From sequence record NC_048170.1: a stretch of 64,000 nucleotides of DNA. One strand, given 5' to 3'. Under the pieces are notes generated by a model, which was not told the DNA's origin, did no database searches, and worked only from the letters and a program-made list of their open reading frames with translations. The translations under genes were made by a program, and so were the position numbers. Below, in pieces: positions 1 through 64,000 of this stretch. Within the stretch, counting starts at the first letter, position 1, and every line of letters starts with the position of its first letter. Source of the DNA: Escherichia phage vB_EcoM_Goslar.

Positions 1-1091
1 TCGTCACCGAATTTAACAGCGTCTTTGAAGCCCTGGGATTTCTTACCGATGTTGCCTTTCAGCGCCAGCAGTTTGTCAGCCAGTGCTTCAACACCGCTAA
101 CCGCAGCAGCCAGCTGATTCAGGGACAGGACGGTAGCTTCAACTTCTTTTGCTTCGCCAGAGCGTTCCCAGGTTACTTTACCATCGTTGGCTTTGAAACC
201 CCAACCTGCCGGACCAGCAACGTCAGCGATCGCCGGAGCGTTCAGTTTATCAGCGTACTCGGTGTGAGACTTAGCAACAACGGTACCAACGAATTTATCA
301 GCACGATCGTCAGCAGCCTTCATTGCTTTCTCGAAGGTGTCGGCGATTTTAGTTGCGCCGGTAACCAGATCGTCGCCACCGATGTAGCCTGAAACGCCGC
401 CACCCAGTTTAACTTTGGTATTTTTAGCAGCGCCTTTACGCTTGCCGATCATTTCTTTCAGTTTAGCGGCACGTGCTTTCAGTTTGGTTGCGCCGTCGAA
501 GATACGATCCATGAACTTCACGAAGGTTTCCCAGGAAGTTTTCAGGAAGTTCTTGATGGTTGCCCACAGTTTCTGCCACCATTTTTGTTCTTCCAGGAAG
601 ATCATGTTGGTCGCATCGTAACGGGAAGCGGAACCACCGAAGCTTTCGAAGGACGGCATGGTTTCCGGCAGTTTGAAACCGATAGTACCACACAGACGTT
701 TCAGATTACGCATGTGTTCCTGAGCGGTTTGTGCAGACATACCACCGTCTTTCAGGTAGCTTTCGGTTGCAACAACGGTTTCCGTCAGTTCATCCATGGC
801 TTCATCCATGGCTTCTGCGGTTTCGTCGTCTTTTGCAATTTCGATAACAACAGCATCAACCTGCTCGATATCACCACGAACTTCGATAGCCAGTTCGGTT
901 TCAGCTGCGGTATCTTCAGCGATTTCAGCACGTTCGGTCAGTTCAGCCACAACGGTTTCATCCGCTGGTGCAGCATCAGCTGCCGGTTCTGCTTCAACGG
1001 TTGCCGCTGCATCCGGATCGATCTCAGCAGCCAGTTGAACCAGCTGTGCGTTAGATGGATTTGCGACAAGACGATCAAAAATAGAAGGCAT
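1..1091 (-). CDS. Partial CDS (N-terminal ~363 aa; 3' end beyond window edge): hypothetical abundant protein with acidic Ala/Glu/Asp/Thr-rich N-terminal region
   Basis: Continuous minus-strand frame from ATG near 1091 to position 1, not in ORF track because no stop in window; AAGGAAA Shine-Dalgarno 8 nt upstream; strongly optimised codon usage (CTG, CGT, GGT, AAA, GAA). Confidence 0.8.
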   Translation of the reverse strand, partial: MPSIFDRLVANPSNAQLVQLAAEIDPDAAATVEAEPAADAAPADETVVAELTERAEIAEDTAAETELAIEVRGDIEQVDAVVIEIAKDDETAEAMDEAMDELTETVVATESYLKDGGMSAQTAQEHMRNLKRLCGTIGFKLPETMPSFESFGGSASRYDATNMIFLEEQKWWQKLWATIKNFLKTSWETFVKFMDRIFDGATKLKARAAKLKEMIGKRKGAAKNTKVKLGGGVSGYIGGDDLVTGATKIADTFEKAMKAADDRADKFVGTVVAKSHTEYADKLNAPAIADVAGPAGWGFKANDGKVTWERSGEAKEVEATVLSLNQLAAAVSGVEALADKLLALKGNIGKKSQGFKDAVKFGD

Positions 1092-1155
1092 AATTTGTTT
1101 CCTTTACAATAAATTGCACATTAGCTAATGTGGCTTAAGTGAACCGTCAGCTCAC

Positions 1156-1686
1156 TTAAAAGCCCTTAAAACCCGGTGCCATAGGTTGCCCAAACACCGC
1201 ATTCAAAGTACATATGATGTCCTGGATGCCATTGTCCCAATGGAGCCAAGTACGCACCATCTCTTCGTCTGACAACGTGATATAACTCATAAGTTTACCG
1301 CTGCTTTCCAGACGTTGGTGTGAACTTAACGACTGACGATCTGACCAGTTATCAATCAATTGACCAGCAATCTGAACGTTCGTGTCTCGTCTACCCGTGT
1401 GAATGAACCGTAGTGTATCGCGGATAAACTCCAGACTGGTGAAATTCAGATTTGGGTTATGGCTGTTCATTTCCACCCAATCGGTGATGGGGTACATCAA
1501 ACGATAAAGGGTAGAAAGAACCTGACGTTCATATTTCCAGTCATCGAGAGGAGTACCGTCGACCAGACGCTGATACAAACTAACAACGTCGCGATCGTAG
1601 TTCTCCTGGCGTTTTACGCCGTTAACCGGAAATCCGAAGAACCCGGTACCGTATAACGTTAAAGGGACGTCACGAAGTGCACTCAT
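1156..1686 (-). CDS. Hypothetical protein (176 aa)
   Basis: ORF track; same strand as neighbours; 4-nt overlap with upstream gene suggests translational coupling. Confidence 0.75.
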   Translation of the reverse strand: MSALRDVPLTLYGTGFFGFPVNGVKRQENYDRDVVSLYQRLVDGTPLDDWKYERQVLSTLYRLMYPITDWVEMNSHNPNLNFTSLEFIRDTLRFIHTGRRDTNVQIAGQLIDNWSDRQSLSSHQRLESSGKLMSYITLSDEEMVRTWLHWDNGIQDIICTLNAVFGQPMAPGFKGF

Positions 1687-2585
1687 ACAGCCGCCTCTTC
1701 TTTTCGTTTGATGTCGTAACGAAGTTTCTTCAGTCGCTCTTCGTGATATTCGATCTGTTGCTGGATTTTTGGATCGTTGCCCGCATTCTGTTGCTTTTGC
1801 TTCAGTGACAAAATCCAGTACTCCAACGCTTGGGCTTCTTCTTTGGCTGCTTGTAACGACGCTTCTTCACGTTCGCTGCGCCAGATGCGATAACGGTAAA
1901 TAAGCGTGTTGGTCATTTGAGTGTCGGACCATGAGCCCATACGCATCGGGTCAGTATTACCCGCGTTGTATAAGCCATTACCAACACCGTCTTCATCAGA
2001 AACCACAACATCCGGGATTTTATCCAACCCAGCAAGGATCTGTTGTTTCTGTCCACACAGCACCTCGGTGGCAATGGCGAAACCGTACATGTTGGCGGTT
2101 AGGTAAGCAATCTCGTTTTTGGTGAAGAACTCACCAAGTGCTTTATCACCACCCGGCATGCTTTCGCAGATGACCGTCGCACGAAGCAGCGTACGAGCGT
2201 AGCTAACGTAGAAGCCCAGGGACTCAACAAGACGTACCAGAGCGGCTTCTTTGAAACTCAGACCGTCGGCAGCAACATCGATTTCCAGGTTTTTGTTAAC
2301 ACGTTTAACAATTTCTGGAATCAGATCAACAGCATTACGTAGCGCTAAGTGAACGTTTTCTACCCAGCTTCCAGAGCGAACGCGGGTTAAACGCTGGTGC
2401 AGATCCTTATCAGCAAGTTTCCATAAGGCGCTTTCCCCTTTTTGGAGAAGCGAAGCGGATGTCTCGTAGTAAGGAATCGCGGTGTTGTTGATTTCGTCAC
2501 GGATTGATTCAAGTGCGTCAGCAACACCGGTGCGTTTAAAAAGCGGTTTCAAACCGCGAATGAATTCTTTAAAATCAATTGCCAT
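1683..2585 (-). CDS. Hypothetical protein (300 aa)
   Basis: ORF track; tight spacing in a minus-strand operon. Confidence 0.8.
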   Translation of the reverse strand: MAIDFKEFIRGLKPLFKRTGVADALESIRDEINNTAIPYYETSASLLQKGESALWKLADKDLHQRLTRVRSGSWVENVHLALRNAVDLIPEIVKRVNKNLEIDVAADGLSFKEAALVRLVESLGFYVSYARTLLRATVICESMPGGDKALGEFFTKNEIAYLTANMYGFAIATEVLCGQKQQILAGLDKIPDVVVSDEDGVGNGLYNAGNTDPMRMGSWSDTQMTNTLIYRYRIWRSEREEASLQAAKEEAQALEYWILSLKQKQQNAGNDPKIQQQIEYHEERLKKLRYDIKRKEEAAV

Positions 2586-2624
2586 GAGTGAGCACCTATG
2601 CTATTTCGAAACAGGTTACGTGTA

Positions 2625-3731
2625 TTAACGAATCTGTGGGACGTTTCCGGTACGGAGCGCCTGGAGGATCGTCAGAAGATCGGAACCCGAAGTTGACGAA
2701 CTGTTGGATTTTTCCAGTTGCTTGAAGCTTACGGTGGTCCCTTGATCCAAGCTGTGGAAATAGAAGGTCACCATCTCTTCAGCTTCGTCGATGATGATCA
2801 ACTGCATTGCGAGGGCTTCAGCCATGACTTTCTGACGTGTGGTATAGTCAGATAAACGACGTCCGATCTTACGCTCGATGGCTTCCTGGTTAGCCTTAGA
2901 GATGATATAGGTGGAGGCGATTGCTCCAGAAGAAGGGATCTTTGTGCTCGCTGCAGCTTTTGCGGCATTGATGCGCGCAGCATTAACAGCCTTGCGGATA
3001 CCCTCTTTATCCATGCGTGAGATTCGTTTATGTTCACGAACCAGATCGCTAAGCAGGATCATATCGCTCCAGAAAGACAGCTCACCAGCCATCATGCGAT
3101 GCCAACGTGCTCGCCAGGTGTTCTGTGGGCCACCGATCGCTAAAATCGATGCAAGCACTTCCGCTGGAGAGCTTGCAATACGCATGCTGATGTTCAACGG
3201 CATTTTCATCGTTGCCTGACCATCGGTCAGCGTCACGGTTAAGAACTTGCCGGTGACCGCGTTCGCATCTTTGTTCAGCAATTCGATCGCCGCGTCGCTA
3301 GCTCCAACATCGAGGCTATTTTTTTGTTTCCCCTGCAGGTTGAATCCTTTGTCATCAAGGAAAACAAGGCTTTTGCTATCCGCACTTTCCAGCGCTAATT
3401 TGATAGCCTTATCCGTCAGATTAGCATTACGATTTGGGTTCACACGACCCAGCGTTTTATCTACACTGATGTTACCCACCTGCATGATGGTATTCAACGC
3501 CAGTAAATAGAACCCGGTATACATGTTTTCAGCGGTGCGCATGCAGTTGCCTAACGCATTGCGTGCGTCGCTATAATACAACTCACGTTCAAAGATCAAC
3601 GGCGCGATAACGCGTGAAGGTTGTGAGAGTTCAACCAGCGAACCTGGCTGGATAAGTTTATTAACTTCGTAGACTTTAGCGATACCGGACGCAACAACGT
3701 TAACAGCGTCGGCAATTTCTGATGCTACCAT
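2625..3731 (-). CDS. Hypothetical protein (368 aa)
   Basis: ORF track; coding-like codon usage. Confidence 0.8.
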   Translation of the reverse strand: MVASEIADAVNVVASGIAKVYEVNKLIQPGSLVELSQPSRVIAPLIFERELYYSDARNALGNCMRTAENMYTGFYLLALNTIMQVGNISVDKTLGRVNPNRNANLTDKAIKLALESADSKSLVFLDDKGFNLQGKQKNSLDVGASDAAIELLNKDANAVTGKFLTVTLTDGQATMKMPLNISMRIASSPAEVLASILAIGGPQNTWRARWHRMMAGELSFWSDMILLSDLVREHKRISRMDKEGIRKAVNAARINAAKAAASTKIPSSGAIASTYIISKANQEAIERKIGRRLSDYTTRQKVMAEALAMQLIIIDEAEEMVTFYFHSLDQGTTVSFKQLEKSNSSSTSGSDLLTILQALRTGNVPQIR

Positions 3732-3765
3732 ATTGAAATCCTTATTTACAAATAAAGGAAAGAAA

Positions 3766-4971
3766 ATGTCTAATTACTACGACCAAGCTATTCAAACCAT
3801 TCAGGAGAATAATGCGTCGTTAACACCCGAAGCTGTGGAGGCAGCGGGCAATGCGGTGTTATTCACTGATTCGGATTGGGCAATAGCGCGGAAGAATATT
3901 CGTACCAGTGTCGGTCAAGGGACATACGAGGACAGTATCGCCAGACGGTATCGGAACGTGTCACCTATTCCAGGTAACAGCCCGATCCCGATTAACCGCG
4001 ATCATTCCGGTATTACCTTCTTTACACGACCTAATTTACATCTTACCGACGCGAACTTAAAACGAGATCGACGTTTGTGGTCGTTACGCACGGATAACCC
4101 TAACAGTATTCAGGCTGTTGTCCGCGACTACTTGGACCCTGTGGGTGCCAGAAAGCGGAACCATCGAGGACGTGCCATCGTCGATGAGCGCAATCCATTC
4201 ATAAGTATACTGACGGACAACCTGACGGATATCAGCGGTTTCAATGACATGGAAATGCAGGTCTATCAGGGTAAACCGGGATTACGCCAAGAAACCGTTG
4301 TGATGGCTGACGGTTCAGTGGATATGTTTCAACCCTATAACCTGAACGCGACGTTCAAGAACATCATGGGTAACCCCATCATGTTCCTTCATTATATTTG
4401 GTTGATTTACATCGCTGGTGTGCATAATGGCGAACTGACGCCAAGCCCTCAGGCCATCATTGATAATGAAATGGATTACTGGACAAGATGTTATCGTATC
4501 ATCTTGGATCCGACTGGGATGTATGTTCGTTATATCTTCGCGCCGACCGCGATGTTTCCGGTTGGGCTACCGATTGGTAATATGGCCAACTACAGCATCG
4601 ATAAACCCTTCACGCAAGATAACGAACGTATCACTATTCCATACCAAGCGGTTGGTAACAACGCATTTGATGAGATTCTGAAGGATGAATTCAATCGACT
4701 TGTCCTGATGTTCTATTACGGTGAGAACGATACCCGTACGTTCCTTGAAGATGAGGAGTTGGTACCTATCTCACCCTACGAGCGTCGAATCATGTCGTAT
4801 CGTGTCGATATGTATCCATTTATTCATCCGTTGACCTCAGAGCTTCTTTGGTTCGTACCCGCTGATGATTACAACGAATTCTATCTGGACCTTGAGCCGT
4901 CGGCGTTACCACCGGATACGTTCAGTCGCGATCTTGTCCGTACCACCATTCCGCAAAATTACGAGGGATAA
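3766..4971 (+). CDS. Hypothetical protein (~401 aa); track start 3733 is a TTG, the ATG near 3766 has an AAGGAAAG RBS
   Basis: ORF track 3733..4971; internal Met (MSNYYDQ...) preceded by Shine-Dalgarno. Confidence 0.8.
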   Translation: MSNYYDQAIQTIQENNASLTPEAVEAAGNAVLFTDSDWAIARKNIRTSVGQGTYEDSIARRYRNVSPIPGNSPIPINRDHSGITFFTRPNLHLTDANLKRDRRLWSLRTDNPNSIQAVVRDYLDPVGARKRNHRGRAIVDERNPFISILTDNLTDISGFNDMEMQVYQGKPGLRQETVVMADGSVDMFQPYNLNATFKNIMGNPIMFLHYIWLIYIAGVHNGELTPSPQAIIDNEMDYWTRCYRIILDPTGMYVRYIFAPTAMFPVGLPIGNMANYSIDKPFTQDNERITIPYQAVGNNAFDEILKDEFNRLVLMFYYGENDTRTFLEDEELVPISPYERRIMSYRVDMYPFIHPLTSELLWFVPADDYNEFYLDLEPSALPPDTFSRDLVRTTIPQNYEG

Positions 4972-4974
4972 TAA

Positions 4975-7968
4975 ATGAGCGTAACCAACAAAGATCTTGC
5001 TGAACAGCTCAATCGCTATATGCTTTCACCTATTGAAATGCAGGCTGTTGCAAGCGATATGATCCGTTTGGCTTCTGATGGTGAATTAACCCTGGTTGAC
5101 CCCAGCTGTCCGTTTGTTTATCTGCTGGAGGTTGCAACGGCGACGGCGGCGAACCAGAACGCACGGGATGAATCCCGTGTTCGCGAACTGTATCCGAAGC
5201 TCGCAACGAACTGGAACCAGCTCTATCGTTGGATGTATGATGAGTCGTACGTTGGACGTTTCGCAATGCCGGGTAAAACGGAAATCATCTATTCGTTAGG
5301 GTATCAGGAAATCCTCGATCGCGCTGTAGAGATTCCCAACACCATCGCCTCCGATGATTTAAGCCGTTCTTACAGCCGTAAGTTAGTGATACCACGTACG
5401 ACGGCGTTTACGGTGGCTGGAATGGATTTCGGGTTGCATTATCCCATCGAAATCCAAGTACAAGCGCACGACCAGATCCGCGTCGTTTATAACACCGATA
5501 ACATCAGCCCATTGCAAACCTTGGAGAGTAACCAGGTTGAGTACGGGGTTGTTCGTGTAAAAGCGGGTAAAGTGTTGGTGATGCGTATTCCGCTGTTCCA
5601 GTTTAAAACACTGGTAAAAGATGTGCCGTTTAACAGCGTTCACGGGATGAACAGCAGCATTACCTTCGAAGATCAGTTTTACCATTGTCGTGCGTACATG
5701 TCGTCGGATAACGATACCTGGACGGAGATAGCGACAACACACAGTCAGCAGATCTACGATCCGTTAACACCAACCATCGCGTTACAAGTAGAAGGGAACA
5801 AACTTAACTGGCGTGTTCCTGAAATTTATTTGTCTCAAGGTACGATGGATAAAAGCACCATTCGACTTGAGGTGTTGACGACGAAAGGGAAAATCAGCGT
5901 CGACCCGTCTGATTACGACGTGACCGATTGGAAAGATAACTACATCGATTTGTCACCAAAAGCTGAACAGAAATACAGCGCGCCGCTAAGCGCATTCAAC
6001 ATTAAAGGGATTTATAGCGAAGGGGCATTGTCGGGTGGACGATCTGCATTAACGTTCGAGGAACAACGTGAACGTGTTATGGCGGGTGTGAACAAAACCA
6101 AGGTACCGATCACGGGAACGCAGGTAGAGCTGGTGCTTCAAGATGCGGGTTATGGGATGGTGACCACCATCGACAACGTAACCAATCGTTCGTTCCTGGC
6201 AACCCGAGATTTACCGCAATTGAGCGACAGCGTGCCGCAAGCCGGTTCGTTGATGGGGTCTTTCTATACGTCAGCTGCAGCATTGGTGAAAAGTAAGTTT
6301 GTCGCCGATAACGGCGATCGTATTACAATTAAACCTGACTGCCTGTATCGCGACAGTAACGGAAGTATCACGCTGTTGTCGGACGATGAAATTGACCGTA
6401 TTAATGCAGGCAACTCCGATGCGAAGTTGAACGCGGTAAACAACGCCATGTTGTTCTACAGTCCGTTTCATTACGTATTAGATGCAACAAGCGATTTCGA
6501 CATCCATGCTTATTACCTGGATGCCCCTAAGATCGGCACACAAGCATTCCTCGACGCGAACGAGACGATCCCGTTAACCGCTATGGTGACCGGATACCGT
6601 CTGGATCGTATCGCTGAAGGATATCGTCTAAGCCTCATTGTAGAAGGTAACGACGCATGGAAGGCGCTCGACGATAAAAACGTGCACATCCAGCTGGGAT
6701 TCAATCCGCGGGGTGAGGGTGATTATGCGACGATGCTGGCGTCACCGACAACCGATGAACAAGGTCGTCGTTTGTTCACCTTCGATATCACCACGAATTA
6801 CGATTTTACACGAATCCTGGCCGATGATTCCACGGCGTATGAACCGTATATCGCATTGACTTCGTTCTCGATGTATGAATCAACACCGCGGGATTATTGG
6901 GCATCACTGCAGCAGTATTTGGAAATCTTCCATGTGGTGACGGATTACGCGCCTGAAGATGTCGACGGTATCTTACACAGCGCTTCCGATAATTACCTGG
7001 TTAAGAAACTCACGCTTCAAAATGGGTATTGTTTCTACCGTGAACGTCTCACCGCAACCTTTGGTTATGATCTGGATGGTCTTTGGATGCGTTCTCGTAC
7101 GGTGGCCTCGGAGATCACGTATAAACGTTACACCGAGAACATTCCGTGGGTGTATGATGAAGATATCCCAGCGACGGATGAGACCGGTTCTGTTATCATT
7201 GAGCCGGGTGACGATGGTACGTTGTCGGTTAAATATCTGCATCGTAAAGGAGATCCGAAATTAAACAGTGATGGGAGCCAAGCCTATCGTTATCTGAAAG
7301 GCGACATCATGAAAGATAATTACGGTAATCCGATCCCCGTCGATGAACGTGAGGTTCTGCGTAACCTGGATATGTTCTTTATTGATGCATCGTATCTGTT
7401 AGCGAACGATACAGACGTGATTGAGTATCGTAATGCGATTCCTACGCAGCTTATCGAATGGATCCAGAACGATATCGACACGTTCAGGAATTTCTGTTAT
7501 GAAGAAACAGAGATTTCATTGTATCCTAAGCAATCGCTGGGGTATGTGGATGTTATTGTGGAAAACGGATTGGAAACGACGCTTCCTGCTGCCCTATCGT
7601 TCAACGTGACGCTGTACTTACCAGCTAAGCAATACGCTGACCTGGATTTACGTCAGGTCCTTCAAGCGATGGTATCGAAAGTCATCAATGAATGCTTAAC
7701 ATCCCGTACAGTGGCGAAAGCAGAAATGATCGCGATGATTCGTGAGGAGGGCGGTGACGACATCCTTAACGTTGAAATCGATGATTTTGGACCAGGTAAG
7801 AACCTCAGTGTTTATACCGCGAAGAACGATGGTGTTCGTTGTGCGGTGAAGAAAGAGCTTTATGTTAAAGCGGATGGTATCTTGTCCGTACGTGAAGCGA
7901 TCGATGTAAGTTTTGTGAAACATGCACAAAGCAACAGCACAGCGTTAGCGCAAGGCCTCCGTGTCTAA
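4975..7968 (+). CDS. Large hypothetical protein (997 aa), possibly virion structural
   Basis: ORF track; GAGGG RBS 9 nt upstream; starts 4 nt after previous stop. Confidence 0.85.
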   Translation: MSVTNKDLAEQLNRYMLSPIEMQAVASDMIRLASDGELTLVDPSCPFVYLLEVATATAANQNARDESRVRELYPKLATNWNQLYRWMYDESYVGRFAMPGKTEIIYSLGYQEILDRAVEIPNTIASDDLSRSYSRKLVIPRTTAFTVAGMDFGLHYPIEIQVQAHDQIRVVYNTDNISPLQTLESNQVEYGVVRVKAGKVLVMRIPLFQFKTLVKDVPFNSVHGMNSSITFEDQFYHCRAYMSSDNDTWTEIATTHSQQIYDPLTPTIALQVEGNKLNWRVPEIYLSQGTMDKSTIRLEVLTTKGKISVDPSDYDVTDWKDNYIDLSPKAEQKYSAPLSAFNIKGIYSEGALSGGRSALTFEEQRERVMAGVNKTKVPITGTQVELVLQDAGYGMVTTIDNVTNRSFLATRDLPQLSDSVPQAGSLMGSFYTSAAALVKSKFVADNGDRITIKPDCLYRDSNGSITLLSDDEIDRINAGNSDAKLNAVNNAMLFYSPFHYVLDATSDFDIHAYYLDAPKIGTQAFLDANETIPLTAMVTGYRLDRIAEGYRLSLIVEGNDAWKALDDKNVHIQLGFNPRGEGDYATMLASPTTDEQGRRLFTFDITTNYDFTRILADDSTAYEPYIALTSFSMYESTPRDYWASLQQYLEIFHVVTDYAPEDVDGILHSASDNYLVKKLTLQNGYCFYRERLTATFGYDLDGLWMRSRTVASEITYKRYTENIPWVYDEDIPATDETGSVIIEPGDDGTLSVKYLHRKGDPKLNSDGSQAYRYLKGDIMKDNYGNPIPVDEREVLRNLDMFFIDASYLLANDTDVIEYRNAIPTQLIEWIQNDIDTFRNFCYEETEISLYPKQSLGYVDVIVENGLETTLPAALSFNVTLYLPAKQYADLDLRQVLQAMVSKVINECLTSRTVAKAEMIAMIREEGGDDILNVEIDDFGPGKNLSVYTAKNDGVRCAVKKELYVKADGILSVREAIDVSFVKHAQSNSTALAQGLRV

Positions 7969-7983
7969 AACAAAATAGCGTGA

Positions 7984-8030
7984 GCATAACCCTCCTCCAA
8001 CCCGTAAGGGAAGGAGGAGGGAATATGCTG
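7984..8030. terminator. Bidirectional stem-loop between convergent genes (CCCTCCTCC / GGAGGAGGG arms, extended by CATAAC...ATGCTG flanks)
   Basis: Near-perfect inverted repeat read directly; lies between the + gene ending 7968 and the - gene ending 8031. Confidence 0.6.
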
Positions 8031-10823
8031 TTATCTTACGTTATTGCTATTCTGCTGTTCGCTGAACCAGCCATACACCTTGAGATCGGTACCGTATTTC
8101 AATGCGATATACGCATTCAGCGCAGCGCAGAACAAAGACGCGAATGCCCATATCAGCGAAGGATCGACGTCTTCCGTTACCACTGGGAGAGTATTATCCG
8201 GTTCCCATGATGGTGAACTGTCCATGAACGTCGCGTACCATCCCCGCCGTTGTTCTTCGGTGGTAAAGTCGCTATGGGGTTCCAATGCTTCTTTTGCCAG
8301 ACGTCGATATTCGAACATATGCGTTGCTAAAGCCGATGAGTTACCAGATTCGCCCTCATAGTTCGGATCCACCGCATAACAGAGTTCTGTTGAATCTAAC
8401 AAAGCAACCGCCTGTGTGATGCTGTCGGCAGTGCCTGCACCATAGAGCTCGATAGACCGCGAAAGCTTTTCACAGAACGCATTTAACGCGGAAGGATTGG
8501 ACACCTGAAGGTCAAGGCCTAATGTCCACGGATAGTTACTGAATACACCCGTAAACCGTGGCATAACACCCAACAGATGCTGTCCGATTACGGCACGGTT
8601 ATAAACAGCCCTGTTATAGACTTGAAGCGCGGCCTCCAGGGCTTGGTTATAATGACGACGAAGCTCGTCACGAGAGTTGCGGAACCTGTTTGCCGCAAGA
8701 CTTGTGGCTGCGACGCTACAAACATCGTAATTGGTGGACGAGAGCACAACCTCGTTAAGATCGAACGCTTCCTGTTTCAATGTTCCGCTAACAGCCGCTG
8801 CTTCGCTGTTCGCTTTATCGACAACTGTACTCAAAGCGTTAATATAACGTTTAGCTCGGACCTCCAACCATTGTGCGATACCGAGAATATCCACCGCAGC
8901 TTTAGCAAGATCACGTGCATTCACGATTTCGTTCTTCAATGCCCCTAAACCTTTATTTTCAGGCGATGAGGCTTGTTGACGAATCATGCTGTTCAACATG
9001 GTAAGCAGATTATCCAACTCATGTCCGCTGACCTTGTTACGTGCATCGGTAATCGGCCCTTGCAGGAATTTACGGCAACCGTCGTTGTATCGAATCAGTT
9101 TATCCACATCGATAGATTCGTTCGTGGATTCCTTGAACTGATCCTTCAATTCTTCACGGTAATCATGGATTTCACTTGCGAGATTATCGATAGTGATACC
9201 ATCATGTCCAAGAAGAACTTTATTGAAGTTACCTTTCTCGAATGCAAGAGTAAGACCTTCACGAATCTTAGCGAGTTTGTCCTGATCAAGTTCACGACCG
9301 TTCGATAGCTCTTTCACTTCCGAGCTGATTAATGCCGAAACGTTACCCAGATTGTCGGTAACCCCTTTGAACGCTCCCGACCAGATCGTTCCTGCTTCAG
9401 CATATTTCGCAATGGTCTGAATACCGACGGTATGTAACGATGCTAAGCGTTTCTTCGTGCCTTCGGTAAGCAGTGCGTCTTTAGCTCGCGTAAGCTGACT
9501 GTTATTAGCTTCCGCCTGCTGAATCGCTGCTTTCGCACTTCCATTACGCCAGCTCTTAACCAGCCAATCAACCAAACGTTTTAGGATATTGACGGTGTAT
9601 TCCATTGTCCGCCGTAACGTTTCCCACGCGCTTTCTGCGGTATAGATGCCGTACCCTTCCATCTTCGTTGGGTCAAAGAAACCTTCCTGCACGAGATCGG
9701 TACGTGTGTAGCCATCAGCAGCTTCTACTTCCGCCTGGGTTTTATCCCAGAAGTCGTCGCTCTTTGCAGCAATCGCTGTATCTTTAACGTCCAGGATGAT
9801 CTGACCAACCGTTTGTGCAAACAGCAAGGCTGCACGTACCGATTGTGCGAACATCCGCTGATATTTGATTCGAACGCATTGCATCTGGGTTAGCAGATTC
9901 AGTTGTGCGATCCCATCCAAGGTGCTATCCTGAGCAAGTCCTTCGGCTTTAGCGATAACCTGTTTTACACGTTCAGCGACATCACCGTACTGCTGGCAAA
10001 CATCCCGCAGAATACGTGCCGCGAAGACCCCGGTACCGATATAGTTCAATAGGTCTTTTAACGACCATTCGGTCGGACAATCGGTCGGCGCAATAGGGAG
10101 TAAGCAACCATCACCGTCCATGAATCTCTCTAATGCGCTAATATCCTGATTTTCTACGCTCATGGGGATATCGACATCAGCCGCTTGCAGATCCAGCATC
10201 TGTTGTAGGATGTTGGTATCGGCTTGTACAAGCGTCGCAAGCGCTTGGCTGTGTGCGATTATTGGTAACGCAGGTGACCATACTGCAGCAAGCTTGTCGG
10301 CGTGACGTTGAATGGCATACCCCATATCCTCGATCACATCGGGATGCTCGATAACCCCCTGAAGCGTTTGATGTAGCTCACCGAGTTGCTGAGACAGATC
10401 GACCATCATGGTGTTGAAGGTTTCGTCATCCTCTTTGTGGTTGTCCAGACGCTCGAGTTCATGTCGAAGCAATGTAACGAGCTGTCCGTTGCCTTCTTGC
10501 TTCAGCTTGCTTTCCATTAACGTAATGGCTTTATCGACGATCTGACACGCTTCACGAAAACCGGTTGTGGAAGGAAGCTCTGTCCATAACGCCAGCGGTT
10601 TACCGTCAAGGGCTTCCGGCATCGATAACGAAAGCATAGACAGTTGTTGACGTGATACTTGCTGTTCACGGTGTAATGTTTCTTTTAACGCCAGGAGATC
10701 GTCAAGAAACGCGCCGTTAAGGGTGGTCGTACGTGGTGTTGAATTAATACCGTCAGTTAACGATTCAAGCACCAGGAGACCGTTATCAGCTGAAGAGAGT
10801 CCCGCGGCAAGATATTTGTTCAT
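8031..10823 (-). CDS. Large hypothetical protein (930 aa)
   Basis: ORF track; start MNKYLAAG sits 12 nt downstream of a hairpin. Confidence 0.85.
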   Translation of the reverse strand: MNKYLAAGLSSADNGLLVLESLTDGINSTPRTTTLNGAFLDDLLALKETLHREQQVSRQQLSMLSLSMPEALDGKPLALWTELPSTTGFREACQIVDKAITLMESKLKQEGNGQLVTLLRHELERLDNHKEDDETFNTMMVDLSQQLGELHQTLQGVIEHPDVIEDMGYAIQRHADKLAAVWSPALPIIAHSQALATLVQADTNILQQMLDLQAADVDIPMSVENQDISALERFMDGDGCLLPIAPTDCPTEWSLKDLLNYIGTGVFAARILRDVCQQYGDVAERVKQVIAKAEGLAQDSTLDGIAQLNLLTQMQCVRIKYQRMFAQSVRAALLFAQTVGQIILDVKDTAIAAKSDDFWDKTQAEVEAADGYTRTDLVQEGFFDPTKMEGYGIYTAESAWETLRRTMEYTVNILKRLVDWLVKSWRNGSAKAAIQQAEANNSQLTRAKDALLTEGTKKRLASLHTVGIQTIAKYAEAGTIWSGAFKGVTDNLGNVSALISSEVKELSNGRELDQDKLAKIREGLTLAFEKGNFNKVLLGHDGITIDNLASEIHDYREELKDQFKESTNESIDVDKLIRYNDGCRKFLQGPITDARNKVSGHELDNLLTMLNSMIRQQASSPENKGLGALKNEIVNARDLAKAAVDILGIAQWLEVRAKRYINALSTVVDKANSEAAAVSGTLKQEAFDLNEVVLSSTNYDVCSVAATSLAANRFRNSRDELRRHYNQALEAALQVYNRAVYNRAVIGQHLLGVMPRFTGVFSNYPWTLGLDLQVSNPSALNAFCEKLSRSIELYGAGTADSITQAVALLDSTELCYAVDPNYEGESGNSSALATHMFEYRRLAKEALEPHSDFTTEEQRRGWYATFMDSSPSWEPDNTLPVVTEDVDPSLIWAFASLFCAALNAYIALKYGTDLKVYGWFSEQQNSNNVR

Positions 10824-10838
10824 AAAACACTCCGTTGG

Positions 10839-10869
10839 CCTAGGGGAAGGTTTTCAGCCTTCCCCTAGG
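10839..10869 (-). terminator. Stem-loop (CCTAGGGGAAGG / CCTTCCCCTAGG) between tandem minus-strand genes; terminator or attenuator
   Basis: 12-bp perfect inverted repeat; followed on the minus strand by GTTTTAT and then the next start codon. Confidence 0.5.
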
Positions 10870-10882
10870 GTTATAAACACAA

Positions 10883-13687
10883 TTAAGCTAATTTACCGAA
10901 ACCGGCTTTCTGCAGTTTCTCGTTGATGATTTTCGCTTCAGCGAAGACGTAATCGCGGTAGGCGGTCACTAACGCATCCACACGTGAACGCAAGGCTTCT
11001 TCGAAGCTATACCACGCAGCGATTTCACGAATCTGTGCGTTGATATAATCAACGGTTGAGCGAAGCTCGGTTGCGTTTTCCTGCGGGATGGCTTTCACCT
11101 GGCGAGCAACGTCATTTAAACGACGGAACTGTGTTTCGATTTCTTTAAACTTATTGTCGGCAAGTTTGCTGAATTCGTCACCAGAACGGGTAAATAACAG
11201 ATAGCTGTTGCCATCAAGTGCGGTCGCTAACTGCTGAAGTACGTTGGTGTCCGGATACACAGGAGTACCGCTTTGCAGTACCTTCTCACCGAATTCCGCG
11301 AAGTCCTTCGGTGGTAAGTGCGCAGACGTTGTCAACTCGTTGAAACGGAAAGTCAGCGAACTATCATACAACATCCGGTACGCTTCCATACCCTGCTTCA
11401 TGGTGCCAGCCAGGTTGGCCAGACGCGGAGCAATCTCACCCTCTTTAGCGCGTTTCTGGTCTTCTAACGCCCCTTCGAGTTCTTTACACTGGTCGTTCAG
11501 ATACACGATACGATCGGGACGCAGACGACGCATCTCACGAAGAATGGTATCCAGCTTACCTTCCTGGAAATAACCTAGCGTTAAAGACGTACACGCTTGC
11601 TGAAGACGATCGAACACCGGTAAGGTTACCATCTCCTTACGGATACCATCAACAATCGCAGAAACAGCCGAAAGTTTCTGTTCTGTCGTTAATGGAACAT
11701 CAGAGACCGACTTGCTGGGCGCACCAACAACGTTACGCATTGCGTCGGTATCCTCGGTTTTATCAACCTCTTTACGAACATGCTCATCAGGAACATAAAC
11801 GTTCGCATTACGTTTCGCCTGCTTGATGGCATCGTTGGCCGCTTTTTCGGTGGCTGCTACGCTATCGGCACGTTTCTTCAAGAGTTCAATAATCCAGAGC
11901 ACCAGACGACGAATCGCAGTATAGGCCGTCGTGATGATGACACCGATAACAGCCATCTTCATGATACCGAACGATTCCATGGTCGGCTCTAATGCCTGGT
12001 CTGGCATATAGCGTTCACGCAGCTCCAGATAGATCTGCTCATCCGGTTTGCTGATCTCGCCACGATGCGAAGTCCGATAGATGGCTTCGTCAATCTCAAC
12101 AAGATCTTTGCGTGCCTGACGGTCTGTTTCGGTCAAATAAGCGCAGCCGGATACGTCGTCTTCAAAACTTTCGAACTTAAAGAAATCGACAACCATCTTG
12201 GCAAGCGCCTCTTTCTTAGCAGGATCGAGTGTCTTCGCATCTTCTTTTTGCTTATCCATTTTTTCCTTGAATTTCTCTTTGTAGTCATTCAAGGGTTTTA
12301 CCGCTCTTGCTTTCAACGCGTTATAGATAGCTTTCCACTCATCGTTACGTTCGAGGACAATGAAATGGTTTTTGAGTTCGAAAGCGCGATAGCGTGCAAC
12401 GAGCTGTTCTACCTGAATATGAGCGAGTTGGATATCCATTAACCAACGCGACATCGCCGAGATCAAACGGCTATAAGCGAACAACGTTTGGTAGGTTAAC
12501 TTCATGTATGTTTCATACAGCTCAATATCGCCGCTCTGAATATTGGCTGTTGGATTCATTTCCTTTGTTGCCTTGAAGACCTGTTCTGCTTCTCTCAGCG
12601 TCTTTTCGAACTTAACGTCATTAAACGCAGTGAATGGTTCAGCCAACTCATGCATTTTATCGTGGAGTTCGCGGATCCAAGCTTCCTTGCTGTCGCGGAT
12701 GGTGTTTTCATCATGGAGCACGGTTTGATGTTTTCGTACCCATTCTTCCACGATATCAGCAGCGGAAACAATCGGAACGCGATCTGAAATGAGCGGGACG
12801 ATCGTGTGAAGCGCCCCGACACATTCTGGCGTGTCCCAGTGTTTCTGGAGTTCATCACGGAAACGGTTAATGTTTTCTAAGGTGGTACCTAAATCAAGGA
12901 AAGTGCCGCCATTATGACTCATCTGTGCAACCAGATCGGCAAATACCTTTTGTTTTTCGATGACAAAAGGAACCATCCGCATAAGCCATTCAGCAGTTGC
13001 TTTAGCCTTTTCTTTCAGGTTCTTATCGGCGATTTCTTTAAGGTTAATCGCGCTACCGTATCCTGCAAGTTCGTTGTAGACGTCGTTAACCGTCATCTCT
13101 TTATCCAACATTTCTTTGAAACGTGGATAATCTGCACCTAACGCGTCGATGACTTCTTGGATGATGTCGTCTGTGGTAGCGATAAATTTATTTGTGCCGC
13201 CGTAATGGTTCCAGATTTTCTGTAGCGTCTTCTTAAAGAATTCGAAGACGAATGTCCAGATACGCTTAATGAGTTCCCAGACTTTCTTCGCACCATCGAC
13301 AAACAGTTTAGAGACTTTGGCAACGAATCCTTCCTGCACCAACTCAACGCCGTTACGTGATGGAATTTCGGTGAAGAAAGCATCTGGCAGTTGTTTCGGG
13401 AACGCGTCACCAAGACGCATACGCAATTCGGGTACATCGGCACGAGAAATACCGCGCGTCGTTAACTGCTCGTGAAGACGAACGTTTTCTTCACCAGAGG
13501 CTACGAATTCGTTAACGTCAAATGACACCAGTTCTTGATCTTCGGTGGTGACGACGCTTGAACCATCACTGGTTTGGATGTCTTCGTCAGGGAATGCCAT
13601 GAGCATACCGTGACGCATTTCAACCACTCCGTAATCGGTTGCTAAACCGAATTCGTTGTGATCGGGGGTAATAACTGGGATACTCAT
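10883..13687 (-). CDS. Large hypothetical protein (934 aa), helical/charged, one hydrophobic segment
   Basis: ORF track. Confidence 0.85.
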   Translation of the reverse strand: MSIPVITPDHNEFGLATDYGVVEMRHGMLMAFPDEDIQTSDGSSVVTTEDQELVSFDVNEFVASGEENVRLHEQLTTRGISRADVPELRMRLGDAFPKQLPDAFFTEIPSRNGVELVQEGFVAKVSKLFVDGAKKVWELIKRIWTFVFEFFKKTLQKIWNHYGGTNKFIATTDDIIQEVIDALGADYPRFKEMLDKEMTVNDVYNELAGYGSAINLKEIADKNLKEKAKATAEWLMRMVPFVIEKQKVFADLVAQMSHNGGTFLDLGTTLENINRFRDELQKHWDTPECVGALHTIVPLISDRVPIVSAADIVEEWVRKHQTVLHDENTIRDSKEAWIRELHDKMHELAEPFTAFNDVKFEKTLREAEQVFKATKEMNPTANIQSGDIELYETYMKLTYQTLFAYSRLISAMSRWLMDIQLAHIQVEQLVARYRAFELKNHFIVLERNDEWKAIYNALKARAVKPLNDYKEKFKEKMDKQKEDAKTLDPAKKEALAKMVVDFFKFESFEDDVSGCAYLTETDRQARKDLVEIDEAIYRTSHRGEISKPDEQIYLELRERYMPDQALEPTMESFGIMKMAVIGVIITTAYTAIRRLVLWIIELLKKRADSVAATEKAANDAIKQAKRNANVYVPDEHVRKEVDKTEDTDAMRNVVGAPSKSVSDVPLTTEQKLSAVSAIVDGIRKEMVTLPVFDRLQQACTSLTLGYFQEGKLDTILREMRRLRPDRIVYLNDQCKELEGALEDQKRAKEGEIAPRLANLAGTMKQGMEAYRMLYDSSLTFRFNELTTSAHLPPKDFAEFGEKVLQSGTPVYPDTNVLQQLATALDGNSYLLFTRSGDEFSKLADNKFKEIETQFRRLNDVARQVKAIPQENATELRSTVDYINAQIREIAAWYSFEEALRSRVDALVTAYRDYVFAEAKIINEKLQKAGFGKLA

Positions 13688-14124
13688 GCATTCTCTCCTT
13701 GCAGTGCGTTAGCGAAAGCTGTTGCGAGCTGCGCAACCAGTTTCGGATCAACGCCTTCGATAACGTCAGGCAGCCCTGCGGTTTCTTGGTCACGAACAGC
13801 GGAGGCTAATAACAGCATGGTTTCAGGCGCGGTTGGCTCATGCACCATGCGGTAACGCAGGCACCAGAAGTAGCGGGCAACGTCTAACGCATCAGCCAGC
13901 CCAATAACCAGCACCTTGTTCAGTTTATCCAACCCGTCACGGATTTTAGGGAGATGTTCACGAACGAAGATGCTATCCGCAGTCAGATCTTCTTTTTCAG
14001 CGAATACCGGCATGCTGTAACCGGCGATGTAACCTGCGGCAATACTTAACGCGCGGGTCTGTTGTTCGGCTGGGAAGTCACGTACCAGGTCTTTCAGCTG
14101 AACGGCGAAATCAGAAATATTCAT
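13684..14124 (-). CDS. Hypothetical protein (146 aa)
   Basis: ORF track; 4-nt overlap with downstream gene. Confidence 0.75.
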   Translation of the reverse strand: MNISDFAVQLKDLVRDFPAEQQTRALSIAAGYIAGYSMPVFAEKEDLTADSIFVREHLPKIRDGLDKLNKVLVIGLADALDVARYFWCLRYRMVHEPTAPETMLLLASAVRDQETAGLPDVIEGVDPKLVAQLATAFANALQGENA

Positions 14125-14157
14125 GTTAAATTCCTTTATAGTAAAAAATAGAAGAGA

Positions 14158-15468
14158 TTAGGCGATAATGGAATCAAGAGTCGCTGCTGTTTTGAACAGA
14201 TCGCTGTTCATTGTAGAAGAAAGGACTTGCTGAATTTCTTCCTGTTTAACGGCTTTACGAACTCCAGGACGAAGGATAAGCGTAACCATCTGCATAAATG
14301 TACGGTTGTTGTTCATCGCGCTTAACGTTTCATCAATTGTTTTGATGGTATCTAACGTAGTGGAGCGTATGTCGCTAGGGAGGTCACGATCTTTCAGACG
14401 TATAATCAAATCTTGTTTGATTTTTCTGAATCGTTCCATATCGTTGTCATAGATGCTGTATGTCGGATCTAACCAAACTGCAAGCGCCATAGCAGCAACA
14501 AATATTGCCATACCAAGAATATTAACCGAGGTGAAGCTGATCGCTATCAAAATTGTCACGGCTGCATCTTTAATGAAGGAGAGCCAGAACATCGTTTTGG
14601 ACTTCATGGAGTTGGTGCCATAAAGCCGAAACATTTTAGCAAGCCCGCTAACGAGATACTCCCCACTGCCGTGACGTGTAGCGAACTGATCGGCCATGAA
14701 TTCGGAAGCAACGTCGGTATATCGTCCAGCGTTGTTTACATTTCTTAACTGCATCGCTTTGTTAGACACGTAAACCGTGTACCAGACACTACCATCGTCT
14801 GAATCACTGATTTTATTTACGTCGACGTTAGTATCTAGCGTTTTGTTTAACGCTTTCGCCAGTTCGATACGTTTTACCTTATCGGTTGTTCCCAACAGTT
14901 CGCGCTGCACGGTCATGATTGAGGCTTCGACACGAACCGTTTCCGACAATGTTTCAAGGAAAGTAAACGCATGACCGATTTCATGCAGCATTATGGCTGC
15001 TTTTTCTTCCGGAAGAAAGGGTTCTGTCGCTGTTAGCAATTCATACGTGATGGCAGAACGAATCTTCAACTCCTCAAAAATACCGTAAACGCGACCTTTT
15101 TCTAAATCGACGTAACCGACAGGTGCATCTTTAATCTTCTTAAGAAGTGCGACACCATCGACACCACGCATCCATAATCGATGATAGTCTGCCAATATCG
15201 CGTTGTTTGTTGAAATATCCGGCGGGTACACGTAGGCATTCATCTGGCCCATTTTCACGTCAACCGAAAATTCGATGTTCAACCCCGTATAGCGTTTAAC
15301 CATCTCGGTTAAACGACCGTCCTTGAAAACGTTTAAAACCTCTTTTTTATCCAGTCCCTGTTTGCTTCTGAAGAACTCGGTCATTTCCTTGAACAAGGAA
15401 CCATCCTGAAACTTGATGGCCTCCATCGTTAATTCGTCATGACCATACACGCGTTGTAGTAATGACAT
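14158..15468 (-). CDS. Putative membrane-anchored zinc metallopeptidase (M48/M56-like HExxH ... ExxADxxA)
   Basis: HEIGH motif, downstream EFMADQFA motif, hydrophobic helices about residues 285-330. Confidence 0.55.
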   Translation of the reverse strand: MSLLQRVYGHDELTMEAIKFQDGSLFKEMTEFFRSKQGLDKKEVLNVFKDGRLTEMVKRYTGLNIEFSVDVKMGQMNAYVYPPDISTNNAILADYHRLWMRGVDGVALLKKIKDAPVGYVDLEKGRVYGIFEELKIRSAITYELLTATEPFLPEEKAAIMLHEIGHAFTFLETLSETVRVEASIMTVQRELLGTTDKVKRIELAKALNKTLDTNVDVNKISDSDDGSVWYTVYVSNKAMQLRNVNNAGRYTDVASEFMADQFATRHGSGEYLVSGLAKMFRLYGTNSMKSKTMFWLSFIKDAAVTILIAISFTSVNILGMAIFVAAMALAVWLDPTYSIYDNDMERFRKIKQDLIIRLKDRDLPSDIRSTTLDTIKTIDETLSAMNNNRTFMQMVTLILRPGVRKAVKQEEIQQVLSSTMNSDLFKTAATLDSIIA

Positions 15469-15689
15469 TGTACACTCTCTAAATTTACGTAAATTTAAGG
15501 GCTAATGGATCGGCTGGCCGCACCAATCACAATGTGTCCGCTGCTATGCAACGGCATTCATAGAAATACCTTTTGACGGTAACATCACCCATCACACCCC
15601 AAGCAATAAGAGTGGTCGGTTAAAAACAACAGAACGTGAGGATGATATAGAAATTCACCTTTTAACACCTATTACGAGTTTATCAAGCC

Positions 15690-17189
15690 ATGAGCGAACA
15701 AGAACGAAAACCTAAGAAGAAACTGCTCGGTATTCAATGTCGACACATCAGCTATAACGAAGCGAACGATGGCAGCAAGAACGACCTCATGATCGCAAAA
15801 GAGATCATGTTCTTTGATGATAATACGCAAGCGACGAACCTTCGCTTCTTTGAGAATTACAAACGTCCGTTTTGGGTGACAGTAGAGAGTAAACGTAAGA
15901 ACAAATATAAAAAGGAAAGCGAGAAGCTGTCACATGTGCGACGCTACGATGTCCGTCAAAGTGAACTGGTTGAAAAGATCAGTTCGGTGCTTTATAAAAG
16001 ACGTGCCGATGATAACACCCGTTTACAGCAGCTTGCACGGAGTCCATACCTCTATGGAACGGACGTTAGCGCCAGCTGTTATTTAAAAACCCAATACAAT
16101 ACAAAATGGCCGGAATACGTCGATAAATTACCCGCTTCTATCGCCTGTTTCGATATCGAAACTGACGTTGTCCATGGACACGGTAAGATCGTCTGTATGT
16201 CTATTACAATGGGATACAATGCGATACTTTGCTATACCAAGGACTTCGTTGGTCATATTCCGAATGCGATTGAGAAAACTCATGAGAAGATTCGATATTA
16301 TCTGGCCGAACGTCTGAATACCAAAGAAGATCCTCACGCGTTCGAAAAATATCATTACGATGTGCGAATCGTAGAAAGTCCGGCACAAGCGGTCATCCAA
16401 TGCATGCAAAAGGTTCACGAATGGCAGCCGGATTATCTCCTCGGCTGGAATATCGCGTTCGATATTCCGCGCATGCTCCAGGCACTGAACGAGGAAGGGT
16501 ATCGTCCCGAGGATGTTTTCTCCGATCCTCGTGTACCACCTAAATATCGTATTGCTCGCTGGGTACCACCGAAGACCGACAAGGTATCTGCTTCAGGTCG
16601 TAAAACCAACCTTACCCTCGAGCAGACCTGGCCGATGTTTTATACGATGGCTACGTATCAGGTTATGGATGCGATGTGTGGCTATAAGTTCGTTCGTTTA
16701 GGAAGACCGGATGAAGGACGCTATTCACTCGATGCGGTATTAGAGCGAAATAAATGCCATACGAAATTAAAAGCGATTCCTGGTACAGAAGGGTTCACGG
16801 AGCTTGCGTGGCACGAAGAAATGCAAACGAACCATCAAATCGACTACGGCGTATATAACCTTTGGGATAACCAAGGCATCGAGGCGTTGGACCAGAAAAC
16901 AAAAGACTATTCGATGACCATCCCTATCCGTTTAGCGGCGTCGGATTTGAAAGATTTCAGTTCTAACCCTAAACGTATCTGCGATAAACTTTTCTTCGTT
17001 TATCTTAACCGTGGGGAAGTCATGGGATGCACCGCCGACGACATGACCCAGGAAGAAGATAAGTGGGTTATCTCACGAACCGGACATATCGTCACATTAC
17101 CATGCGATCTCATGGCGGACAACGGCATTCATCTCTTCTGGGATATGCCTAATTTAAGGAGCTATATTCGATTATTTGTTGCGGATTAA
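15690..17189 (+). CDS. Family B DNA polymerase (E. coli Pol II-like) 3'-5' exonuclease domain; ORF ends before the polymerase palm motifs
   Basis: Exo I CFDIETD, Exo II GWNIAFDIPRML, Exo III YNLWD in canonical order and spacing; no motif A/B/C in this ORF. Confidence 0.7.
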   Translation: MSEQERKPKKKLLGIQCRHISYNEANDGSKNDLMIAKEIMFFDDNTQATNLRFFENYKRPFWVTVESKRKNKYKKESEKLSHVRRYDVRQSELVEKISSVLYKRRADDNTRLQQLARSPYLYGTDVSASCYLKTQYNTKWPEYVDKLPASIACFDIETDVVHGHGKIVCMSITMGYNAILCYTKDFVGHIPNAIEKTHEKIRYYLAERLNTKEDPHAFEKYHYDVRIVESPAQAVIQCMQKVHEWQPDYLLGWNIAFDIPRMLQALNEEGYRPEDVFSDPRVPPKYRIARWVPPKTDKVSASGRKTNLTLEQTWPMFYTMATYQVMDAMCGYKFVRLGRPDEGRYSLDAVLERNKCHTKLKAIPGTEGFTELAWHEEMQTNHQIDYGVYNLWDNQGIEALDQKTKDYSMTIPIRLAASDLKDFSSNPKRICDKLFFVYLNRGEVMGCTADDMTQEEDKWVISRTGHIVTLPCDLMADNGIHLFWDMPNLRSYIRLFVAD

Positions 17190-17257
17190 CCTTCGTTCTG
17201 TAAAAGTTTACTTCATGTAAGAATCGTGTGCGGCATAAGAGAGGCCGATACATCTAG

Positions 17258-18469
17258 ATGTTACATGAGGTTTACGAGATGGAAAAATCTATACATACTC
17301 AAACTGGAACTATTGACTATCGCGATTCAGCATATTTGCCGTACACAAATCATCGTTATCGTATATTTGAAGATGGCGAGTTGTACGACTATAAAGAAGA
17401 TAGGGTCGTCCCTTACGAAGTTGTAGACGGTGTCCCTTATGTTGAAATCGATTGGTATAGAGGCATTGGAAAATACGATCTCGGTATGATCATTCTCACC
17501 GTTCTTGAACGGGTTGCTTTACCAGATCACCTTTACGATGAAATTGAATCGTTGTTTGTGGACGGAGATCCGACTAACTTTTCGTATAGCAATCACATCT
17601 ACCGTTTCCGTAATGGGCCGTTAGAAGTTGAGGGATTCGAAGGTTATTGTTATATTCCGTTTGCATCTCGTTACGCGATAAATAAAGAAGGACATTGTAT
17701 TAGTCTTCTTTCGTTGGATCCTATCACGTGGACGAAAACGGTTCAGCAAGGCACACGTCTTGGCGGATACGCTTATCGTAAAGTGGTTCCCGACAGCGGG
17801 TTTACACCGCAGTTATATCGTCACCGAGCTATCATGTTAGCGTTTACGAGATATGATGCTAACGTTGTGAACTTAACTGTAAATCATAAAAACGGAATTA
17901 AAGGTGACGATTGGTTTGACAACCTCGAATGGGCGACATATGCCGAGAACAATCAACATGCTCGTATGGCAGGGTTGTGTATAGGTACGTCAAAACCTGT
18001 TTTGGTTTATGATTACCGTGCACGAATCGAACGTCGTTTTAATAGTATCGCAGAAGCGGAACGTGCTTATCCGTACGTGCCGAAAGGACGTTTCAAATGG
18101 TGGGTAAACAATCCTCCGAAACGTATCCCAGAATGCGATTTATACATCAAGTTTGCCACGGACAATACGCCTTGGCCGGAGTGGAAACTTGGAGAAGATC
18201 GTCGTGTCGAGGACACCGACGGTCGCGGTATTCTCGCTATTAATAAAGAGACGAACGAACGACATGTGTTTCCATCAGTAACTGCTGCCGCAAATGCGTT
18301 AGGAATCTCCTGGATTACCGTAAGACGTCATTGCGATCGTCGTGCAGTACCTACGAAACAGCCTTGGTGTTTTCGTTACGCTGATGATATCGCTGCCATG
18401 CCTGATTTCGATGTTAATAAATTAGTTCCTAAGAAGAAGCGTGTATTTAATGTCCCATTAGAACGATAA
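17258..18469 (+). CDS. HNH homing endonuclease (403 aa)
   Basis: HNH motif LTVNHKNGIKGDDWFDNLEWATYAENNQHA; AGAGAGG RBS; location between polymerase gene segments. Confidence 0.8.
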   Translation: MLHEVYEMEKSIHTQTGTIDYRDSAYLPYTNHRYRIFEDGELYDYKEDRVVPYEVVDGVPYVEIDWYRGIGKYDLGMIILTVLERVALPDHLYDEIESLFVDGDPTNFSYSNHIYRFRNGPLEVEGFEGYCYIPFASRYAINKEGHCISLLSLDPITWTKTVQQGTRLGGYAYRKVVPDSGFTPQLYRHRAIMLAFTRYDANVVNLTVNHKNGIKGDDWFDNLEWATYAENNQHARMAGLCIGTSKPVLVYDYRARIERRFNSIAEAERAYPYVPKGRFKWWVNNPPKRIPECDLYIKFATDNTPWPEWKLGEDRRVEDTDGRGILAINKETNERHVFPSVTAAANALGISWITVRRHCDRRAVPTKQPWCFRYADDIAAMPDFDVNKLVPKKKRVFNVPLER

Positions 18470-18504
18470 CAGGTCCCCCTACTTGTAATGAGTGGGTGAA
18501 CTCT

Positions 18505-18905
18505 CTTTAATTGCTGGAAACCTTTAATGCCCCTCCACACCACAACGCAATCCGAAAGGGTAAACGTGATGGTTGTCGAAAGACAGAAAAAAGTTGGAGG
18601 GGATTACCTATGTTGCAATAAAAGCCACCGCTTTCTTGGATAACGAAAGATGACGGTGGTACTAAGGGTAGAAGATAGAAATAAGGTAACCGTAGCAGCG
18701 AAGACCCTACGGACTGTCGTGACCGACTCGATGAGTTGGCGTGGTTAACACGGACAGGCTACGGGTAACGTTCAACGACCATCCGGTTGCGCGGAGTAGG
18801 AGAATTAGGATGTTCTCTGAAAAGGGAGAAGTCGGTCGAGGTGTTGTAGAAACACCATTCGGTTTGCTAACGCAAACCTAAGGCAGGCTAAGATATGGTC
18901 TATTT
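18505..18905 (+). ncRNA. Candidate group I intron catalytic core (P-, Q-, R-, S-like elements)
   Basis: R-like GTTCAACGACCA (~18770) and S-like AAGATATGGTC (~18890) with a compensatory P7 pair (GACCA/UGGUC versus consensus GACUA/UAGUC); P-like AATTGCTGGAAA (~18509); Q-like AACCGTAGCAGC (~18687); several hairpins; no ORF on either strand. Confidence 0.5.
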
Positions 18906-18948
18906 TTCGTTGTGTTCATGTATAGAAATTACTGAACCATCGTAAGAG

Positions 18949-19203
18949 CTCGATATATCTTCAAGCTATCCAAATGGGCAGATACTGCTCAATCTATCCA
19001 GAGCATGTGTTTTTCGTGAGCTCTCACGCATTGAGGGCGTCTCTGACTATCAATTCAGGAAGCTAGGTATCAACTTTATCACTGGAGGTAAAACGAACGC
19101 TGTAGACTTCTGTAGAATCGTTTATAAAGCGCCATCGATGTTTGAACTTTTAGAACATTTCGATGCGACGCGTCCAAAAGAGGAAGCGCGGACCATCGAA
19201 TGA
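18949..19203 (+). CDS. Candidate downstream exon: start-less open frame with polB motif-A-like sequence (LDISSSYPNGQ), stop at 19201-19203
   Basis: 86-codon open frame with no start codon until its last 21 codons; DISSSYP resembles DxxSLYPS; joining after 17186 to 18949 would be in frame and obey U at the 5' splice site and G at the intron 3' end. Confidence 0.3.
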   Translation, partial: LDISSSYPNGQILLNLSRACVFRELSRIEGVSDYQFRKLGINFITGGKTNAVDFCRIVYKAPSMFELLEHFDATRPKEEARTIE

Positions 19204-19245
19204 ATCAAGTATGTTGATCCTCGTTTAACAAAAAGAAAACGCATG

Positions 19246-19284
19246 CGAAGCCCCTCCCCCTGGCGGAAGCCGGAGGGAGGGGTG
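19246..19284 (-). terminator. Rho-independent terminator of the gene ending at 19289
   Basis: CCCCTCCC...GGGAGGGG stem with inner CTGGC/GCCGG pairing, followed on the minus strand by a T-rich tract (GTTTTCTTTTTGTT). Confidence 0.65.
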
Positions 19285-19288
19285 AGGT

Positions 19289-19774
19289 TTATGCGCGTTC
19301 GTTGCCAACCGTTACTTTGTAGTCAGCGTCGGTTAAGAAAATAGACAGGAATCCATGTTCTTTGCAAATCTTACTAAGGATGTCAGCAATGATTTCGTTG
19401 ATCATCGGCTTGTTTGCAAGGGCATAGATGTACCCGGGTGTAAAAGAAAGTGCGTGATTGATCATAGGCTCATGAGAAGCCAAGATAAGGATCACGTGAT
19501 GCTTCCCATCGTCGGTAACGACCGCTTGCGTAGACACGAAGAAATCAGTGAAGCAGCAGCGATCACAGGCTTTAGGTATATACAAGTCACCCAGAGCTTC
19601 GTCACGTGCTTTTACGTGTGTTTCAGGGGTAATGCTGCTAAGTTGATCTTCAGCGAGATCCAAGACATCCTCAATCGTTTTAAGAATAGCGTTGCGGAAA
19701 TCCTCACGGTAGAATGGGATGATATCACGATCGTTCATGTAATCGCCGGATTCGATAGTAAAGTTGATGTTCAT
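19289..19774 (-). CDS. Hypothetical small protein (161 aa)
   Basis: ORF track; terminator immediately downstream; preferred over the overlapping + strand ORF 19355..19777. Confidence 0.75.
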   Translation of the reverse strand: MNINFTIESGDYMNDRDIIPFYREDFRNAILKTIEDVLDLAEDQLSSITPETHVKARDEALGDLYIPKACDRCCFTDFFVSTQAVVTDDGKHHVILILASHEPMINHALSFTPGYIYALANKPMINEIIADILSKICKEHGFLSIFLTDADYKVTVGNERA

Positions 19775-19884
19775 TGAATGCTCCTAGTGGTTATGTCGAT
19801 TGATTGATGTGTTAATTTATGTTTGATGGGGTATACTTGAAACTACAAATAAGGCTCTTGGCGTTGCTGTTATGGTTCAGTTCT

Positions 19885-20334
19885 TTATCCCTTGTTGGAT
19901 TCGTCAATATACTTGGTGTCGTAAGACAAATGCTGAATTAATTTTCTAGGTCTGATGAAAATACGACATGTGATAAACACATCGGGATCGTATTGTTCCA
20001 CGCAACGTCCGAAGGCTCGTTTTGCGGACTGACGCATCAAGGCTAATTCCTGATCGTTCATCTCATCATCAAATTCGATGAGTATTGTTATTTTATCGGG
20101 AAATAAATAGATAGAGTAATCGCTACCGATATCACCGTCGTCAAAACGATAATCGTTGTGGTAATGGCGGAGCTTACCTTCGTGCTCCGCCTGGTACCAC
20201 CCGACGATACTATCAAGGCCCATACCCAGGCGTCCGAATGCCTGATTAATAATATCATCAACGACGGATGCAGGTGTGGGGCCATTGAATAATCTATCCA
20301 GACATTTTTTCATCGATTTGGTTTTCACGTTCAT
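19885..20334 (-). CDS. Hypothetical small protein (~149 aa; probable start at the second Met, MNVKTK)
   Basis: ORF track 19885..20361; AGGAAAAG RBS before the internal ATG. Confidence 0.7.
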   Translation of the reverse strand: MNVKTKSMKKCLDRLFNGPTPASVVDDIINQAFGRLGMGLDSIVGWYQAEHEGKLRHYHNDYRFDDGDIGSDYSIYLFPDKITILIEFDDEMNDQELALMRQSAKRAFGRCVEQYDPDVFITCRIFIRPRKLIQHLSYDTKYIDESNKG

Positions 20335-20363
20335 TGTTTCTTTTCCTGTTATAGTCAACATAT

Positions 20364-20398
20364 AGCCCTTCCCCGGCCTTGACGGCTAGGGAAGGGGC
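20364..20398 (-). terminator. Stem-loop (AGCCCTTCCCC / GGGAAGGGGCT) between tandem genes
   Basis: Inverted repeat read directly. Confidence 0.5.
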
Positions 20399-20423
20399 TA
20401 GGTACGTTATTTATGCTTCATTA

Positions 20424-20909
20424 TCAACCAGAGATGTTGCACGTTTCTTCTTCGTCGAGTGCGTACTCCATTGTGTAGAATTCATAACCATCGGAAAACT
20501 TGAGTGTTACTGTAATAGGGAAATCGCACGGCATAGCTGATTTCTTAAATGCGTTATTAGCAACATCAGCCAACCGACGTATAGCATCAGTCCCGCTGAC
20601 ACTGAATGGTAGTTGTATGTTGATAAGGATGCGGTGCTTGTAAACATAGAAAACAACGGTGCTGTCAAGATAAACGCTATGGAACGGTATTGTTGGGATG
20701 CGTTCCACGATGGTAAAATACGTCCCATCAATATCACTATTTCCCACTGACCACTTATCGGATTTGCGTAGATTTTCTTTGAGGAATTCGACGCTTCGAG
20801 TGACAGCCTCAGTAGTAGGTGCGACGTATGCGTCTTTATGCGTGTCGAAAAGTTCGTTGACGTTAGATTTGAATGAATACGCTGTTGCCATTTTGATAAC
20901 ACCGGTCAT
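20424..20909 (-). CDS. Hypothetical small protein (161 aa), paralogous to 20952..21449
   Basis: ORF track; shared C-terminal pattern (MP..ITVTLKFSDGYEFY versus MPVTLTISGHDGSGLFEFHY). Confidence 0.75.
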   Translation of the reverse strand: MTGVIKMATAYSFKSNVNELFDTHKDAYVAPTTEAVTRSVEFLKENLRKSDKWSVGNSDIDGTYFTIVERIPTIPFHSVYLDSTVVFYVYKHRILINIQLPFSVSGTDAIRRLADVANNAFKKSAMPCDFPITVTLKFSDGYEFYTMEYALDEEETCNISG

Positions 20910-20951
20910 GTTTAATTGATGAGTATTCCATCTAGTAAGGGAATACGTTAT

Positions 20952-21449
20952 TTAGCTATCGATCTCGCCATCTTCAGGATGGTAGTGGAATTCGAATAGC
21001 CCTGAACCATCGTGCCCGCTGATTGTTAATGTAACAGGCATATCGAATCCTCGTACGCGTTTATGAAAACACTCCGCTAACTTACGTTCAGCGTAATCTA
21101 CTATTTCATCGGTTGCTTCGACGCCACCTGTTACGCTGAGCGTGATATCGATACTAATGATGTTATCATGCAACGCAAACCGCCAACGATCGATACGATT
21201 ATTATCTTCAGCAGGCGTCTCGTTTACAAGATAGATTTTATCGTCAGCTGACAAAGCGGGACTCCAGCAACGTTCGTTTATTAATTTCGCCTGGAGTTTT
21301 AGTATCGTCTGATCAATAATATCCCAACACGTAACCAGCGTGACGTCAGGCACTGAATTGAGAAGGGCGAGCACTTTATCCTTTATTTTAAGTGCTTCCG
21401 CAGGACGCCCGCAAATACCATGCATTTCAACTTTCTTATCCATATTCAC
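20952..21449 (-). CDS. Hypothetical small protein (165 aa), paralogous to 20424..20909
   Basis: ORF track; similarity to neighbour. Confidence 0.75.
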   Translation of the reverse strand: MNMDKKVEMHGICGRPAEALKIKDKVLALLNSVPDVTLVTCWDIIDQTILKLQAKLINERCWSPALSADDKIYLVNETPAEDNNRIDRWRFALHDNIISIDITLSVTGGVEATDEIVDYAERKLAECFHKRVRGFDMPVTLTISGHDGSGLFEFHYHPEDGEIDS

Positions 21450-21495
21450 TTCTTCACTTCTTTCTTAATCTAAATGTTAGTTGGGGATGGGATGC

Positions 21496-22128
21496 TTACA
21501 TGCTTTCTAACATATCGATGATCATGGAACCCATACCGAAACTCGGTCTCTCGCCGATGTACTCAGCAAGCTGACGATGAACGTCTTTTGGATTTCCTTC
21601 TTCACCGTCGGCATCGATGTAGACCGAAAAAGAAAATGAATCGGAATCCACGCTGATAACCAGACGGCGTTCATTGCGTTCCTTGAGTGTATCGACAATA
21701 GCCGCTTTCAGTACCGCGATCGCATTCATCGCGTGCAAGATGTCTCCATCGGGTTTCGGTAGATCGATCTTTTCTTTCAGGTCGATATTGATGTTGGTTA
21801 CAATTGGATTGAGGTCGACCTTGACATAATCGTTAGGGAAAACGCGAATAATTGCACGATCGATATCTGAACCGTAAAAGTCAACACGTGGCTTTAACAC
21901 TTCTTTGTTTGGATCCATGTTTTCATCCATCCCGGCCTGCAAGAAACGTTCTACGTTATCCAGTTCACGATAAACTGACGCTTCGATTTCTTTCAGATAG
22001 TTGGCTGCGGTTTCATGTTCTTTACGCAGCTCGTCTTTAAGGAGCTGTACGGTGACTTCACTAGAACGAATGCTGTTCGCGAATTGGGTAATTGACATAT
22101 CGAATTCCTTAAATTCTCTTGAGTTCAA
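21496..22128 (-). CDS. Hypothetical protein (210 aa)
   Basis: ORF track; AAGGAA RBS. Confidence 0.8.
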   Translation of the reverse strand: MNSREFKEFDMSITQFANSIRSSEVTVQLLKDELRKEHETAANYLKEIEASVYRELDNVERFLQAGMDENMDPNKEVLKPRVDFYGSDIDRAIIRVFPNDYVKVDLNPIVTNINIDLKEKIDLPKPDGDILHAMNAIAVLKAAIVDTLKERNERRLVISVDSDSFSFSVYIDADGEEGNPKDVHRQLAEYIGERPSFGMGSMIIDMLESM

Positions 22129-22146
22129 TTAATGATGAAAAGCTGT

Positions 22147-22172
22147 AAAAAAAAGGTGGGGCGAACCCCACC
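22147..22172 (-). terminator. Rho-independent terminator (GGTGGGGCGAACCCCACC hairpin with an 8-nt T run on the minus strand)
   Basis: Hairpin plus A8 on the + strand, directly downstream of the gene ending at 22197. Confidence 0.65.
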
Positions 22173-22196
22173 AAAACGTCAGACACACGCAGAAAA

Positions 22197-22622
22197 TCAA
22201 TTCAGTGATGCATATAACGCATAACGACTGTAGATCTCAACCGCCGGTCCGTTATGCGTTAACAGACCATCCCGGTTGTAATACTGGAAAAATGAATAAC
22301 GTTTGTCGAAGTGATAAACAAAAGCAATGTCTTTGCCGTCAAAACCTGTGATGCGTGGTCTGTTTTTATCTAACAATGCTTTGACTTTTAACAGTGTTGC
22401 CGCACGTGCTTTAACGTTAGGGATTAATCCATCACAGTCGATATAAACGGTGTAACCTGTTTCAGATGTTGCGACGGTTGTATTACGATTGACGCGGAAG
22501 ATTTTTGTTTCGTATGTACTATCTTCAAGAATTGGGTTTTGTTTTTCGTATTTTCGTTTACGTAGAAATTCTACAACGGTGATATAGTTAGCGGTAATAT
22601 GCCCGGTTATAGCTTGTAACAT
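22197..22622 (-). CDS. Hypothetical protein (141 aa)
   Basis: ORF track; preceded by the conserved upstream element. Confidence 0.75.
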   Translation of the reverse strand: MLQAITGHITANYITVVEFLRKRKYEKQNPILEDSTYETKIFRVNRNTTVATSETGYTVYIDCDGLIPNVKARAATLLKVKALLDKNRPRITGFDGKDIAFVYHFDKRYSFFQYYNRDGLLTHNGPAVEIYSRYALYASLN

Positions 22623-22735
22623 CTCGACATCCTTTTATATTGGATTGATTGCAATTGTCTTAAATAGATGATAAGATATTTTGCTCTTATCACTAAGGTA
22701 ATGTAGTCGTGAAATAAACTGCGTTAACAAGAAAT
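22623..22735 (-). promoter_or_regulatory. Conserved upstream element, copy A (second copy at 49717..49812): conserved flanks around a covarying hairpin, ending in AAGGA RBS and ATG
   Basis: Near-identical 25 nt (CATCCTTTTATATTGGATTGrTTGC on the + strand) and a second conserved block (CACyTAAGgTAATrTAGyCGTGAAA) flank hairpins of different sequence (GATAAGA/TCTTATC here, GGTGAAGC/GCTTCACC in copy B). Confidence 0.45.
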
Positions 22736-22797
22736 AAAAACAGCATAGAACCCTCCTCCCCCATCCTTCAAGAGGACGGTGGGAAGAGGGAGAGAGA

Positions 22798-23199
22798 TTA
22801 AATGTCGTGGACGGCATTGCCGTTTAACCAGCAATACAGTTTAACGCGACAGGAATACCGCTTCGTTGCAGCAACCATTTCATCGCGTAAACGCTGGTAG
22901 ATTTCATCCTGGTGTTCACGTTCAATGGGGTAATCAGCCCAACATTCGATCATGACGTCACCATTAGTCAGAATCGTCGTACGCATCCTGTCCTGGACAC
23001 GACGATCTTTCCCAGCATTAGGGAAATACATCCCTTCAGTACGAATAAGGTCGCCGCAGGGCATGACTAACCATTCGTTCGTTTTGCCGGTATTCTTATA
23101 ATCCATTACAGCTTGCATTGCGGTGTCAACGCTAAAAGAAACATAATTCCAAACGGATGTCCAACGATAGATTGCGGGTTGTTCGAGTGTTTCGTTCAT
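22798..23199 (-). CDS. Hypothetical protein (133 aa)
   Basis: ORF track. Confidence 0.75.
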   Translation of the reverse strand: MNETLEQPAIYRWTSVWNYVSFSVDTAMQAVMDYKNTGKTNEWLVMPCGDLIRTEGMYFPNAGKDRRVQDRMRTTILTNGDVMIECWADYPIEREHQDEIYQRLRDEMVAATKRYSCRVKLYCWLNGNAVHDI

Positions 23200-23254
23200 G
23201 GAGTGCTTTTCCTATTTTTATTTTCTGCACAGGATAAATTCAACGGCATAAAGC

Positions 23255-23285
23255 CCTTCCCTGCCCTTATATGGGGCGGGAAGAG
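23255..23285 (-). terminator. Imperfect stem-loop (CTTCCCTGCCC / GGGCGGGAAG)
   Basis: Inverted repeat in a 210-bp intergenic region. Confidence 0.45.
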
Positions 23286-23412
23286 TTTATGACCGCAATG
23301 AGAATCTCTCACGACAAGCTCACGACGATTATCGCATCACCCCGCGAGTGAGGGAGATCAGGATCACCTCCTACGTCGTAACGACAGCAATCCCGTTACG
23401 TCGCATTAGACG

Positions 23413-24051
23413 TTATGCAAAGCGACGCATGTAACCTGCCAGGTAGTTACGTGTATCGAAGTAGGCAATTTCAGGAATTGCGATATTAAGGTCGATAGCA
23501 CGGATTTCAACTTGGCGACGGCTTTCATCATAGATCGCATCCATCAGACGCAGTACTGTCAGGAAAGCCATGCGGGTATGGTAGTCCAGCGGCATGTTAT
23601 CGATACCGCGATACAGATAACGGTTTGCGTTAAATGCCCCTTCGCTGTTATCTTTCCAGATCTTCAGAATATCAGCAAAGGCGGTGCGGAAAACCTCAGG
23701 ATTATCCACATCCAGTAACGCACGGAAAGCAGACATTAAAGACCGCTGATGACGGATCAACGACTGCGGTGTTTGCGGCATGGTTGGACCCATTTCTTCC
23801 GCATATTTCTGGAACGGGGCAACCAGGGTTGCGGCACGAGAAGCCACGATAGAAACAGCAGGCGATTCTTTCACCGCCGGTTTCGCAGGCTTTTCTTCAA
23901 CAACGGTTTCCTTCTTCTCAACAGCGACCGTTTCCGGCTGTGCTACAACGTTGTTGGTCGGAGCAGCAGCCGCACCATTTTCCACGGCGGTCTCTACTGC
24001 TGTAATCTTTTCGTCCATTTGTGCGGAACGTTGGTCTTTATTCTTGCTCAT
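23413..24051 (-). CDS. Hypothetical protein (212 aa) with Ala/Pro/Glu/Val-rich N-terminal region
   Basis: ORF track. Confidence 0.8.
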   Translation of the reverse strand: MSKNKDQRSAQMDEKITAVETAVENGAAAAPTNNVVAQPETVAVEKKETVVEEKPAKPAVKESPAVSIVASRAATLVAPFQKYAEEMGPTMPQTPQSLIRHQRSLMSAFRALLDVDNPEVFRTAFADILKIWKDNSEGAFNANRYLYRGIDNMPLDYHTRMAFLTVLRLMDAIYDESRRQVEIRAIDLNIAIPEIAYFDTRNYLAGYMRRFA

Positions 24052-24076
24052 GTTTATTTCCTTTCATTTAACAAGG

Positions 24077-25378
24077 TTAACTAATATAAAGTTCAGGATC
24101 GTAAGGCGCTAACGATACACTGGCGTTATGCATTGCTTTCATCATAGTGTTCATGAAAACGTTGTTTACACCGGTGATCTCCGCCCCGATCGCGTCTGGG
24201 GTTGGAGCCATCGCGTTACCGCAACAGGTAGCACAGTATTCCAACGGACCCGCTTTACAGCGCTGAGGATCGCGTAACTTGATGGTTTGTCCTTCCAAGG
24301 AAGCAAGTAATTCAGCATCAATAAGTTTAAGCGCCGCACCGTCGATCATGTAACGGCCGACAAGCAGCTTATCTTTGATATGATCGCGGTTTACCGTGAA
24401 CAGAATATGTTCTTGGGTACCACAGTCGTCCATCGTGATTTTAAGGTTCTGTGTCGCACGTTGTGATTCTTTCGCCGTCTGTCCCGCTAAAGCGGTCAAC
24501 GCACCACGTGAGAACGAACCCGCACGTGCACTGTTGTTGTACTCCGCCCAATGGTCGACACGCATCCCTTCAGCCAGGCTGTGCGTGATAACGTTACGTT
24601 TACCAGGGTCAACGAAGTCGGCTTCAACCCCCATCATGATGTGCGTTTTCTTTCGAGTATTACCGAAACTCTTGCCAGGGTTAATATAGAACCCTTCCGA
24701 TTCGTCGCCCTTAAAGGATTCCTTATCCATTTTGGTTAGCGTGGCTTCGAGTTTAATAAGTTCTTCAGGCGTGAACTTACCTTCCTCTTGCAGACGCGCT
24801 AACTCTTTATCACGATAGGCAATAATATCGTCATCGACCGTTAACGCTTTATCGCTCATCGATGGGACAATTAAACGGTTGATGGCGGTTAATGCGCTGA
24901 TATTGTTGGTGAATTTCTTCACTTCGCTTGCGTACAGCGGGCCAATAGGACGTTCGTTAGGATCGGGTATCCCCTCTTCGGGATCGTCCGCTACGCGCGG
25001 CGCAATCAGTGATTCCAGTGTACCGCTGGTCAACCGTCCTGCCTGATATTCAATCTGAATACCGAAAGCATCATAAAGGACGTACATATTGAACAACGCT
25101 TCACCGAAGGTTGTGGTGGTCGTATTCTTAACCGACGGTAGATCACCAGGTGCGAGCTCCAATGGCTCCCAGAAACTCAACAAGGGTTTTGTTGGCTCGG
25201 TTTCCCATTGATGTTCCTCACCGTCGATGGTAACCGTAACGACGTTACCTTGACGACGTAATTTGGGCTGATACTTCTCAGCACCACCTTCCGTAAAAGC
25301 AAATGCGTCGTTAATCCATTCAAGATAACGGTAGTGCCCTTCACGCATCGCGTAAAGGAAATATTCACGAGGTGTCAT
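24077..25378 (-). CDS. Multisubunit RNA polymerase beta-prime C-terminal fragment (bridge helix / trigger loop region)
   Basis: NSARAGSFSRGALTALAGQTAKESQRATQNLKITMDDCGT matches the E. coli beta-prime segment [42 protein letters not shown] recalled from memory; ORF is only 433 aa, so a split subunit. Confidence 0.65.
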   Translation of the reverse strand: MTPREYFLYAMREGHYRYLEWINDAFAFTEGGAEKYQPKLRRQGNVVTVTIDGEEHQWETEPTKPLLSFWEPLELAPGDLPSVKNTTTTTFGEALFNMYVLYDAFGIQIEYQAGRLTSGTLESLIAPRVADDPEEGIPDPNERPIGPLYASEVKKFTNNISALTAINRLIVPSMSDKALTVDDDIIAYRDKELARLQEEGKFTPEELIKLEATLTKMDKESFKGDESEGFYINPGKSFGNTRKKTHIMMGVEADFVDPGKRNVITHSLAEGMRVDHWAEYNNSARAGSFSRGALTALAGQTAKESQRATQNLKITMDDCGTQEHILFTVNRDHIKDKLLVGRYMIDGAALKLIDAELLASLEGQTIKLRDPQRCKAGPLEYCATCCGNAMAPTPDAIGAEITGVNNVFMNTMMKAMHNASVSLAPYDPELYIS

Positions 25379-25391
25379 GTAACAACTCCTT

Positions 25392-26270
25392 TTAAACCTG
25401 GGTCAGGTCGCCGCGACGTGAAACGAACTCTGATAACGCTCGGGTTGCTTCTTTGGATTCTTCAGCCATCGGGAAGTTTGCGGTAATAAGTTCTCGTAAG
25501 ACGGGAATAATTTCATTATCTTCGAGATCAGAAGCTAAAGCGAATGCAATCAGTTCTTGGGTGTATGCATACGGTTGCTGGCGTAATGTAGCCAACTGAT
25601 TCCGACACTGCGCCATCAGCAAGTCTAGTGGAACCGCTATCGTACCCCCTTCATCAATATACTGGCTGAACACCGGTGGGAACGCATCGCTGATGACACG
25701 AATTCGTCGACGAATATGATCCGGAATCAGGACGTTTTCTTCGTCGGTGATATTTTCGCTGTCTTTCTCCAGCTTCTTGGTCAGTACCTGTTGAATGCGT
25801 GGAAGTAAGCTTGAATGTACGAAATTGATTAACGGTGTTACGTTAACAGCATCAACGCCGTAAATATGATGCGCGCATTCCGCCAGCACTTCAGCTGTGG
25901 TGTAGTCTTCATCTTCAACGATAGCGAGTAGAAAAGCGGTATCGTCGTGTGTTTCCAGGTCTAATAACGTAGACGCCAGTGCATGAAGATATTTCAGGCT
26001 ATCCAGAGTTAGCTGTCCTTCGTTAATTCGGATCCCGAAGGCAAGCAATTGTTGTTTATAAAGTTCGATACATCCGTTTGTTAAAATGATATCTAATTCG
26101 TTTAAATCGTATTGTTCCCCAGCACCTGATAACATCGTACTGCAGAACGTTTCCAGTTGTTCGCATTTAAAATCTTGGTATAAACGATGCATGCAGTGCT
26201 GTAACAGCGTACGCCTTGTTTCAGGGATCTTACCTTCTAACAAAGCCAAGACGGAATCAATCATATCCAC
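25392..26270 (-). CDS. Hypothetical protein (292 aa)
   Basis: ORF track. Confidence 0.8.
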   Translation of the reverse strand: MDMIDSVLALLEGKIPETRRTLLQHCMHRLYQDFKCEQLETFCSTMLSGAGEQYDLNELDIILTNGCIELYKQQLLAFGIRINEGQLTLDSLKYLHALASTLLDLETHDDTAFLLAIVEDEDYTTAEVLAECAHHIYGVDAVNVTPLINFVHSSLLPRIQQVLTKKLEKDSENITDEENVLIPDHIRRRIRVISDAFPPVFSQYIDEGGTIAVPLDLLMAQCRNQLATLRQQPYAYTQELIAFALASDLEDNEIIPVLRELITANFPMAEESKEATRALSEFVSRRGDLTQV

Positions 26271-26360
26271 TCCGATGCGGTAAATGTCTACTAGCTCTCA
26301 TAATCTATTGAAGAAACTACCAGCTTACGCCAACTTAGATTAATCAGGAGTAACCATCCC

Positions 26361-26834
26361 ATGCCAGTTTCATCCAAACCAAGAAAAAAATCCGTAGGAA
26401 ACCCTAAAGCTCAGGAAACAACAGCAATTCGTTGGGACGAGTTACGTGAACCTATCGAAAACTGCGAATTGTTATTGGGCACCCTGGGTGCGGCTATTTA
26501 CCAAGCGACGCAACCCTGTCGTTTACGATTAACCCAAAACAAACGTGATGAGTTCGTTGCGTTATCAACGAGCACGAATAAAGATCTGACCGAACTTCAA
26601 ACCGAGTTGACGACGATCAAGAACTCCATTACGCCGATGTATGGTAAAGAAGTCGATGAACAAAGTATTCTGTTACAGTACAACTACGGGATGTCGTTAA
26701 TGAACATCCTGGAACGCGCATCCGATATTCTGCGTCCTGACGTTGCACGCCTGAGCCAACTGCGTGTTGAAGGGATGGAGAACCAGATCCGATTCGCTAA
26801 CAGTGTTAAATCTCAAGGAGCCACCGAAGCATGA
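26361..26834 (+). CDS. Hypothetical protein (157 aa)
   Basis: ORF track; CAGGAG RBS. Confidence 0.8.
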   Translation: MPVSSKPRKKSVGNPKAQETTAIRWDELREPIENCELLLGTLGAAIYQATQPCRLRLTQNKRDEFVALSTSTNKDLTELQTELTTIKNSITPMYGKEVDEQSILLQYNYGMSLMNILERASDILRPDVARLSQLRVEGMENQIRFANSVKSQGATEA

Positions 26835-28495
26835 GCGAACAAGAAAAAGAAGTCGTGACGAATCAGGAAGCCACCGAACGTTCAGAGTCGTCCGTTGAAA
26901 CTACGATTCCGGCAAGTTCCGAGCCGGTTGGTTCCGCACAGCAGGAAAGTAAAGAAGATGTAGTGGCTCCAGAAGCAACCCGTGAAGAAGAACCATCACA
27001 TCCACCGCTAATCGATTTCTCGAAGGCGACGATACGTTTCCAATGCGAAGACATTCGTCCTAAGAGTCCGAAGAAAACAAAACGTCAGCCGTTGGTGTTA
27101 CCGCTGTATTCTCCGCGTGTACAGACAGCGTATTACCGGGAATACATCAACGAAGCAATGGATACCGTACAAGCCATTGTCGCTCAACGCGGTAAACCGA
27201 CAGACGAACAGTTTGATAAATTCAGTAAAGCGGTGGTGCAATCGGTTGCTGATGGACAATATCATCCGCGTGGTCCAGCTCACGATCGTGCGTTGGAACG
27301 TAAGGGCAGTCAGTGGACTAACGTGCCCGTAGACTCATCGGGTGTTGGTCGCGTTATTCCTGGCATCCCGCAACCGAACCATATTCCTGATGATGTCGAA
27401 GCGCCGCTGACAGGAACCGATGCGATCTATTTTGCCATCCGTAATACGAAATCAGGTGCGCCTGCGGTAATGCCGTTATGGCATAGCGGTATTAAGCTGC
27501 AGTTTAATCCGCCGTCAAATGAACGTGTCGCAATTATGCACGAACGTATTGCCCGCGATAAAATCCTGGGTGGACGTGATAGTACCGGTTTCCTGTTTTC
27601 GGCAACCTCGATTATCACCATGAAGCACGCAATCGAATTAGCATTAGAATGCTGCTACATGGCCAACGTACCTAACCTGGATATCCAGCGTTTGAAAGAC
27701 ATTATTCCGGTTACCGATGTTCCAGCGTTATTGTTGAACGTGCTGGTAACCATGTATCCGTACGGATATCCTTACGTACAGACCTGCTATCAGAATCCAG
27801 AAACCTGCGACTATCGTGTTGAAGATACCGTAAGCTTTGCGAAACTCTATCAAGTTGACAACAGCGCAATAACCAAACGTATGCGACAGATCATGACCGA
27901 AGGTCCGGTCATGACAGATGAACTTTTGCGTGAGTATGCAAACGAACTGGGTGAAACAAACTCCCGTACGTTGGATCTGTCCGACAACGGTTCTGTTATC
28001 ATTGAACTTGAAGTACCGAAGATTTCACGTCAGATCGCCATGGGCGAACGCTGGTTAAGCGATACCCTGGAAGATCTGCGTGATATTCTATCGCGTCCGT
28101 CAATGACCGAAGAAGAGCGTGATCGTGTTATTCGTGAACGTCAGTTCTATAGCTGGATGCGTCAGTATGATGCATGGATCAAATCCATGCACGTGTCAGT
28201 AAACGGCACCATGCGTCGTGTAAGCGATGCGGATACAGCAACGGTATTAGCGCAGCTGTCTCGTGATAGCGATCTTCGTGAACGCTATATCGATGGGTTG
28301 ATGCAATTCATCGGTGATTCGACGATTGCGCTCGCAGCGATGCCTGCCTGGAAATGTCCGAAATGTAATACCGATATTGCCGACAATCTGCGTGACCAGA
28401 AATACTACGATCTGATTGCTTTGGATGTACCCCAGCTTTTTTTTACCCTAAACTCCGTCCAATCTCTTCAGGAGGGGATGGACGCGGTATTCTAA
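26831..28495 (+). CDS. Hypothetical protein (554 aa) with acidic low-complexity N-terminus
   Basis: ORF track; AAGGAG RBS; ATGA overlap with upstream gene. Confidence 0.85.
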   Translation: MSEQEKEVVTNQEATERSESSVETTIPASSEPVGSAQQESKEDVVAPEATREEEPSHPPLIDFSKATIRFQCEDIRPKSPKKTKRQPLVLPLYSPRVQTAYYREYINEAMDTVQAIVAQRGKPTDEQFDKFSKAVVQSVADGQYHPRGPAHDRALERKGSQWTNVPVDSSGVGRVIPGIPQPNHIPDDVEAPLTGTDAIYFAIRNTKSGAPAVMPLWHSGIKLQFNPPSNERVAIMHERIARDKILGGRDSTGFLFSATSIITMKHAIELALECCYMANVPNLDIQRLKDIIPVTDVPALLLNVLVTMYPYGYPYVQTCYQNPETCDYRVEDTVSFAKLYQVDNSAITKRMRQIMTEGPVMTDELLREYANELGETNSRTLDLSDNGSVIIELEVPKISRQIAMGERWLSDTLEDLRDILSRPSMTEEERDRVIRERQFYSWMRQYDAWIKSMHVSVNGTMRRVSDADTATVLAQLSRDSDLRERYIDGLMQFIGDSTIALAAMPAWKCPKCNTDIADNLRDQKYYDLIALDVPQLFFTLNSVQSLQEGMDAVF

Positions 28496-28587
28496 TCGAT
28501 CCGCGATACGGGTTACACGACGGGCAACTTGTTCGTAATGATGAAAAAATCTGGGAATTGCTGTTAGCGCGTAAAGGCGATGGTGGC

Positions 28588-28917
28588 ATGAAGCTGAACA
28601 TCGAAATGGGTATTGCGTACGATACCATGTTTGGCTTGTACGATCGTGTTAACGACTGGACGCCGTTGAAATGGGTGGCTCAGCATCCCGCTGAAGATCC
28701 CTGGGACAGATTAGGGATTAAACCCTTAATCGAGGATTATGTCCGATTCGGTATTAAAGAGTTCATGACGCTGGATGCGTTTTTAAAAGCACCGTATCCT
28801 TACGCGCAAACGGTACTCAAAATCGCACAAGACGAACTGCGGAAACGTAGTGCGGTACTGGACGACGATGAGGACAAGTTACGACGAGAAGAAGAACGTT
28901 TACGAAACGGAAAATAA
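28588..28917 (+). CDS. Hypothetical protein (~110 aa; start uncertain)
   Basis: ORF track 28558..28917; track start is probably over-extended. Confidence 0.6.
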   Translation: MKLNIEMGIAYDTMFGLYDRVNDWTPLKWVAQHPAEDPWDRLGIKPLIEDYVRFGIKEFMTLDAFLKAPYPYAQTVLKIAQDELRKRSAVLDDDEDKLRREEERLRNGK

Positions 28918-28918
28918 A

Positions 28919-29428
28919 ATGGCGAGATTTACCAGTTTGATTGGATTGGACATTTGGGAAACACCGGCTGACGTTCGGGTTATTCCTGTCAACACCGTCG
29001 GTGTGATGGGACGTGGTCTTGCCAAGCAGGCTGCCGAGCGCGTGCCCGGTCTTCTTGAAGCGTACCGCAAGCAATGTCGAGATGGGTTTACGGTGGGTGA
29101 AGTCGTGTCATATCAGCATGGCGAGAACGATCAGCTCACCTACGTGTTGTTTCCATCAAAATCGGATTGGCGTGAAAGAACACGACGCGAGTATATCGTT
29201 AACGGTTTACTGGCGTTAAAAGCATGGTTATTGGAGCTTCAGTTCGAAAGAGACGGCTTCTCATACCACCGTCCGGCTGAACCGTTGATTGTCGCAATTC
29301 CTCCGGTTGGTTCTGGTTGCGGTAATATCGGTTACGGACAATCCGAAACAATCCAGCCTCAGTGGGTACGCGCACAAATCAAACAGTATCTTGCCACCGT
29401 ACCGAACGTTCATTTCTACTTGTTCTAA
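28919..29428 (+). CDS. Putative macro-domain (ADP-ribose binding/hydrolase) protein
   Basis: VIPVNTVGVMGRGLAKQ and AIPPVGSGCGNIGYG resemble the two glycine-rich macro-domain motifs; start at internal ATG (MARFTSL), track start 28850. Confidence 0.5.
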   Translation: MARFTSLIGLDIWETPADVRVIPVNTVGVMGRGLAKQAAERVPGLLEAYRKQCRDGFTVGEVVSYQHGENDQLTYVLFPSKSDWRERTRREYIVNGLLALKAWLLELQFERDGFSYHRPAEPLIVAIPPVGSGCGNIGYGQSETIQPQWVRAQIKQYLATVPNVHFYLF

Positions 29429-29439
29429 TGCAACGGTAA

Positions 29440-29485
29440 CATAACCCTCTCCCAACCCAGCAGGGAAGGGAGAGGGCTTATGCTG
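29440..29485. terminator. Bidirectional stem-loop between convergent genes (CCCTCTCCC / GGGAGAGGG), same family as 7984..8030
   Basis: Inverted repeat; same AACCC...AGGGAA loop and ATGCTGTTAT flank as the 7984 element. Confidence 0.6.
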
Positions 29486-29493
29486 TTATGCTA

Positions 29494-29868
29494 TTAATGT
29501 TCGTTCCAGATGGCATCTTCCGGTGGAACAATAGGATCTTTCCTTGGCATTGACGGCACTTCATGACGATGCTTACGGAACTGCCTATCAATAACCTCAC
29601 GAAGCCGGTACGCGTCAACCCATGTTGATTTATTGAACAGCTCCAATGTCACAGTTAATCGTGTTCTTGACATTGAATAGCTTTTCTTTGCAATCAAATT
29701 GGGATAATTCAGTTGAGCGAACCATGCACGTATTTGTGCTTCGGTAAAAGCGATGCTGTAATAACTAAGTTTACCGTCATTAAAATCGTGCGCGTGGGTG
29801 TAGCGTCCAGCGTAACGCCAGACAAGATGCACATTCAGATCGATCCATGGTGGGGTGGTATCAGCCAT
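29494..29868 (-). CDS. Hypothetical protein (124 aa)
   Basis: ORF track. Confidence 0.7.
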   Translation of the reverse strand: MADTTPPWIDLNVHLVWRYAGRYTHAHDFNDGKLSYYSIAFTEAQIRAWFAQLNYPNLIAKKSYSMSRTRLTVTLELFNKSTWVDAYRLREVIDRQFRKHRHEVPSMPRKDPIVPPEDAIWNEH

Positions 29869-29877
29869 GTGTTACCC

Positions 29878-30447
29878 TCAACGATTCTTCATCACTTTAC
29901 CCAGGCTTTCGATATTATCCCAAAAGCGATTTTTACTTGGTGCATCGCCAACGATGACCGACATCAAATCGCGACGTTCACGACTGATGATGCCTTGTGA
30001 TTTCCAGATCACCATCGTCCAGCAAGCTGCCAGAACGAACAGATGGTTAATGCTCGGTTTGGTTTGTGCGATGAACGCAAGCCATGCCCAGATACCGGTA
30101 TATACTATCGTCACTAAAAAGAGGGAGATTGTTGCAACGACAACAACGAAGTTTTGGACAGCGGGTTGATTCGCGTTATCATGAATAGCGGTAAGATCAG
30201 GAAGGTTACCTTCAACTGAACTCGTTTCATCGATTTCCAATTCTTCGATTTCTTTTCGTGTGTCGGGAGCTAATCCGGCATCATCAAGATGCTTTTTTAA
30301 CCGCTGTATACTTAATCGTTGACCGACAGGAATGTTGATGTTGTCGTAACTATTAAGCGCATCAACCAGGGAGCGTCCATCAACGAGAACCAAGCTCGCA
30401 GTACCCATTGTCTGCGGTTTTATTTTGTAAAGGTCTTTTACTTTCAT
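29878..30447 (-). CDS. Hypothetical membrane protein (189 aa)
   Basis: ORF track; long hydrophobic segments (VVVATISLFLVTIVYTGIWAWLAFIA). Confidence 0.7.
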   Translation of the reverse strand: MKVKDLYKIKPQTMGTASLVLVDGRSLVDALNSYDNINIPVGQRLSIQRLKKHLDDAGLAPDTRKEIEELEIDETSSVEGNLPDLTAIHDNANQPAVQNFVVVVATISLFLVTIVYTGIWAWLAFIAQTKPSINHLFVLAACWTMVIWKSQGIISRERRDLMSVIVGDAPSKNRFWDNIESLGKVMKNR

Positions 30448-30468
30448 GTAGACACCACCTCCAACGTG

Positions 30469-33081
30469 TTAAGCGTCTGGTGTAAAATCAAAAGGAATGT
30501 CCGTACGAATGATATCATAACGTTTTCCTAATAAATAGAACTCTTCGGGAACCTGGCCGGGAATAATGCTATCGCCGATGAACTGCGGATACGCCCAGAT
30601 GTACTGAGTGAGTCCTTCGAACATATCCAGGTTATTTGCGTGGTTACCCATGATACGTTTCCAGAGTTCGCGTTTATACGGTGTTTTAACATCGAATCCA
30701 TAAAGCGGTGCAAGATCTTCACCAGGAACAAATCCCAGGTAATAATGGATCTGACTAACCGGGAAACCAAGCGTATCTCGCGGAATGGTGATCGCTTGCT
30801 CAGCCTTGGTGACATGCGTTTCAATAATCCAGTCGTAGCACTCCGAATAGAACCGATCGAATTTCTCTGGGTTATACCACGCTTTGGGAAGATTCAGTTT
30901 CTCCGTGAACGCGTTCGACATGATCGTCGGCAAGAACGGAAGAACGCCGGTTTTGATCTGCGTGTATTTCGATTTTACCCGGTTAACCAAATTCCAGCAA
31001 CTGTATCCTAATTGGTCGTTACAAAACTCAACGTAGAGATCGTAGTCACCACCGGATAACGGGTTGTTAATATCACCGATGTCTGCGGCGTATTTGTTGG
31101 GATATCGGTTATTGAAAGCCAGTTTGGTTTGGTAATCGTAGATACACGGTTTGTTGTTCGCTGTATTGATCCACCACCAGGGTTCACCTACTTGTACACA
31201 AATGTCCTGGACATGGGGGTAGATGATATCAGCAAACGCGGTTAACACATCCCCTAACCACGCCATCGCCTGTTGGTTACATGGAGACAGCAACCAGGAC
31301 GGTGGTGTATATCCGGTTGCTGCGATGTTTCCTTCCCAATCCTGCTGCGCCCACTCGAATGGACACGCCGTACTCATCAATTCGTAACTTAAACTGATGG
31401 TGACAGAGAAATGGTGTTTTGCAGCATATGCGGCGAAAGCTTCATGCCACGCGATACAGGGTGGATTTAATACATCCGTGGTGTTCACCAGTAACTTACC
31501 CGCACTTGGCGTCCAGACAGTATCGTAGAAATGCGACATTCCAACATAATGCACTAATTCATCCTGATATCCCGCATAAACCAGGTTTTCAAATACACGC
31601 TCTGGCGTGATGTTGTAATGGTCATCGTAAGCGGTTATCGCACGAAGTTCGTGTGGCGTACAATGATGGCGATTAACCGTCATTTCCTGATACACCCCAT
31701 CGATAGGAAGAATCTCGAGGGTTAAACCGAGGTCGATTGGCGTTTCCAGATAGGTCGTTTCAGTCGCATCTTCCTTATAATGTCGAGAACTCATGCTGAA
31801 CATCAACGACGTTACCGATTCAAGTTCGATAGGTTCGTCAGCATAGAACCCCGCCATTGCGTCATTGAAATCGATCGTCACGATTGCGCTTGTACCGTCT
31901 TCAGAGACGTCGGTCGCATATCGGGTTAATGAGATATACTGACGGCTATCGTCTTTGTGTACGATGGTTAGAACCGGCGGGTTTTCGGTATCTGCAAAGT
32001 TACGCTGATCGCCAGTAAACGTGATCTTCGCTTTAAAGATCAAACCGAATAACGACGTCATGGGATCATACGCAATACAACCGTGATCCAGCGTATCCGT
32101 TGTCCGCCATTCTATCCCGACCAACCCGTTAGCGGTATGGCATCGCATATACGCATTAAGGACCATGTCTTCACTGACAACCGCGAAGTTCTCTGTTGAC
32201 TGACCGTTGATAATCCAATACATCGGTTGCCAGAGGTTACGCGTACCTTTTGCGTAGCGGTAGGTTGGTGCGCCTTTAGGGTTGCCATTATTGAGATGGA
32301 ATACGGCAGTACCTTGATAATGGTCGTTCGTATTAATCGGAACACTGTAAGCATCACCGAGATCCGTACGTTCCACCTTCGTGACTGTTGCGTTTTCAAA
32401 CAACCCACGTAGCGCCGGTAAACCGATATCTTCAGGTGCGTTTTCTCGACGAATCGCATCCGCGATGCGGTGGGCTAAGGCGGGGTAAATGGCCTCACCC
32501 TGCTGTAGGTTTGCAAGACCTACAAAGCGATCGGGGTCGATGCCAGCAATCAATAACTCGACATCACCCTTCGTTCTATCGTCGTTAAGATATTTCAGTC
32601 CGGTAAGGTCAAGATGCTGAATAAGCGACAACAGGTTGTATTTACGGTTTTCAACAGTTAGTACAAGATCGCCTGCCCAAACCAAACTTCCCTCATCCGC
32701 TGTTACTTTAACGGATTGTCGGCCTGTGGTAGACGTTGTTGTCGTTTTATTTAATTGTCCTTGTAGGAAGTCGGTTGCGAGGTCAAAGGCAATGCCGTAA
32801 CGGTCAGCGACCGCTTGCATGATTTCACGTAACTGGGTATCTTCTTCAATGATAATCTTGATAGGTATTCCCAAGAACGCTTTAGCGAGGTCTCGTTTAA
32901 CCAACGAGACGAATACGGATTTGTAGTATCGGCTTCCATCTTTCCCTTTAAAAAGAATGGAGGTTGTTTCGGGTGCCGATAGAACACGTGCAAATTCAAC
33001 ATCGTCGAATGTAAGAGAAAGTCCGTTTTTCTCGTTGACCAATCTTAGTATTTCATTTTGCGCGGTTTCATGTAACTTCAT
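30469..33081 (-). CDS. Putative tail fiber / receptor-binding protein (870 aa) with N-terminal domain shared with 38868..39413 and 43211..44041
   Basis: N-terminal similarity (RDLAKAFLGIPIKIIIE versus RDIAKAFLGIPVKIVLE); Trp/Tyr/Gly-rich C-terminal part; position in the fiber locus. Confidence 0.55.
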   Translation of the reverse strand: MKLHETAQNEILRLVNEKNGLSLTFDDVEFARVLSAPETTSILFKGKDGSRYYKSVFVSLVKRDLAKAFLGIPIKIIIEEDTQLREIMQAVADRYGIAFDLATDFLQGQLNKTTTTSTTGRQSVKVTADEGSLVWAGDLVLTVENRKYNLLSLIQHLDLTGLKYLNDDRTKGDVELLIAGIDPDRFVGLANLQQGEAIYPALAHRIADAIRRENAPEDIGLPALRGLFENATVTKVERTDLGDAYSVPINTNDHYQGTAVFHLNNGNPKGAPTYRYAKGTRNLWQPMYWIINGQSTENFAVVSEDMVLNAYMRCHTANGLVGIEWRTTDTLDHGCIAYDPMTSLFGLIFKAKITFTGDQRNFADTENPPVLTIVHKDDSRQYISLTRYATDVSEDGTSAIVTIDFNDAMAGFYADEPIELESVTSLMFSMSSRHYKEDATETTYLETPIDLGLTLEILPIDGVYQEMTVNRHHCTPHELRAITAYDDHYNITPERVFENLVYAGYQDELVHYVGMSHFYDTVWTPSAGKLLVNTTDVLNPPCIAWHEAFAAYAAKHHFSVTISLSYELMSTACPFEWAQQDWEGNIAATGYTPPSWLLSPCNQQAMAWLGDVLTAFADIIYPHVQDICVQVGEPWWWINTANNKPCIYDYQTKLAFNNRYPNKYAADIGDINNPLSGGDYDLYVEFCNDQLGYSCWNLVNRVKSKYTQIKTGVLPFLPTIMSNAFTEKLNLPKAWYNPEKFDRFYSECYDWIIETHVTKAEQAITIPRDTLGFPVSQIHYYLGFVPGEDLAPLYGFDVKTPYKRELWKRIMGNHANNLDMFEGLTQYIWAYPQFIGDSIIPGQVPEEFYLLGKRYDIIRTDIPFDFTPDA

Positions 33082-33103
33082 TAAAAACCTCTGCCCTTTA
33101 GAA

Positions 33104-33745
33104 TTAGATGTACTGCTTACCGCCCACGAAGGAAGTTAACCAGTTACCCGAAACAAGCTGCGAAGCCCAGCCAGGCACTGCCCTACCGTTCTGACTCATG
33201 ATGTTACCACACCAACCAGGGAATCCGGGACGGATGTAATAGAAAGTTAAATTGTAGAGATGGCAATTCCATACCGCAACGTTATGTTTACCAGAAACCG
33301 CTTTAAAGATAAATGCGACAGGTAACGGAGACGATAACAATTCGGTCACAGGGACGGCTGACCAGTTCGCATTCGCGTTCCATGGCTGCCAGGTATGGCT
33401 ACGCGAGTCACCGTTGACGTTACCGTTGCTACCGCGTCCGCCCGCGTTCCACCATAGCGACGGACTCATGTTCTTAAGTGAGGTAAATTGCTGCGGTGGA
33501 ATATTCGGAATGATAACAGGGTTGGTACCTTGTCCGTGTTTCTTTTCTTTTGCGTTCACATAGCCGTTTATCGATTCCAGGTATTTGACACCAGGATAAT
33601 TGTTCTGGACTTGTGTCGCAATATCACGAACGTCGAACGTCCAGCAGATCATGGTGTTGTAGTAAGCGTCGGTGTTATCGTGCCATGAGTTACCATCTTG
33701 TAAACGTGCGCCACTATTCGGTGTTTTATCTGTACTTATAGCCAT
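33104..33745 (-). CDS. Hypothetical protein (213 aa), Trp/Asn/Gly-rich; possible fiber-tip accessory protein
   Basis: ORF track; composition; position between fiber genes. Confidence 0.6.
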   Translation of the reverse strand: MAISTDKTPNSGARLQDGNSWHDNTDAYYNTMICWTFDVRDIATQVQNNYPGVKYLESINGYVNAKEKKHGQGTNPVIIPNIPPQQFTSLKNMSPSLWWNAGGRGSNGNVNGDSRSHTWQPWNANANWSAVPVTELLSSPLPVAFIFKAVSGKHNVAVWNCHLYNLTFYYIRPGFPGWCGNIMSQNGRAVPGWASQLVSGNWLTSFVGGKQYI

Positions 33746-33883
33746 GGTCTTGTCCTATATGTTGGTGGTTGAGGTGGCGGATATCGGATGCGTGCTGGAC
33801 GTGAACCCTATAGTTCGCGCTATCGCCATTTTCTACCTCGTTTCTATTCTCAAAAAGGAAATTTCATACGATGACGCCATAGC

Positions 33884-33913
33884 AGCTCCTCCTTCCCTGA
33901 CGGGTTGGAGGAG
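33884..33913 (-). terminator. Stem-loop (GCTCCTCC / GGAGGAGC) downstream of the lipoprotein gene
   Basis: Inverted repeat followed on the minus strand by a T-rich tract. Confidence 0.5.
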
Positions 33914-33922
33914 CATACTTAA

Positions 33923-34426
33923 TTACTTACTGATAACCTCAACGGAATTGGGATCAGCGATCAACGCACGATCGGTAGAACAATTGAAGAAGACCATGCC
34001 AACACCATCGCCGTTCGAGTTCAGGGTTGAACTTGCGTAAGACAATGTTGGTTTATTCATGCGGTAGAAGCGTTCGCTGGTTGCGGTATTGAACCCCAGA
34101 TCAACGTAGTCTTTCACCGTGGTATACAACTGGGTGGACTCGAAAACGGTTACCGGAGAGTCGACGGTAAACTGACTACCTTCATCCACAACCAGAACTT
34201 TATCGTTCCAGATTTCAGTGGTTGAAAACTTCGGTTTCCAATGTTCGAATTCCTGGGTTGCGCCCCAGCAGGAATACACAGCGAGATTGCTGTTCTTCTC
34301 AACAGGTTTCAACCCCACCAGTTGTGTCAGGTCTTTATCCAGGTTCGGTAAGCCTTCCAGCGTAGCGCACCCACCCAGAGAAAGCACCATCAACATACCA
34401 AGAATAATCGCGCAAAGTTTCTTCAT
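33923..34426 (-). CDS. Putative lipoprotein (167 aa)
   Basis: N-terminal signal peptide with lipobox (MKKLCAIILGMLMVLSLGGC). Confidence 0.7.
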   Translation of the reverse strand: MKKLCAIILGMLMVLSLGGCATLEGLPNLDKDLTQLVGLKPVEKNSNLAVYSCWGATQEFEHWKPKFSTTEIWNDKVLVVDEGSQFTVDSPVTVFESTQLYTTVKDYVDLGFNTATSERFYRMNKPTLSYASSTLNSNGDGVGMVFFNCSTDRALIADPNSVEVISK

Positions 34427-34470
34427 CGTCGGATTTCCTTATGTGTTAACGGAAGTGATTTCCATAGTAA

Positions 34471-34911
34471 TTACTTAGCAGCAGGAAATTCCGGCCAATC
34501 GATATTTGGTGCAGCATCGGTATCGACAGCCGACACCGCGTCAACGTAATCCAAAACGGCGTTAAGTCGGGTCGTTTCTTCCGGAGTCAGTTTTCGCCCA
34601 GCCCGTAATTTTAACTGAATAAGATCGATGGAAGCCAGCGAAGAATCAATCAAAGATTGTTTTATCTGTTCTGCCTCGGCGACAAGTTCTTCGTGTTGCC
34701 GCTCGGGTTCCGGAGGCGCGATAAACTCGCCGTTTGAGTATAACCAACCTATTCCAGGTGACACAGCTGCCGTATCGCTAATGCTAACCAGCTGCTGATT
34801 GTCGAATATATCGAGCTCTGCTTCACCATCGTAAACAATCGTGTTTACTACCACTCCATTTTCAATAACAGCGTATAATGTACTCATTACATAAACTCCT
34901 CGATGATGCAA
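34471..34911 (-). CDS. Tail fiber assembly chaperone (Tfa-like)
   Basis: C-terminal VSAVDTDAAPNIDWPEFP closely matches the lambda Tfa C-terminus (LNRVDTSTAPDIEWPAVP); 25-nt overlap with the tail fiber gene. Confidence 0.8.
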   Translation of the reverse strand: MHHRGVYVMSTLYAVIENGVVVNTIVYDGEAELDIFDNQQLVSISDTAAVSPGIGWLYSNGEFIAPPEPERQHEELVAEAEQIKQSLIDSSLASIDLIQLKLRAGRKLTPEETTRLNAVLDYVDAVSAVDTDAAPNIDWPEFPAAK

Positions 34912-37900
34912 ATCCCATTAGCACCACGCCCACCAGGCTTAGCGGTTCCTGAGTAAGAGTTATCGTAAGCACCACCACCACCCGAACCAGGCGCGAGGCC
35001 GTTATGGGCGGTGCCAACACCAGCGCGACCGCCACCGCCCCAATATGACGCACCCCCACATCCACCGACGGCAATAGTACCGGCTTGTCCATCGCTACCG
35101 TCTCCGCCCGGAATGCGTATATCCCCGGTAGCAGGTGCGCCCCCATAGCCACCGCCAGTGTTTGTGACAGTTGTTTTTCCTGCGCCTTGCCCGCCGGGAG
35201 CAGTTAGCAGGGATGCAAATTTACTATCCCCACCCCCGTTCCCAGACGTCGCCCCAGAGCCACCGGAACCACCAGAACCAATTATAACAGAATAACTAGC
35301 AGCTGTTACCGTTATAACCGAAATTACTGTTCCGCCAGCTCCTCCCCCAGCACCAAAAAACGTTTCGCTGTTGGAATAAGCCTGACAGCCACCGCCGCCA
35401 CCGCCGCCACCGGTTATTGTTACTCTAATCCGTTTTGTTCCTTGTGTTGGAGTGTACGTCCCTGACGATGTGAAAACACGCATGTTCAGTAAACGTCCGA
35501 CATATCCGCTAGAATCGGCTAAACCAAGATCTTTAGCTGCTAACGTGATATTAGCTGTACCATCGAAAGGTTTACCGTTAATCGTGCGCGCAGTTTGCAA
35601 CTTCGTCGCCGTGGCTGCGTTCCCTGATGTATTCTGGTTCCCCGCGACGTTAACACCTGGTAGATTGATGTTCGCACTACCGTCGAAAGACACCCCACCA
35701 ATGGTGCGGGCTGTTTTCAGTTTTGTCGCCGTGGCGGCATTCCCCGTAGTGTCTTGGTTTCCTGCTGCGTTAACACCCGGCAGACTGATATTTGCCGTAC
35801 CATCGAACGCGACACCGCCAATCGTCCTTGCCGTTTGTAGTTTTGTCGCCGTGGCGGCATTACCGGTTGTGCTTTGGTTACCGGTGGTGTTTACCCCAGG
35901 TAGGCTGATATTTGCTGTTCCGTCAAATGAAACGCCGCCAATCGTCCTTGCCGTTTGCAACTTCGTTGCGGATGCCGCGTTCCCCGTGGTGTTTTGGTTA
36001 CCTGTTGCATTCACACCAGGGATACTATCCTTAGATGTATAGATCTGTGCCCATTCCGACCAATTCGAATCGGCTGCATCCCGACGAGAACGAAGATAGG
36101 CTGGCGCATGCGCCCCCGATGTACCAGACCATCCAATAAGGATCTCACCTTCACCTACTGCGGTTGCGCCTTTAAGATGAATAATATTGCCGTACGCTGT
36201 AGGGTATCCGTTATTGTACGCTTCATACATCTGGATACCCGTATTGCTACCCTGGGTCGCATTAGCTAAAGCGGTGACCCGTCCCTTGGAAGCGAGCACG
36301 TTAATGCTAAAGCTAATATCAGTTGTACCGTCAAAGGCGACCCCATTAATCCTCCGTGCCGTTTGGAGTTTCGTGGCAGTAGCCGCATTACCAGAAGTGC
36401 TCTGGTTACCCGCTTTGTTCACACCCGGTAAATCAATGTTGGCAGTCCCATCAAACGACACACCCCCTATGGTTCTCGCCGTCTGGAGTTTTGTTGCTGA
36501 ACCGGCGTTTCCGGAAGTGCTTTGATTGCCCGCGGCGTTGACACCAGGTAGGTTAATGCTAGCAGAACCATCAAAAGAAACTCCACCGATCGTAATGGTC
36601 GTTTGCAACTTCGTGGCTGTCGCAGCGTTACCCGTCGTATTCTGATTACCAGCTGCATTGACGCCAGGTAATGCGATATCAGTTGTACCGTCAAAAGCGA
36701 CACCACCGATTTTACGGGCGGTCTGTAGCTTGGTTGCGCTTCCTGCGTTTCCGCTGGTGTCTTGGTTTCCTGCAGCGTTAACACCCGGTAGACTGATGCT
36801 GACCGAACCATCGAAACTCACACCACCGATCGTAACAGCGGTTTTCAATTTCGTGGCAGTAGCTGCGTTACCGGTTGTATTTTGATTGCCTGTCGCATTA
36901 ACGCCCGGTAATGCAATATCCGCTGTTCCGTCAAAGGCAACGCCACCGATTCTACGTGCAGTTTGTAGCTTGGTCGCTGTAGCGGCATTACCGCTGGTAT
37001 TTTGCGTGCCTGCTTTATTTACACCGGGAAGATCGATGTTAGCAGAACCGTCGAAGCTAACGCCACCTATCGTTCTTGCCGTAGCAAGTTTAGCTGCTGT
37101 AGCAGCGGCGTTACCGACTTTTAACCATTCGCCCCATGGACCATCCTGGCCGTTCCATGATGCCGTTAAACTACGTACGTAAATATTGCCGGTACGTACA
37201 GTGTAACGTTGTGTTCCACCGAATTGCCCGGTTGGGAGCACTTCAATGTAACCTGCGGCGTTTGCTTCAGGGAAATTGTGGGCGACGTCCGCGTTCGTCG
37301 TTATTGGTTTAGACCAAATACCCACAGATGCTTCGACTGGACCGAAGGTATTCAGATTTGCGTCCGTCGCCATAGCACCATTAAATTTCAGGTACGTCTC
37401 TGGCGATAATCCGATCGTTTTAGCAAACGCAACTTTATCTACGATATCACTACCGTTATTCCCTGCCTGCAATGCTGTCTTAGCTGCCTTTATGGTTTCT
37501 GTCAATCCAAGATACAGTAAGACCGCATCAACGCTTCCTTTGCTTAGCAGATTCAGACCTGTTGACGTTACGTTAGTTAGCCCGATTTGGTTCCGTCCAG
37601 TAAAATAAGGGAGTTTATTCGCATCTGTTGTTAGGTTAGACCACGCGGTCAGCAACGCGTTCAACGGTTGTTTACCCGCCAACGCATTGGTTACTGTCGT
37701 TGCGAAATTAGGATCGTTCCCTAAAGCTTGAGCCAGCTCATTAAGCGTATTTAGCGCTTCTGGAGACGAGTCGATCAGCGATGCGATAGCACGCATCACA
37801 AATTCCGTGTTGGCAATCTGTCGACTGCTATCGTTCTCTGCAGCCGTAGGCGCTGCCGGGATACCGGTGAACACAGGGCTATTAAGATCTGCCTTGAGAG

Positions 37901-38861
37901 CGATGAGACGTTTAAGTGCGTCGACATCGACTTTCAGGTTTTCCCATCCGATGAGAGAACCACCACTGGCGTTATGATAACGGTTGTACCAGAAGTCGCC
38001 GTTAACGCCAAAAAAGAATATACCTTTCTCTTCGTATTGTGGGCCAGAACTATTTCGTGATGTTTCGATATATTTGATTTCAATAAGACCGCTAAACACC
38101 ACTCCTGGGATTATATTGTTGTTTCCAGCTGACTGTGATACCTGGTAAATCCCCGGGGTTGCGGCTTTAACCCATGTTAAGAATTCTGTTACTCCAGCGG
38201 CACCGCTAAAATTCTTAACGTCGGTAAGTATCGCCCCATAACCGAACATACCGGGTAGAGCCACTCGTTCGCTGGTACGGTCACGAATATCTGTCGCAAC
38301 AACGGGCAATTGTTTACGAACAGCATTAACCGCTTTAGGCGTGGCCGATTTTGTCTCGTCGTCGCTATCGGTTTCATTACTTAGAATAGTTAAACCGCGT
38401 GTAGCAGTAGTTGCATCAGGAAGAAATGCGTTATCCAACACCTTAAGCTGTATTGCACTCGTATTACTAACAACGACATGCACCTGACAGTTAAGAACGC
38501 TGGTTGCGCCTTCGGCAGGCGTAGGCTTATATCTTTCTGGCGCACTGCAGACGGCAATCAGAACACCTTGGTCATCATACAGACCGATCTCACGTACCCA
38601 GAACCCACCTTGACCAGCGGGAATAATACCCTCAACGATAATCCTGGTTGTGCTATCACCATCCGCATGGATATTAGAAACTTCCCCACGATAAACTTCG
38701 TGAACAAGCGCTGTTTGGCTGGCGGTCGGGGTTGGGATCGAGCCGTTACCATCACCAACGGCAAAGTGTGTGATTTTTAGTTTCTCACCGTCGGGAAGTA
38801 ACGCAGCGGTGATACGTTCTGCTCCTTTATCGGTAACTACCGTTATATATGCTGTACTCAT
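34887..38861 (-). CDS. Tail fiber protein (1324 aa): conserved fiber N-terminal domain, eleven 40-aa repeats, polyglycine-rich C-terminal region
   Basis: N-terminus resembles lambda Stf / P2 gpH-type fibers (RGLTILSNETDSDDETKSATPKAVNAV); repeats of GNAATATKLQTARTIGGVSFDG; Tfa gene immediately downstream. Confidence 0.85.
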   Translation of the reverse strand: MSTAYITVVTDKGAERITAALLPDGEKLKITHFAVGDGNGSIPTPTASQTALVHEVYRGEVSNIHADGDSTTRIIVEGIIPAGQGGFWVREIGLYDDQGVLIAVCSAPERYKPTPAEGATSVLNCQVHVVVSNTSAIQLKVLDNAFLPDATTATRGLTILSNETDSDDETKSATPKAVNAVRKQLPVVATDIRDRTSERVALPGMFGYGAILTDVKNFSGAAGVTEFLTWVKAATPGIYQVSQSAGNNNIIPGVVFSGLIEIKYIETSRNSSGPQYEEKGIFFFGVNGDFWYNRYHNASGGSLIGWENLKVDVDALKRLIALKADLNSPVFTGIPAAPTAAENDSSRQIANTEFVMRAIASLIDSSPEALNTLNELAQALGNDPNFATTVTNALAGKQPLNALLTAWSNLTTDANKLPYFTGRNQIGLTNVTSTGLNLLSKGSVDAVLLYLGLTETIKAAKTALQAGNNGSDIVDKVAFAKTIGLSPETYLKFNGAMATDANLNTFGPVEASVGIWSKPITTNADVAHNFPEANAAGYIEVLPTGQFGGTQRYTVRTGNIYVRSLTASWNGQDGPWGEWLKVGNAAATAAKLATARTIGGVSFDGSANIDLPGVNKAGTQNTSGNAATATKLQTARRIGGVAFDGTADIALPGVNATGNQNTTGNAATATKLKTAVTIGGVSFDGSVSISLPGVNAAGNQDTSGNAGSATKLQTARKIGGVAFDGTTDIALPGVNAAGNQNTTGNAATATKLQTTITIGGVSFDGSASINLPGVNAAGNQSTSGNAGSATKLQTARTIGGVSFDGTANIDLPGVNKAGNQSTSGNAATATKLQTARRINGVAFDGTTDISFSINVLASKGRVTALANATQGSNTGIQMYEAYNNGYPTAYGNIIHLKGATAVGEGEILIGWSGTSGAHAPAYLRSRRDAADSNWSEWAQIYTSKDSIPGVNATGNQNTTGNAASATKLQTARTIGGVSFDGTANISLPGVNTTGNQSTTGNAATATKLQTARTIGGVAFDGTANISLPGVNAAGNQDTTGNAATATKLKTARTIGGVSFDGSANINLPGVNVAGNQNTSGNAATATKLQTARTINGKPFDGTANITLAAKDLGLADSSGYVGRLLNMRVFTSSGTYTPTQGTKRIRVTITGGGGGGGGCQAYSNSETFFGAGGGAGGTVISVITVTAASYSVIIGSGGSGGSGATSGNGGGDSKFASLLTAPGGQGAGKTTVTNTGGGYGGAPATGDIRIPGGDGSDGQAGTIAVGGCGGASYWGGGGRAGVGTAHNGLAPGSGGGGAYDNSYSGTAKPGGRGANGICIIEEFM
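35544..37106 (-). repeat. In-frame tandem coding repeats (120-bp unit, about 6.6 + 4 copies, interrupted at 36024..36314) within the tail fiber gene
   Basis: Periodicity read from the translated protein; explains the spurious antisense ORFs 35452..37182. Confidence 0.85.
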
Positions 38862-38867
38862 GGTGTT

Positions 38868-39413
38868 TTATCCTGGATAAATAGTGATGATATCACCAAT
38901 GACGGTTGTGGCACCGGCGTAAAGATGAGCCGGAGATACATCGTGTTGGTTTGTCACAGTAAGATCCAATCGACCACGCCAAACCACGGAGGTATTCGCG
39001 ATGGGGATAGAAATCTTTTTGGATATATCGTCACGAAAATCAATAACAGTGGCAAGGGTAACCGCATCAAAATCAACGTCGGGGTCAAAGACGAACCCGT
39101 ATTGATCTGAAATCGCCCGAATAATCGCATGTATAGTTGTTGTCTCGACGGACTCTAAAACGATTTTTACCGGTATTCCTAAAAATGCCTTCGCGATATC
39201 GCGTCGAGCGTAAACGATAAAACTTTCACCACACCACTTTGTTCCTTCATTTGCTGTGACGATCACTTTTGCCCTGTTAGCACCAGAACTCCCATCCAAG
39301 GTTAATGTAAGATCGGAGTTGCTGAACACGCTACCGTTACGTTGGTTTATCAACGTAATCAGTTCGTCTTTCCATGGCGGGTAAAGTGAACGCATAAGCG
39401 CACCCTCCTCCAA
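38868..39413 (-). CDS. Short paralog (181 aa) consisting essentially of the N-terminal domain shared with 30469..33081; possible adaptor
   Basis: Alignment by eye across about 150 aa with the N-terminus of the 870-aa protein. Confidence 0.65.
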   Translation of the reverse strand: MEEGALMRSLYPPWKDELITLINQRNGSVFSNSDLTLTLDGSSGANRAKVIVTANEGTKWCGESFIVYARRDIAKAFLGIPVKIVLESVETTTIHAIIRAISDQYGFVFDPDVDFDAVTLATVIDFRDDISKKISIPIANTSVVWRGRLDLTVTNQHDVSPAHLYAGATTVIGDIITIYPG

Positions 39414-39600
39414 TAATCAAATTAAAATGTAAAACGCCTCGAAACCGGAGTGCGATTCGAGGTAAACGTAAACAGTCCAGACGACCGCATAAAATTCCGC
39501 GCATATTGCCCCTCTACCCCGACAAAGCGAGATAGAGGGGAGGATAATACGATTATGCTACTACACTCCAAAGTTCATGGGGCGGTAATCGCCCCATCGG

Positions 39601-42600
39601 TTAAATTGTTGGTTTTACATCGCGTAATAGGGCGATATAATAGCCTAATCCTCGGAGGATCTCCCCGCTCCAGAAACCAAAATACATTCCGTCTCTGCCG
39701 AGATTAGCGCTATCTGGTGCAGGACTCCATCCACCATTCATTACGTCATCAACGGTGTAGCGGTTGATGTAGTTTTCAACGATTTCGTTATAAGCATTAA
39801 CCGCAACAGAATAGCCTTTATCGTTGGGATGTCCGTACAACATTGCTAACGACGCACCCGCCAACCATAATCCTGCCATATGACCAGTAAAGTCGTTCGG
39901 GATAAAAGCAGGAGGTTTATCCATCGGAAAATCCGTAGGTGATTGATAAGCGTTTTCCTGTTGATACGTAAACAAGAAATCAATCCAATGACTGATGTAA
40001 GTGGTTAACTTCTCAGGGACAGCCAAACCACGATCGAGCAGTCCAGCATAAAGCCTCACCGCTGAAAAGAAAGCCCTCGGCTGATAACCAGACCATGCTG
40101 TCTGATCGCCGAAATGGTACATCGTAAAATCATTAACTTTTGATCCGCTTGGCGCATCCCAACGATCCCACACGTACGCACTTGCCCCTGGCCCTAAAAC
40201 CCCGAATTTCTGATAATACCACTGCTGTGAGTCATACCAGAAATTCACAACATTCTGAATCATGAGGTCACGTCGTTCAGCCGATACGTCCATATCCAGG
40301 AAGACCCATGGATGCTGGTAGCCGGGATAAGGCTGACCGCGCCAACTGTCGAACGTCGGTGCGTTAGGGATATAGTTGTTAGAGAACGGAATAATACCCG
40401 GAGTATAAGGCAATGGATCCAGACGTTGGTTGACAATCGTACAATCGCCAACACGCAATGTGCCCTCTGCCTCAAAGATTGCTTTTAACGTAAACAGCAT
40501 GGTATATCCGTCATCCGTGGTGTAAGTTGACGGTGGATTGTTGATGGCGTAAAGCTTAAATACCCCTTCAGCGATATCGCTGCCATCAGGCAAGAACAGA
40601 ATTTCAGTTGAACCGTCGCCCCACACAGGTGCGGAAGGTTTAGGGTCAGTATCAGCATGGCCAGGTTGATACCCTGAGAGCCTCCATCCGTTCGCCGAAA
40701 GCGTCAATGTATTTCTTGCTGTGGTGGCCGGTAGCATATACCACCATCGCCAACCATTTGCATCTTCTACACGAACGTTGTAGTCAATCGACGCGAAATA
40801 ACTGACCTGTCTTACGATCTGTTTTGCGGTTGGATTGAATTCAAATTGCCCGCCTGCCGCAGTAAGCTGCGCTTTTAAGAACAACCCATCCCAGGAATCT
40901 TCCGCTGCTTCGCTGAATTCTGTTGTGATTGCGACATCGTCTTTCCAGCCGACTTTATCAGCCGATATCAACACAGAACCTGTAACAGCATCACCGGTTG
41001 GCGTTGAAACTTCATCAACCGCATCAGCAGGAATCAACGAGCCTATTTTGAAATCCCATCCTTTCGGTTCAGCGCTGGAAGGTAATACCAGCTTGTACGT
41101 TTTGGCTTTCGCTTCGGTTTTGTCCAAAGAAAGCGAAAGTGAAATCTCAACCGGAATTGCAATACCTGCCGTATCCTTACCTCCGCAGGTTACACGAAGA
41201 ATTGAATCACGATTGACGCGGAACGGAATGGCCTGCTGTTCAAGATAAATTTGTGCTGAAGATGCTTGAATCACGATCCAGCCATCGGCATCACGTGTGA
41301 TTGTGAACGGTGCTTTCGATGGATAGGTATACGTGTAAGCGATACCATCGGTGTCGTAACGATCGGTTCCTTTTACCTGACGGAAGAACTTATCGTTGGC
41401 GTCGATACGGGTATATTCTTCAATCGTAAACAAAGATGCCTTGTACGCTTTCTGATAACGCTCCTGCTGCGTTAAACGGTATAAGGTGTAGGCTGCTTCA
41501 CAAAACCACTGTTCAGCGTCTGACGCGTTTCCCATGTAGTCTCTGGTGACCGGCACCTGGATCGGTCGGTTATGCTGACACTCGTTCGTTTTGATGAGGT
41601 ATCCGCCATATTCGACAGGAACGCGGGGTGCCCACGCAACCAAATAAGAACCGCTGACGGATTTATCTTTGAGTACGATGGTACCTACCTCATCGTCAGT
41701 ACACGCTTCAAGATCGTCCCCGTCAGCACTTACGTAACGTTTTGTGCGTAACGCAACTTTCTCGATAGGGAACACCGTACCCTTTGTATCCCAGTCAATC
41801 GTCCCATCATCATTGGTTTTGAACACATCGGCGTTCAAATTCTGCCAGCCGAGTTTACCCTCATAGACCTGAACAACAAGATCCATGTATTCCCCGAACG
41901 TTGGTGCCCCATGTGTTATTTTCCCGATACCGTTGGTGAATGTAACCGCTGTGTCATGGAAACCCCCGTGTGTTGGGTAATCGTCTTTTGCAAGAGGATA
42001 ATGAGCCAACACCGGTTGCTTACCATTAACGATCCAGTTAGCGATCCAGCGTGTCGGTGTATCCGGTGGTTCAAGGCCTGCGTAGAACGCTTTTATATAC
42101 GCATCGAACGATGACTCTGCTAATGCGAGATAATGCGCTTTAAGCTTGGTATCATCCGTTGTATGACTGAATATACCCGCACCCAGAATTAACAACGACT
42201 GTCCTTCTGTTGTTGCGTCACCATCCGGTTGTGCTTCTTGTCGTGTTGCTGCAATGAAATGGCGGTTGTTTACCATCACCCCGCTTTCATTTAACACGTA
42301 ATGATCGGTTTCTGGATCGGTAAACGTTCCTGTGTTTCGGGTTAAGAATCTTGCATGACCATAACCAACGAAATTAACCGGCGACGCTGTAATCATCCAT
42401 TTACCGATAAGTTGAGCAACATCATTATAACGCTCGGATGCGGTGATTTGTTTCACGTACCAGTCTTTATGGTTAAATGTCCAAAGCAGGAAGTAATAAG
42501 TTGTATCGATTTCCATCACCGGGAACGTTGGTGTTAACGGCTCCAATGTTAAGTAGTTGCTCCAGTCAATCTGTCCGCCAACAACCGATGGGGTAATCTC

Positions 42601-43197
42601 TAATAACTGACACCATTCATAACGGTCCGGTACACTACTGGACGTTGTTGGTAAAGGTAACTTGTATACACCAGTACGATTCAGATTGAGTGCTTTTCTA
42701 GCCGATCCTAAATCAACATAAATGCTCGATGATACGCTTGCACTATATGCCCCCAAAGCACCTAGCGTTGACCGATACATTGAGATGAACAACGTATCTT
42801 TCCAGTAAGGGTTATCCTTGGTTGGTTCTAAAGCGATTTGTGCGGAGATGCTGTTCCATGTCCCTAACTGGTATGTTGCATTTAAAGATTCTTCCGTGAA
42901 ATAACTTTCTGCAATTGCCAGATGGAACCGCTCGTTCAATAATGCGAGTGCGGCGCGTCCTGAGATATCTTCATTACCCGTTTCCTTCTTCATGATTGCG
43001 CCGAATGGAAACAGTGTCGCGAATGACCGTTTTGGTTTATTAACCGTAACCGTCCCCGTGTAGTTTCCAACACCGTCAAGTTTTTGACTATCGCCAACAG
43101 CAGTGACTGCGATACCATCAACCGGGATATCTGTTTTGTTTAGTGTATTGAGTTGGTCAACCAGATCCTGCTTATCGTCAGGTAAGAATGTCGCCAT
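39601..43197 (-). CDS. Large putative receptor-binding or tailspike-like protein (1198 aa)
   Basis: ORF track; Trp/Tyr/Gly-rich carbohydrate-binding-like composition; locus context; no catalytic motif recognised. Confidence 0.5.
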   Translation of the reverse strand: MATFLPDDKQDLVDQLNTLNKTDIPVDGIAVTAVGDSQKLDGVGNYTGTVTVNKPKRSFATLFPFGAIMKKETGNEDISGRAALALLNERFHLAIAESYFTEESLNATYQLGTWNSISAQIALEPTKDNPYWKDTLFISMYRSTLGALGAYSASVSSSIYVDLGSARKALNLNRTGVYKLPLPTTSSSVPDRYEWCQLLEITPSVVGGQIDWSNYLTLEPLTPTFPVMEIDTTYYFLLWTFNHKDWYVKQITASERYNDVAQLIGKWMITASPVNFVGYGHARFLTRNTGTFTDPETDHYVLNESGVMVNNRHFIAATRQEAQPDGDATTEGQSLLILGAGIFSHTTDDTKLKAHYLALAESSFDAYIKAFYAGLEPPDTPTRWIANWIVNGKQPVLAHYPLAKDDYPTHGGFHDTAVTFTNGIGKITHGAPTFGEYMDLVVQVYEGKLGWQNLNADVFKTNDDGTIDWDTKGTVFPIEKVALRTKRYVSADGDDLEACTDDEVGTIVLKDKSVSGSYLVAWAPRVPVEYGGYLIKTNECQHNRPIQVPVTRDYMGNASDAEQWFCEAAYTLYRLTQQERYQKAYKASLFTIEEYTRIDANDKFFRQVKGTDRYDTDGIAYTYTYPSKAPFTITRDADGWIVIQASSAQIYLEQQAIPFRVNRDSILRVTCGGKDTAGIAIPVEISLSLSLDKTEAKAKTYKLVLPSSAEPKGWDFKIGSLIPADAVDEVSTPTGDAVTGSVLISADKVGWKDDVAITTEFSEAAEDSWDGLFLKAQLTAAGGQFEFNPTAKQIVRQVSYFASIDYNVRVEDANGWRWWYMLPATTARNTLTLSANGWRLSGYQPGHADTDPKPSAPVWGDGSTEILFLPDGSDIAEGVFKLYAINNPPSTYTTDDGYTMLFTLKAIFEAEGTLRVGDCTIVNQRLDPLPYTPGIIPFSNNYIPNAPTFDSWRGQPYPGYQHPWVFLDMDVSAERRDLMIQNVVNFWYDSQQWYYQKFGVLGPGASAYVWDRWDAPSGSKVNDFTMYHFGDQTAWSGYQPRAFFSAVRLYAGLLDRGLAVPEKLTTYISHWIDFLFTYQQENAYQSPTDFPMDKPPAFIPNDFTGHMAGLWLAGASLAMLYGHPNDKGYSVAVNAYNEIVENYINRYTVDDVMNGGWSPAPDSANLGRDGMYFGFWSGEILRGLGYYIALLRDVKPTI

Positions 43198-43210
43198 TAT
43201 TTACTCCACC

Positions 43211-44041
43211 TTAATCGTAACTAAAATAAAGTTTGCTGCTGACGCCGCTATCGGAACGAGGTTTTAATACCAGAACAGAGCTTCCGAACGACGGAAGTAT
43301 TGGAACATCTAAATCGTTCGCATCGGCAACTTTTCCATTATAAACGACATTGGCTGTTGTGATGAGTTCCCAAGCTAAGGTATAACTCATTGAAATCAGC
43401 GACGAGGCTAAACGGAATGCGTTGTATCCTTCTGGAGTATCTCCAACCGACATCGAACGTATCGCATCTTGCGGCGGTAAATTTAGCTTGATGCCGTAGG
43501 TGCTGAATGTGTGGAAATCCCCTTGTTTACTATCTTCTGGATAATACGAGGTTAGCGGTTCTCGCACCGTAATCAGTTCGCTAATATCGGTACTTACATC
43601 TTTTCGTGCGAGGAATTGAAACGTACCGTGCCATGATGCCGACGCGTCAGAACGAACGGGAACAGATATGGTTTTCTCGCCGCTTTCAAATTTAACCTGT
43701 GACGCTAACGCTGAAGAATCAAAGATCGTTAAATCGATCTTCAACCCATACTTCTTAAACAGCTGCGTTAAGCAGTCTGCTATCGTCGTCTTATCAGCAA
43801 CGACAATAAAAGGTTGGTGTTTGATAAAGAGCTTATTAATGTCTCGACGTTGAAGATAAACCTGTACGGGGTCTTCGACGTAGTAAACCGATTGTGGTGC
43901 AGGGGCTATAGAAAGGCGTAACCGACCCGATGCACCATACCAGGCTGGCGTTAACGTAATGTCTGACAGGGACAACGGATGCTGGAGATAGGCGTTTATT
44001 TTAGATAACACTTCCTCCTGCCATGATGCTTCAGGATACAT
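43211..44041 (-). CDS. Hypothetical protein (276 aa) with weaker similarity to the shared N-terminal domain
   Basis: ORF track; pattern similarity (RRDINKLF...YG...D...TISVPV). Confidence 0.65.
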   Translation of the reverse strand: MYPEASWQEEVLSKINAYLQHPLSLSDITLTPAWYGASGRLRLSIAPAPQSVYYVEDPVQVYLQRRDINKLFIKHQPFIVVADKTTIADCLTQLFKKYGLKIDLTIFDSSALASQVKFESGEKTISVPVRSDASASWHGTFQFLARKDVSTDISELITVREPLTSYYPEDSKQGDFHTFSTYGIKLNLPPQDAIRSMSVGDTPEGYNAFRLASSLISMSYTLAWELITTANVVYNGKVADANDLDVPILPSFGSSVLVLKPRSDSGVSSKLYFSYD

Positions 44042-44099
44042 GCTGACCTCATAGATGATCGTTGATAGGAAAGAAACCTAATTCATACCATGGGAACCT

Positions 44100-44161
44100 C
44101 AAAAAAAAAAACGAAAAAAAAAATAGGAAAACGGTGTTCATCCCTAAAAAGGATGAACACC
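44100..44161 (-). terminator. Strong rho-independent terminator (11-bp perfect hairpin GGTGTTCATCC / GGATGAACACC with long T tracts on the minus strand)
   Basis: Perfect inverted repeat and poly(A) on the + strand, directly downstream of the gene ending at 44183. Confidence 0.75.
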
Positions 44162-44182
44162 GCGTACCGTTATATCGAACGA

Positions 44183-44761
44183 TTAGTAAGGAATCAGATC
44201 GTTAAGCTTTTCTTCTTCAATGACAAAGAAGTTGTTCTGGTCGTCTAAATCTGTTAACATGACTTGTCCGACAGTAAAGCACGTGCCGCCCTTCTTAGGC
44301 ATCCATACCGGCTCATTCGTTACCTTATCGGGATACCATTTGAAACGATTGGTATCCAAGAAGAACGCTGCTTTGTTCGCTTTATCGGTTGAACGATAGC
44401 TAACCAATGCAGGCCACTCAATCCAGGTATTCGTACACGGTACATGTAAAGGATACCAGGCACGCCAGCGTTTGCCTGGGTTGCTAGGATCAACCCAATA
44501 CTCGGCAGTCAATACAGCATCTTTATAGTGTTTCTGCATTAACATTTCGAGCACAAGCTCATTGCCTTTTGATGCATCTAAAGTCACTTCCGCCATATAA
44601 AGAGATTTAGGTAATCCAGACTGTTTTGCGGCTGGCGTTACAACACCGGTAACCAACGGTCTGCTCGGTTTACGTTTCTGTTCTTTCCGACGGGTGTAAA
44701 AGAATAGTCCGACAGATACGGCAACAAGTATAATAAACAACACTACCTTAATCCAATTCAT
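44183..44761 (-). CDS. Hypothetical protein with N-terminal transmembrane anchor (192 aa)
   Basis: ORF track; N-terminal hydrophobic helix followed by a basic stretch. Confidence 0.8.
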   Translation of the reverse strand: MNWIKVVLFIILVAVSVGLFFYTRRKEQKRKPSRPLVTGVVTPAAKQSGLPKSLYMAEVTLDASKGNELVLEMLMQKHYKDAVLTAEYWVDPSNPGKRWRAWYPLHVPCTNTWIEWPALVSYRSTDKANKAAFFLDTNRFKWYPDKVTNEPVWMPKKGGTCFTVGQVMLTDLDDQNNFFVIEEEKLNDLIPY

Positions 44762-45525
44762 TCGTCAATATCTCCTTCTACAAACAGAGTCAATTTGATT
44801 TCAGGGTCATAGAACATAGTAATCACATCATCCTGCTCTACTGAACGTTGCGCTGTCCATATTAACTGTTCATCCCGAATATCAAATTTATGTCGTTCGT
44901 CACTCACCACAGCTTCCGCATCAACGTAATGGTAAACTTCACCGAGAGGATTCTCAATCCAGCCGCGTACCATCAAACGTTCTTTTTGTTTACGTGTAAA
45001 GAAGCGATAAGGATCTTCGCACGTGCGCCATACATCCCCGTTCTCGTTAACCAGTTCATCATAAACTTTAGAGAGTTCGTCAGGTACCGGAATCAAAATG
45101 TTATCTTGATAGTTCGACCAGAAACGACGTACGTCTTGGATCAACTCATCGTCTGGGAGTTTAGTCGCTATGTTACTATAATCGATTTCAACAGTATCGA
45201 TATCAAGACGGGTAAACGGAAGAGCGTCTAGGTTTCCCACCATGACCTCGATATTATCATGATGAACACGAATCCATCCATCGAACCATCTGTACCCATC
45301 AGCTTGATATAACGTTGTATGATAAGTGACGACATTGATGTCTTCGAACGATTCTAATAAGGCTTTAGCTGCTAAAAGCGGTGAAAAGTTCTTCGATTGT
45401 CCTGGTTTACGTATTTCTTCTTTGATAAACAATTTACCAAGTATCGGGTGTTCGATAACAAAACCACAGGAAAGCATGATGCTTCCTTGATAACGTGCTT
45501 CTTGCATTTTCCATTCCTCAAACAA
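44758..45525 (-). CDS. Hypothetical protein (255 aa)
   Basis: ORF track. Confidence 0.8.
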   Translation of the reverse strand: MFEEWKMQEARYQGSIMLSCGFVIEHPILGKLFIKEEIRKPGQSKNFSPLLAAKALLESFEDINVVTYHTTLYQADGYRWFDGWIRVHHDNIEVMVGNLDALPFTRLDIDTVEIDYSNIATKLPDDELIQDVRRFWSNYQDNILIPVPDELSKVYDELVNENGDVWRTCEDPYRFFTRKQKERLMVRGWIENPLGEVYHYVDAEAVVSDERHKFDIRDEQLIWTAQRSVEQDDVITMFYDPEIKLTLFVEGDIDE

Positions 45526-45584
45526 AAGATTGTCTTTTACGCGACATGCTTACAAGTACACAGGTTACTGAATTTCTGTAAAAG

Positions 45585-46115
45585 TTAATTCTTGTTCTTT
45601 ACGATCTCTATCGCTTCCAGAATAGCGGTGTTTAATCGTTGACCACGTTCCTCCATTGTCCCGCCATCGCGATGTCTGAAGTTAACCGAGTGGATATCCC
45701 AAGCCCAATAGAGTGTCTCCGACGTGTCGTCTTCTCTGGTGGGATCGCTCAATCTGTTAACCCCAATTTGCCAAATATAATCAGCGGATTGTCGCTGCAA
45801 GCATTCTCCGATAGCGCTTATATAAGACAACCCTTCGGTCGTCACAGCGACGACAACATGTGGGTGTTTTTTGACTTCTTTGGTTGTTTGTTTGCCGTCC
45901 AATGTCACGCTGATCTTTTGAATTTCGTGCCCTTCACATGACCACATCGGTGCAATACCGGGCGCATCCAACAATGCCTGGCATGCGGGTAAAATTCCAG
46001 GTTCTATGATTTCTTCCTCTATAGCGGCACGCGCACGTGCTTTAAAACGGACTAATTGTTCTTCGGTGACAACAAAAGAAAACATGATTACTCCTTTCTG
46101 GTTCTTCCCCTCCAC
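45585..46115 (-). CDS. Hypothetical protein (176 aa)
   Basis: ORF track. Confidence 0.75.
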   Translation of the reverse strand: MEGKNQKGVIMFSFVVTEEQLVRFKARARAAIEEEIIEPGILPACQALLDAPGIAPMWSCEGHEIQKISVTLDGKQTTKEVKKHPHVVVAVTTEGLSYISAIGECLQRQSADYIWQIGVNRLSDPTREDDTSETLYWAWDIHSVNFRHRDGGTMEERGQRLNTAILEAIEIVKNKN

Positions 46116-46156
46116 AGCCTCAGGAAGAGAAGAACCGTTTGCTAAGTTGTTATGTA

Positions 46157-46414
46157 TTAAAATGCATTGATTGGACTGTTCAACGCTTTATCACGGATTT
46201 GAATCGCCGCCAGCATTGCTTTCTGGTACGAATCGTAGGCATCGACAGAAACAGTCGTATCAACCAATTCCTTTAATGCGGATTCAGCCGCTTTTACGCG
46301 GACGCGGAACTTGGTGATTGCGTTATCTTTGTTACGATAAACCGTGATGTGGTGCAGCGGTTGAACGTTAGTTTTATTGGTTTTAACAGATTTAGTTGCT
46401 TTGATCGTTTTCAT
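46157..46414 (-). CDS. Hypothetical small basic protein (85 aa)
   Basis: ORF track. Confidence 0.6.
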   Translation of the reverse strand: MKTIKATKSVKTNKTNVQPLHHITVYRNKDNAITKFRVRVKAAESALKELVDTTVSVDAYDSYQKAMLAAIQIRDKALNSPINAF

Positions 46415-46461
46415 GATGATTTCCTTCTTTATTAGGATGATTACATTTAGTCAGTTTAACA

Positions 46462-46495
46462 GCATAAACCCTTCCTGCGTAAGGCAGGAAGGGCG
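46462..46495 (-). terminator. Stem-loop (ACCCTTCCTGC / GCAGGAAGGGC), CATAAACCC family
   Basis: Perfect 11-bp inverted repeat downstream of the gene ending at 46508. Confidence 0.6.
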
Positions 46496-46507
46496 TACGG
46501 ATTTGTT

Positions 46508-47005
46508 TTACGTGTGTCGTCGTTTACCAAAGAAAATGTGGCTATCTACCACGGTGATATTGGTAGCATGTTTTCTGAAATGTTTAGGGCGAAGATGTTT
46601 CGCGTTAAAGAATACGGCTCCTCGTGTTGGGTCGGCTTTATGGTAAGCCGCAATGTCAGTATAACGTAATGTTGCGACCTCTCGTGCTATTGCTCTTGCT
46701 CGCTCAAAAGCAGCACGATCGCGTATGACAATACGCCTTTGTTTTGTCCAGGGGAATTGACCTCTTTGCAGTACGACGTCTTTGACGTTCGTAGGGAATC
46801 GGTAGTCCATAGATCGATTATGTATTAAAAACGCCACGGAGTATTGCCCTTTTACAGATTCGCCTCTGGCTTCCATATACACAGCACATGCGACGATCTC
46901 TTTCCGGCAATCGATTCTAGGTCCTGCGTTCACTGATGCTTGACTGAACGGTGTAATAAGCAACATAACAAGCCCTAAAATCAACGTGTGTAAAATACCT
47001 TGCAT
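46508..47005 (-). CDS. Putative secreted cell-wall hydrolase, SleB/CwlJ-like (Hydrolase_2-type domain)
   Basis: Signal-peptide-like N-terminus; CAVYMEARGESVKGQYSVAFLIHNR...QFPW matches the conserved SleB-family core. Confidence 0.55.
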   Translation of the reverse strand: MQGILHTLILGLVMLLITPFSQASVNAGPRIDCRKEIVACAVYMEARGESVKGQYSVAFLIHNRSMDYRFPTNVKDVVLQRGQFPWTKQRRIVIRDRAAFERARAIAREVATLRYTDIAAYHKADPTRGAVFFNAKHLRPKHFRKHATNITVVDSHIFFGKRRHT

Positions 47006-47097
47006 CTTAATAACCTCACGATAAGGTGCTGTCCACTGGCGTCTTGATAACGCATCCCGTCATCGGGTTGTTCTATTCAGCGGGCAGCAGGTTAGCG

Positions 47098-47310
47098 TCA
47101 GATGTTTGCCCGACATCCACGACAGAAATAAACGGTACTGAAAATACGGTCTCCTCTGGTTTGGCAATAAACATAACGTTGGATAACAGAACCCATTTCC
47201 CGCATCCAACGCGGTAAAGGTGTACATCGTTTGAAGTCATATAGTTTCTCAAAGATGTTAACCTCTACCGTCGAGCCATAGGTTGTATTTATCCCGAAGG
47301 TATGGCTCAC
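47098..47310 (-). CDS. Possible small protein (70 aa); weak
   Basis: ORF track only; would fill an otherwise noncoding 250-bp gap. Confidence 0.3.
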   Translation of the reverse strand: MSHTFGINTTYGSTVEVNIFEKLYDFKRCTPLPRWMREMGSVIQRYVYCQTRGDRIFSTVYFCRGCRANI

Positions 47311-47578
47311 GATAAATACGTCGATAGACTTGATGCGGTATAAACTTACAATTTACGAGTTCGTCGCTTAATTTATGCCGTCGCTCCATACCGTTGTGAA
47401 TACGACGTATCTCCCGGATATTAAAGGTTGTTTTATTCAAGAGAATAGACATAATGGCGGATCGATGATCCAGATTAAAGATCGCCATCACGCTTCGTAT
47501 CTCGCGTAAAACAACTTCTCTATCGACAAGGATGCGACTGTTGAGCTTAAGATTCTCCGTGATACCCATAACCTTCAT
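47258..47578 (-). CDS. Hypothetical protein (start probably at internal Met MKVMGITENL)
   Basis: ORF track 47258..47662; long overlap with the upstream gene suggests a later start. Confidence 0.5.
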   Translation of the reverse strand: MKVMGITENLKLNSRILVDREVVLREIRSVMAIFNLDHRSAIMSILLNKTTFNIREIRRIHNGMERRHKLSDELVNCKFIPHQVYRRIYREPYLRDKYNLWLDGRG

Positions 47579-47918
47579 CCTCGACACGACGACACATCGG
47601 TAAAAATAAACACCAGCTTGTTGCACTGAGGATCGCCGTTGCGATGATATTTGCGATATCACTCAGTCGAGCATCGACCTGCCACATAACAAGCATAAAA
47701 AGAACGTACGCGAACCCATACACGACAAACCGTTTTATGTTACGTGTCGACCATGTACAAATATACAAAAGGGGAAGCTGCCCTACAACACAAACGATGG
47801 TTCGGATAACGTAATAAACGCGTTCCGTCGATGTTTCAAAATCGATACCCACAGCAAAAATCCCAATCAGTATAAAAGTGATAAAGCAATAGATTTTTGC
47901 GTATTCTTTTAAACTCAT
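47547..47918 (-). CDS. Hypothetical integral membrane protein (123 aa, about 3-4 transmembrane segments)
   Basis: ORF track; hydrophobic segments. Confidence 0.65.
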   Translation of the reverse strand: MSLKEYAKIYCFITFILIGIFAVGIDFETSTERVYYVIRTIVCVVGQLPLLYICTWSTRNIKRFVVYGFAYVLFMLVMWQVDARLSDIANIIATAILSATSWCLFLPMCRRVEDEGYGYHGES

Positions 47919-47934
47919 AACTTTTCCTGTTCGT

Positions 47935-48168
47935 TTATTTGCGTTTTCCTACATTCCTCAACAAGGAAACGATAACGAATACCGCTATCATCAAAAAGAC
48001 GAACCATAACCCTACGTTAATTCGGGCAGCCGGTTCATCTACCATGAAGAACATCATTCCACAAAACCCAATCGCCATCCATGCTAAGACCATTCCTGTT
48101 AATCCCCGTAGTAGCATATGTCCCATCATGAACTCCTTCTTACTTTTTCTGATAAAGCGACGATTCAA
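47935..48168 (-). CDS. Small membrane protein (about 65-77 aa, two hydrophobic segments)
   Basis: ORF track; hydrophobicity. Confidence 0.55.
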   Translation of the reverse strand: MNRRFIRKSKKEFMMGHMLLRGLTGMVLAWMAIGFCGMMFFMVDEPAARINVGLWFVFLMIAVFVIVSLLRNVGKRK

Positions 48169-48302
48169 ATTTTAGAAACACCGCTAACGCGAGTGCGATT
48201 AATAACGCACGTACCCACATACCTCCTTGACAACTGTTATACAACATAAAGACCAGAGCGATGCCGCCCATATGCAGGCGGCACTTATCGAACAGTGTTG
48301 GT

Positions 48303-48530
48303 TTATACATAAGAGATTAAACGTTGAATGATTTTTACTTTACCTTTACCTGGGCCTTTCTTGCAGCGATTCAACAGACGGATACGGGTTCGAGTTACCA
48401 CGTCGCCATCATAATCAGCCTGGAACTGTGATAAAAAAGCAGGCTGTATCGGATCGACACCAGGATTGCTATAGAAAGGATTGAGACTTAAAAGAGAGTT
48501 AGCTGGAATCATCGTATTGTCCTTACTCAA
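48303..48530 (-). CDS. Hypothetical small protein (75 aa)
   Basis: ORF track. Confidence 0.5.
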   Translation of the reverse strand: MSKDNTMIPANSLLSLNPFYSNPGVDPIQPAFLSQFQADYDGDVVTRTRIRLLNRCKKGPGKGKVKIIQRLISYV

Positions 48531-48881
48531 TTATTTACCCAGATAGAGGTATTCACCACCCTGAACAACACCGGTTGCCGGATCGACAAGTATACGAACC
48601 CGTGCGTAGGTCTTGAAAGAGGGGTTGAAAACTTCGAAGTCTGCCACTTTCAATTTCACGCTGGGGTTGGTCGGGTTCTTAACTCCAGGGAGTTCTTTCG
48701 GGGTACCGAAATCAACACCGCATTCTTCAAGGTCTGCTGGTGTCATGCTCTCCATGGCCATGTAGATTGCTTTTGCTTTATCGTAAACTTCTGGGCTATC
48801 CAGCAATCCAGCCTGCGCTGAACCGACAACACTACCGAACAGAATAGCAACAGCAACAAACAATTTAGTTAACGTTTTCAT
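48531..48881 (-). CDS. Secreted/periplasmic small protein (116 aa) with cleavable signal peptide
   Basis: Signal peptide MKTLTKLFVAVAILFGSVVGSAQA. Confidence 0.7.
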   Translation of the reverse strand: MKTLTKLFVAVAILFGSVVGSAQAGLLDSPEVYDKAKAIYMAMESMTPADLEECGVDFGTPKELPGVKNPTNPSVKLKVADFEVFNPSFKTYARVRILVDPATGVVQGGEYLYLGK

Positions 48882-48917
48882 GATATTTTCCTCGAAAGTA
48901 AAATGTTACAATACCTA

Positions 48918-49340
48918 TTAACGTACGGCCACTACACTGTTAGCGCATGCCTGAATATCATCGGTATTTACGATGATGGTTTCGTTAAACGCACGAATAC
49001 GCGCACGACGTGCTTCTTTAAGGCTGGCGATTGCATTAGCAGCTTGATCTGTATTCGCAAGGCTAATAACCGGGATCAAACGCATGTCAGGACTACAGAT
49101 ATTCAATGCTTGGTATACACGTCCATTGATTCCTACGGTATCAGACATCGGATAGTGCGCACGGCATTGAAATTGACCCATGACAACAAGCGAACGATCG
49201 GAGATACCAATCTGATAACGACCGTCTTCGCTGTAGGCGTAGCAGTTATTCCCACGAGCCATCCAGTTAGCCTGTGCTTGCGTGCTAACAAAAGCCAGGG
49301 TGGTGACGATAGCGAATACGATATTTTTGAACAGTTTCAT
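48918..49340 (-). CDS. Secreted/periplasmic protein (~140 aa; start at MKLFKN)
   Basis: Signal peptide MKLFKNIVFAIVTTLAFVSTQAQA; track start 49409 would run through the terminator hairpin of the upstream gene. Confidence 0.7.
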   Translation of the reverse strand: MKLFKNIVFAIVTTLAFVSTQAQANWMARGNNCYAYSEDGRYQIGISDRSLVVMGQFQCRAHYPMSDTVGINGRVYQALNICSPDMRLIPVISLANTDQAANAIASLKEARRARIRAFNETIIVNTDDIQACANSVVAVR

Positions 49341-49373
49341 GATAAAGATCCTTATTGAAATAAAATCGGTATA

Positions 49374-49396
49374 AAGGCCCCCATTTAGGGGGACCT
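49374..49396 (-). terminator. Stem-loop (GGCCCCC / GGGGGACC)
   Basis: Inverted repeat downstream of the gene ending at 49399. Confidence 0.5.
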
Positions 49397-49398
49397 GA

Positions 49399-49716
49399 TT
49401 AGTTTGCACGTAAGAAATGACCCAGAACCGTTACGATTGGAAACAGCCCCGTAACAGTATTATCACCCGAAAACATCATCATTGTTCCGTTAACGGTGAT
49501 GAAACGGATGTCGGTTGCGGACCCATCGATAGCGACAAAACGCATCGAGTTCGGTGGAAGGTCCTCAACCACTTCCACGAGGTACTCGCGATTATCAAAG
49601 GCTTCTTTAACACGACGCATGAAACGAATCAAGGTTCCTTCCGCGTCAGCTTCCAAATGACCTAAGATATCGCGATTATTACGAATAGCAAATACAGCCA
49701 TTTTAAACATACTCAT
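49399..49716 (-). CDS. Hypothetical protein (105 aa)
   Basis: ORF track; preceded by the conserved upstream element. Confidence 0.7.
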   Translation of the reverse strand: MSMFKMAVFAIRNNRDILGHLEADAEGTLIRFMRRVKEAFDNREYLVEVVEDLPPNSMRFVAIDGSATDIRFITVNGTMMMFSGDNTVTGLFPIVTVLGHFLRAN

Positions 49717-49812
49717 CTTGACATCCTTTTATATTGGATTGGTTGCTAATAATTCAAGGTGAAGCTGATTACTGCATTGCTTCACCTAAGTAATATAGCC
49801 GTGAAAATTAAT
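49717..49812 (-). promoter_or_regulatory. Conserved upstream element, copy B (see 22623..22735)
   Basis: Same conserved flanks as copy A with a different, self-complementary hairpin (GGTGAAGC / GCTTCACC). Confidence 0.45.
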
Positions 49813-49824
49813 GTATTAACCCAT

Positions 49825-50778
49825 TCACGCTTTTGCTAAGTAGGGTTGGATCTCATTAATCCGTTTAACCACAACCTCAGGGAAAAGTTTGAGTATTTCA
49901 TCAGGTGGTATCGTACCTTCTGTCCAACGATAGCGTTCGACCATCTCGATGCGTGGACTCCCTCCGACATCAGCGATACGAAAGATACAGGCGATGCCTA
50001 AATCGAAGCATACGCTGTAAATATCTTCCGTACCTCCTTTATCAGCAAGTATTTTCGCAAAATGCTCGTTGTCAGGAAGAATGGCTAAATTACGGATACA
50101 CCAAACATTACTACCCATTTCTTCAAGTTTTGGGTAAGTTAAAGTGTGTCCGTATTGTGTTAACCATCGATGACTTTCGAGGTAGAAGTCCTTATCCCCT
50201 GGTCGATAACCCAATATCACTCCCGTGTAGAAGAGATTGGGCATATCGAGCAGTTCTCGAATCGTTGGGCCGGTATGCTCCCAGAGACAGATTTGTTTAC
50301 GGTCTATATCGTAATCTGTGACGTTACTCACCTCCCAACTTATCGTAAGTTCATCGGCAACACGCCAACCTAAAGCATGTTCGCCACCAAGCAGATTAAC
50401 AATGGCCGATATTTCATACTTGTCAAATACGCCTAAATTACGCGGTGGTTGCATCGTACGTAATGGCTCCCACAGCACACTGTAATCATAGAGCAAATGG
50501 CGACATAAACTTTTTGTTAGGGGTGTCTGTTCAGTGAAAAGTGGAAGAATCACCGTATCCAATAACGGGCGTAACGGATGATCGTTCGGTGGTAACGGGG
50601 CAGCCAGCCGACCTCCTTCTTTGGGGTAATCGAGACCAAACCCGTAACGCTCCGAAATAAGCGCAACCAGCACTTTTGCTACGCGGTTACGTAGCATGCG
50701 ATGGATATCATCACTGTAACTGAATTTCGGTTTATTTCCGCAAACGAAGGTGAAGTATCTAGGCGATAGCTTAACCAT
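49825..50778 (-). CDS. Hypothetical protein (~317 aa)
   Basis: ORF track 49825..50835; start trimmed to an internal Met to limit overlap. Confidence 0.75.
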   Translation of the reverse strand: MVKLSPRYFTFVCGNKPKFSYSDDIHRMLRNRVAKVLVALISERYGFGLDYPKEGGRLAAPLPPNDHPLRPLLDTVILPLFTEQTPLTKSLCRHLLYDYSVLWEPLRTMQPPRNLGVFDKYEISAIVNLLGGEHALGWRVADELTISWEVSNVTDYDIDRKQICLWEHTGPTIRELLDMPNLFYTGVILGYRPGDKDFYLESHRWLTQYGHTLTYPKLEEMGSNVWCIRNLAILPDNEHFAKILADKGGTEDIYSVCFDLGIACIFRIADVGGSPRIEMVERYRWTEGTIPPDEILKLFPEVVVKRINEIQPYLAKA

Positions 50779-50788
50779 AGTCTTTTCC

Positions 50789-51235
50789 TTAATCCAGATA
50801 GTACGTGATGGATAGGTCTTTTCCATCGAATACAATATCCGTGCAGTCGTGGATGGTCGGTAATACCATTTTTGCTGCTATTGGGACGTATGCTTGCAAC
50901 TCCATGAAGTTATTCATACGGAACGCACGACGTACCATCAACGGCGTTAGTGTAAACGTTACGCTAACGTTACCGCTTGGGAGCAGGTGCATTATCGCAT
51001 GCCCGTGATCGCACCAGCAATGGTTTTCGATCCATCCGGTGTAAATCAGAATATCTTTATCTTCGTCGTAATAAGCAATACCGGTCTGCTTTAAGTGGCT
51101 GGTAAATCGAGAGGCTTGCTCGTAGCCTGCACGCAACATTCGAGCAACCAGTCGAGTATTGTTAGCGATTCGATTCTGTTCGTTGGTTTTTGTGGTTTTG
51201 AAAATTTCGATACGTTCTGCTTTTGTAATTTGCAT
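50789..51235 (-). CDS. Hypothetical protein (148 aa)
   Basis: ORF track. Confidence 0.75.
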   Translation of the reverse strand: MQITKAERIEIFKTTKTNEQNRIANNTRLVARMLRAGYEQASRFTSHLKQTGIAYYDEDKDILIYTGWIENHCWCDHGHAIMHLLPSGNVSVTFTLTPLMVRRAFRMNNFMELQAYVPIAAKMVLPTIHDCTDIVFDGKDLSITYYLD

Positions 51236-51237
51236 GG

Positions 51238-51654
51238 TTACTGTCCTATTGAATTGTGTTTAAATAATTGGATAAATGGGGTACCAAATAAAGGGCTATA
51301 TGAATGTATTCGGTTCTCCTCCGATTCGTAATACTCGATAGGCCACGATATTGGTTTAGGTAGACGATCTAATGCTTGCAACACAGCGTGTTTAACATCA
51401 TTACTTTCGATCGGATACGGAAGTACCGTCGACGAACAGAACACGCGTGTTCGATGTAAATAAATGAGATGCTGCTGTAGCTTAGACAAACGCCTACGCT
51501 TGATTAAGAAACCGATTACGCGGCAATCGGGGTGATCGTAGTGATAACGTGCGCTATCGAAATAAGCCCGTTCCCCTTTAGCAATGAGATACTTTATCGC
51601 TTGCATGAAAGAGTAACGGCGTAATTCTCCATCAGCCAACATAACACGAATCAT
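51238..51654 (-). CDS. Hypothetical protein (138 aa)
   Basis: ORF track. Confidence 0.75.
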   Translation of the reverse strand: MIRVMLADGELRRYSFMQAIKYLIAKGERAYFDSARYHYDHPDCRVIGFLIKRRRLSKLQQHLIYLHRTRVFCSSTVLPYPIESNDVKHAVLQALDRLPKPISWPIEYYESEENRIHSYSPLFGTPFIQLFKHNSIGQ

Positions 51655-52253
51655 TACTTAGGTTCCAGTGTTGGTCCGAACAACCAGAATGTCAGACGCT
51701 GGTAAACCTGTTCGATGACTGCGGCTTCTGTTTGCTCTTCTAGTGCTTTCCCTTTCTTATGTTGTATTTCTGGCGGGATGTCGCCGTTGTAAACATACTC
51801 TGTTGAGAAGTCCCACGCCAGCCGTTTACCGAAAGTGGGTAAGAACACCTCTTCGAATCGGAACGCTTTCGAATTCCAATGAAGCAGCTGATCGGATTCA
51901 ACATGTAAAGCTTTATTACGTTTGCTTGGCATGTTTCCGAAGTACTGAACGATAGCTGATTTCATAACCTGATCTGCGAAGTCTTTGGCTTCGGCCTCAT
52001 CGAGGGGAGGCAGACGATGCGACAGATTCAGCTTGCGTTGCTCAACATCGATCTTACGCATTGCTTTAATCAAATCACCAGGAACGATTTTACCCTTATG
52101 GCCTTCCTGTCGATGTACGAAACACCCCTGGAATAGCACGCAAAGTTCTTGAGGTGCGGTACTTTCCATTCGTCCGTAAGCAACGATCACCGATCGACGA
52201 CGATCGATAACTTCACGGATAAACCGCGGCTCAGTAATACTCACCACTGTCAT
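51654..52253 (-). CDS. Hypothetical protein (199 aa)
   Basis: ORF track. Confidence 0.8.
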   Translation of the reverse strand: MTVVSITEPRFIREVIDRRRSVIVAYGRMESTAPQELCVLFQGCFVHRQEGHKGKIVPGDLIKAMRKIDVEQRKLNLSHRLPPLDEAEAKDFADQVMKSAIVQYFGNMPSKRNKALHVESDQLLHWNSKAFRFEEVFLPTFGKRLAWDFSTEYVYNGDIPPEIQHKKGKALEEQTEAAVIEQVYQRLTFWLFGPTLEPK

Positions 52254-52297
52254 TTAAAGCCCTCTTTATCTTTTTCCATTTCTCTTTACATAACCAC

Positions 52298-52990
52298 TTA
52301 AGACGTTGCCATCTTACCTTCCAGAGACTTCTTCGGTAAACCATGGATAACTCCTTCCGGGGTTAAGAACACACAGTCTGGATTCTGCGTTCGTGAACGG
52401 TCTTCTGGACTGTTCAACGAGAACAACAACGCAGAAATACCTTTTGTCCGATTTAACGTTGCGACGATCACATCAAGCTGCCGTAGCGCATCCGATACGG
52501 TTCGATGTGGAACGATTCGCGACTGTTTGAAGCTGGCTAACCGCCAAGTCTCGAACAAACAACGCAGTTTAAACACGTCGGACGGAATAGCTGTAGATCC
52601 CTGTTCGATAACCTCAACCCGATCAGCTTCAGGATAACCTACAGCAACCGCACTAAAGTGTCTTACCCCATTATGAAAATCATCGATAGACGCTTCAGCG
52701 TATTTACATACCGTACCAGAAACGACCATCACTTTTGCTAAACCGCGATAATTGATCGTTAACGGAATACGAAATACACGTAAAGCATGTTCCGGATTTA
52801 ATGAGACGTCATTCACTTTCGCAGATACCAGCGCACCTCGTTCATATCGAGCTTTGAACGGCAGCCCATTATAAACGGGATTGATCACAACGCCCCCTGG
52901 GGAGGCGTTAGCGTTAAGATGAGTGTTAAGCCAATCGGATACTTCCTGTCTGCTGGTTACGATCAACATAAAACGGTCCTCCATTTCTTT
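52298..52990 (-). CDS. Hypothetical protein (~230 aa; start trimmed)
   Basis: ORF track 52298..53104; its 5' extension overlaps the methyltransferase gene. Confidence 0.7.
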   Translation of the reverse strand, partial: KEMEDRFMLIVTSRQEVSDWLNTHLNANASPGGVVINPVYNGLPFKARYERGALVSAKVNDVSLNPEHALRVFRIPLTINYRGLAKVMVVSGTVCKYAEASIDDFHNGVRHFSAVAVGYPEADRVEVIEQGSTAIPSDVFKLRCLFETWRLASFKQSRIVPHRTVSDALRQLDVIVATLNRTKGISALLFSLNSPEDRSRTQNPDCVFLTPEGVIHGLPKKSLEGKMATS

Positions 52991-52994
52991 TCCT

Positions 52995-53645
52995 TCATTC
53001 ATGACGCATATCTTCCAAATCATCCTTTTGTTTTGTAAATTCTGATTGCTTGCGATAAACCGTCCATAAGTCGTATATACCGTGAAAGTTAAGATGGCGC
53101 GCATTTAAGTTAACGGTGAATTCTTCCACAGAGGCAAAATCCGAACGAAGCATCGAATGGAAGGTGTCATCTCCAGTGCAGCCTCCGTATCCTTCACCCT
53201 GATAGACCAAAAGCTGGTGAGGTTGGATACGTGCGGCAACCAATGCAGCTTGTGGTTCGTCGTAAGGCGGCCACGACAGTAGAATAACGTCGTACTGTGA
53301 AAGATCGATGTTTGTGTAGTCGGCTTGCTGGATATCATCAATAAACGGATGGGGATGTATTGCGGTGTCGTACGCGGTAACGTCCTCAACACCAAGTTTA
53401 CGTAACACGTAAGTCAGATAACCTGTCCCACAACCCAAGTCAGCGATGCGTCGTCCGTAACAGATGTTCGCTAACTGGAGCGCGGTATCCATGGTTAACA
53501 ACGACCATCCGATGTGCTGAGTGTATTCTTCACGCATATCCCATTGTTGTCGATACGGCATCGGTTCTAAGATAGCAGCAAGCTGCTGGTACGGCAACGG
53601 CATTTTGGTTTCGCCTTGCGTGAGTAATGCGATAACATCGTTCAT
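52995..53645 (-). CDS. SAM-dependent methyltransferase (Rossmann-fold class I)
   Basis: Motif I DLGCGTGYLT; start trimmed to MNDVIALL because a hairpin lies in the track's 5' extension. Confidence 0.65.
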   Translation of the reverse strand: MNDVIALLTQGETKMPLPYQQLAAILEPMPYRQQWDMREEYTQHIGWSLLTMDTALQLANICYGRRIADLGCGTGYLTYVLRKLGVEDVTAYDTAIHPHPFIDDIQQADYTNIDLSQYDVILLSWPPYDEPQAALVAARIQPHQLLVYQGEGYGGCTGDDTFHSMLRSDFASVEEFTVNLNARHLNFHGIYDLWTVYRKQSEFTKQKDDLEDMRHE

Positions 53646-53693
53646 TTTGTTTCCTTTTATCGGCATAAGCCCTCCCATGCCGGGAGGGTACAA

Positions 53694-54122
53694 TTATTCA
53701 TTTTCAATAACTTTAAGATTCGGTGTACCGAGCGTTTTCTTCACCAACGCTTCGGCAACACGTTTCTCGATGAAATCGGTTGCATTGCTTCCGTCTATCG
53801 TACGCATATCGCCACGGAAATTGCTGAAGACCATAAACAAGTCACAACCATCGATAGGTATCGCAAGATCATAACTGACTTGTGATGCTGTGAAATGGAC
53901 ACCCACGACAACGGCGGGAACGAATTTAACCGCTATGTTATCTCCTTCTTCTCCGGTTCCGAACGGAAGCTCAACACGATCACCGATAGAGAACTGTGAG
54001 ACATCATTAATCGCGTGAGTTAGTGCGATTCGTTGCATGTCGGCGATCTTTTCCTTATTCGCGTCGCAAGGTAGGTCCAAGACTTCTTCCAACGTGAAGA
54101 ATTTACGATCGAACCAGCTCAT
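53694..54122 (-). CDS. Hypothetical protein (142 aa)
   Basis: ORF track. Confidence 0.75.
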   Translation of the reverse strand: MSWFDRKFFTLEEVLDLPCDANKEKIADMQRIALTHAINDVSQFSIGDRVELPFGTGEEGDNIAVKFVPAVVVGVHFTASQVSYDLAIPIDGCDLFMVFSNFRGDMRTIDGSNATDFIEKRVAEALVKKTLGTPNLKVIENE

Positions 54123-54123
54123 G

Positions 54124-54657
54124 TTAAGCTCCTTTGTGTTTTACGGACGATGTTAACCAGGACGATCTTACCGTGAAACCCTCAGACTCGTAGAACGCCT
54201 GGGCTTCGTCGTTATCAGCACGAACATCCAGACCGATAGAATGACCACCGCATCGGTAAGCGATGTTACGTGCTTCATTCATCAAGGCGTGGCCGATCCC
54301 GCGTCCACGGTATTCCGGTTTTACAATAATCGATGTAACATCGTGAATACCCATATGGCTCTCTGTATTCACTTCCAAGAGACCCACTGGTACTGAAGCG
54401 ATAGCATCGATCATAACGACCAACTTTGCGGTGTCTGGTAAACGCTTTTCTAATTCTAAAGCATCGTACTCGCGTTTTAAATCGGGGATATTCTCAAACA
54501 TAAACGTGGTAGCCCATGCCTCTGATTCTACATCGTCGAGAATACGGTACAGCTCACGAATCTGTCGTTTATGTGGGTAAAGGTGTGGATCGGCAGCCGT
54601 TGAGGCGATAACGCAATAGAACGGTCGTTCATTAATAACTACTGTTTTGATGCTCAT
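54124..54657 (-). CDS. GNAT-family N-acetyltransferase
   Basis: Acetyl-CoA-binding motif IIVKPEYRGRGIGHALMNEA. Confidence 0.7.
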   Translation of the reverse strand: MSIKTVVINERPFYCVIASTAADPHLYPHKRQIRELYRILDDVESEAWATTFMFENIPDLKREYDALELEKRLPDTAKLVVMIDAIASVPVGLLEVNTESHMGIHDVTSIIVKPEYRGRGIGHALMNEARNIAYRCGGHSIGLDVRADNDEAQAFYESEGFTVRSSWLTSSVKHKGA

Positions 54658-55160
54658 GCTAAAATTCCCTCATTACCTAACAGTCGATTACGATGACGTC
54701 GGTACATTTGACAAAGTGTTGTGATTTGATAATGTTTGTTGTAACGTACCTCGATACGTTTTTGCACCTCTTTCCATGGAAGTTTATCGTATTGCCGATA
54801 ACGATGGATTTCATTTAACATACGAAGACGAGTAGGATCGGTGTTCTTTATCGTCGTGAGCTTCACACGTTGATATCCACGCTGTAGTCCCGATTCGGAA
54901 TACGTGACGTCAAACTCATCTTGAATGATGGTAATGATCTCCCGCCACCGACGGTTCTCGCCGTCACGTAAATGGACAACCCGTGATAAGATATCGTTCC
55001 GATTACGATGACTCAGTTTAATGTTAAGCATTGAAGCAATCGCGCTAATTGCTCTCTGACTCCGTCCTAACGCTTCACCTATTTCTTTCGATGTCATGAC
55101 GCCCGCGTTTCGGCGTATGAATGCGATTTCGGTTGTTGTGTATTCTTTACCTGCTGCCAT
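54654..55160 (-). CDS. Myb/SANT-like HTH DNA-binding protein, paralog 6 of a tandem array
   Basis: Repeated W/Y...EI...R...I modules; C-terminal WREIITIIQDEF...LQRGY and WKEVQKRIEVRY...LCQMY. Confidence 0.6.
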   Translation of the reverse strand: MAAGKEYTTTEIAFIRRNAGVMTSKEIGEALGRSQRAISAIASMLNIKLSHRNRNDILSRVVHLRDGENRRWREIITIIQDEFDVTYSESGLQRGYQRVKLTTIKNTDPTRLRMLNEIHRYRQYDKLPWKEVQKRIEVRYNKHYQITTLCQMYRRHRNRLLGNEGILA

Positions 55161-55675
55161 TTCTTACCACGTGTGTTATAATAGTAACGCTGACAAAGAT
55201 GTGTGTGATGGTACTCCCGTTTGAACTCGACGCTGATAATGCGAGCAACTTCTCTCCAGTTAACTCCTTCATGCCGGAGTGCTGTAATACGGTCTGAAAT
55301 TTTGCACCATTCATCTGGATCGTATCGTCGTAGCTTGAGTCGTCGTATTACGGAGGCGACACTCGCTCTCGATCGGCCAAGATGATTTGACAGTTGTTTA
55401 ACCGAGTATCTGTGGATATTGTCACGAATATAGGAAATCTCGTTGTTCGTATATGCCTCATTGGTTCTCGACGAAGGGAACAGCATATACAACTTATTCT
55501 TAATCGCGCTTTCTGTGCGTTGAAATACAGAAGCCAGCTCACTAACCGGTGGTCTGGGTATCTGGTCCGCGTAATTCTCGAGGCGTGAGAGTTCCTCATC
55601 TGTCCAGCGACGGTATTTGCGCACGGGCAACTCCTTTGTTTTTCGTGTAGTAACACCAACGTTGATACAACGCAT
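55094..55675 (-). CDS. Myb/SANT-like HTH DNA-binding protein, paralog 5 (start uncertain)
   Basis: WTDEELSRL...; ...SVKQLSNHLGRSRASVASVIRRL; ...VNWREVARIISVEF...LCQRYY; track start 55726 overlaps paralog 4. Confidence 0.55.
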   Translation of the reverse strand: MRCINVGVTTRKTKELPVRKYRRWTDEELSRLENYADQIPRPPVSELASVFQRTESAIKNKLYMLFPSSRTNEAYTNNEISYIRDNIHRYSVKQLSNHLGRSRASVASVIRRLKLRRYDPDEWCKISDRITALRHEGVNWREVARIISVEFKREYHHTHLCQRYYYNTRGKKWQQVKNTQQPKSHSYAETRAS

Positions 55676-56099
55676 GTTTATTCGTCGTAATCCCAAATTT
55701 AACAACAACGTCGTATGTGATAACATTCCAATTTTGGGTAACGTTAAGTCGTTCCGCGATAAACGCGATAATCGCTTCCCGTTCTTGCTTTGTTAACGCA
55801 CGACGAATTCCATTAAGCCGTATAAACTGACGAACCGAGTCATACGAACGGTTTAAATCGTACGCAATCTCCCTCAACGATTTTTGTTTGATTACGGACT
55901 TGATGTACGCGCGTTCTTCTTCCGTATACGGTCGATGCTTTTGGCGTTGACGTATTCCCAAACGTCCCAGACGCGCGTCGATGCTGGCGCGTGTTCGTCC
56001 TGTCCGTTGTGCGATTTCATCAATCGTCAGCGACGTGTTCAAGTACAGGTGTATAACATCTTTTAACTCATCGTTACGCCACGGCCGAGGTCGTCCCAT
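55596..56099 (-). CDS. Myb/SANT-like HTH DNA-binding protein, paralog 4
   Basis: WRNDELKDVIHLY...IDEIAQRTGRTRASIDARL; YTEEERAYI...LREIAYDLNRSYDSVRQF; QNWNVITYDVVVKF...LYQRW. Confidence 0.6.
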   Translation of the reverse strand: MGRPRPWRNDELKDVIHLYLNTSLTIDEIAQRTGRTRASIDARLGRLGIRQRQKHRPYTEEERAYIKSVIKQKSLREIAYDLNRSYDSVRQFIRLNGIRRALTKQEREAIIAFIAERLNVTQNWNVITYDVVVKFGITTNKHALYQRWCYYTKNKGVARAQIPSLDR

Positions 56100-56577
56100 C
56101 TTGTATCCCTCTTTTCTTTCTATGATGCCACCAACGCTGATAAACAGCCTGCTTCGTACGTGTTATACCGAAATGCGCATTAACCCGTTCAGCAATGTGG
56201 TGCCAATCCTGTGTTTCTTCTAACAATGTATCAACGAAGGCTATGAAGATCTTAGTATCATCCTCGCTTAACCGCTTGAAACCATGACGGTGTGCTATCG
56301 TTCTAATACTGTTTGGATCCCTGTTTAAATCGCGTGCGAGTTGTTTGTAACTTTTGTGTTTGCAGTGCACTCTGATATATTCCAACTCATCGACACTGAA
56401 ACGTTTATGCGGTTTACGACGTTCAACATTTAAGTATATCAACCTCGATTTAATTGCACCGTACGTTGTTTCCATGATTTCTGCGATTTCACGGATTTTT
56501 AATTTCGGGTGACGATAGTACAATTCCAGCAACTGTTCATCATCCTTACGATTCCATCGTCGTACTGGAGGTTTCAC
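56074..56577 (-). CDS. Myb/SANT-like HTH DNA-binding protein, paralog 3
   Basis: RWNRKDDEQLLELY...IREIAEIMETTYGAIKSRL; ...QDWHHIAERVNAHF...VYQRWW. Confidence 0.6.
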   Translation of the reverse strand: MKPPVRRWNRKDDEQLLELYYRHPKLKIREIAEIMETTYGAIKSRLIYLNVERRKPHKRFSVDELEYIRVHCKHKSYKQLARDLNRDPNSIRTIAHRHGFKRLSEDDTKIFIAFVDTLLEETQDWHHIAERVNAHFGITRTKQAVYQRWWHHRKKRGIQDGTTSAVA

Positions 56578-56590
56578 AACGAGATTTCTC

Positions 56591-57058
56591 CTATTCTACG
56601 CGTTTTAATGCTTGAGTGTAGTAGAGGGCATGAACACCGCTTAACGTGTAATGGGTGTTAAATTCGTTATTGATGATATTCTGTATTCTCTTCCAGGTGT
56701 TATTCTCTTTTCTAAGGGTGTGTATTCGATGATAGATCATCTCTCGACGTTGCGCTTTGCATGCAACAATACCGTAACGGTAGCAGAGTTTAGCGATTGC
56801 GTCCACGCTACGGTTGAACATCGCTGCAGCTTCTTTCACGCTATGTGTCTTAAGATAATCGGCTAACATCACACGTTCTTCGAAACAACAATAGCGGTGA
56901 CGCGACATGAGTTTCCAGCGCTTGCGATTGCGGTTAATTCGACCTTGAACAGAGCCTTCGGTTCGGTCAAGCCGTGCCGCAATCTCTTGCATCGGGATAC
57001 CGTTTCGGTACAGGGTAATCAATATCGCGTCTTCTTCGGGTGTCCAGTCCTTGACCAT
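56591..57058 (-). CDS. Myb/SANT-like HTH DNA-binding protein, paralog 2
   Basis: DWTPEEDAILITLY...MQEIAARLDRTEGSVQGRINRNRKRW; ...NTWKRIQNIINNEF...LYYTQ. Confidence 0.6.
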   Translation of the reverse strand: MVKDWTPEEDAILITLYRNGIPMQEIAARLDRTEGSVQGRINRNRKRWKLMSRHRYCCFEERVMLADYLKTHSVKEAAAMFNRSVDAIAKLCYRYGIVACKAQRREMIYHRIHTLRKENNTWKRIQNIINNEFNTHYTLSGVHALYYTQALKRVE

Positions 57059-57070
57059 AGCGCCACCCCA

Positions 57071-57391
57071 TCAACGTCTTACTTTAAGCGTTATCTTGTT
57101 TCGAAAACAATAACACCGGATGGCGTGTACGCTACGATTCATTATTTCAGCAATCTCTTTTAGCGTATGTTTCTTTGCAAGCGTGGCAACCCTAACCCTT
57201 TCTTCTGGCGTGTATACTCCCCCGCGAGGTGGTAGATCACCCCATCGTTTCCTCAACTTGAGGTAACGTGCGCGAATAGAGCACGGTGTTCGATTCATGC
57301 TTCGCGCTACTTCTTTATAGCTCGCTTTTGGTGATGTACTAAGAATAAGCAGCAACGTTTCATCTTCTTTATCTGTCCAACGTTTACCCAT
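57071..57391 (-). CDS. Myb/SANT-like HTH DNA-binding protein, paralog 1 (two repeats, 106 aa)
   Basis: RWTDKEDETLLLIL...YKEVARSMNRTPCSIRARY; YTPEERVRVATL...LKEIAEIMNRSVHAIRCY. Confidence 0.6.
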   Translation of the reverse strand: MGKRWTDKEDETLLLILSTSPKASYKEVARSMNRTPCSIRARYLKLRKRWGDLPPRGGVYTPEERVRVATLAKKHTLKEIAEIMNRSVHAIRCYCFRNKITLKVRR

Positions 57392-57395
57392 TTTC

Positions 57396-60473
<3,078 letters not shown>

Positions 60474-60553
60474 AAAATTGTCAAAATGTACATCAGCATA
60501 ACGCCCGTGCCCGCCCGCGATGGGAGGGACACAGGCAATACGCTTTTATTTCG

Positions 60554-61162
60554 TCAAGACTTCACAACACATTCGACTTCGTCGTTCATATAAGCTTCGT
60601 ATAACGACAGCACTTCCTTCATTTTAATTTCAGGTAGCGCAACGGAACGAATCGCTTTCAGGATATTCCGTGTTTGATGGTGTTTAACCTTCGCTTCACG
60701 TAGTTTACAGAATTGACGGATGCAGGTATTAACCTTACCCCCTTCCGCACGTTCGAGGGCGACATGCAGTTTCAGGTCCAGTAATACTTCCGTGAGTTCC
60801 TGGGTGGCAGGATCGTTACGAATAAGCCGCACTGTACGTTCATCCGGATTCAGCATCTCGAGATACTGAAGCTTGATATGTTCAGGTACGGGTTTCGTGT
60901 TCATCATGATGGCATCAAGCTGTTCCTTAACACCCAACTCATTGAACACGTAACGTTCGATGTTTACGACGTGTGCTTTTCCTGACTCGCCATAAACCGC
61001 CATCGCACGATAGTCATCAAACAACACAGCATACAACAAATCCTGTTCCGGTCCGATGGTACCATCGATGAGCTTCGGCGCATGCTTCTTCAGGAAGCCA
61101 TAGCGAATCGCCTCATCCGGCATGAGCGTCCACGCATTAACGGGTTGCTTTACGAGTTCCAT
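60554..61162 (-). CDS. Hypothetical protein (~200 aa)
   Basis: ORF track 60554..61186. Confidence 0.75.
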   Translation of the reverse strand: MELVKQPVNAWTLMPDEAIRYGFLKKHAPKLIDGTIGPEQDLLYAVLFDDYRAMAVYGESGKAHVVNIERYVFNELGVKEQLDAIMMNTKPVPEHIKLQYLEMLNPDERTVRLIRNDPATQELTEVLLDLKLHVALERAEGGKVNTCIRQFCKLREAKVKHHQTRNILKAIRSVALPEIKMKEVLSLYEAYMNDEVECVVKS

Positions 61163-61457
61163 GTAACACCTCATCAAGATTATCACTTACACCTGGCGGT
61201 ACCACGATACCGGTACGAATCACAGCAGCAACTTCCTGCATGCCTTTACCTTTCAACGCGTAGGTTTCATATACCGTATTACGTCGCGTCGTTAATCCAA
61301 CAAATTTACATACAACCATGTTGTTTTCTGAAAGGTAGGCGGTGTCGAGTTCGCCGTGCAACAATTCTTTTTCTTTGGTATCAATGCCTAATAACGCAAT
61401 TTGATAAGCAGAAAGTTTCCAATAGCGCATGTTATCACCCAAACTGTTAAGAAGCAT
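61137..61457 (-). CDS. Hypothetical protein (106 aa)
   Basis: ORF track. Confidence 0.6.
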   Translation of the reverse strand: MLLNSLGDNMRYWKLSAYQIALLGIDTKEKELLHGELDTAYLSENNMVVCKFVGLTTRRNTVYETYALKGKGMQEVAAVIRTGIVVPPGVSDNLDEVLHGTRKATR

Positions 61458-61863
61458 CCTGTTTAATGTCGATGACTATTTCCGTTCGAACCGGATTAGT
61501 CAGCACAGCACGCATGCGTTCAAGCATCATTGGGTTATCCGTAACCACCACATCGGCGTAACACAATGGATGACTTTCGAACGCTTCAGTGTCGCTTACT
61601 AACAGAACACCCATCACATTTACGTATTGCGGTATGCGTCCACGGATGCGTTGCCACATGTCTTGAGTAAGGTCTTCGTTTTCTAATGCGACCACGACAA
61701 CAGGACTGATGTTTACCGGGAAACGCGGGTGCACCGTACGACGAAATGTTACCCAGTTTTCGACGTGGGATAATGCAAGTTCAAGAGAACAGCATTTTGG
61801 AGAAATCTGTATGTTTATTTGCTGAATCAATGAAAGGGGGTTTTGTACAGTCGCTTCAGCCAT
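61447..61863 (-). CDS. Hypothetical protein (138 aa)
   Basis: ORF track. Confidence 0.75.
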   Translation of the reverse strand: MAEATVQNPLSLIQQINIQISPKCCSLELALSHVENWVTFRRTVHPRFPVNISPVVVVALENEDLTQDMWQRIRGRIPQYVNVMGVLLVSDTEAFESHPLCYADVVVTDNPMMLERMRAVLTNPVRTEIVIDIKQDAS

Positions 61864-62841
61864 TTACTTTTTCCTGAAAATCAATGTCGGTAAGCCGTTT
61901 CTTACAGCATAATACAACACTAAGAGGTTAATCTTGCCTGCGGATACCGTAAGCATTTTACGACGACGTGGTAAACTAACCGGTACGGTAGATGCCATCG
62001 TTGCGCTGTTCTTGAACGTTTGGGAATAACGTCGCAGCGACGCTTCACCTAACAATGGAAGGAACAGATCCTCGGTAAGAATATCATCGCAGATATACGT
62101 AATCGCAAGTAACGGCGGATTCCACTCGTTCAGGAACTCGAAAATCTCGTTTGCGATACCCAACGCATTATTAGGAAGCGGAACCTCACGAACGTATTTC
62201 TGATTGCCTTTATCCAGCAGGATTCTTGACATACAGTAATCGTGGATTATACCCGCGACGTCATCCGCTGTTTCTGCGTTCTGCATCAACGCCTGTGCTT
62301 CTTCCCAGGTCAGCTGACGTTTTGTTTCGTAGTAGGTTGGTTTCAAAACCGCGTAAAAATCATGGATCAAACGACCAACATCCCCACGAGTTTTTGTTGC
62401 TAACGCGACTGCGTACGCTTTCTTCTCCGCATCCGTTAAGATCTGATTACGCCACAGTTCGTATTCGTCTAACAGCTCGGTGTATTTGGCTGTCCATTCA
62501 GAGGAAAGATAATAACCAATACTGTCAATCAATGCGTGCGTTAAAACACCCAGACGCTCGCGTCGGGGATCGACCGACGGCTCATAGACAAAAGGTAGCT
62601 TCGGTTTTTCAAAGCCATTGGCTACGACGGTATCTGAAAAAGCGTTAGCGAAAACACCCATCGGTTTCCATGACGTAAGGAGATCCTGATATAGCATTGG
62701 ATGAACGTTATTAATCGCTGTGAGTTTATCATCGAAAAGACTTACGCTTGGATGTTCGGCATTCGCAAGCTCAAAATAAATTCTTTCGAGCAACGCCTTT
62801 ACCGCATCGCGTGTCTTATCGATTGGGCCAACAGAAGCCAT
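61864..62841 (-). CDS. Hypothetical protein (325 aa)
   Basis: ORF track; abuts the downstream gene with no gap. Confidence 0.8.
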   Translation of the reverse strand: MASVGPIDKTRDAVKALLERIYFELANAEHPSVSLFDDKLTAINNVHPMLYQDLLTSWKPMGVFANAFSDTVVANGFEKPKLPFVYEPSVDPRRERLGVLTHALIDSIGYYLSSEWTAKYTELLDEYELWRNQILTDAEKKAYAVALATKTRGDVGRLIHDFYAVLKPTYYETKRQLTWEEAQALMQNAETADDVAGIIHDYCMSRILLDKGNQKYVREVPLPNNALGIANEIFEFLNEWNPPLLAITYICDDILTEDLFLPLLGEASLRRYSQTFKNSATMASTVPVSLPRRRKMLTVSAGKINLLVLYYAVRNGLPTLIFRKK

Positions 62842-62855
62842 GTAAATTATCCTCG

Positions 62856-63122
62856 TTAAAAAGTACCCATGATCGATAGGGCAATATGGTCTTTGTTCAC
62901 ACGCGCATTTAACGACATATCGAGACCGCTTTTCTTAATATGCCAGCGTGCCACCAGTTCCGGTTGGTCAACGGAATACAGCCCTTCTCGATGTTGATTC
63001 AACCATTTAGCAATCGGATGCAATTTATCGGGATTGACCACACCCAATTCCAAGCCACCCGGGGTTAATGGTTTAGAATAAAAGTCAAGTGCGTTCCGTA
63101 AAAAGTCATCCTCGATACTCAT
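62856..63122 (-). CDS. Hypothetical protein (88 aa)
   Basis: ORF track. Confidence 0.65.
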   Translation of the reverse strand: MSIEDDFLRNALDFYSKPLTPGGLELGVVNPDKLHPIAKWLNQHREGLYSVDQPELVARWHIKKSGLDMSLNARVNKDHIALSIMGTF

Positions 63123-63311
63123 CGCAGCATACCCACCATGCCGATTACGGCAAACAGTATACCGACCGCACTATACGCAAGCAGCGCTTTAGCAACCCAA
63201 GATTTTATTTCCGTATACTCTTCATTATTCACCATGTCTCACCTCGTTCGGTTATTGTCTGATCTCATACCTTTACTTAAGCATATCCCCGTCATTAAGA
63301 CGGGGTGTTTA

Positions 63312-63686
63312 TCACCAGAGACGATTACCTTCCTCGTCCCACCAAGCAATCGCTCGTGTCGACTCGAATGTGTTAGGGCGTAACGTCATGCCCTTGCGGT
63401 CAACGATTAACCGCAACTCAGTACCGAACCACTCAATCGAGATAAACAAACCCTTCCGAATGATTGCTTGATAACCTGATAGCCGCTCAAAGAGTCGTTG
63501 AAAGATCTCATCATGCCCACACGACACTAATGCTTCTGAATAGCGTCGCATCGATTTTGCATCGCTAGGTAAACGTGTTTTACAATCCCACCATAACACA
63601 GCGTACATCAGTGCGGCATTACGCAATCGTAACGATTGAACTGGTGTTAGCTGCCGTCCTTCAACATCATCGATAATAACATACAT
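63312..63686 (-). CDS. Hypothetical protein (124 aa)
   Basis: ORF track. Confidence 0.7.
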   Translation of the reverse strand: MYVIIDDVEGRQLTPVQSLRLRNAALMYAVLWWDCKTRLPSDAKSMRRYSEALVSCGHDEIFQRLFERLSGYQAIIRKGLFISIEWFGTELRLIVDRKGMTLRPNTFESTRAIAWWDEEGNRLW

Positions 63687-63692
63687 CGCATC

Positions 63693-63947
63693 TTATTCCG
63701 CGCTTGTTTCCTTAACATGGACACATTCCGCATCGATAGTCACACCGGTAGAACGATGGGTCTCGTTGGTAGAATCAAATCCGCTGTTGAACAACACTGC
63801 GAATGTGTTATTATCCATACGAGCAAAGGTCTCCGCAATACGATCGGGATGAAAATCAGTGCGGCTGATGGTCGATTTCACAAAAACTCCTATAAACAAT
63901 TTAATTATTGGTATTAAGATTAAAGCAGGATCTGCGGACAGCAGCAT
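63693..63947 (-). CDS. Possible small protein (84 aa); competes with the + strand ORF 63717..63917
   Basis: ORF track only. Confidence 0.4.
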   Translation of the reverse strand: MLLSADPALILIPIIKLFIGVFVKSTISRTDFHPDRIAETFARMDNNTFAVLFNSGFDSTNETHRSTGVTIDAECVHVKETSAE

Positions 63948-64000
63948 GATTCGTAACCACCTTCATGCGGTAACGTATTGCTGGTGTCAGGCCAAACGAG

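What the first reader, a model, noticed from the sequence alone, without database searches (positions are those of the whole stretch)
24077..25378. Stand-alone RNA polymerase beta-prime fragment points to a phiKZ-like nucleus-forming jumbo phage
A 433-aa ORF carries the bridge-helix/trigger-loop block of the beta-prime subunit, including the DDCGT signature, as a separate polypeptide. Split multisubunit RNA polymerases are, as far as I know, characteristic of phiKZ-like jumbo phages. That would place this enterobacterial phage in that group and predict further RNA polymerase fragments elsewhere. The flanking ORFs (23413..24051 and 25392..26270) show no motif I recognise.
Basis: partly seen in the sequence, partly recalled or inferred. 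Interest (0 to 1): 0.6.

Follow-up and report, generated by a model that had tools for sequence, protein, structure and literature searches.

The report
Goslar phage virion RNA polymerase piece

Summary
The 433-aa ORF at 24077..25378 (-) is real and has a strong ribosome-binding site. It matches PHROG 2962 (phiKZ gp80 / SPN3US gp42 family) over its full length, E = 2.7e-106. A family profile hits only beta-prime chains in the PDB (best E = 3e-7) across the bridge helix, DDCGT and zinc-cysteine cluster.

The fragment ends inside the first trigger-loop helix. It is therefore the "Mid-beta-prime" piece of the five-polypeptide virion RNA polymerase, not a complete bridge-helix/trigger-loop block.

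The window is phage vB_EcoM_Goslar, or a phage with identical proteins at every locus compared:
- The downstream ORF is 100% identical to the solved Goslar capsid decorator gp77.
- A baseplate protein matches the Goslar baseplate entry over its full length.
- The computed masses of four ORFs equal those published for Goslar gp077, gp078, gp079 and gp081.

Goslar is 237 kb and an experimentally established nucleus-forming chimallivirus. Its gp78 is reported in virions with four other virion-polymerase pieces, and chimallin and PhuZ are also reported. These facts come from the literature, because those genes lie outside the window. The closest phages in the collection searched are under 34% identical because that collection appears to lack Goslar.

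Verdict: observation confirmed, interpretation supported, already known, low interest.

The parts
24077..25378 (-). Goslar gp78 (HOV27_gp078, YP_009820763.1): Mid-beta-prime polypeptide of the virion RNA polymerase, 433 aa
   Evidence: ORF listing. PHROG 2962 full length, E = 2.7e-106. tblastn to phiKZ gp80 and SPN3US gp42. Computed mass 48,219.1 Da against 48,219.6 Da for HOV27_gp078, labelled vRNAP in Table S4 of bioRxiv 10.64898/2026.04.21.720040.
25386..25391 (-). Shine-Dalgarno AAGGAG, 7 nt upstream of the ATG at 25378
   Evidence: Read directly from the sequence.
24599..25378 (-). N-terminal ~260 residues. Conserved within the phage family. Presumed equivalent of the beta-prime region between the double-psi beta-barrel split site and the bridge helix.
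   Evidence: Family alignment. AF2 pLDDT is mostly 57-91 over residues 1-160 and drops below 50 in the 160s-170s and after ~220. Foldseek alignments to nvRNAP beta-prime-C chains span 415-484 columns but TM-scores are low. The correspondence to cellular beta-prime is inferred, not shown.
24449..24529 (-). Bridge helix (about residues 284-310), with invariant R285, S288, R291, T295 and G299
   Evidence: HMM alignment to beta-prime residues ~751-810. Long helix 284-310 in the model. Invariant columns.
24416..24430 (-). DDCGT motif (residues 317-321). C319 is the first cysteine of the beta-prime zinc site.
   Evidence: Regex hit. Aligned to the ...DCGT... motif of bacterial beta-prime. C319 is invariant in the family.
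24224..24259 (-). Cys cluster C374, C382, C385 (RxPxxCK...YCxxCxG), completing the zinc-binding site
   Evidence: Aligned to 'RSPITCKTRRGLCAKCYG' of beta-prime. The cysteines are invariant in the family.
24119..24193 (-). First trigger-loop helix (about residues 396-420), with invariant M413 and H417. The protein ends 16 residues later.
   Evidence: Helix 396-420 in the model. Invariant M and H. hhalign aligns the C-terminus to gp74-family residues up to ~393 of 677. The equivalence to E. coli M932/H936 is my own manual alignment, so it is inferred.
23413..24051 (-). Goslar gp77, capsid decorator protein (downstream neighbour)
   Evidence: 212/212 residues identical to PDB 11FG/11MK/11ML 'Capsid Decorator gp77'. 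Mass 23,860.0 against 23,860.2 Da.
25392..26270 (-). Goslar gp79, virion protein of the phiKZ gp79 family (upstream neighbour). The annotated start is probably the ATG at 26264, giving 290 aa.
   Evidence: PHROG 5038, E = 7.2e-24. phiKZ gp79 and the Eowyn neighbour fall in the same PHROG. The 290-aa form has mass 32,808.1 against 32,808.4 Da for HOV27_gp079.
26831..28495 (+). Goslar gp81, homologue of phiKZ gp77. Oppositely oriented conserved neighbour, detected in virions.
   Evidence: tblastn to phiKZ gp77 (E = 2e-33) and Eowyn ORF077. PHROG 4585. Mass 62,587.1 against 62,587.8 Da.

Best explanation
The ORF encodes gp78 of Escherichia phage vB_EcoM_Goslar. It is the middle beta-prime polypeptide ('Mid-beta-prime', the phiKZ gp80 / SPN3US gp42 family) of the phage's five-piece virion RNA polymerase.

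The polypeptide starts after the split that follows the beta-prime catalytic barrel. It supplies the bridge helix, the zinc-binding DDCGT/Cys cluster and the first trigger-loop helix with its conserved Met and His. The rest of the trigger loop and the beta-prime C-terminus are presumed to come from a separate small polypeptide of the SPN3US gp244 / phiKZ gp176 family.

The protein assembles with N-beta-prime, C-beta-prime, N-beta and C-beta and is packaged into the capsid. It is injected with the DNA and transcribes early genes independently of the host polymerase, before the chimallin nucleus forms.

Shown here: homology, domain content, the end point, synteny and identity with Goslar. Taken from the literature: virion packaging and the partner subunits. 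Inferred: catalytic roles of individual residues and completion of the trigger loop in trans.
For: - Family membership: full-length PHROG 2962 match, E = 2.7e-106. phiKZ gp80 falls in the same PHROG.
- Distribution: homologues in 309 jumbo-phage records, including phiKZ gp80 and SPN3US gp42.
- Beta-prime homology: the family profile hits beta-prime chains at residues ~751-903, E = 3e-7, and nothing else among the 60 listed.
- Fold: the top matches are nvRNAP beta-prime-C chains and bacterial beta-prime.
- End point: hhalign against the gp74 family places the C-terminus at about residue 393 of 677.
- Conservation: bridge-helix, cysteine, Met and His residues are invariant across a family only ~30% identical overall.
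- Synteny with phiKZ and Eowyn.
- Identity with Goslar: gp77 is 100% identical to PDB 11FG. The baseplate wedge protein matches 11LX over its full length. Four ORF masses agree within 0.7 Da with Table S4.
- Literature: the virion polymerase has five polypeptides including a Mid-beta-prime (PMC7598289). SPN3US gp42 is 'beta-prime M', and it disappears from heads when gp241 is knocked out (PMC5105663). Goslar gp78 was detected in virions with gp196, gp205, gp207 and gp210.
Against: - Pfam finds nothing.
- Single-sequence similarity to cellular beta-prime is marginal, E ~ 0.03-0.05.
- The AF2 model is poor across the bridge helix and trigger helix, with pLDDT below 50, and fold-match TM-scores are only 0.2-0.3.
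- A short profile of the C-terminal 68 residues did not recover the trigger helix in beta-prime. It produced spurious histone H2B matches.
- No partner subunit, chimallin or PhuZ lies inside the window. My searches for chimallin on related contigs failed.
- The copy of the PDB searched holds no chain of this family, so the assembly has no direct structural support.
Confidence: 0.95

Rival explanations
1. The ORF is the beta-prime C-terminal subunit of the second, non-virion polymerase (phiKZ gp74 / AR9 chain D family), which transcribes late genes inside the phage nucleus.
For: It is paralogous to that family. PHROG 3015 matches at E = 7.3e-11 over residues 261-389. hhalign to the gp74 family gives 92% probability. 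The best Foldseek hits are nvRNAP chain D of AR9 and phiKZ.
Against: The PHROG 3015 match covers only 130 residues, whereas PHROG 2962 matches the full length at E = 1e-106. gp74-family proteins are ~640-680 aa and continue ~285 residues beyond the point where this ORF stops. The gene sits in the gp77-gp80 virion-gene neighbourhood. Goslar gp78 is labelled vRNAP and was detected in virions.
Confidence: 0.02
2. The ORF is a decayed, non-catalytic remnant of a captured rpoC gene that now serves only as an internal head protein.
For: Identity to cellular beta-prime is only ~15%. Pfam RNA polymerase domains are not detected. The homologue in phiKZ is annotated 'structural head protein'.
Against: The residues that matter for polymerase function are invariant across a family that is only ~30% identical overall. 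These are the bridge-helix Arg/Ser/Thr/Gly, four cysteines, and the trigger-helix Met and His. In SPN3US all virion-polymerase pieces enter the head together and depend on the beta subunit gp241. Early chimallivirus transcription is attributed to the injected virion polymerase.
Confidence: 0.02
3. The window comes from a Goslar-related phage found only in bacterial genome assemblies (for example the proposed 'Bapsvirus' or another Goslarvirus species), not from Goslar itself. On this reading the Goslar literature would apply only by homology.
For: Contigs of 237.5-239.5 kb that are 94.5-97% identical occur in Salmonella/E. coli-type assemblies and in metagenomes. Such assembly-associated lineages have been described (PMC12768965).
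Against: gp77 is identical at all 212 residues to the deposited Goslar protein. Four ORFs reproduce the Goslar protein masses to within 0.7 Da. The other contigs differ from the window by 3-5% in DNA. Even if this rival were true, the functional assignment would not change.
Confidence: 0.05

Closest known systems
Pseudomonas phage phiKZ gp80 (virion polymerase beta-prime fragment, 'structural head protein')
   Same: Same PHROG (2962), full-length alignment and the same beta-prime motifs. Both end inside the trigger loop. The upstream gp79-family gene and the gp77-family gene on the opposite strand are the same.
   Different: Only 30.7% identical. phiKZ gp80 carries a 10-residue insertion between the zinc-site cysteines. 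The downstream neighbour differs: phiKZ gp81 is 473 aa, against the 212-aa capsid decorator here.
Salmonella phage SPN3US gp42 ('beta-prime M' of the virion polymerase)
   Same: Same family and nearly the same length (431 against 433 aa). There is genetic and proteomic evidence that it is packaged with the other virion-polymerase pieces.
   Different: About 29.6% identity. It belongs to a different genus (Seoulvirus).
Non-virion polymerase beta-prime C-terminal subunits (phiKZ gp74, PDB 7OGP/9RJS chain D; AR9, PDB 7S00/7S01 chain D)
   Same: A paralogous beta-prime segment with the DCGT-like motif, the cysteine cluster and the first trigger helix. These are the best structural matches.
   Different: They are ~280 residues longer and contain the whole trigger loop and the beta-prime C-terminus in one chain. 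They are not packaged in virions and they act late, inside the nucleus.
Bacterial RNA polymerase beta-prime (RpoC), residues ~750-940 in E. coli numbering
   Same: Bridge helix, DDCGT and the zinc-binding cysteines align with a profile E = 3e-7.
   Different: RpoC is one ~1400-aa chain, whereas here the segment is a separate 48-kDa polypeptide. No Pfam RNA polymerase domain passes threshold. The phage enzyme has no alpha or omega subunits.
Naturally split beta-prime of cyanobacteria (gamma/beta-prime) and of archaea (A'/A'')
   Same: The N-terminal boundary of this fragment is reported to coincide with the cyanobacterial split after the catalytic barrel (review PMC7598289).
   Different: The second break, inside the trigger loop, is described in that review only for the jumbo-phage virion polymerase. 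I did not test this against cellular genomes.

Membership tests
Virion polymerase Mid-beta-prime family (phiKZ gp80 / SPN3US gp42 / PHROG 2962) | Full-length sequence similarity to the family profile | tested here: met
   E = 2.7e-106, residues 1-432 against profile 1-432 of 433. phiKZ gp80 scores in the same PHROG. 272 of 309 phage records cover at least 80% of the query.
Virion polymerase Mid-beta-prime family (phiKZ gp80 / SPN3US gp42 / PHROG 2962) | Contains the beta-prime bridge helix, the DDCGT motif and the zinc-site cysteines | tested here: met
   Profile against PDB: all 60 listed hits are beta-prime, best E = 3e-7, beta-prime residues 751-903. Invariant columns.
Virion polymerase Mid-beta-prime family (phiKZ gp80 / SPN3US gp42 / PHROG 2962) | Lacks the NADFDGD catalytic barrel and ends inside the trigger loop (~430 aa) | tested here: met
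   No NADFDGD-like motif anywhere in the window. All nine family members end 13-17 residues after the invariant His. hhalign places the end at gp74 residue ~393 of 677.
Virion polymerase Mid-beta-prime family (phiKZ gp80 / SPN3US gp42 / PHROG 2962) | Conserved gene neighbourhood (gp79-family gene upstream, gp77-family gene on the opposite strand) | tested here: met
   PHROG 5038 is shared with phiKZ gp79 and its Eowyn counterpart. tblastn of the 554-aa ORF to phiKZ gp77 gives E = 2e-33. Annotated maps.
Virion polymerase Mid-beta-prime family (phiKZ gp80 / SPN3US gp42 / PHROG 2962) | Protein is packaged in the virion | not testable with these tools
   Literature only. Goslar gp78 was detected by LC-MS/MS of virions, with estimates of roughly 14-33 copies. 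The SPN3US and phiKZ homologues are also virion proteins.
Virion polymerase Mid-beta-prime family (phiKZ gp80 / SPN3US gp42 / PHROG 2962) | Forms an active polymerase with four partner polypeptides | not testable with these tools
   The partners (Goslar gp196, gp205, gp207, gp210) lie outside the window and are known only from the literature.
Chimalliviridae (nucleus-forming phiKZ-like jumbo phages) | Genome larger than 200 kb | tested here: met
   Near-identical contigs of 237,533 to 239,535 bp. Goslar is 237,307 bp.
Chimalliviridae (nucleus-forming phiKZ-like jumbo phages) | Encodes chimallin (Pfam PF25677) | tested here: inconclusive
   No match to any chimallin-annotated family among the window ORFs screened. 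Pattern-based searches did not retrieve it from the related IMG/VR contig. The literature reports Goslar chimallin gp246.
Chimalliviridae (nucleus-forming phiKZ-like jumbo phages) | phiKZ-type virion genes | tested here: met
   The baseplate protein is homologous to PHIKZ087 (PDB 9XQS, E = 7.5e-171). PF25618 PhiKZ_gp91 and PF12699 phiKZ_IP lie at and just beyond the window start. PHROGs 3248, 3196, 3239, 3187 and 2871 also match.
Chimalliviridae (nucleus-forming phiKZ-like jumbo phages) | Two sets of split multisubunit polymerase genes | tested here: inconclusive
   Only one fragment lies in the 64-kb window. The remaining pieces are known only from the literature.
Non-virion polymerase beta-prime C-terminal subunit (phiKZ gp74 family, PHROG 3015) | A ~640-680 aa chain carrying the complete trigger loop and the beta-prime C-terminal regions | tested here: not met
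   The ORF is 433 aa. It aligns only to gp74 residues 282-393 of 677. The PHROG 3015 match is partial, E = 7.3e-11.
Cellular RpoC (Pfam RNA_pol_Rpb1 domains) | Passes Pfam gathering thresholds for Rpb1 domains | tested here: not met
   No Pfam family at E <= 1.

The most novel reading that the evidence does not exclude
The conserved break inside the trigger loop may be an adaptation rather than a neutral accident of gene fission. Helix 1 lies on gp78 and the remainder on a separate small polypeptide. The catalytic trigger loop would then exist only once the five pieces reassemble. That could keep the packaged enzyme inactive in the capsid and let small polypeptides pass through the tail before reassembling in the early infection vesicle. 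The PDB copy searched holds no structure of any virion polymerase of this family, so the point is untested.
Probability: 0.12. Interest if true: 0.45.

Novelty: already known. Interest (0 to 1): 0.1.

Why it matters
For the scan, this resolves the window. It is phage Goslar, a model nucleus-forming chimallivirus, and the flagged ORF is its published virion-polymerase subunit gp78. No new biology follows from that.

There are two small gains. RefSeq still calls the gene 'hypothetical protein HOV27_gp078', so a sequence-level description of what it carries is a useful annotation. It holds the bridge helix, the zinc site and half a trigger loop. The result also shows that a tool-free reader can place a jumbo phage correctly from one diverged polymerase motif. 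The architecture of the five-piece virion polymerase, including a trigger loop divided between two chains, remains structurally uncharacterised.

Tried and rejected
- Pfam scan of the ORF and its neighbours gave nothing useful.
- Megablast of 23000-27000 against the phage collection found no match. Goslar's accessions MK327938 and NC_048170 are absent from that collection. This explains why the best tblastn hit was only 33.9% identical and why I first took the phage for an undescribed lineage.
- I searched for chimallin on contigs related to the window, without success. A two-sequence chimallin alignment found 3 unrelated loci. A profile search of the 5.8-billion protein set gave 28 chimallins. 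The promising one, P0012, sits on a 236.5-kb contig of a different phage. P0012 alone found nothing in IMG/VR. A 27-sequence alignment gave 80 loci, none on IMGVR_UViG_3300011560_000001. A hand-made degenerate pattern gave 62 loci, again none on that contig. These failures reflect motif divergence and the caps on results, not absence of the gene.
- I considered that the window belonged to the proposed 'Bapsvirus' of PMC12768965. I dropped this once PDB identity to Goslar proteins appeared. The supplements of that paper did not contain the assembly accessions.
- The 1198-aa tail protein and the 292-aa gp79 have no PDB relative.
- A 68-column profile of the C-terminus gave spurious histone H2B matches instead of confirming the trigger helix.
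- A regex scan for further polymerase motifs (NADFDGD, GGLPR-like, beta motifs) found nothing credible.
- No tRNA genes, and no Rfam family at gathering threshold, in the window.
Full report
**1. The observation**

The ORF at 24077..25378 on the minus strand is present as described, 433 aa with an ATG start. Its ATG is preceded by AAGGAG at a 7-nt spacing, immediately after the stop codon of the upstream gene. The DDCGT motif is at residues 317-321, DNA 24416..24430.

Pfam finds nothing. PHROGs gives a full-length match to phrog_2962 'RNA polymerase beta subunit', E = 2.7e-106, residues 1-432 against profile 1-432 of 433. It also gives a partial match to phrog_3015, E = 7.3e-11, residues 261-389.

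A single-sequence search of the PDB gives only marginal hits, E ~ 0.03-0.05. All the top ones are bacterial beta-prime chains aligned at about residues 745-900, plus chain D of the AR9 non-virion polymerase.

**2. Homology to beta-prime, tested with profiles and structure**

I aligned the ORF with six metagenomic homologues (28-64% identical), phiKZ gp80 and its Eowyn counterpart. The profile of this alignment hits 74 PDB sequences at E <= 0.01. All 60 listed are beta-prime. The best is E = 3e-7, with profile positions 264-397 aligned to beta-prime residues 751-903. That stretch covers the bridge helix, the DCGT motif and the RSPxxCK...CxxCxG zinc-site cysteines.

These residues are invariant in a family that is otherwise about 30% identical: R285, S288, R291, T295, G299, C319, C374, C382, C385, M413 and H417.

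An AlphaFold2 model from a seven-sequence alignment is mediocre, with mean pLDDT 61.9 and values below 50 across the bridge helix and the C-terminus. Foldseek against the PDB nevertheless ranks the beta-prime-C chains of the AR9 and phiKZ non-virion polymerases and bacterial beta-prime chains in the first 15 places. Probabilities are 0.85-1.0 for the first 13 and 0.5-0.6 for the two phiKZ entries ranked 14 and 15. TM-scores are only 0.2-0.3.

**3. Where the fragment ends**

All nine family members stop 13-17 residues after the invariant '...M-K-A-M-H'. hhalign against the non-virion gp74 family aligns columns 319-434 of the family with gp74 residues 282-393 of 677, at 92% probability and E = 6e-7. 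About 285 residues of gp74 therefore have no counterpart.

The last helix of the model is 396-420. In my own manual alignment to E. coli beta-prime, 'DAIG...MMKAMH' corresponds to 'EAIG...TMRTFH'. That makes it the first trigger-loop helix, with M932 and H936 conserved and R933 replaced by K. This last step is inferred. A short C-terminal profile did not confirm it and returned spurious histone H2B hits.

The fragment therefore carries the bridge helix and only the first half of the trigger loop. This agrees with the literature. The jumbo-phage virion polymerase is described as five polypeptides: N-beta-prime, Mid-beta-prime, C-beta-prime, N-beta and C-beta (PMC7598289). SPN3US gp42 (431 aa) is 'beta-prime M', and the missing C-terminal part is attributed to gp244, the homologue of phiKZ gp176 (PMC5105663).

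**4. Relatives and synteny**

tblastn against 50,697 phage records finds 309 records, all below 60% identity and at most 33.9% (Klebsiella phage Eowyn). All those listed are phiKZ-like or PBS1/AR9-like jumbo phages. The phiKZ hit is PHIKZ080, annotated 'structural head protein', and the SPN3US hit lies at 39365-40657.

The neighbourhood is conserved:
- The upstream 292-aa ORF (25392..26270) is in PHROG 5038, as are phiKZ gp79 and the Eowyn neighbour.
- The 554-aa ORF on the opposite strand (26831..28495) is homologous to phiKZ gp77, tblastn E = 2e-33.
- The downstream 212-aa ORF shares PHROG 18957 with the Eowyn gene downstream of its gp80 homologue.

**5. Identity of the phage**

Megablast found nothing in the phage collection. 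The protein nevertheless occurs at 99% identity on a 238,000-bp ENA contig. A window segment also matches exactly in IMG/VR contig IMGVR_UViG_3300011560_000001, which is 237,533 bp.

Window-edge proteins occur on contigs of 237.8-239.5 kb in NCBI assemblies GCA_020395325.1 and GCA_024608925.1 and in further ENA assemblies. These are 96-97% identical in DNA. One Logan contig is 100% identical over 12 kb.

Two papers describe jumbo phages hidden in Salmonella and E. coli isolate assemblies, including 237-239 kb Goslarvirus genomes. Goslar is 237,307 bp with 46.53% GC and encodes a DNA ligase and a thymidylate synthase. These features match the window and its flanks. Goslar's accessions are not in the phage collection, which explains the low top identity.

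Three results settle the identity:
- The window's 997-aa ORF (4975..7968) matches PDB 11LX 'Baseplate wedge protein' over all 997 residues at 2265 bits. 11LX is the Goslar baseplate entry.
- The 212-aa ORF next to the finding is identical at 212/212 residues to 'Capsid Decorator gp77' of PDB 11FG, 11MK and 11ML.
- Computed average masses of four ORFs in this five-gene block match Table S4 of the Goslar virion paper, as tabulated below. The 290-aa row is the 292-aa ORF started at the ATG at 26264.

| Window ORF | Computed mass (Da) | Published mass (Da) | Goslar protein |
|---|---|---|---|
| 212 aa | 23,860.0 | 23,860.2 | HOV27_gp077 |
| 433 aa | 48,219.1 | 48,219.6 | HOV27_gp078 |
| 290 aa | 32,808.1 | 32,808.4 | HOV27_gp079 |
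| 554 aa | 62,587.1 | 62,587.8 | HOV27_gp081 |

In that table gp078 (YP_009820763.1, named 'hypothetical protein' in RefSeq) is labelled vRNAP.

**6. What it does**

According to the Goslar virion study, all five virion-polymerase subunits (gp78, gp196, gp205, gp207, gp210) are present in virions. Chimallin (gp246) and PhuZ (gp234) were also detected. Chimalliviruses inject the virion polymerase with the DNA into an early-infection vesicle, where it transcribes early genes.

In SPN3US, loss of the beta subunit gp241 removes gp42 and the other pieces from heads. This indicates that the complex assembles before packaging.

My reading is that gp78 supplies the bridge helix, the zinc site and trigger helix 1 of this enzyme. 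Homology, content, boundaries and identity are shown here. Packaging and partner subunits come from the literature. Residue-level roles and completion of the trigger loop in trans are inferred.

**7. Rivals**

- A non-virion polymerase subunit is excluded by length, by the best-matching family, by synteny and by the virion proteomics.
- A decayed, non-catalytic remnant is unlikely given the invariance of the functional residues.
- A sister Goslarvirus rather than Goslar itself is unlikely given the identical gp77 and the four identical masses. It would not change the assignment.

**8. Limits**

No other polymerase fragment, chimallin or tubulin lies in the 64-kb window. My attempts to fetch chimallin from related contigs failed for technical reasons. 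For those genes I rely on the published Goslar work.

**9. Verdict**

The feature is an already published gene of a well-studied phage, so interest is low.

Noticed in passing
window 15690-19161 (+): The family-B DNA polymerase gene (phiKZ gp82 homologue) is interrupted. Exon 1 is 15690-17186 and exon 2 is 18946-19161 by tblastn with phiKZ gp82 and Eowyn ORF082. Between them lie an HNH/NUMOD1 homing-endonuclease ORF at 17258-18469 and a full-length match to Rfam group I intron RF00028 at 18405-18923. That match scores 44.7 bits, E = 1.2e-9, just under the gathering score of 50.
   Followed up: partly
window 18756-18801; L017:13473-13518: A 46-bp stretch inside the putative intron is 89% identical to an intergenic stretch of an unrelated 236.5-kb chimallivirus contig. 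That stretch lies just downstream of the gene next to chimallin, which in phiKZ is the non-virion N-beta-prime gene gp55. This suggests related mobile introns sitting in different essential genes of different phages.
   Followed up: no
window 19289-22128 (-): A run of five small ORFs (158-210 aa) has no PHROG match. This is the most divergent part of the locus among otherwise 96-97% identical relatives, with blocks at 81-91% identity and gaps in the alignment. It looks like a hypervariable accessory region a few genes downstream of the capsid decorator gene.
   Followed up: no
window 34471-38861 (-): A 1324-aa tail-fibre ORF matches 53 PHROG tail-fibre families from unrelated phages. It is followed by a lambda-gpK-type tail-fibre assembly chaperone (Pfam Caudo_TAP, E = 3e-20). 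The region has raised GC, 0.50-0.51 against ~0.46 elsewhere. It looks like a horizontally exchanged host-range module.
   Followed up: no
window 55596-57391 (-); L014:15451-17246: Four consecutive small ORFs (106-167 aa) carry only 'faint' precomputed Pfam hits to sigma-70 region 4, HTH and Myb-like DNA-binding families. They could be transcription factors in a phage whose polymerases lack sigma, but the hits are too weak to interpret.
   Followed up: no
window 28850-29428 (+): This ORF has a Macro domain hit (PF01661, E = 3.9e-5, 24.0 bits against a cutoff of 22.0). It may be an ADP-ribose-binding or -removing protein, conceivably a counter-defence function.
   Followed up: no
loci L011-L016; proteins P0001, P0002: Genomes 96-97% identical to the window appear as ~238-kb contigs in assemblies deposited at NCBI (GCA_020395325.1, GCA_024608925.1), as a fragment annotated in a Salmonella Chester assembly, and in several ENA metagenome assemblies. 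This fits recent reports of lytic jumbo phages persisting in isolate cultures.
   Followed up: partly
PDB 36za chain 7, against window 23413-24051: A chain identical to residues 66-212 of capsid decorator gp77, present in 60 copies, is labelled 'Inner-peripheral baseplate spoke gp220' in entry 36za. The molecule name looks inconsistent with the sequence.
   Followed up: no

What the first reader, a model, noticed from the sequence alone, without database searches (positions are those of the whole stretch)
28919..29428. Putative macro-domain protein: candidate counter-defence against ADP-ribosylation
The ORF carries two glycine-rich motifs (VNTVGVMGRGLA and PPVGSGCGNIGYG) arranged like the ADP-ribose-binding loops of macro domains. 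Phage macro domains could reverse ADP-ribosylation by host toxins such as DarT-type systems, or degrade ADP-ribose-derived signals.
Basis: inference. Interest (0 to 1): 0.55.

Follow-up and report, generated by a model that had tools for sequence, protein, structure and literature searches.

The report
Phage Goslar's anti-DarT macrodomain (AdfM)

Summary
It is a macrodomain of the DarG subtype. It passes Pfam Macro (24.5 bits, cut-off 22). It matches only the N-terminal macro part of the PADLOC DarG model (77 bits) and the NCBIfam antitoxin_DarG model (81 bits). A profile of its family hits DarG crystal structures at E 1e-42, against 5e-14 for TARG1. An AlphaFold2 model (pLDDT 85.7) superposes best on Thermus and Mycobacterium DarG macrodomains (TM 0.87, 2.0 A). 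The functionally tested DarG residues are conserved: N25, K81, W84 and both Gly loops. The protein is 100% identical to residues 18-186 of Escherichia phage Goslar gp83 (YP_009820768.1), and the two upstream proteins are exactly Goslar gp81 and gp82. It is 32% identical over its full length to PhiKZ gp104 (AdfM). Morgan et al. (Cell Rep 2026) showed that AdfM removes DarT2-made ADP-ribose from DNA and protects the phage, and their alignment includes Goslar gp83. There is no DarT gene nearby and no DarT-binding domain, so it is an orphan antitoxin. Activity and nuclear import of the Goslar protein itself have not been tested.

The parts
28919..29428 (+). CDS of the 169-aa DarG-type macrodomain protein, which is Goslar gp83, an AdfM homologue; the stop codon is included
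   Evidence: ORF and sequence. Pfam Macro. PADLOC DarG and NCBIfam antitoxin_DarG. 100% identity to residues 18-186 of YP_009820768.1. 32% full-length identity to PhiKZ gp104, E 1e-25.
28988..29023 (+). Loop 1, VNTVGVMGRGLA (aa 24-35). It contains N25, which corresponds to TaqDarG N22 and PhiKZ AdfM N23.
   Evidence: Invariant N25, G28, M30, G31, G33. Residue mapping. N22A in TaqDarG and N23A in PhiKZ AdfM reduce activity.
29159..29170 (+). K81-S-D-W84. K81 is the predicted catalytic lysine (TaqDarG K80, TARG1 K84). W84 corresponds to TaqDarG W83, which was proposed to stack on the thymine.
   Evidence: K81 and W84 are invariant in the family alignment. Mapping. K80A inactivates TaqDarG.
29300..29338 (+). 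Loop 2, PPVGSGCGNIGYG (aa 128-140). G131, G133 and G135 correspond to TaqDarG G117, G119 and G121. A clade-specific insertion of about 10 aa follows, up to W148.
   Evidence: Alignments. pLDDT is below 50 for residues 134-141 in the model.
29430..29491 (.). Stable hairpin between the convergent genes gp83 (+) and gp84 (-); a probable bidirectional transcription stop. The core stem is CCCTCTCCC at 29445-29453 paired with GGGAGAGGG at 29468-29476.
   Evidence: RNA fold -32.6 kcal/mol, z = -4.6. The stem changes compensatorily to CCCTCCTCC/GGAGGAGGG in L001 and L002. The simple terminator scan missed it because there is no canonical T-run.
26361..28917 (+). Upstream genes of the same + strand unit: a 157-aa ORF at 26361-26834 (not checked against Goslar records), gp81 (554 aa, PhiKZ gp77 homologue) and gp82 (109 aa, 28588-28917). 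The gp83 ATG follows the gp82 stop by one base.
   Evidence: ORFs. PHROG matches. Exact identity to Goslar_00081 and gp082. tblastn to PhiKZ gp77. The same gene order appears in the distant metagenomic phage L006.

Best explanation
The gene encodes a stand-alone DarG2-type macrodomain, a DNA ADP-ribosyl glycohydrolase, carried by the nucleus-forming E. coli jumbo phage Goslar. It is that phage's AdfM. During infection of a host that carries a DarTG2 toxin-antitoxin system, released DarT2 ADP-ribosylates thymidines in single-stranded phage DNA at TNTC-type motifs. This blocks replication and packaging. The phage enzyme binds the ADP-ribose with its two glycine-rich loops, and K81, positioned with N25 and W84, cleaves the thymidine-ribose bond to restore unmodified DNA. 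It lacks the C-terminal DarT-binding domain of cellular DarG, so it can only work catalytically, as an orphan antitoxin. What is shown here: the fold, the DarG-subtype affiliation, conservation of the catalytic residues, identity with Goslar gp83, homology to PhiKZ AdfM, and the absence of DarT and of the DarG C-domain. What is inferred from the PhiKZ work: the actual hydrolase activity, the DarT2 specificity, import into the Goslar phage nucleus through PicA, and the protective phenotype.
For: The macro fold has DarG as its nearest solved structures: 5m31, 5m3e and 5m3i at E 4.7e-14 to 3.8e-12, TM (target) 0.86-0.87, rmsd 2.0-2.2 A, ahead of TARG1 and Poa1p. By sequence, phmmer gives 7e-15 to TaqDarG, and a family profile gives 1e-42 to DarG macrodomains against 5e-14 for TARG1. 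DarG is the only hit in PADLOC (77 bits). NCBIfam antitoxin_DarG scores 81 bits on model positions 7-146 of 338. N25, K81, W84, G131, G133 and G135 align with TaqDarG N22, K80, W83, G117, G119 and G121, residues whose mutation impairs DarG. Identity to PhiKZ gp104/AdfM is 32% over the full length, E 1e-25. AdfM was shown to de-ADP-ribosylate DarT2-modified DNA, rescue DarT2 toxicity and be needed on DarTG2 hosts. The protein is identical to Goslar gp83, which that paper lists as an AdfM homologue. The phage context is chimallivirus-type: split PhiKZ-type RNAP beta subunit and synteny with PhiKZ gp77-gp91, with exact Goslar gp81 and gp82. Selection is purifying, 15 synonymous to 4 non-synonymous codon differences. 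E. coli carries DarTG systems that ADP-ribosylate ssDNA (abstract of PMC7003065; PMC11825919).
Against: There is no experiment on the Goslar protein itself; the paper tested PhiKZ AdfM biochemically and genetically, and tested localisation only for PhiKZ, PhiPA3 and Asesino. The protein is more divergent from DarG than PhiKZ AdfM is (77 vs 133 bits on the PADLOC DarG model). It carries two clade-specific insertions, about 13 aa at residues 109-121 and about 10 aa directly after the ADP-ribose-clamping loop 2. The second is modelled with pLDDT below 50, so substrate range could differ. The Pfam Macro score is only just above threshold. Whether natural Goslar hosts carry a DarTG2 that restricts Goslar was not examined.
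Confidence: 0.8

Rival explanations
1. It is a TARG1-like hydrolase that removes ADP-ribose from proteins (Glu/Asp-linked), for example to undo host or phage protein ADP-ribosylation, rather than from DNA.
For: TARG1 is the second-closest structural class (E 5e-10 to 2e-8, TM about 0.8). It shares the catalytic lysine position, K81 = TARG1 K84.
Against: TARG1's second catalytic residue, D125, aligns with a glycine (G135), as in DarG. W84, the DarG-specific residue proposed to stack on thymine, is present where TARG1 has Ala. The family profile scores DarG about 28 orders of magnitude better than TARG1. The characterised homologue acts on DNA.
Confidence: 0.05
2. It is a metabolite-processing macrodomain: an ADP-ribose-1''-phosphate phosphatase or O-acetyl-ADP-ribose deacetylase. 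This is what the database labels 'phosphatase', 'Appr-1-p processing' and 'regulator of RNase III' suggest. It would be linked to tRNA repair or NAD metabolism.
For: PHROG 335 is labelled 'phosphatase'. JGI names for relatives read 'O-acetyl-ADP-ribose deacetylase (regulator of RNase III)'. Poa1p appears among the fold matches at E about 1e-7.
Against: These labels are generic carry-overs for any macrodomain; the PDB entries for DarG itself carry the same names. The MacroD-type N-x6-G-G-[VLI]-D motif is not met: the sequence reads N25-TVGVMG-R-G-L-A, with no catalytic Asp. The MacroD-type NCBIfam model scores only E 0.07. The Poa1p superposition is poor (rmsd 5-6 A).
Confidence: 0.04
3. It is a nucleic-acid de-ADP-ribosylase whose specificity has shifted or broadened because of the enlarged loop 2. 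It might act on ADP-ribosylated RNA, or on other bases modified by ARTs other than DarT2.
For: A clade-specific insertion of about 10 residues sits directly after the GxGxG loop that clamps ADP-ribose, and it is poorly modelled. The protein is clearly more divergent from DarG than PhiKZ AdfM is. Other ART-based defences that modify RNA exist (titles).
Against: All residues tied to thymidine-ADPr cleavage in DarG are kept. The closest relatives without the insertion (P0007-P0014) share the same core motifs. Guanine-ADPr is reversed by NADAR enzymes rather than macrodomains, and antitoxins are base-specific.
Confidence: 0.08
4. It is a non-catalytic binder or degrader of ADP-ribose-derived immune signals such as Thoeris cADPR isomers.
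For: Macrodomains bind ADP-ribose derivatives, and macro-containing Thoeris effectors exist (title of PMC11204291).
Against: There is no similarity to any known anti-Thoeris protein. A sponge would not need the invariant catalytic Lys and Asn that are retained here. The subtype is DarG.
Confidence: 0.02

Closest known systems
AdfM (anti-DarT factor macro), PhiKZ gp104 (Morgan et al., Cell Rep 2026, PMC13309987)
   Same: Both are stand-alone macrodomains of about 160-170 aa encoded by a chimallivirus. They are collinear over the full length at 32% identity, from the MA.F N-terminus to the C-terminal strand. N23/N25, K78/K81, W81/W84 and both Gly loops are conserved. The identical Goslar gp83 sequence is in the paper's AdfM alignment.
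   Different: The genomic position differs. In Goslar it is the last gene of the gp81-gp82-gp83 unit next to the virion-RNAP block. In PhiKZ it lies among small genes about 35 kb away from the gp77 homologue. The Goslar clade has a longer insertion at residues 109-121 and an extra insertion of about 10 aa after loop 2. Activity, localisation and phenotype were measured for PhiKZ, not for Goslar.
Bacterial DarG2 antitoxin (Thermus aquaticus and M. tuberculosis DarG; PDB 5M31, 5M3E, 5M3I)
   Same: The macrodomain subtype is the same and DarG gives the best structural and sequence matches. The catalytic K, the N, the W and the GxGxG loop are conserved.
   Different: Only the N-terminal macro half is present: it matches positions 7-146 of the 338-position DarG model and scores 81 bits against the 250-bit equivalog cut-off. 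There is no C-terminal DarT-binding domain and no adjacent darT gene.
AdfN (phage NADAR orphan antitoxins against DarTG1) and AdfA/AdfB
   Same: The strategy is the same: a phage-borne factor neutralises DarT. AdfN, like this protein, is an orphan copy of the antitoxin's enzymatic domain.
   Different: The fold is different (NADAR, not macro) and so is the target (guanine-ADPr made by DarT1). AdfA and AdfB were identified through escape mutants, and AdfB likely neutralises DarT by direct interaction (abstract).
TARG1 (human C6orf130)
   Same: It belongs to the same macrodomain clade, is the second-best structural class, and shares the catalytic lysine.
   Different: It acts on protein Glu-ADP-ribose and uses D125, which aligns with Gly in this protein. 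It lacks the Trp after the lysine.

Membership tests
Macro domain (Pfam PF01661) | The sequence matches the family model above the curated cut-off | tested here: met
   24.5 bits against a gathering score of 22, residues 23-141 on model positions 3-113 of 118. The margin is small, but profile searches back it strongly.
Macro domain (Pfam PF01661) | Three-layer alpha/beta/alpha macro fold | tested here: met
   AF2 model with pLDDT 85.7 and pTM 0.84. 212 PDB matches at E <= 0.001; every listed match that is a natural protein is a macrodomain or an uncharacterised protein, and the rest are computationally designed OSH55 serine hydrolases.
DarG-type (DarG2) macrodomain | Closest to DarG among macrodomain subtypes | tested here: met
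   PADLOC DarG 3.4e-22. NCBIfam antitoxin_DarG 7.5e-23. PDB profile search: DarG 1e-42 against TARG1 5e-14. Top Foldseek hits 5m31, 5m3e, 5m3i with TM 0.87.
DarG-type (DarG2) macrodomain | Catalytic lysine (TaqDarG K80) and Asn (N22), plus Trp (W83) after the lysine | tested here: met
   K81, N25 and W84 align with them and are invariant in the 13-sequence family alignment. Their functional importance comes from PMC5179494.
DarG-type (DarG2) macrodomain | Hydrolysis of thymidine-linked ADP-ribose on ssDNA | not testable with these tools
   This needs an enzyme assay. It has been shown for TaqDarG and PhiKZ AdfM only.
Full-length DarG antitoxin of a DarTG2 toxin-antitoxin operon | C-terminal DarT-binding domain (protein of about 340 aa) | tested here: not met
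   The protein has 169 aa and covers only model positions 7-146 of 338. It scores 81 bits against the 250-bit cut-off and positions 8-143 of 329 in PADLOC.
Full-length DarG antitoxin of a DarTG2 toxin-antitoxin operon | Adjacent darT toxin gene | tested here: not met
   The neighbours are gp82 (109 aa, phrog_12109) and, on the opposite strand, 124-aa and 189-aa ORFs. None has a Pfam hit.
AdfM (chimallivirus anti-DarT factor macro) | Full-length homologue of PhiKZ gp104 | tested here: met
   BLASTP 32% identity over residues 1-162 vs 1-155, E 1e-25. tblastn finds the phiKZ-like phage orthologues at 2e-15.
AdfM (chimallivirus anti-DarT factor macro) | Encoded by a nucleus-forming (chimallivirus) phage | tested here: met
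   The window proteins are exactly Goslar gp81, gp82 and gp83. There is a PhiKZ-type split RNAP beta subunit and synteny with PhiKZ gp77-gp91. Goslar's nucleus and PicA are documented in PMC11087766. The chimallin gene itself is not in the window.
AdfM (chimallivirus anti-DarT factor macro) | Import into the phage nucleus and protection against DarTG2 | not testable with these tools
   This has been shown for PhiKZ (and localisation also for PhiPA3 and Asesino), not for Goslar.
TARG1-type protein ADP-ribosyl hydrolase | Catalytic dyad K84 + D125 | tested here: not met
   The Lys is present (K81), but D125 aligns with G135.
MacroD / YmdB-type deacetylase | N-x6-G-G-[VLI]-D catalytic motif and family model match | tested here: not met
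   The sequence reads N25-TVGVMG-RGLA, so the Asp is replaced by Ala35 (translation). The model NF001666 scores E 0.07, 13 bits against a cut-off of 246.

The most novel reading that the evidence does not exclude
The Goslar-clade AdfM carries two insertions absent from DarG: about 13 aa at residues 109-121, and about 10 aa directly after the ADP-ribose-clamping loop 2. PhiKZ AdfM has only a shorter insertion (about 9 aa) at the first site and none at the second. These insertions might give the enzyme a different or broader substrate range than thymidine-ADPr DNA, for example activity against other enterobacterial ADP-ribosyltransferase defences. Alternatively they might form the species-specific surface that Goslar PicA reads for nuclear import. 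Either would make this a functionally distinct AdfM variant rather than a plain orthologue.
Probability: 0.12. Interest if true: 0.5.

Novelty: already known. Interest (0 to 1): 0.2.

Why it matters
DarTG systems are widespread DNA-ADP-ribosylating phage defences, and orphan-antitoxin enzymes are an emerging class of phage counter-defence. For nucleus-forming phages, AdfM shows that the protein shell alone does not fully protect the genome. For this window the value is mainly confirmatory. A tool-less reading of two glycine-rich motifs correctly recovered the function class that was published in 2026. What is left to gain is modest. The Goslar/E. coli pair is genetically tractable through CRISPRi-ART and would allow the PhiKZ result to be tested in enterobacteria. 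The clade-specific loop insertions could be probed for effects on specificity or nuclear import.

Tried and rejected
- **Megablast against the phage collection.** A search with 2.5 kb around the gene found nothing, and tblastn gave only hits below 60% identity. Goslar and its close relatives are simply absent from that collection. Identity was established instead through protein cluster look-ups.
- **Exact-sequence contig look-up.** The 169-aa protein was not found, presumably because no gene call on record has exactly this 169-aa sequence; the Goslar record is annotated from an upstream start (186 aa).
- **Two-gene module hypothesis.** I tested whether gp82 (109 aa) is a conserved partner of the macro gene and rejected it. 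gp82 has no similarity to PhiKZ gp103. Its only homologue in the phage collection, in Noxifer, follows the gp77 homologue with no macro gene after it. gp82 therefore belongs to the conserved gp77 block, and the macro gene is an accessory gene added at the end of the unit in Goslar-like phages and in L006.
- **Promoter and terminator scan.** The sigma-70 and intrinsic-terminator scan of 26000-30000 gave nothing useful. The hairpin after the gene was found by direct folding and comparative alignment.
- **Rfam and tRNA scans.** Rfam at gathering threshold and the tRNA scan of the whole window found nothing.
- **Alternative subtype assignments.** TARG1-type, MacroD-type and Poa1p-type assignments were considered and rejected on motif and score grounds.
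- **Chimallin gene.** I did not search for it. It lies outside the window, and the exact identity to Goslar proteins made the search unnecessary.

Full report
**Observation.** The + strand carries an ORF from the ATG at 28919 to the TAA at 29426-29428, encoding 169 aa. The ATG lies one base after the stop codon of the preceding gene (28588-28917). The gene is the last of a + strand unit that begins at 26361. A stable hairpin follows it at 29430-29491 (-32.6 kcal/mol, z = -4.6). The hairpin's GC stem changes compensatorily in two related contigs. The gene after the hairpin is convergent, on the - strand.

**Is it a macrodomain, and of which kind?**
- Pfam Macro is matched just above the curated cut-off (24.5 vs 22 bits).
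- phmmer against PDB sequences gives the Thermus aquaticus DarG macrodomain at 7e-15, the M. tuberculosis DarG macrodomain at 1e-12, and the Thermosipho DarTG fusion at 7e-5.
- PADLOC returns a single family, DarG (77 bits). NCBIfam returns antitoxin_DarG (81 bits). Both matches cover only the N-terminal macro half of those models (about positions 7-146 of 330-338), so the score stays far below the 250-bit equivalog cut-off.
- A profile built from 13 homologues hits the DarG structures at about 1e-42, TARG1 at about 5e-14 and every other macrodomain class worse than 5e-8.
- An AlphaFold2 model built on that alignment (mean pLDDT 85.7, pTM 0.84) has DarG macrodomains as its best Foldseek matches in the PDB (E 5e-14 to 4e-12, TM normalised to target 0.86-0.87, rmsd 2.0-2.2 A). 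TARG1 and then Poa1p follow.

**Active site.** I used the residue numbering of Jankevicius et al. 2016 (PMC5179494) and an explicit alignment.
- N25 aligns with TaqDarG N22 and PhiKZ N23.
- K81 aligns with TaqDarG K80, the residue whose mutation inactivates DarG, and with TARG1 K84.
- W84 aligns with TaqDarG W83.
- G131, G133 and G135 align with TaqDarG G117, G119 and G121.
- All of these are invariant in the family alignment.
- TARG1's second catalytic residue, D125, corresponds to a glycine, as it does in DarG.
- The MacroD-type N-x6-GG[VLI]D motif is not present; the position of the Asp is Ala35.

**What genome is this?** Nucleotide search of the phage collection found nothing, and protein hits there were all below 60% identity, mostly in jumbo phages. 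Cluster look-ups resolved the question.
- The protein is 100% identical to residues 18-186 of Goslar_00083 (YP_009820768.1).
- The 554-aa and 109-aa proteins upstream are exactly Goslar gp081 and gp082.
- The window also carries a PhiKZ-type split RNAP beta subunit.
- It is syntenic with PhiKZ gp91 through gp77.
- Goslar is a nucleus-forming E. coli chimallivirus with an essential PicA importer (PMC11087766).

**Comparison with what is known.** PhiKZ gp104 is 32% identical over the whole length (E 1e-25). Morgan et al. (Cell Rep 2026, PMC13309987) named it AdfM and showed four things:
- it removes DarT2-made ADP-ribose from a TNTC oligonucleotide, and N23A reduces that activity;
- it rescues DarT2 toxicity;
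- it is imported into the phage nucleus;
- it is required for PhiKZ to grow on DarTG2-carrying hosts.

The legend of their Figure 1 lists 'Goslar gp83 (NCBI: YP_009820768.1)' among the aligned DarG macrodomain homologues. The exact protein in this window is therefore already assigned to the family in print, although only by sequence. The related phage strategy against DarTG1 uses NADAR orphan antitoxins (AdfN). Antitoxins are base-specific, with macro for thymidine and NADAR for guanine (PMC11825919). That base specificity is why I predict DarT2 specificity here.

**Mechanism.** The shown and inferred steps are separated under the best explanation. In brief, this is a catalytic orphan antitoxin with no DarT-binding domain and no neighbouring darT gene.

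**Context and evolution.**
- The macro gene behaves as an accessory gene appended to a conserved block. The block runs: RNAP beta (PhiKZ gp80-like), a gp79-like gene, a 157-aa ORF, gp81 (PhiKZ gp77-like), gp82.
- A metagenomic chimallivirus has the same order ending in a macro gene. Its RNAP beta and gp81 are only 31% and 24% identical to Goslar's, yet its macro protein is 39% identical.
- Noxifer has the block, including gp82, but no macro gene.
- PhiKZ keeps its AdfM about 35 kb from its gp77.
- This patchiness fits the paper's statement that about half of chimalliviruses have AdfM.
- Among close relatives the gene is under purifying selection, with 15 synonymous and 4 non-synonymous codon differences.
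- The wider family is very large: 2,263 50%-identity cluster representatives at E <= 1e-30. Of the best 150, 73 are 200 aa or shorter and 72 are 201-400 aa.

**What is peculiar to this protein.**
- It is more divergent from DarG than PhiKZ AdfM is (77 vs 133 bits).
- It has an insertion of about 13 aa at residues 109-121.
- It has an insertion of about 10 aa right after loop 2, at residues 136-147, with pLDDT below 50.
- P0006, the next relative at 47% identity, shares both insertions. PhiKZ has only a shorter insertion of about 9 aa at the first site.
- Their role is unknown. A change of specificity or a role in the PicA recognition surface cannot be excluded. The mapped PhiKZ recognition region (aa 77-95) corresponds to residues 80-98 here, not to the insertions.

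**Verdict.** The finding corresponds to a published protein family assignment, so it is already known and of low interest for discovery. The residual open points are experimental confirmation in Goslar, the insertions, and the annotated start codon.

Noticed in passing
window 15690-19161 (+): The DNA polymerase gene (PhiKZ gp82 homologue) is interrupted. PhiKZ gp82 residues 3-560 align to 15693-17186 and residues 560-630 to 18946-19161. An HNH endonuclease ORF (17258-18469) lies in between. Just upstream of the second exon there is a full-length but sub-threshold Rfam group I intron match at 18405-18923 (44.7 bits vs gathering 50, E 1.4e-9). This is probably a group I intron carrying a homing endonuclease.
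   Followed up: partly
window 28868-28918 (+): The GenBank/RefSeq start of Goslar gp83 (186 aa, ATG at 28868) overlaps gp82 by 50 nt. Other records start even further upstream (217 aa). Homologues and the 169-aa NCBI records named 'macro domain-containing protein' support the ATG at 28919. The single substitution in this stretch in L002 is synonymous in the gp82 frame and non-synonymous in the extension frame.
   Followed up: partly
whole window / clusters of gp81-gp83: Proteins identical or more than 90% identical to Goslar gp81-gp83 occur on 235-259 kb contigs in many NCBI, ENA and Logan assemblies labelled Salmonella enterica (several serovars), E. coli (including O157) and Shigella. This suggests Goslar-like phages are often carried along in enterobacterial isolate sequencing, through a carrier state, pseudolysogeny or contamination.
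   Followed up: no
phage collection hits H18, H27-H32, H37-H39: DarG-like stand-alone macrodomain genes (about 30-37% identity to gp83) also occur in Escherichia and Shigella phages of about 69-82 kb (e.g. EK5, SGF2, MN03, TH38), far smaller than jumbo phages. I did not check whether these have been tested as anti-DarT factors.
   Followed up: no
window 29430-29491: A strong hairpin lies between the convergent genes gp83 and gp84, with compensatory stem changes in relatives (CCCTCTCCC/GGGAGAGGG against CCCTCCTCC/GGAGGAGGG). It has no canonical T-tract, so the simple terminator scan misses it.
   Followed up: yes
window 34887-38861 (-): A 1324-aa tail-fibre gene gives very strong, repeated matches to many tail-fibre PHROGs. 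Local GC is about 0.50-0.51, against 0.43-0.49 in the rest of the window. This is compatible with a horizontally exchanged host-range module. In relative L002 the corresponding ORF is shorter, at 1174 aa.
   Followed up: no
window 30469-33081 (-): An 870-aa protein matches the Pfam 'non-contractile tail sheath protein' TIM-barrel and N-terminal domains, plus DUF7941.
   Followed up: no
window 58090-60165 (-): A full-length NAD-dependent DNA ligase (phrog_3869, E 1.8e-189). It is another NAD-using enzyme in the same phage as the ADP-ribose hydrolase.
   Followed up: no

What the first reader, a model, noticed from the sequence alone, without database searches (positions are those of the whole stretch)
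30469..44041. Receptor-binding locus with three proteins sharing one N-terminal domain, including a domain-only short paralog
The 870-aa protein (30469..33081), the 181-aa protein (38868..39413) and more weakly the 276-aa protein (43211..44041) share an approximately 150-aa N-terminal module. They lie beside a 1198-aa carbohydrate-binding-like protein and the repeat-rich tail fiber with its chaperone. This looks like a modular system in which a common anchor domain docks different distal domains, as in branched fibers or multi-tailspike phages. The 181-aa protein is the anchor domain alone, so it could be an adaptor or a decayed copy.
Basis: partly seen in the sequence, partly recalled or inferred. 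Interest (0 to 1): 0.6.

Follow-up and report, generated by a model that had tools for sequence, protein, structure and literature searches.

The report
Shared anchor domain on Goslar fibre proteins

Summary
The 870-aa, 175-aa and 276-aa proteins share an N-terminal module (BLASTP E 3e-21, 7e-12, 1e-3), and all three pass the Pfam threshold for PF25613 (DUF7941).

The window is Escherichia phage Goslar, and these proteins are gp86, gp91 and gp93. The 1198-aa "neighbour", gp92, has a diverged copy at residues 2-145 (family HMM E 6e-8, next window ORF E 1.7; hhalign 97%).

A model of gp91 matches one solved structure only: the phiKZ gp127 N-terminal domain, in the outer peripheral baseplate.

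A 2026 preprint (Basu et al.) lists exactly these proteins among ten Goslar DUF7941 proteins. It detects them in virions and proposes head-to-tail filaments that carry carbohydrate-binding domains.

The "common anchor, variable heads" reading is therefore largely right. The "decayed copy" option for gp91 is not:
- the 175-176-aa ORF is conserved in relatives;
- dN/dS is 0.1-0.46;
- domain-only proteins make up about 30% of the family.

New here are natural deletion variants and a chimeric gp91 recombined within the module.

Verdict: already known, moderate interest.

The parts
43211..44041 (-). gp93, 276 aa. It is DUF7941 only: N-terminal domain, linker and C-terminal domain. It lies 13 nt upstream of gp92.
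   Evidence: Pfam PF25613 36.9 bits. Family HMM E 1e-33. BLASTP vs gp91 E 7e-12. About 4.8 copies per virion in preprint Table S4.
42763..43197 (-). Diverged DUF7941 N-terminal domain of gp92 (residues 1-145).
   Evidence: Family HMM E 6e-8, residues 4-140, next window ORF E 1.7. hhalign of gp92 orthologs vs the family: 97% probability, E 8e-11, 139 columns. The L002 ortholog hits PF25613 at 23 bits, below the 27-bit cut-off. Signature residues N17, R57, F63, F100, L105 and W132 are invariant in the 19-sequence alignment. The preprint lists gp92 as a DUF7941 protein.
39601..42762 (-). Remainder of gp92 (1198 aa in all). From about residue 280 on it is a horizontally shared fibre / receptor-binding region.
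   Evidence: tblastn: residues 280-1196 are 42-49% identical to tail or tail-fibre proteins of Serratia phage PCH45, phAPEC8-like phages and PBECO4-like jumbo phages. phrog_2871 'tail protein', E 2e-296. About 4.9 copies per virion.
39396..39600 (-). Structured 205-nt intergenic spacer between gp92 and gp91. It separates the gp93-gp92 pair from the gp91-gp90 pair.
   Evidence: RNA fold shows an 8-bp GC hairpin directly after the gp92 stop and a 13-bp hairpin; z = -2.47, and 0 of 200 shuffles fold as well. Relatives carry an extra 584-aa DUF7941+DUF285 gene between gp92 and gp91. No remnant of it is left here.
38868..39395 (-). gp91, 175 aa. [quoted passage not shown] It lies 6 nt upstream of the fibre gene gp90.
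   Evidence: Identical to Goslar gp091. PF25613 57.6 bits, covering only model positions 7-154. AF2 model: pLDDT 72, globular 7-150, disordered 153-167, strand 168-172. [quoted passage not shown] About 1.2 copies per virion from 2 peptides.
34887..38861 (-). gp90, 1324 aa. A P2 gpH-type tail fibre with many ~45-aa repeats and a glycine-rich tip. It has no DUF7941.
   Evidence: Pfam Phage_tail_fib 141.5 bits, Phage_fiber_2 and Gly_rich_2. About 43 copies per virion. The tip, residues ~1050-1324, is swapped in relatives.
34471..34911 (-). gp89, tail fibre assembly chaperone. The true start is probably the internal ATG near 34887.
   Evidence: Pfam Caudo_TAP 73.1 bits; PHROG 188/3792.
32236..33081 (-). 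DUF7941 region of gp86 (residues 1-282): N-terminal domain, linker and C-terminal domain.
   Evidence: PF25613 152.7 bits, residues 2-277 against model positions 2-275 of 276. Family proteins 193-1478 aa long (mostly 467-1478) share only the first ~180-300 residues with gp86.
30469..32235 (-). Head of gp86 (residues 283-870). It resembles N4 gp65/gp64 and has GMSHF at the position of the GMSHY motif associated with binding the N4 glycan receptor (NGR).
   Evidence: Pfam NCTSP_N 42.6 bits and TIM-barrel_NCTSP 286 bits. PDB 9lc0 N4 gp64 E 5e-30 and gp65 E 5e-7. 40% identity over 570 aa to Justusliebigvirus VEcB tail fibre vecB_139, starting at that protein's residue 109. About 4.5 copies per virion.
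44131..44163 (-). Terminator-like hairpin between gp94 and gp93: a 15-bp stem followed by a T-rich run. It is the upstream boundary of the gp93-gp92 pair.
   Evidence: Consensus scan. Function is inferred only.

Best explanation
The window comes from Escherichia phage Goslar, a nucleus-forming chimallivirus. The locus gp93-gp84 is its host-recognition cassette.

Four of its proteins (gp93, gp92, gp91, gp86) start with the DUF7941 N-terminal domain. This is a ~150-residue alpha/beta globule followed by a flexible linker, with or without a small C-terminal domain.

Shown:
- the homology of all four;
- the N-terminal position of the module;
- fold identity of gp91 with the phiKZ gp127 N-terminal domain;
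- the horizontally shared nature of the gp86 and gp92 heads.

From the literature:
- In phiKZ, one gp127 caps each of the six gp139 baseplate spokes.
- Goslar gp22 polymerises in vitro.
- AlphaFold3 predicts that the linker and C-terminal domain of one protomer dock on the N-terminal domain of the next.
- All four proteins are found in virion preparations. gp86, gp92 and gp93 are each at about 5 copies, roughly one per spoke.

Inferred mechanism: the module is a self-linking connector rooted on the peripheral baseplate. gp86 and gp92 are links of such chains, possibly the distal ones, that display glycan-binding or glycan-processing heads. gp93 (full module) and gp91 (N-terminal domain plus linker, like the abundant gp23) are head-less links.

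The pairs gp93/gp92 and gp91/gp90 are tightly spaced, with gaps of 13 nt and 6 nt. Adjacent genes probably encode successive partners, as proposed for phiKZ gp126/gp127.

The shared module also serves as a substrate for recombination that adds, deletes or swaps heads.
For: Identity of the window: the gp91 sequence is identical to Goslar_00091. A multisubunit phage RNA polymerase beta subunit lies nearby.

Homology.

Fold: the gp91 model hits only 9xqd_0 (E 3.9e-7, TM 0.52/0.59). That entry is the phiKZ outer peripheral baseplate, and it includes gp127, which terminates each gp139 band. The preprint gives gp127's modelled part as residues 1-150, the length of the matched chain.

Family architecture: 287 clusters, module at residues 1-150, lengths 146-1703 aa. 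Of the best 149, 44 are domain-only (140-200 aa), 27 are about 260-320 aa, and 72 are longer than 320 aa. The long members carry LRR, Gp38-adhesin, lectin or propeller domains. Some have 2-3 tandem modules in one chain, which fits modules being arranged in series.

Heads shared with unrelated phages begin right after the module: at gp86 residue 283 and gp92 residue 280.

The pairing of a ~280-aa DUF7941 gene directly upstream of a large fibre protein with a diverged N-terminal domain also occurs in the distant chimallivirus PCH45 (E 2e-30 and 2e-11).

Between Goslar and the L002 lineage, gp93 (52-76% identity) and the first ~200 residues of gp92 (62-86%) diverge together, while the gp92 head stays at 80-100%, mostly 90% or more.

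Literature: ten Goslar DUF7941 proteins, gp22 filaments, AF3 head-to-tail dimers and copy numbers.

Recombination within the module: the L005 gp91 is a chimera with its crossover at the RRDIAKAF motif.
Against: - No DUF7941 protein is resolved in the Goslar baseplate map. Attachment in Goslar is therefore extrapolated from phiKZ.
- Head-to-tail docking rests on AlphaFold3 predictions and negative-stain images of gp22 alone. I could not run multimer predictions.
- gp91 is barely detected (about 1.2 copies, 2 peptides), so it may not be a stoichiometric virion part.
- The same virion preparation also contained nucleus-shell and PhuZ material, so low-copy detections are weak evidence of incorporation.
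- Pfam itself does not call gp92.
- The gp92 N-terminal model is poor (pLDDT 46) and was built with family members in its alignment, so its match to 9xqd_0 (E 4e-4) is not independent evidence.
- The co-divergence of gp93 with the gp92 N-terminus rests on one lineage comparison.
- The genetically defined receptor of Goslar on K-12 is LPS core GluII. That does not implicate either glycan head.
Confidence: 0.7

Rival explanations
1. Each paralog docks independently, through the shared domain, onto equivalent sites of the baseplate, as in multi-tailspike phages. gp91 acts as an adaptor at such a site.
For: In phiKZ, the gp127 N-terminal domain sits directly on the last gp139 dimer of each spoke, giving six sites. 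gp86, gp92 and gp93 are each at about 5 copies per virion, close to six.
Against: Goslar has ten paralogs and more than 2,500 DUF7941 chains per virion (gp23 about 2144, gp22 about 577), far more than six sites can hold. gp22 alone forms filaments. Some family proteins have tandem modules. No sequence or fold link to the adaptor domains of CBA120/G7C-type systems was found. The two models are not exclusive: the first link of a chain must dock on the baseplate.
Confidence: 0.2
2. gp91 is not a filament link. It is a dedicated partner of the conventional fibre gp90. It is either an adaptor that ties the P2-type fibre to the DUF7941/baseplate network, or an assembly factor that mostly stays out of the virion.
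For: gp91 lies 6-8 nt upstream of the fibre gene in all five related loci that still contain that junction. This holds even where gp93/gp92 are deleted or an extra gene is inserted. A structured 205-nt spacer separates gp91-gp90 from gp93-gp92. gp91 is low in virions (about 1.2 copies) while gp90 is at about 43. The C-terminal tail of gp91 is strongly conserved.
Against: No fusion of DUF7941 to a Phage_tail_fib domain was found among the seven long family members checked. Homologs are structural proteins. The divergence of gp91 (59-65% identity) is only loosely mirrored by the gp90 N-terminus (66-86%). No interaction test was possible.
Confidence: 0.2
3. gp91 is a decaying duplicate of the anchor domain with no function.
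For: It lacks any distal domain and the C-terminal half of the Pfam model. It is barely detected in virions.
Against: Most of the 35 90%-identity clusters found carry an intact 175-176-aa ORF, down to 59% identity; the shorter hits are partial sequences or lie on very short contigs. The complete ORFs sit on contigs of up to about 240 kb. dN/dS is 0.10-0.46. The C-terminal tail is conserved. Domain-only proteins of 140-200 aa are 44 of the 149 best family clusters. The architecture matches gp23, the most abundant DUF7941 protein.
Confidence: 0.03

Closest known systems
Goslar DUF7941 protein family as described by Basu et al., bioRxiv 10.64898/2026.04.21.720040 (April 2026)
   Same: It is the same object. 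The preprint lists gp86, gp91, gp92 and gp93 among ten Goslar DUF7941 proteins. It notes carbohydrate-binding, glycoside-hydrolase or LRR domains after the module in gp86, gp92 and gp161. It detects the proteins by mass spectrometry and proposes head-to-tail filaments anchored at the peripheral baseplate.
   Different: As far as I read it, the preprint does not discuss the following:
- the gene-pair arrangement;
- natural deletion and chimera variants in relatives;
- the exact donors of the heads (N4 gp64/gp65 and Justusliebigvirus fibre; PCH45/phAPEC8/PBECO4 fibre);
- the lipoprotein signal peptide of gp88.

Its claim that the module is exclusive to chimalliviruses is qualified by a report of DUF7941 in Spiroplasma Spaid-like proteins.
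phiKZ gp127 (with gp126), outer peripheral baseplate, PDB 9XQD (Nat Commun 2026, PMC13250141)
   Same: The N-terminal fold is the same: the gp91 model against 9xqd_0 gives Foldseek E 3.9e-7 over 150 columns. It is one protein per star lobe, at the end of the gp139 spoke. An adjacent-gene partner, gp126, was fitted head-to-tail by the Goslar preprint.
   Different: Only 14% sequence identity. The phiKZ proteins carry no large receptor-binding heads. Goslar's own DUF7941 proteins are not resolved in its map.
phiKZ gp131-gp135 fibre paralogs that share a gp131-like N-terminal segment
   Same: The design principle is the same: paralogs with a common N-terminal attachment segment and different C-terminal domains, mounted on the outer baseplate.
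   Different: It is a different module (helical bundle, hetero-hexamer). Homology with DUF7941 is not claimed and I did not test it here.
Branched multi-tailspike systems (CBA120 TSP1-4, G7C gp63.1/gp66, SP6/K1-5 adaptors); from my own knowledge
   Same: Several receptor-binding proteins with different specificities are mounted on one virion through conserved N-terminal attachment modules.
   Different: No sequence or fold similarity was detected. Those systems use trimeric tailspikes docking on one another at fixed stoichiometry. They do not use a polymerising monomeric module present in thousands of copies.
N4 gp65 'non-contractile tail sheath' / gp64 (PDB 9lc0) and the NGR-binding fibres of Justusliebigvirus and Vequintavirus
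   Same: The gp86 head has the same domains: PF23844 and PF23845, gp64 E 5e-30, and 40% identity over 570 aa to VEcB vecB_139.
   Different: In gp86 the head is mounted on a DUF7941 anchor. In VEcB the anchor is a 108-aa N-terminus, and in N4 the context is the sheath. The motif reported as perfectly conserved in NGR binders, GMSHY, reads GMSHF in gp86. Goslar's screen-defined receptor is LPS GluII, not NGR.

Membership tests
Pfam PF25613 (DUF7941) | Whole-protein score at or above the curated gathering score of 27 bits | tested here: met
   gp86 152.7 bits, gp91 57.6 bits, gp93 36.9 bits.
Pfam PF25613 (DUF7941), gp92 specifically | Score at or above 27 bits, or failing that, significant profile-level homology to the family | tested here: inconclusive
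   The Pfam threshold is not met: there is no hit at E<=0.01 for gp92, and the L002 ortholog scores 23 bits. However, the custom family HMM gives E 6e-8 with the next ORF at 1.7, hhalign gives 97% and E 8e-11, and the signature residues are conserved. I accept it as a diverged member. It is not a Pfam-threshold member.
DUF7941 family | Module located at the extreme N-terminus, followed by a linker and variable C-terminal parts | tested here: met
   All four window proteins, and nearly all of the 150 best family clusters, match from residue ~1 to ~150. In the gp91 model the disordered linker is at residues 153-167.
DUF7941 family | N-terminal domain fold as in phiKZ gp127 (PDB 9XQD) | tested here: met
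   gp91 model: 9xqd_0 is the only hit with E<=0.001 (E 3.9e-7, probability 1.00, TM 0.52/0.59). gp92 model: the same single hit but weak (E 4e-4), from a low-confidence and non-independent model.
DUF7941 family | Present in virions | not testable with these tools
   Literature only. LFQ mass spectrometry gives gp92 about 4.9, gp93 about 4.8, gp86 about 4.5 and gp91 about 1.2 copies per virion. The preparation also contained non-virion assemblies.
DUF7941 family | Head-to-tail self- or hetero-association (linker and C-terminal domain onto the next N-terminal domain) | not testable with these tools
   No multimer prediction was available. The support is indirect: tandem modules within single chains, gp22 filaments and AF3 dimers in the preprint.
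Chimalliviridae (phiKZ-like nucleus-forming phages) as genomic context | Multisubunit phage RNA polymerase genes; identity with a named member | tested here: met
   gp91 is identical to the Goslar protein QBO63884.1. phrog_2962 RNA polymerase beta subunit, E 3e-106. The best relatives are jumbo phages at 30-34% identity.
N4 gp65-type 'non-contractile tail sheath' receptor-binding domains (PF23844 / PF23845), gp86 head | Both Pfam domains above threshold; similarity to solved N4 gp64/gp65 | tested here: met
   42.6 and 286.1 bits against a cut-off of 27. 9lc0 gp64 E 5e-30 and gp65 E 5e-7.
NGR (N4 glycan receptor)-binding fibres | Perfectly conserved GMSHY motif in the gp65-like segment (bioRxiv 10.64898/2026.04.02.716166) | tested here: not met
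   gp86 reads GMSHF at the aligned position, while N4 gp65 and VEcB vecB_139 read GMSHY. Goslar's receptor in the RB-TnSeq screen is LPS GluII. gp86 therefore works like, but is not shown to be, an NGR binder.
Multi-tailspike branched adaptor systems (CBA120 / G7C type) | Homologous N-terminal adaptor domains (T4 gp10-like or similar) | tested here: not met
   No Pfam, PHROG or NCBIfam hit of that kind. Foldseek against the PDB gives no significant hit other than phiKZ 9xqd.
P2 gpH-type tail fibre plus lambda-gpK/Tfa-type chaperone (gp90, gp89) | Phage_tail_fib N-terminal domain; Caudo_TAP chaperone encoded directly downstream | tested here: met
   PF12571 141.5 bits and PF02413 73.1 bits.

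The most novel reading that the evidence does not exclude
The paralogous DUF7941 modules may be more than structural connectors. They may be the genetic device by which these phages gain, lose and exchange receptor-binding heads. On this reading:
- recombination between modules of neighbouring genes, with its crossover at the conserved RRDIAKAF motif, makes chimeras and deletes the head in between;
- gene order encodes assembly order, so each small DUF7941 gene specifies the link that carries the product of the next gene (gp93 carries gp92; gp91 carries the conventional fibre gp90).
Probability: 0.3. Interest if true: 0.5.

Novelty: already known. Interest (0 to 1): 0.3.

Why it matters
How chimalliviruses recognise hosts is poorly understood, and their peripheral baseplate is still largely unmodelled. 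A single connector module that mounts interchangeable glycan-binding heads would explain how these phages diversify host range, and it gives a handle for engineering it. However, the family, its members in this locus and the model have been public since April 2026. The value of this analysis is independent confirmation plus some evolutionary detail: deletion variants, a chimeric gp91, the donors of the heads and the gene-pair organisation.

Tried and rejected
- Megablast of the whole locus and tblastn of gp91 against the phage collection found nothing. Goslar is evidently absent from that collection. The identification came from an exact protein look-up instead.
- An HMM built from only the three window paralogs did not detect gp92. 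Pfam did not either. hhalign of the single gp92 sequence against a shallow alignment was marginal (E 0.016). Only the deep family profile resolved it.
- A homolog search with the gp92 N-terminus returned only two near-identical fragments. A scan of viral contigs gave one close relative.
- The AF2 model of gp92 residues 1-290 was low confidence (pLDDT 46) and used family members in its alignment, so I treat it as weak and non-independent.
- I tested gp88 (very abundant in the virion preparation) as a hidden DUF7941. It is not (hhalign E 0.22; not among the HMM hits).
- I looked for a remnant of the relatives' 584-aa DUF7941+DUF285 gene in Goslar's gp92-gp91 spacer. There is none.
- I looked for DUF7941 fused to a P2-type fibre domain, which would link gp91 to gp90. 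None was found among seven long family members.
- NCBIfam gave nothing for any small protein of the locus.
- The sigma-70 promoter scan was below the shuffle expectation and is uninformative for a phage with its own RNA polymerases.

Full report
**What is in the sequence**

Between 29.5 and 44.0 kb, all genes run on the minus strand. In transcription order they are:

| Coordinates | Size | Gene |
|---|---|---|
| 43211..44041 | 276 aa | gp93 |
| 39601..43197 | 1198 aa | gp92 |
| 38868..39395 | 175 aa | gp91 |
| 34887..38861 | 1324 aa | gp90 |
| 34471..34911 | 146 aa | gp89 |
| 33923..34426 | 167 aa | gp88 |
| 33104..33745 | 213 aa | gp87 |
| 30469..33081 | 870 aa | gp86 |
| 29878..30447 | 189 aa | gp85 |
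| 29494..29868 | 124 aa | gp84 |

The protein that is conserved and annotated starts at the ATG at 39395 and is 175 aa.

**Check of the observation**

- The 870-aa and 175-aa proteins align over 148 residues at 31% identity, E 3e-21.
- The 175-aa and 276-aa proteins align over 147 residues at 29%, E 7e-12.
- The 870-aa and 276-aa proteins match more weakly, E 1e-3 over 82 residues.
- All three exceed the Pfam gathering threshold for PF25613, DUF7941 (152.7, 57.6 and 36.9 bits against 27).
- The 870-aa protein covers the whole 276-position model and the 276-aa protein covers positions 63-244. The 175-aa protein covers only positions 7-154.

The similarity is therefore real, sits at the stated places, and is far beyond chance.

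**Identity of the window**

An exact-sequence look-up shows that the 175-aa protein is Goslar_00091 of Escherichia phage vB_EcoM_Goslar. Goslar is a 237-kb nucleus-forming chimallivirus. A phage multisubunit RNA polymerase beta subunit lies at 24080..25378, which is consistent.

The local phage collection does not contain Goslar, which explains the empty nucleotide and tblastn searches. The genes map to gp84-gp93 as tabulated above.

**A fourth member**

I surveyed 1.84 billion representative proteins with a profile of the module. This found 287 clusters at E<=1e-3. From about 135 of the diverse N-terminal domains I built a family HMM and searched every six-frame ORF of the window. It found gp91 (E 3e-49), gp86 (9e-49), gp93 (1e-33) and gp92 residues 4-140 (6e-8). 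The next ORF scored E 1.7.

A profile-profile comparison of gp92 orthologs with the family gives 97% probability, E 8e-11, over 139 columns. The family's signature residues are retained in gp92: N17, R57, F63, F100, L105 and W132 in gp92 numbering.

Pfam itself misses gp92. An ortholog scores 23 bits, just under threshold. My AF2 model of its N-terminus was poor and not independent, so I rest this point on the sequence profiles.

**Fold and location of the module**

An AF2 model of gp91 (pLDDT 72) shows three parts: a globular alpha/beta domain at residues 7-150, a disordered stretch at 153-167, and a short C-terminal strand.

Against 350,542 PDB chains it has one significant match, chain 0 of 9XQD, "outer peripheral region in the phage phiKZ baseplate" (E 3.9e-7, 150 columns). 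The phiKZ paper places one gp127 per star lobe, where the band of five gp139 dimers ends. The preprint states that gp127 is modelled there as residues 1-150, the same length as the matched chain.

**What is already published**

A bioRxiv preprint of April 2026 (Basu et al., 10.64898/2026.04.21.720040) describes the family:
- Ten Goslar DUF7941 proteins: gp22, 23, 31, 33, 34, 86, 91, 92, 93 and 161.
- Carbohydrate-binding, glycoside-hydrolase or LRR domains after the module in gp86, gp92 and gp161.
- Purified gp22 forms filaments.
- AlphaFold3 predicts head-to-tail docking of one protomer's linker and C-terminal domain on the next protomer's N-terminal domain.
- A proposed "fibre cloud" anchored on the peripheral baseplate.

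Its Table S4 gives these copy numbers per virion:

| Protein | Copies per virion |
|---|---|
| gp23 | ~2144 |
| gp22 | ~577 |
| gp90 | ~43 |
| gp92 | ~4.9 |
| gp93 | ~4.8 |
| gp86 | ~4.5 |
| gp91 | ~1.2 (two peptides) |

The finding as such is already known.

**The heads**

*gp86.* Residues 283-852 carry Pfam NCTSP_N and TIM-barrel_NCTSP. They match N4 gp64 (E 5e-30) and gp65 in PDB 9lc0. They are 40% identical over 570 residues to tail fibre vecB_139 of Justusliebigvirus VEcB, beginning at that protein's residue 109.

A second 2026 preprint links this gp65-like segment, with a perfectly conserved GMSHY motif, to binding of the N4 glycan receptor (NGR). gp86 has GMSHF at the aligned place. The same study assigns Goslar's receptor on K-12 to the LPS core glucose II. 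gp86 therefore resembles an NGR binder but is not shown to be one.

*gp92.* Residues 280-1196 are 42-49% identical to fibre proteins of PCH45, phAPEC8-like phages and PBECO4-like phages.

In both proteins, similarity to foreign phages starts right after the ~280-residue DUF7941 region. This marks the junction between anchor and head.

**Family-wide architecture**

The module is N-terminal in almost every cluster. Of the best 149:
- 44 are domain-only proteins of 140-200 aa;
- 27 are about 260-320 aa, matching the full Pfam model;
- 72 are longer than 320 aa.

Family proteins 193-1478 aa long (mostly 467-1478) share only the first 180-300 residues with gp86. Long members add BspA-type LRR, Gp38 adhesin, ConA-like lectin or beta-propeller domains. 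Two have two or three tandem modules in one chain.

This supports "one connector, many heads". The tandem copies fit modules arranged in series.

**Is gp91 decayed?**

No.
- Most of the 35 clusters found at 90% identity hold an intact 175-176-aa ORF, down to 59% identity. The shorter ones are partial sequences or come from very short contigs.
- Pairwise dN/dS is 0.10-0.46.
- The C-terminal tail (…GDxITIYPG) is almost invariant.
- Its architecture, N-terminal domain plus linker at about 19 kDa, equals that of gp23, the most abundant DUF7941 protein.

**Comparative genomics (new here)**

I examined five related loci.
- L002 has the Goslar order plus an extra 584-aa DUF7941+DUF285 gene between gp92 and gp91.
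- L003 and L004 carry a deletion. It leaves gp93 residues 1-214 and a 255-aa remnant of gp92 (residues 929-1170).
- L005 lacks gp93 and gp92 altogether.
- In L005 the "gp91" is a chimera. Residues 1-75 are 88% identical to the N-terminus of the 584-aa protein, and residues 76-176 are 84% identical to ordinary gp91. The crossover lies at the conserved RRDIAKAF motif. This is also visible at the DNA level.

Recombination between paralogous modules thus removes or reshuffles heads.

gp91 always lies 6-8 nt upstream of the fibre gene. In Goslar, gp93 lies 13 nt upstream of gp92. The two pairs are separated by a structured 205-nt spacer. A strong terminator-like hairpin precedes gp93.

The pair [quoted passage not shown] recurs in the distant phage PCH45.

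Between Goslar and L002, gp93 and the first ~200 residues of gp92 are divergent (52-86% identity), while the gp92 head is at 80-100%, mostly 90% or more. This suggests the small protein and its neighbour's N-terminal domain evolve as a unit. That inference rests on one lineage comparison.

**Most likely mechanism**

*Shown:* four homologous N-terminal modules; a fold shared with a phiKZ outer-baseplate protein; heads acquired horizontally.

*From the literature:* polymerisation of gp22; predicted head-to-tail docking; virion association.

*Inferred:*
- The module roots on the end of the gp32 spokes and links to further modules.
- gp86 and gp92, at about six copies each, are head-bearing links.
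- gp93 and gp91 are head-less links.
- Adjacent genes encode adjacent links.

I put 0.7 on this overall picture. The idea that gp91 is specifically the partner of fibre gp90 gets 0.2. Decay of gp91 gets 0.03.

**Verdict**

- Novelty: already known, through Pfam PF25613 and the April 2026 preprint.
- Interest is moderate to low (0.3) because the central point is published. The recombination and gene-pair observations are modest additions that remain to be tested.

Noticed in passing
window 33923..34426 (-), gp88: gp88 starts MKKLCAIILGMLMVLSLGGC|ATLEG. That is a lipoprotein signal peptide with a lipobox (Cys20, Ala at +2). The preprint lists gp88 at about 737 copies per virion with no predicted function. 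It lies inside the receptor-binding locus. It could be a T5 Llp-like lipoprotein that masks the receptor or excludes superinfection, and it may co-purify in membrane debris rather than being a virion part.
   Followed up: partly
window 29878..30447 (gp85) and 44183..44761 (gp94), both (-): gp85 has two long hydrophobic, transmembrane-like segments, and gp94 has an N-terminal one. gp85 is reported at about 4.6 copies per virion, the same as its upstream neighbour gp86.
   Followed up: no
L005:5426-5956 (also proteins P0033, P0030): The gp91 ortholog here is a recombinant. Residues 1-75 derive from the N-terminus of the 584-aa DUF7941+DUF285 gene (88% identity) and residues 76-176 from ordinary gp91 (84%). 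The crossover is at the RRDIAKAF motif.
   Followed up: yes
L003:6635-8054 and L004:6099-7518: A natural deletion of roughly 2.9 kb leaves gp93 residues 1-214 and a 255-aa remnant of gp92 (residues 929-1170). L005 lacks both genes entirely. The gp93-gp92 pair is therefore dispensable in some lineages.
   Followed up: yes
L002:8147-9901 (also in L003 and L004); corresponds to window 39396..39600: Relatives carry an extra 584-aa protein (DUF7941 plus PKD-like plus DUF285 repeats) between gp92 and gp91. Goslar has only a structured 205-nt spacer there, with no remnant of the gene.
   Followed up: yes
window ~31530..31545 (-), gp86 residues 513-517: gp86 has GMSHF where N4 gp65 and Justusliebigvirus VEcB fibre vecB_139 have GMSHY. 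A 2026 preprint reports that motif as perfectly conserved in phages that bind the N4 glycan receptor. The same study gives Goslar's K-12 receptor as LPS core GluII.
   Followed up: partly
window 34887..35700 (-), gp90 tip, and gp89; L002:10537-15753: The fibre tip (gp90 residues ~1050-1324) is swapped between relatives. Goslar has a glycine-rich tip plus a separate Caudo_TAP chaperone. The L002 lineage has a Peptidase_S74-type tip, no TAP gene, and an extra 255-aa paralog of gp87 at that position.
   Followed up: partly
proteins P0129 (1537 aa) and P0171 (1343 aa): Some family members have two or three tandem DUF7941 modules in one polypeptide, followed by a T-even Gp38 adhesin domain.
   Followed up: partly
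literature, PMC13375240: DUF7941 is reported in Spaid-like proteins of Spiroplasma, and by InterPro in Salmonella records. The statement that it is exclusive to chimalliviruses may therefore be too strong. The Salmonella and E. coli records I saw are most likely Goslar-like phage contigs about 240 kb long.
   Followed up: no
window 44131..44163 (-): A 15-bp perfect hairpin followed by a T-rich run lies between gp94 and gp93. It is the strongest terminator-like site in the 17 kb scanned.
   Followed up: no
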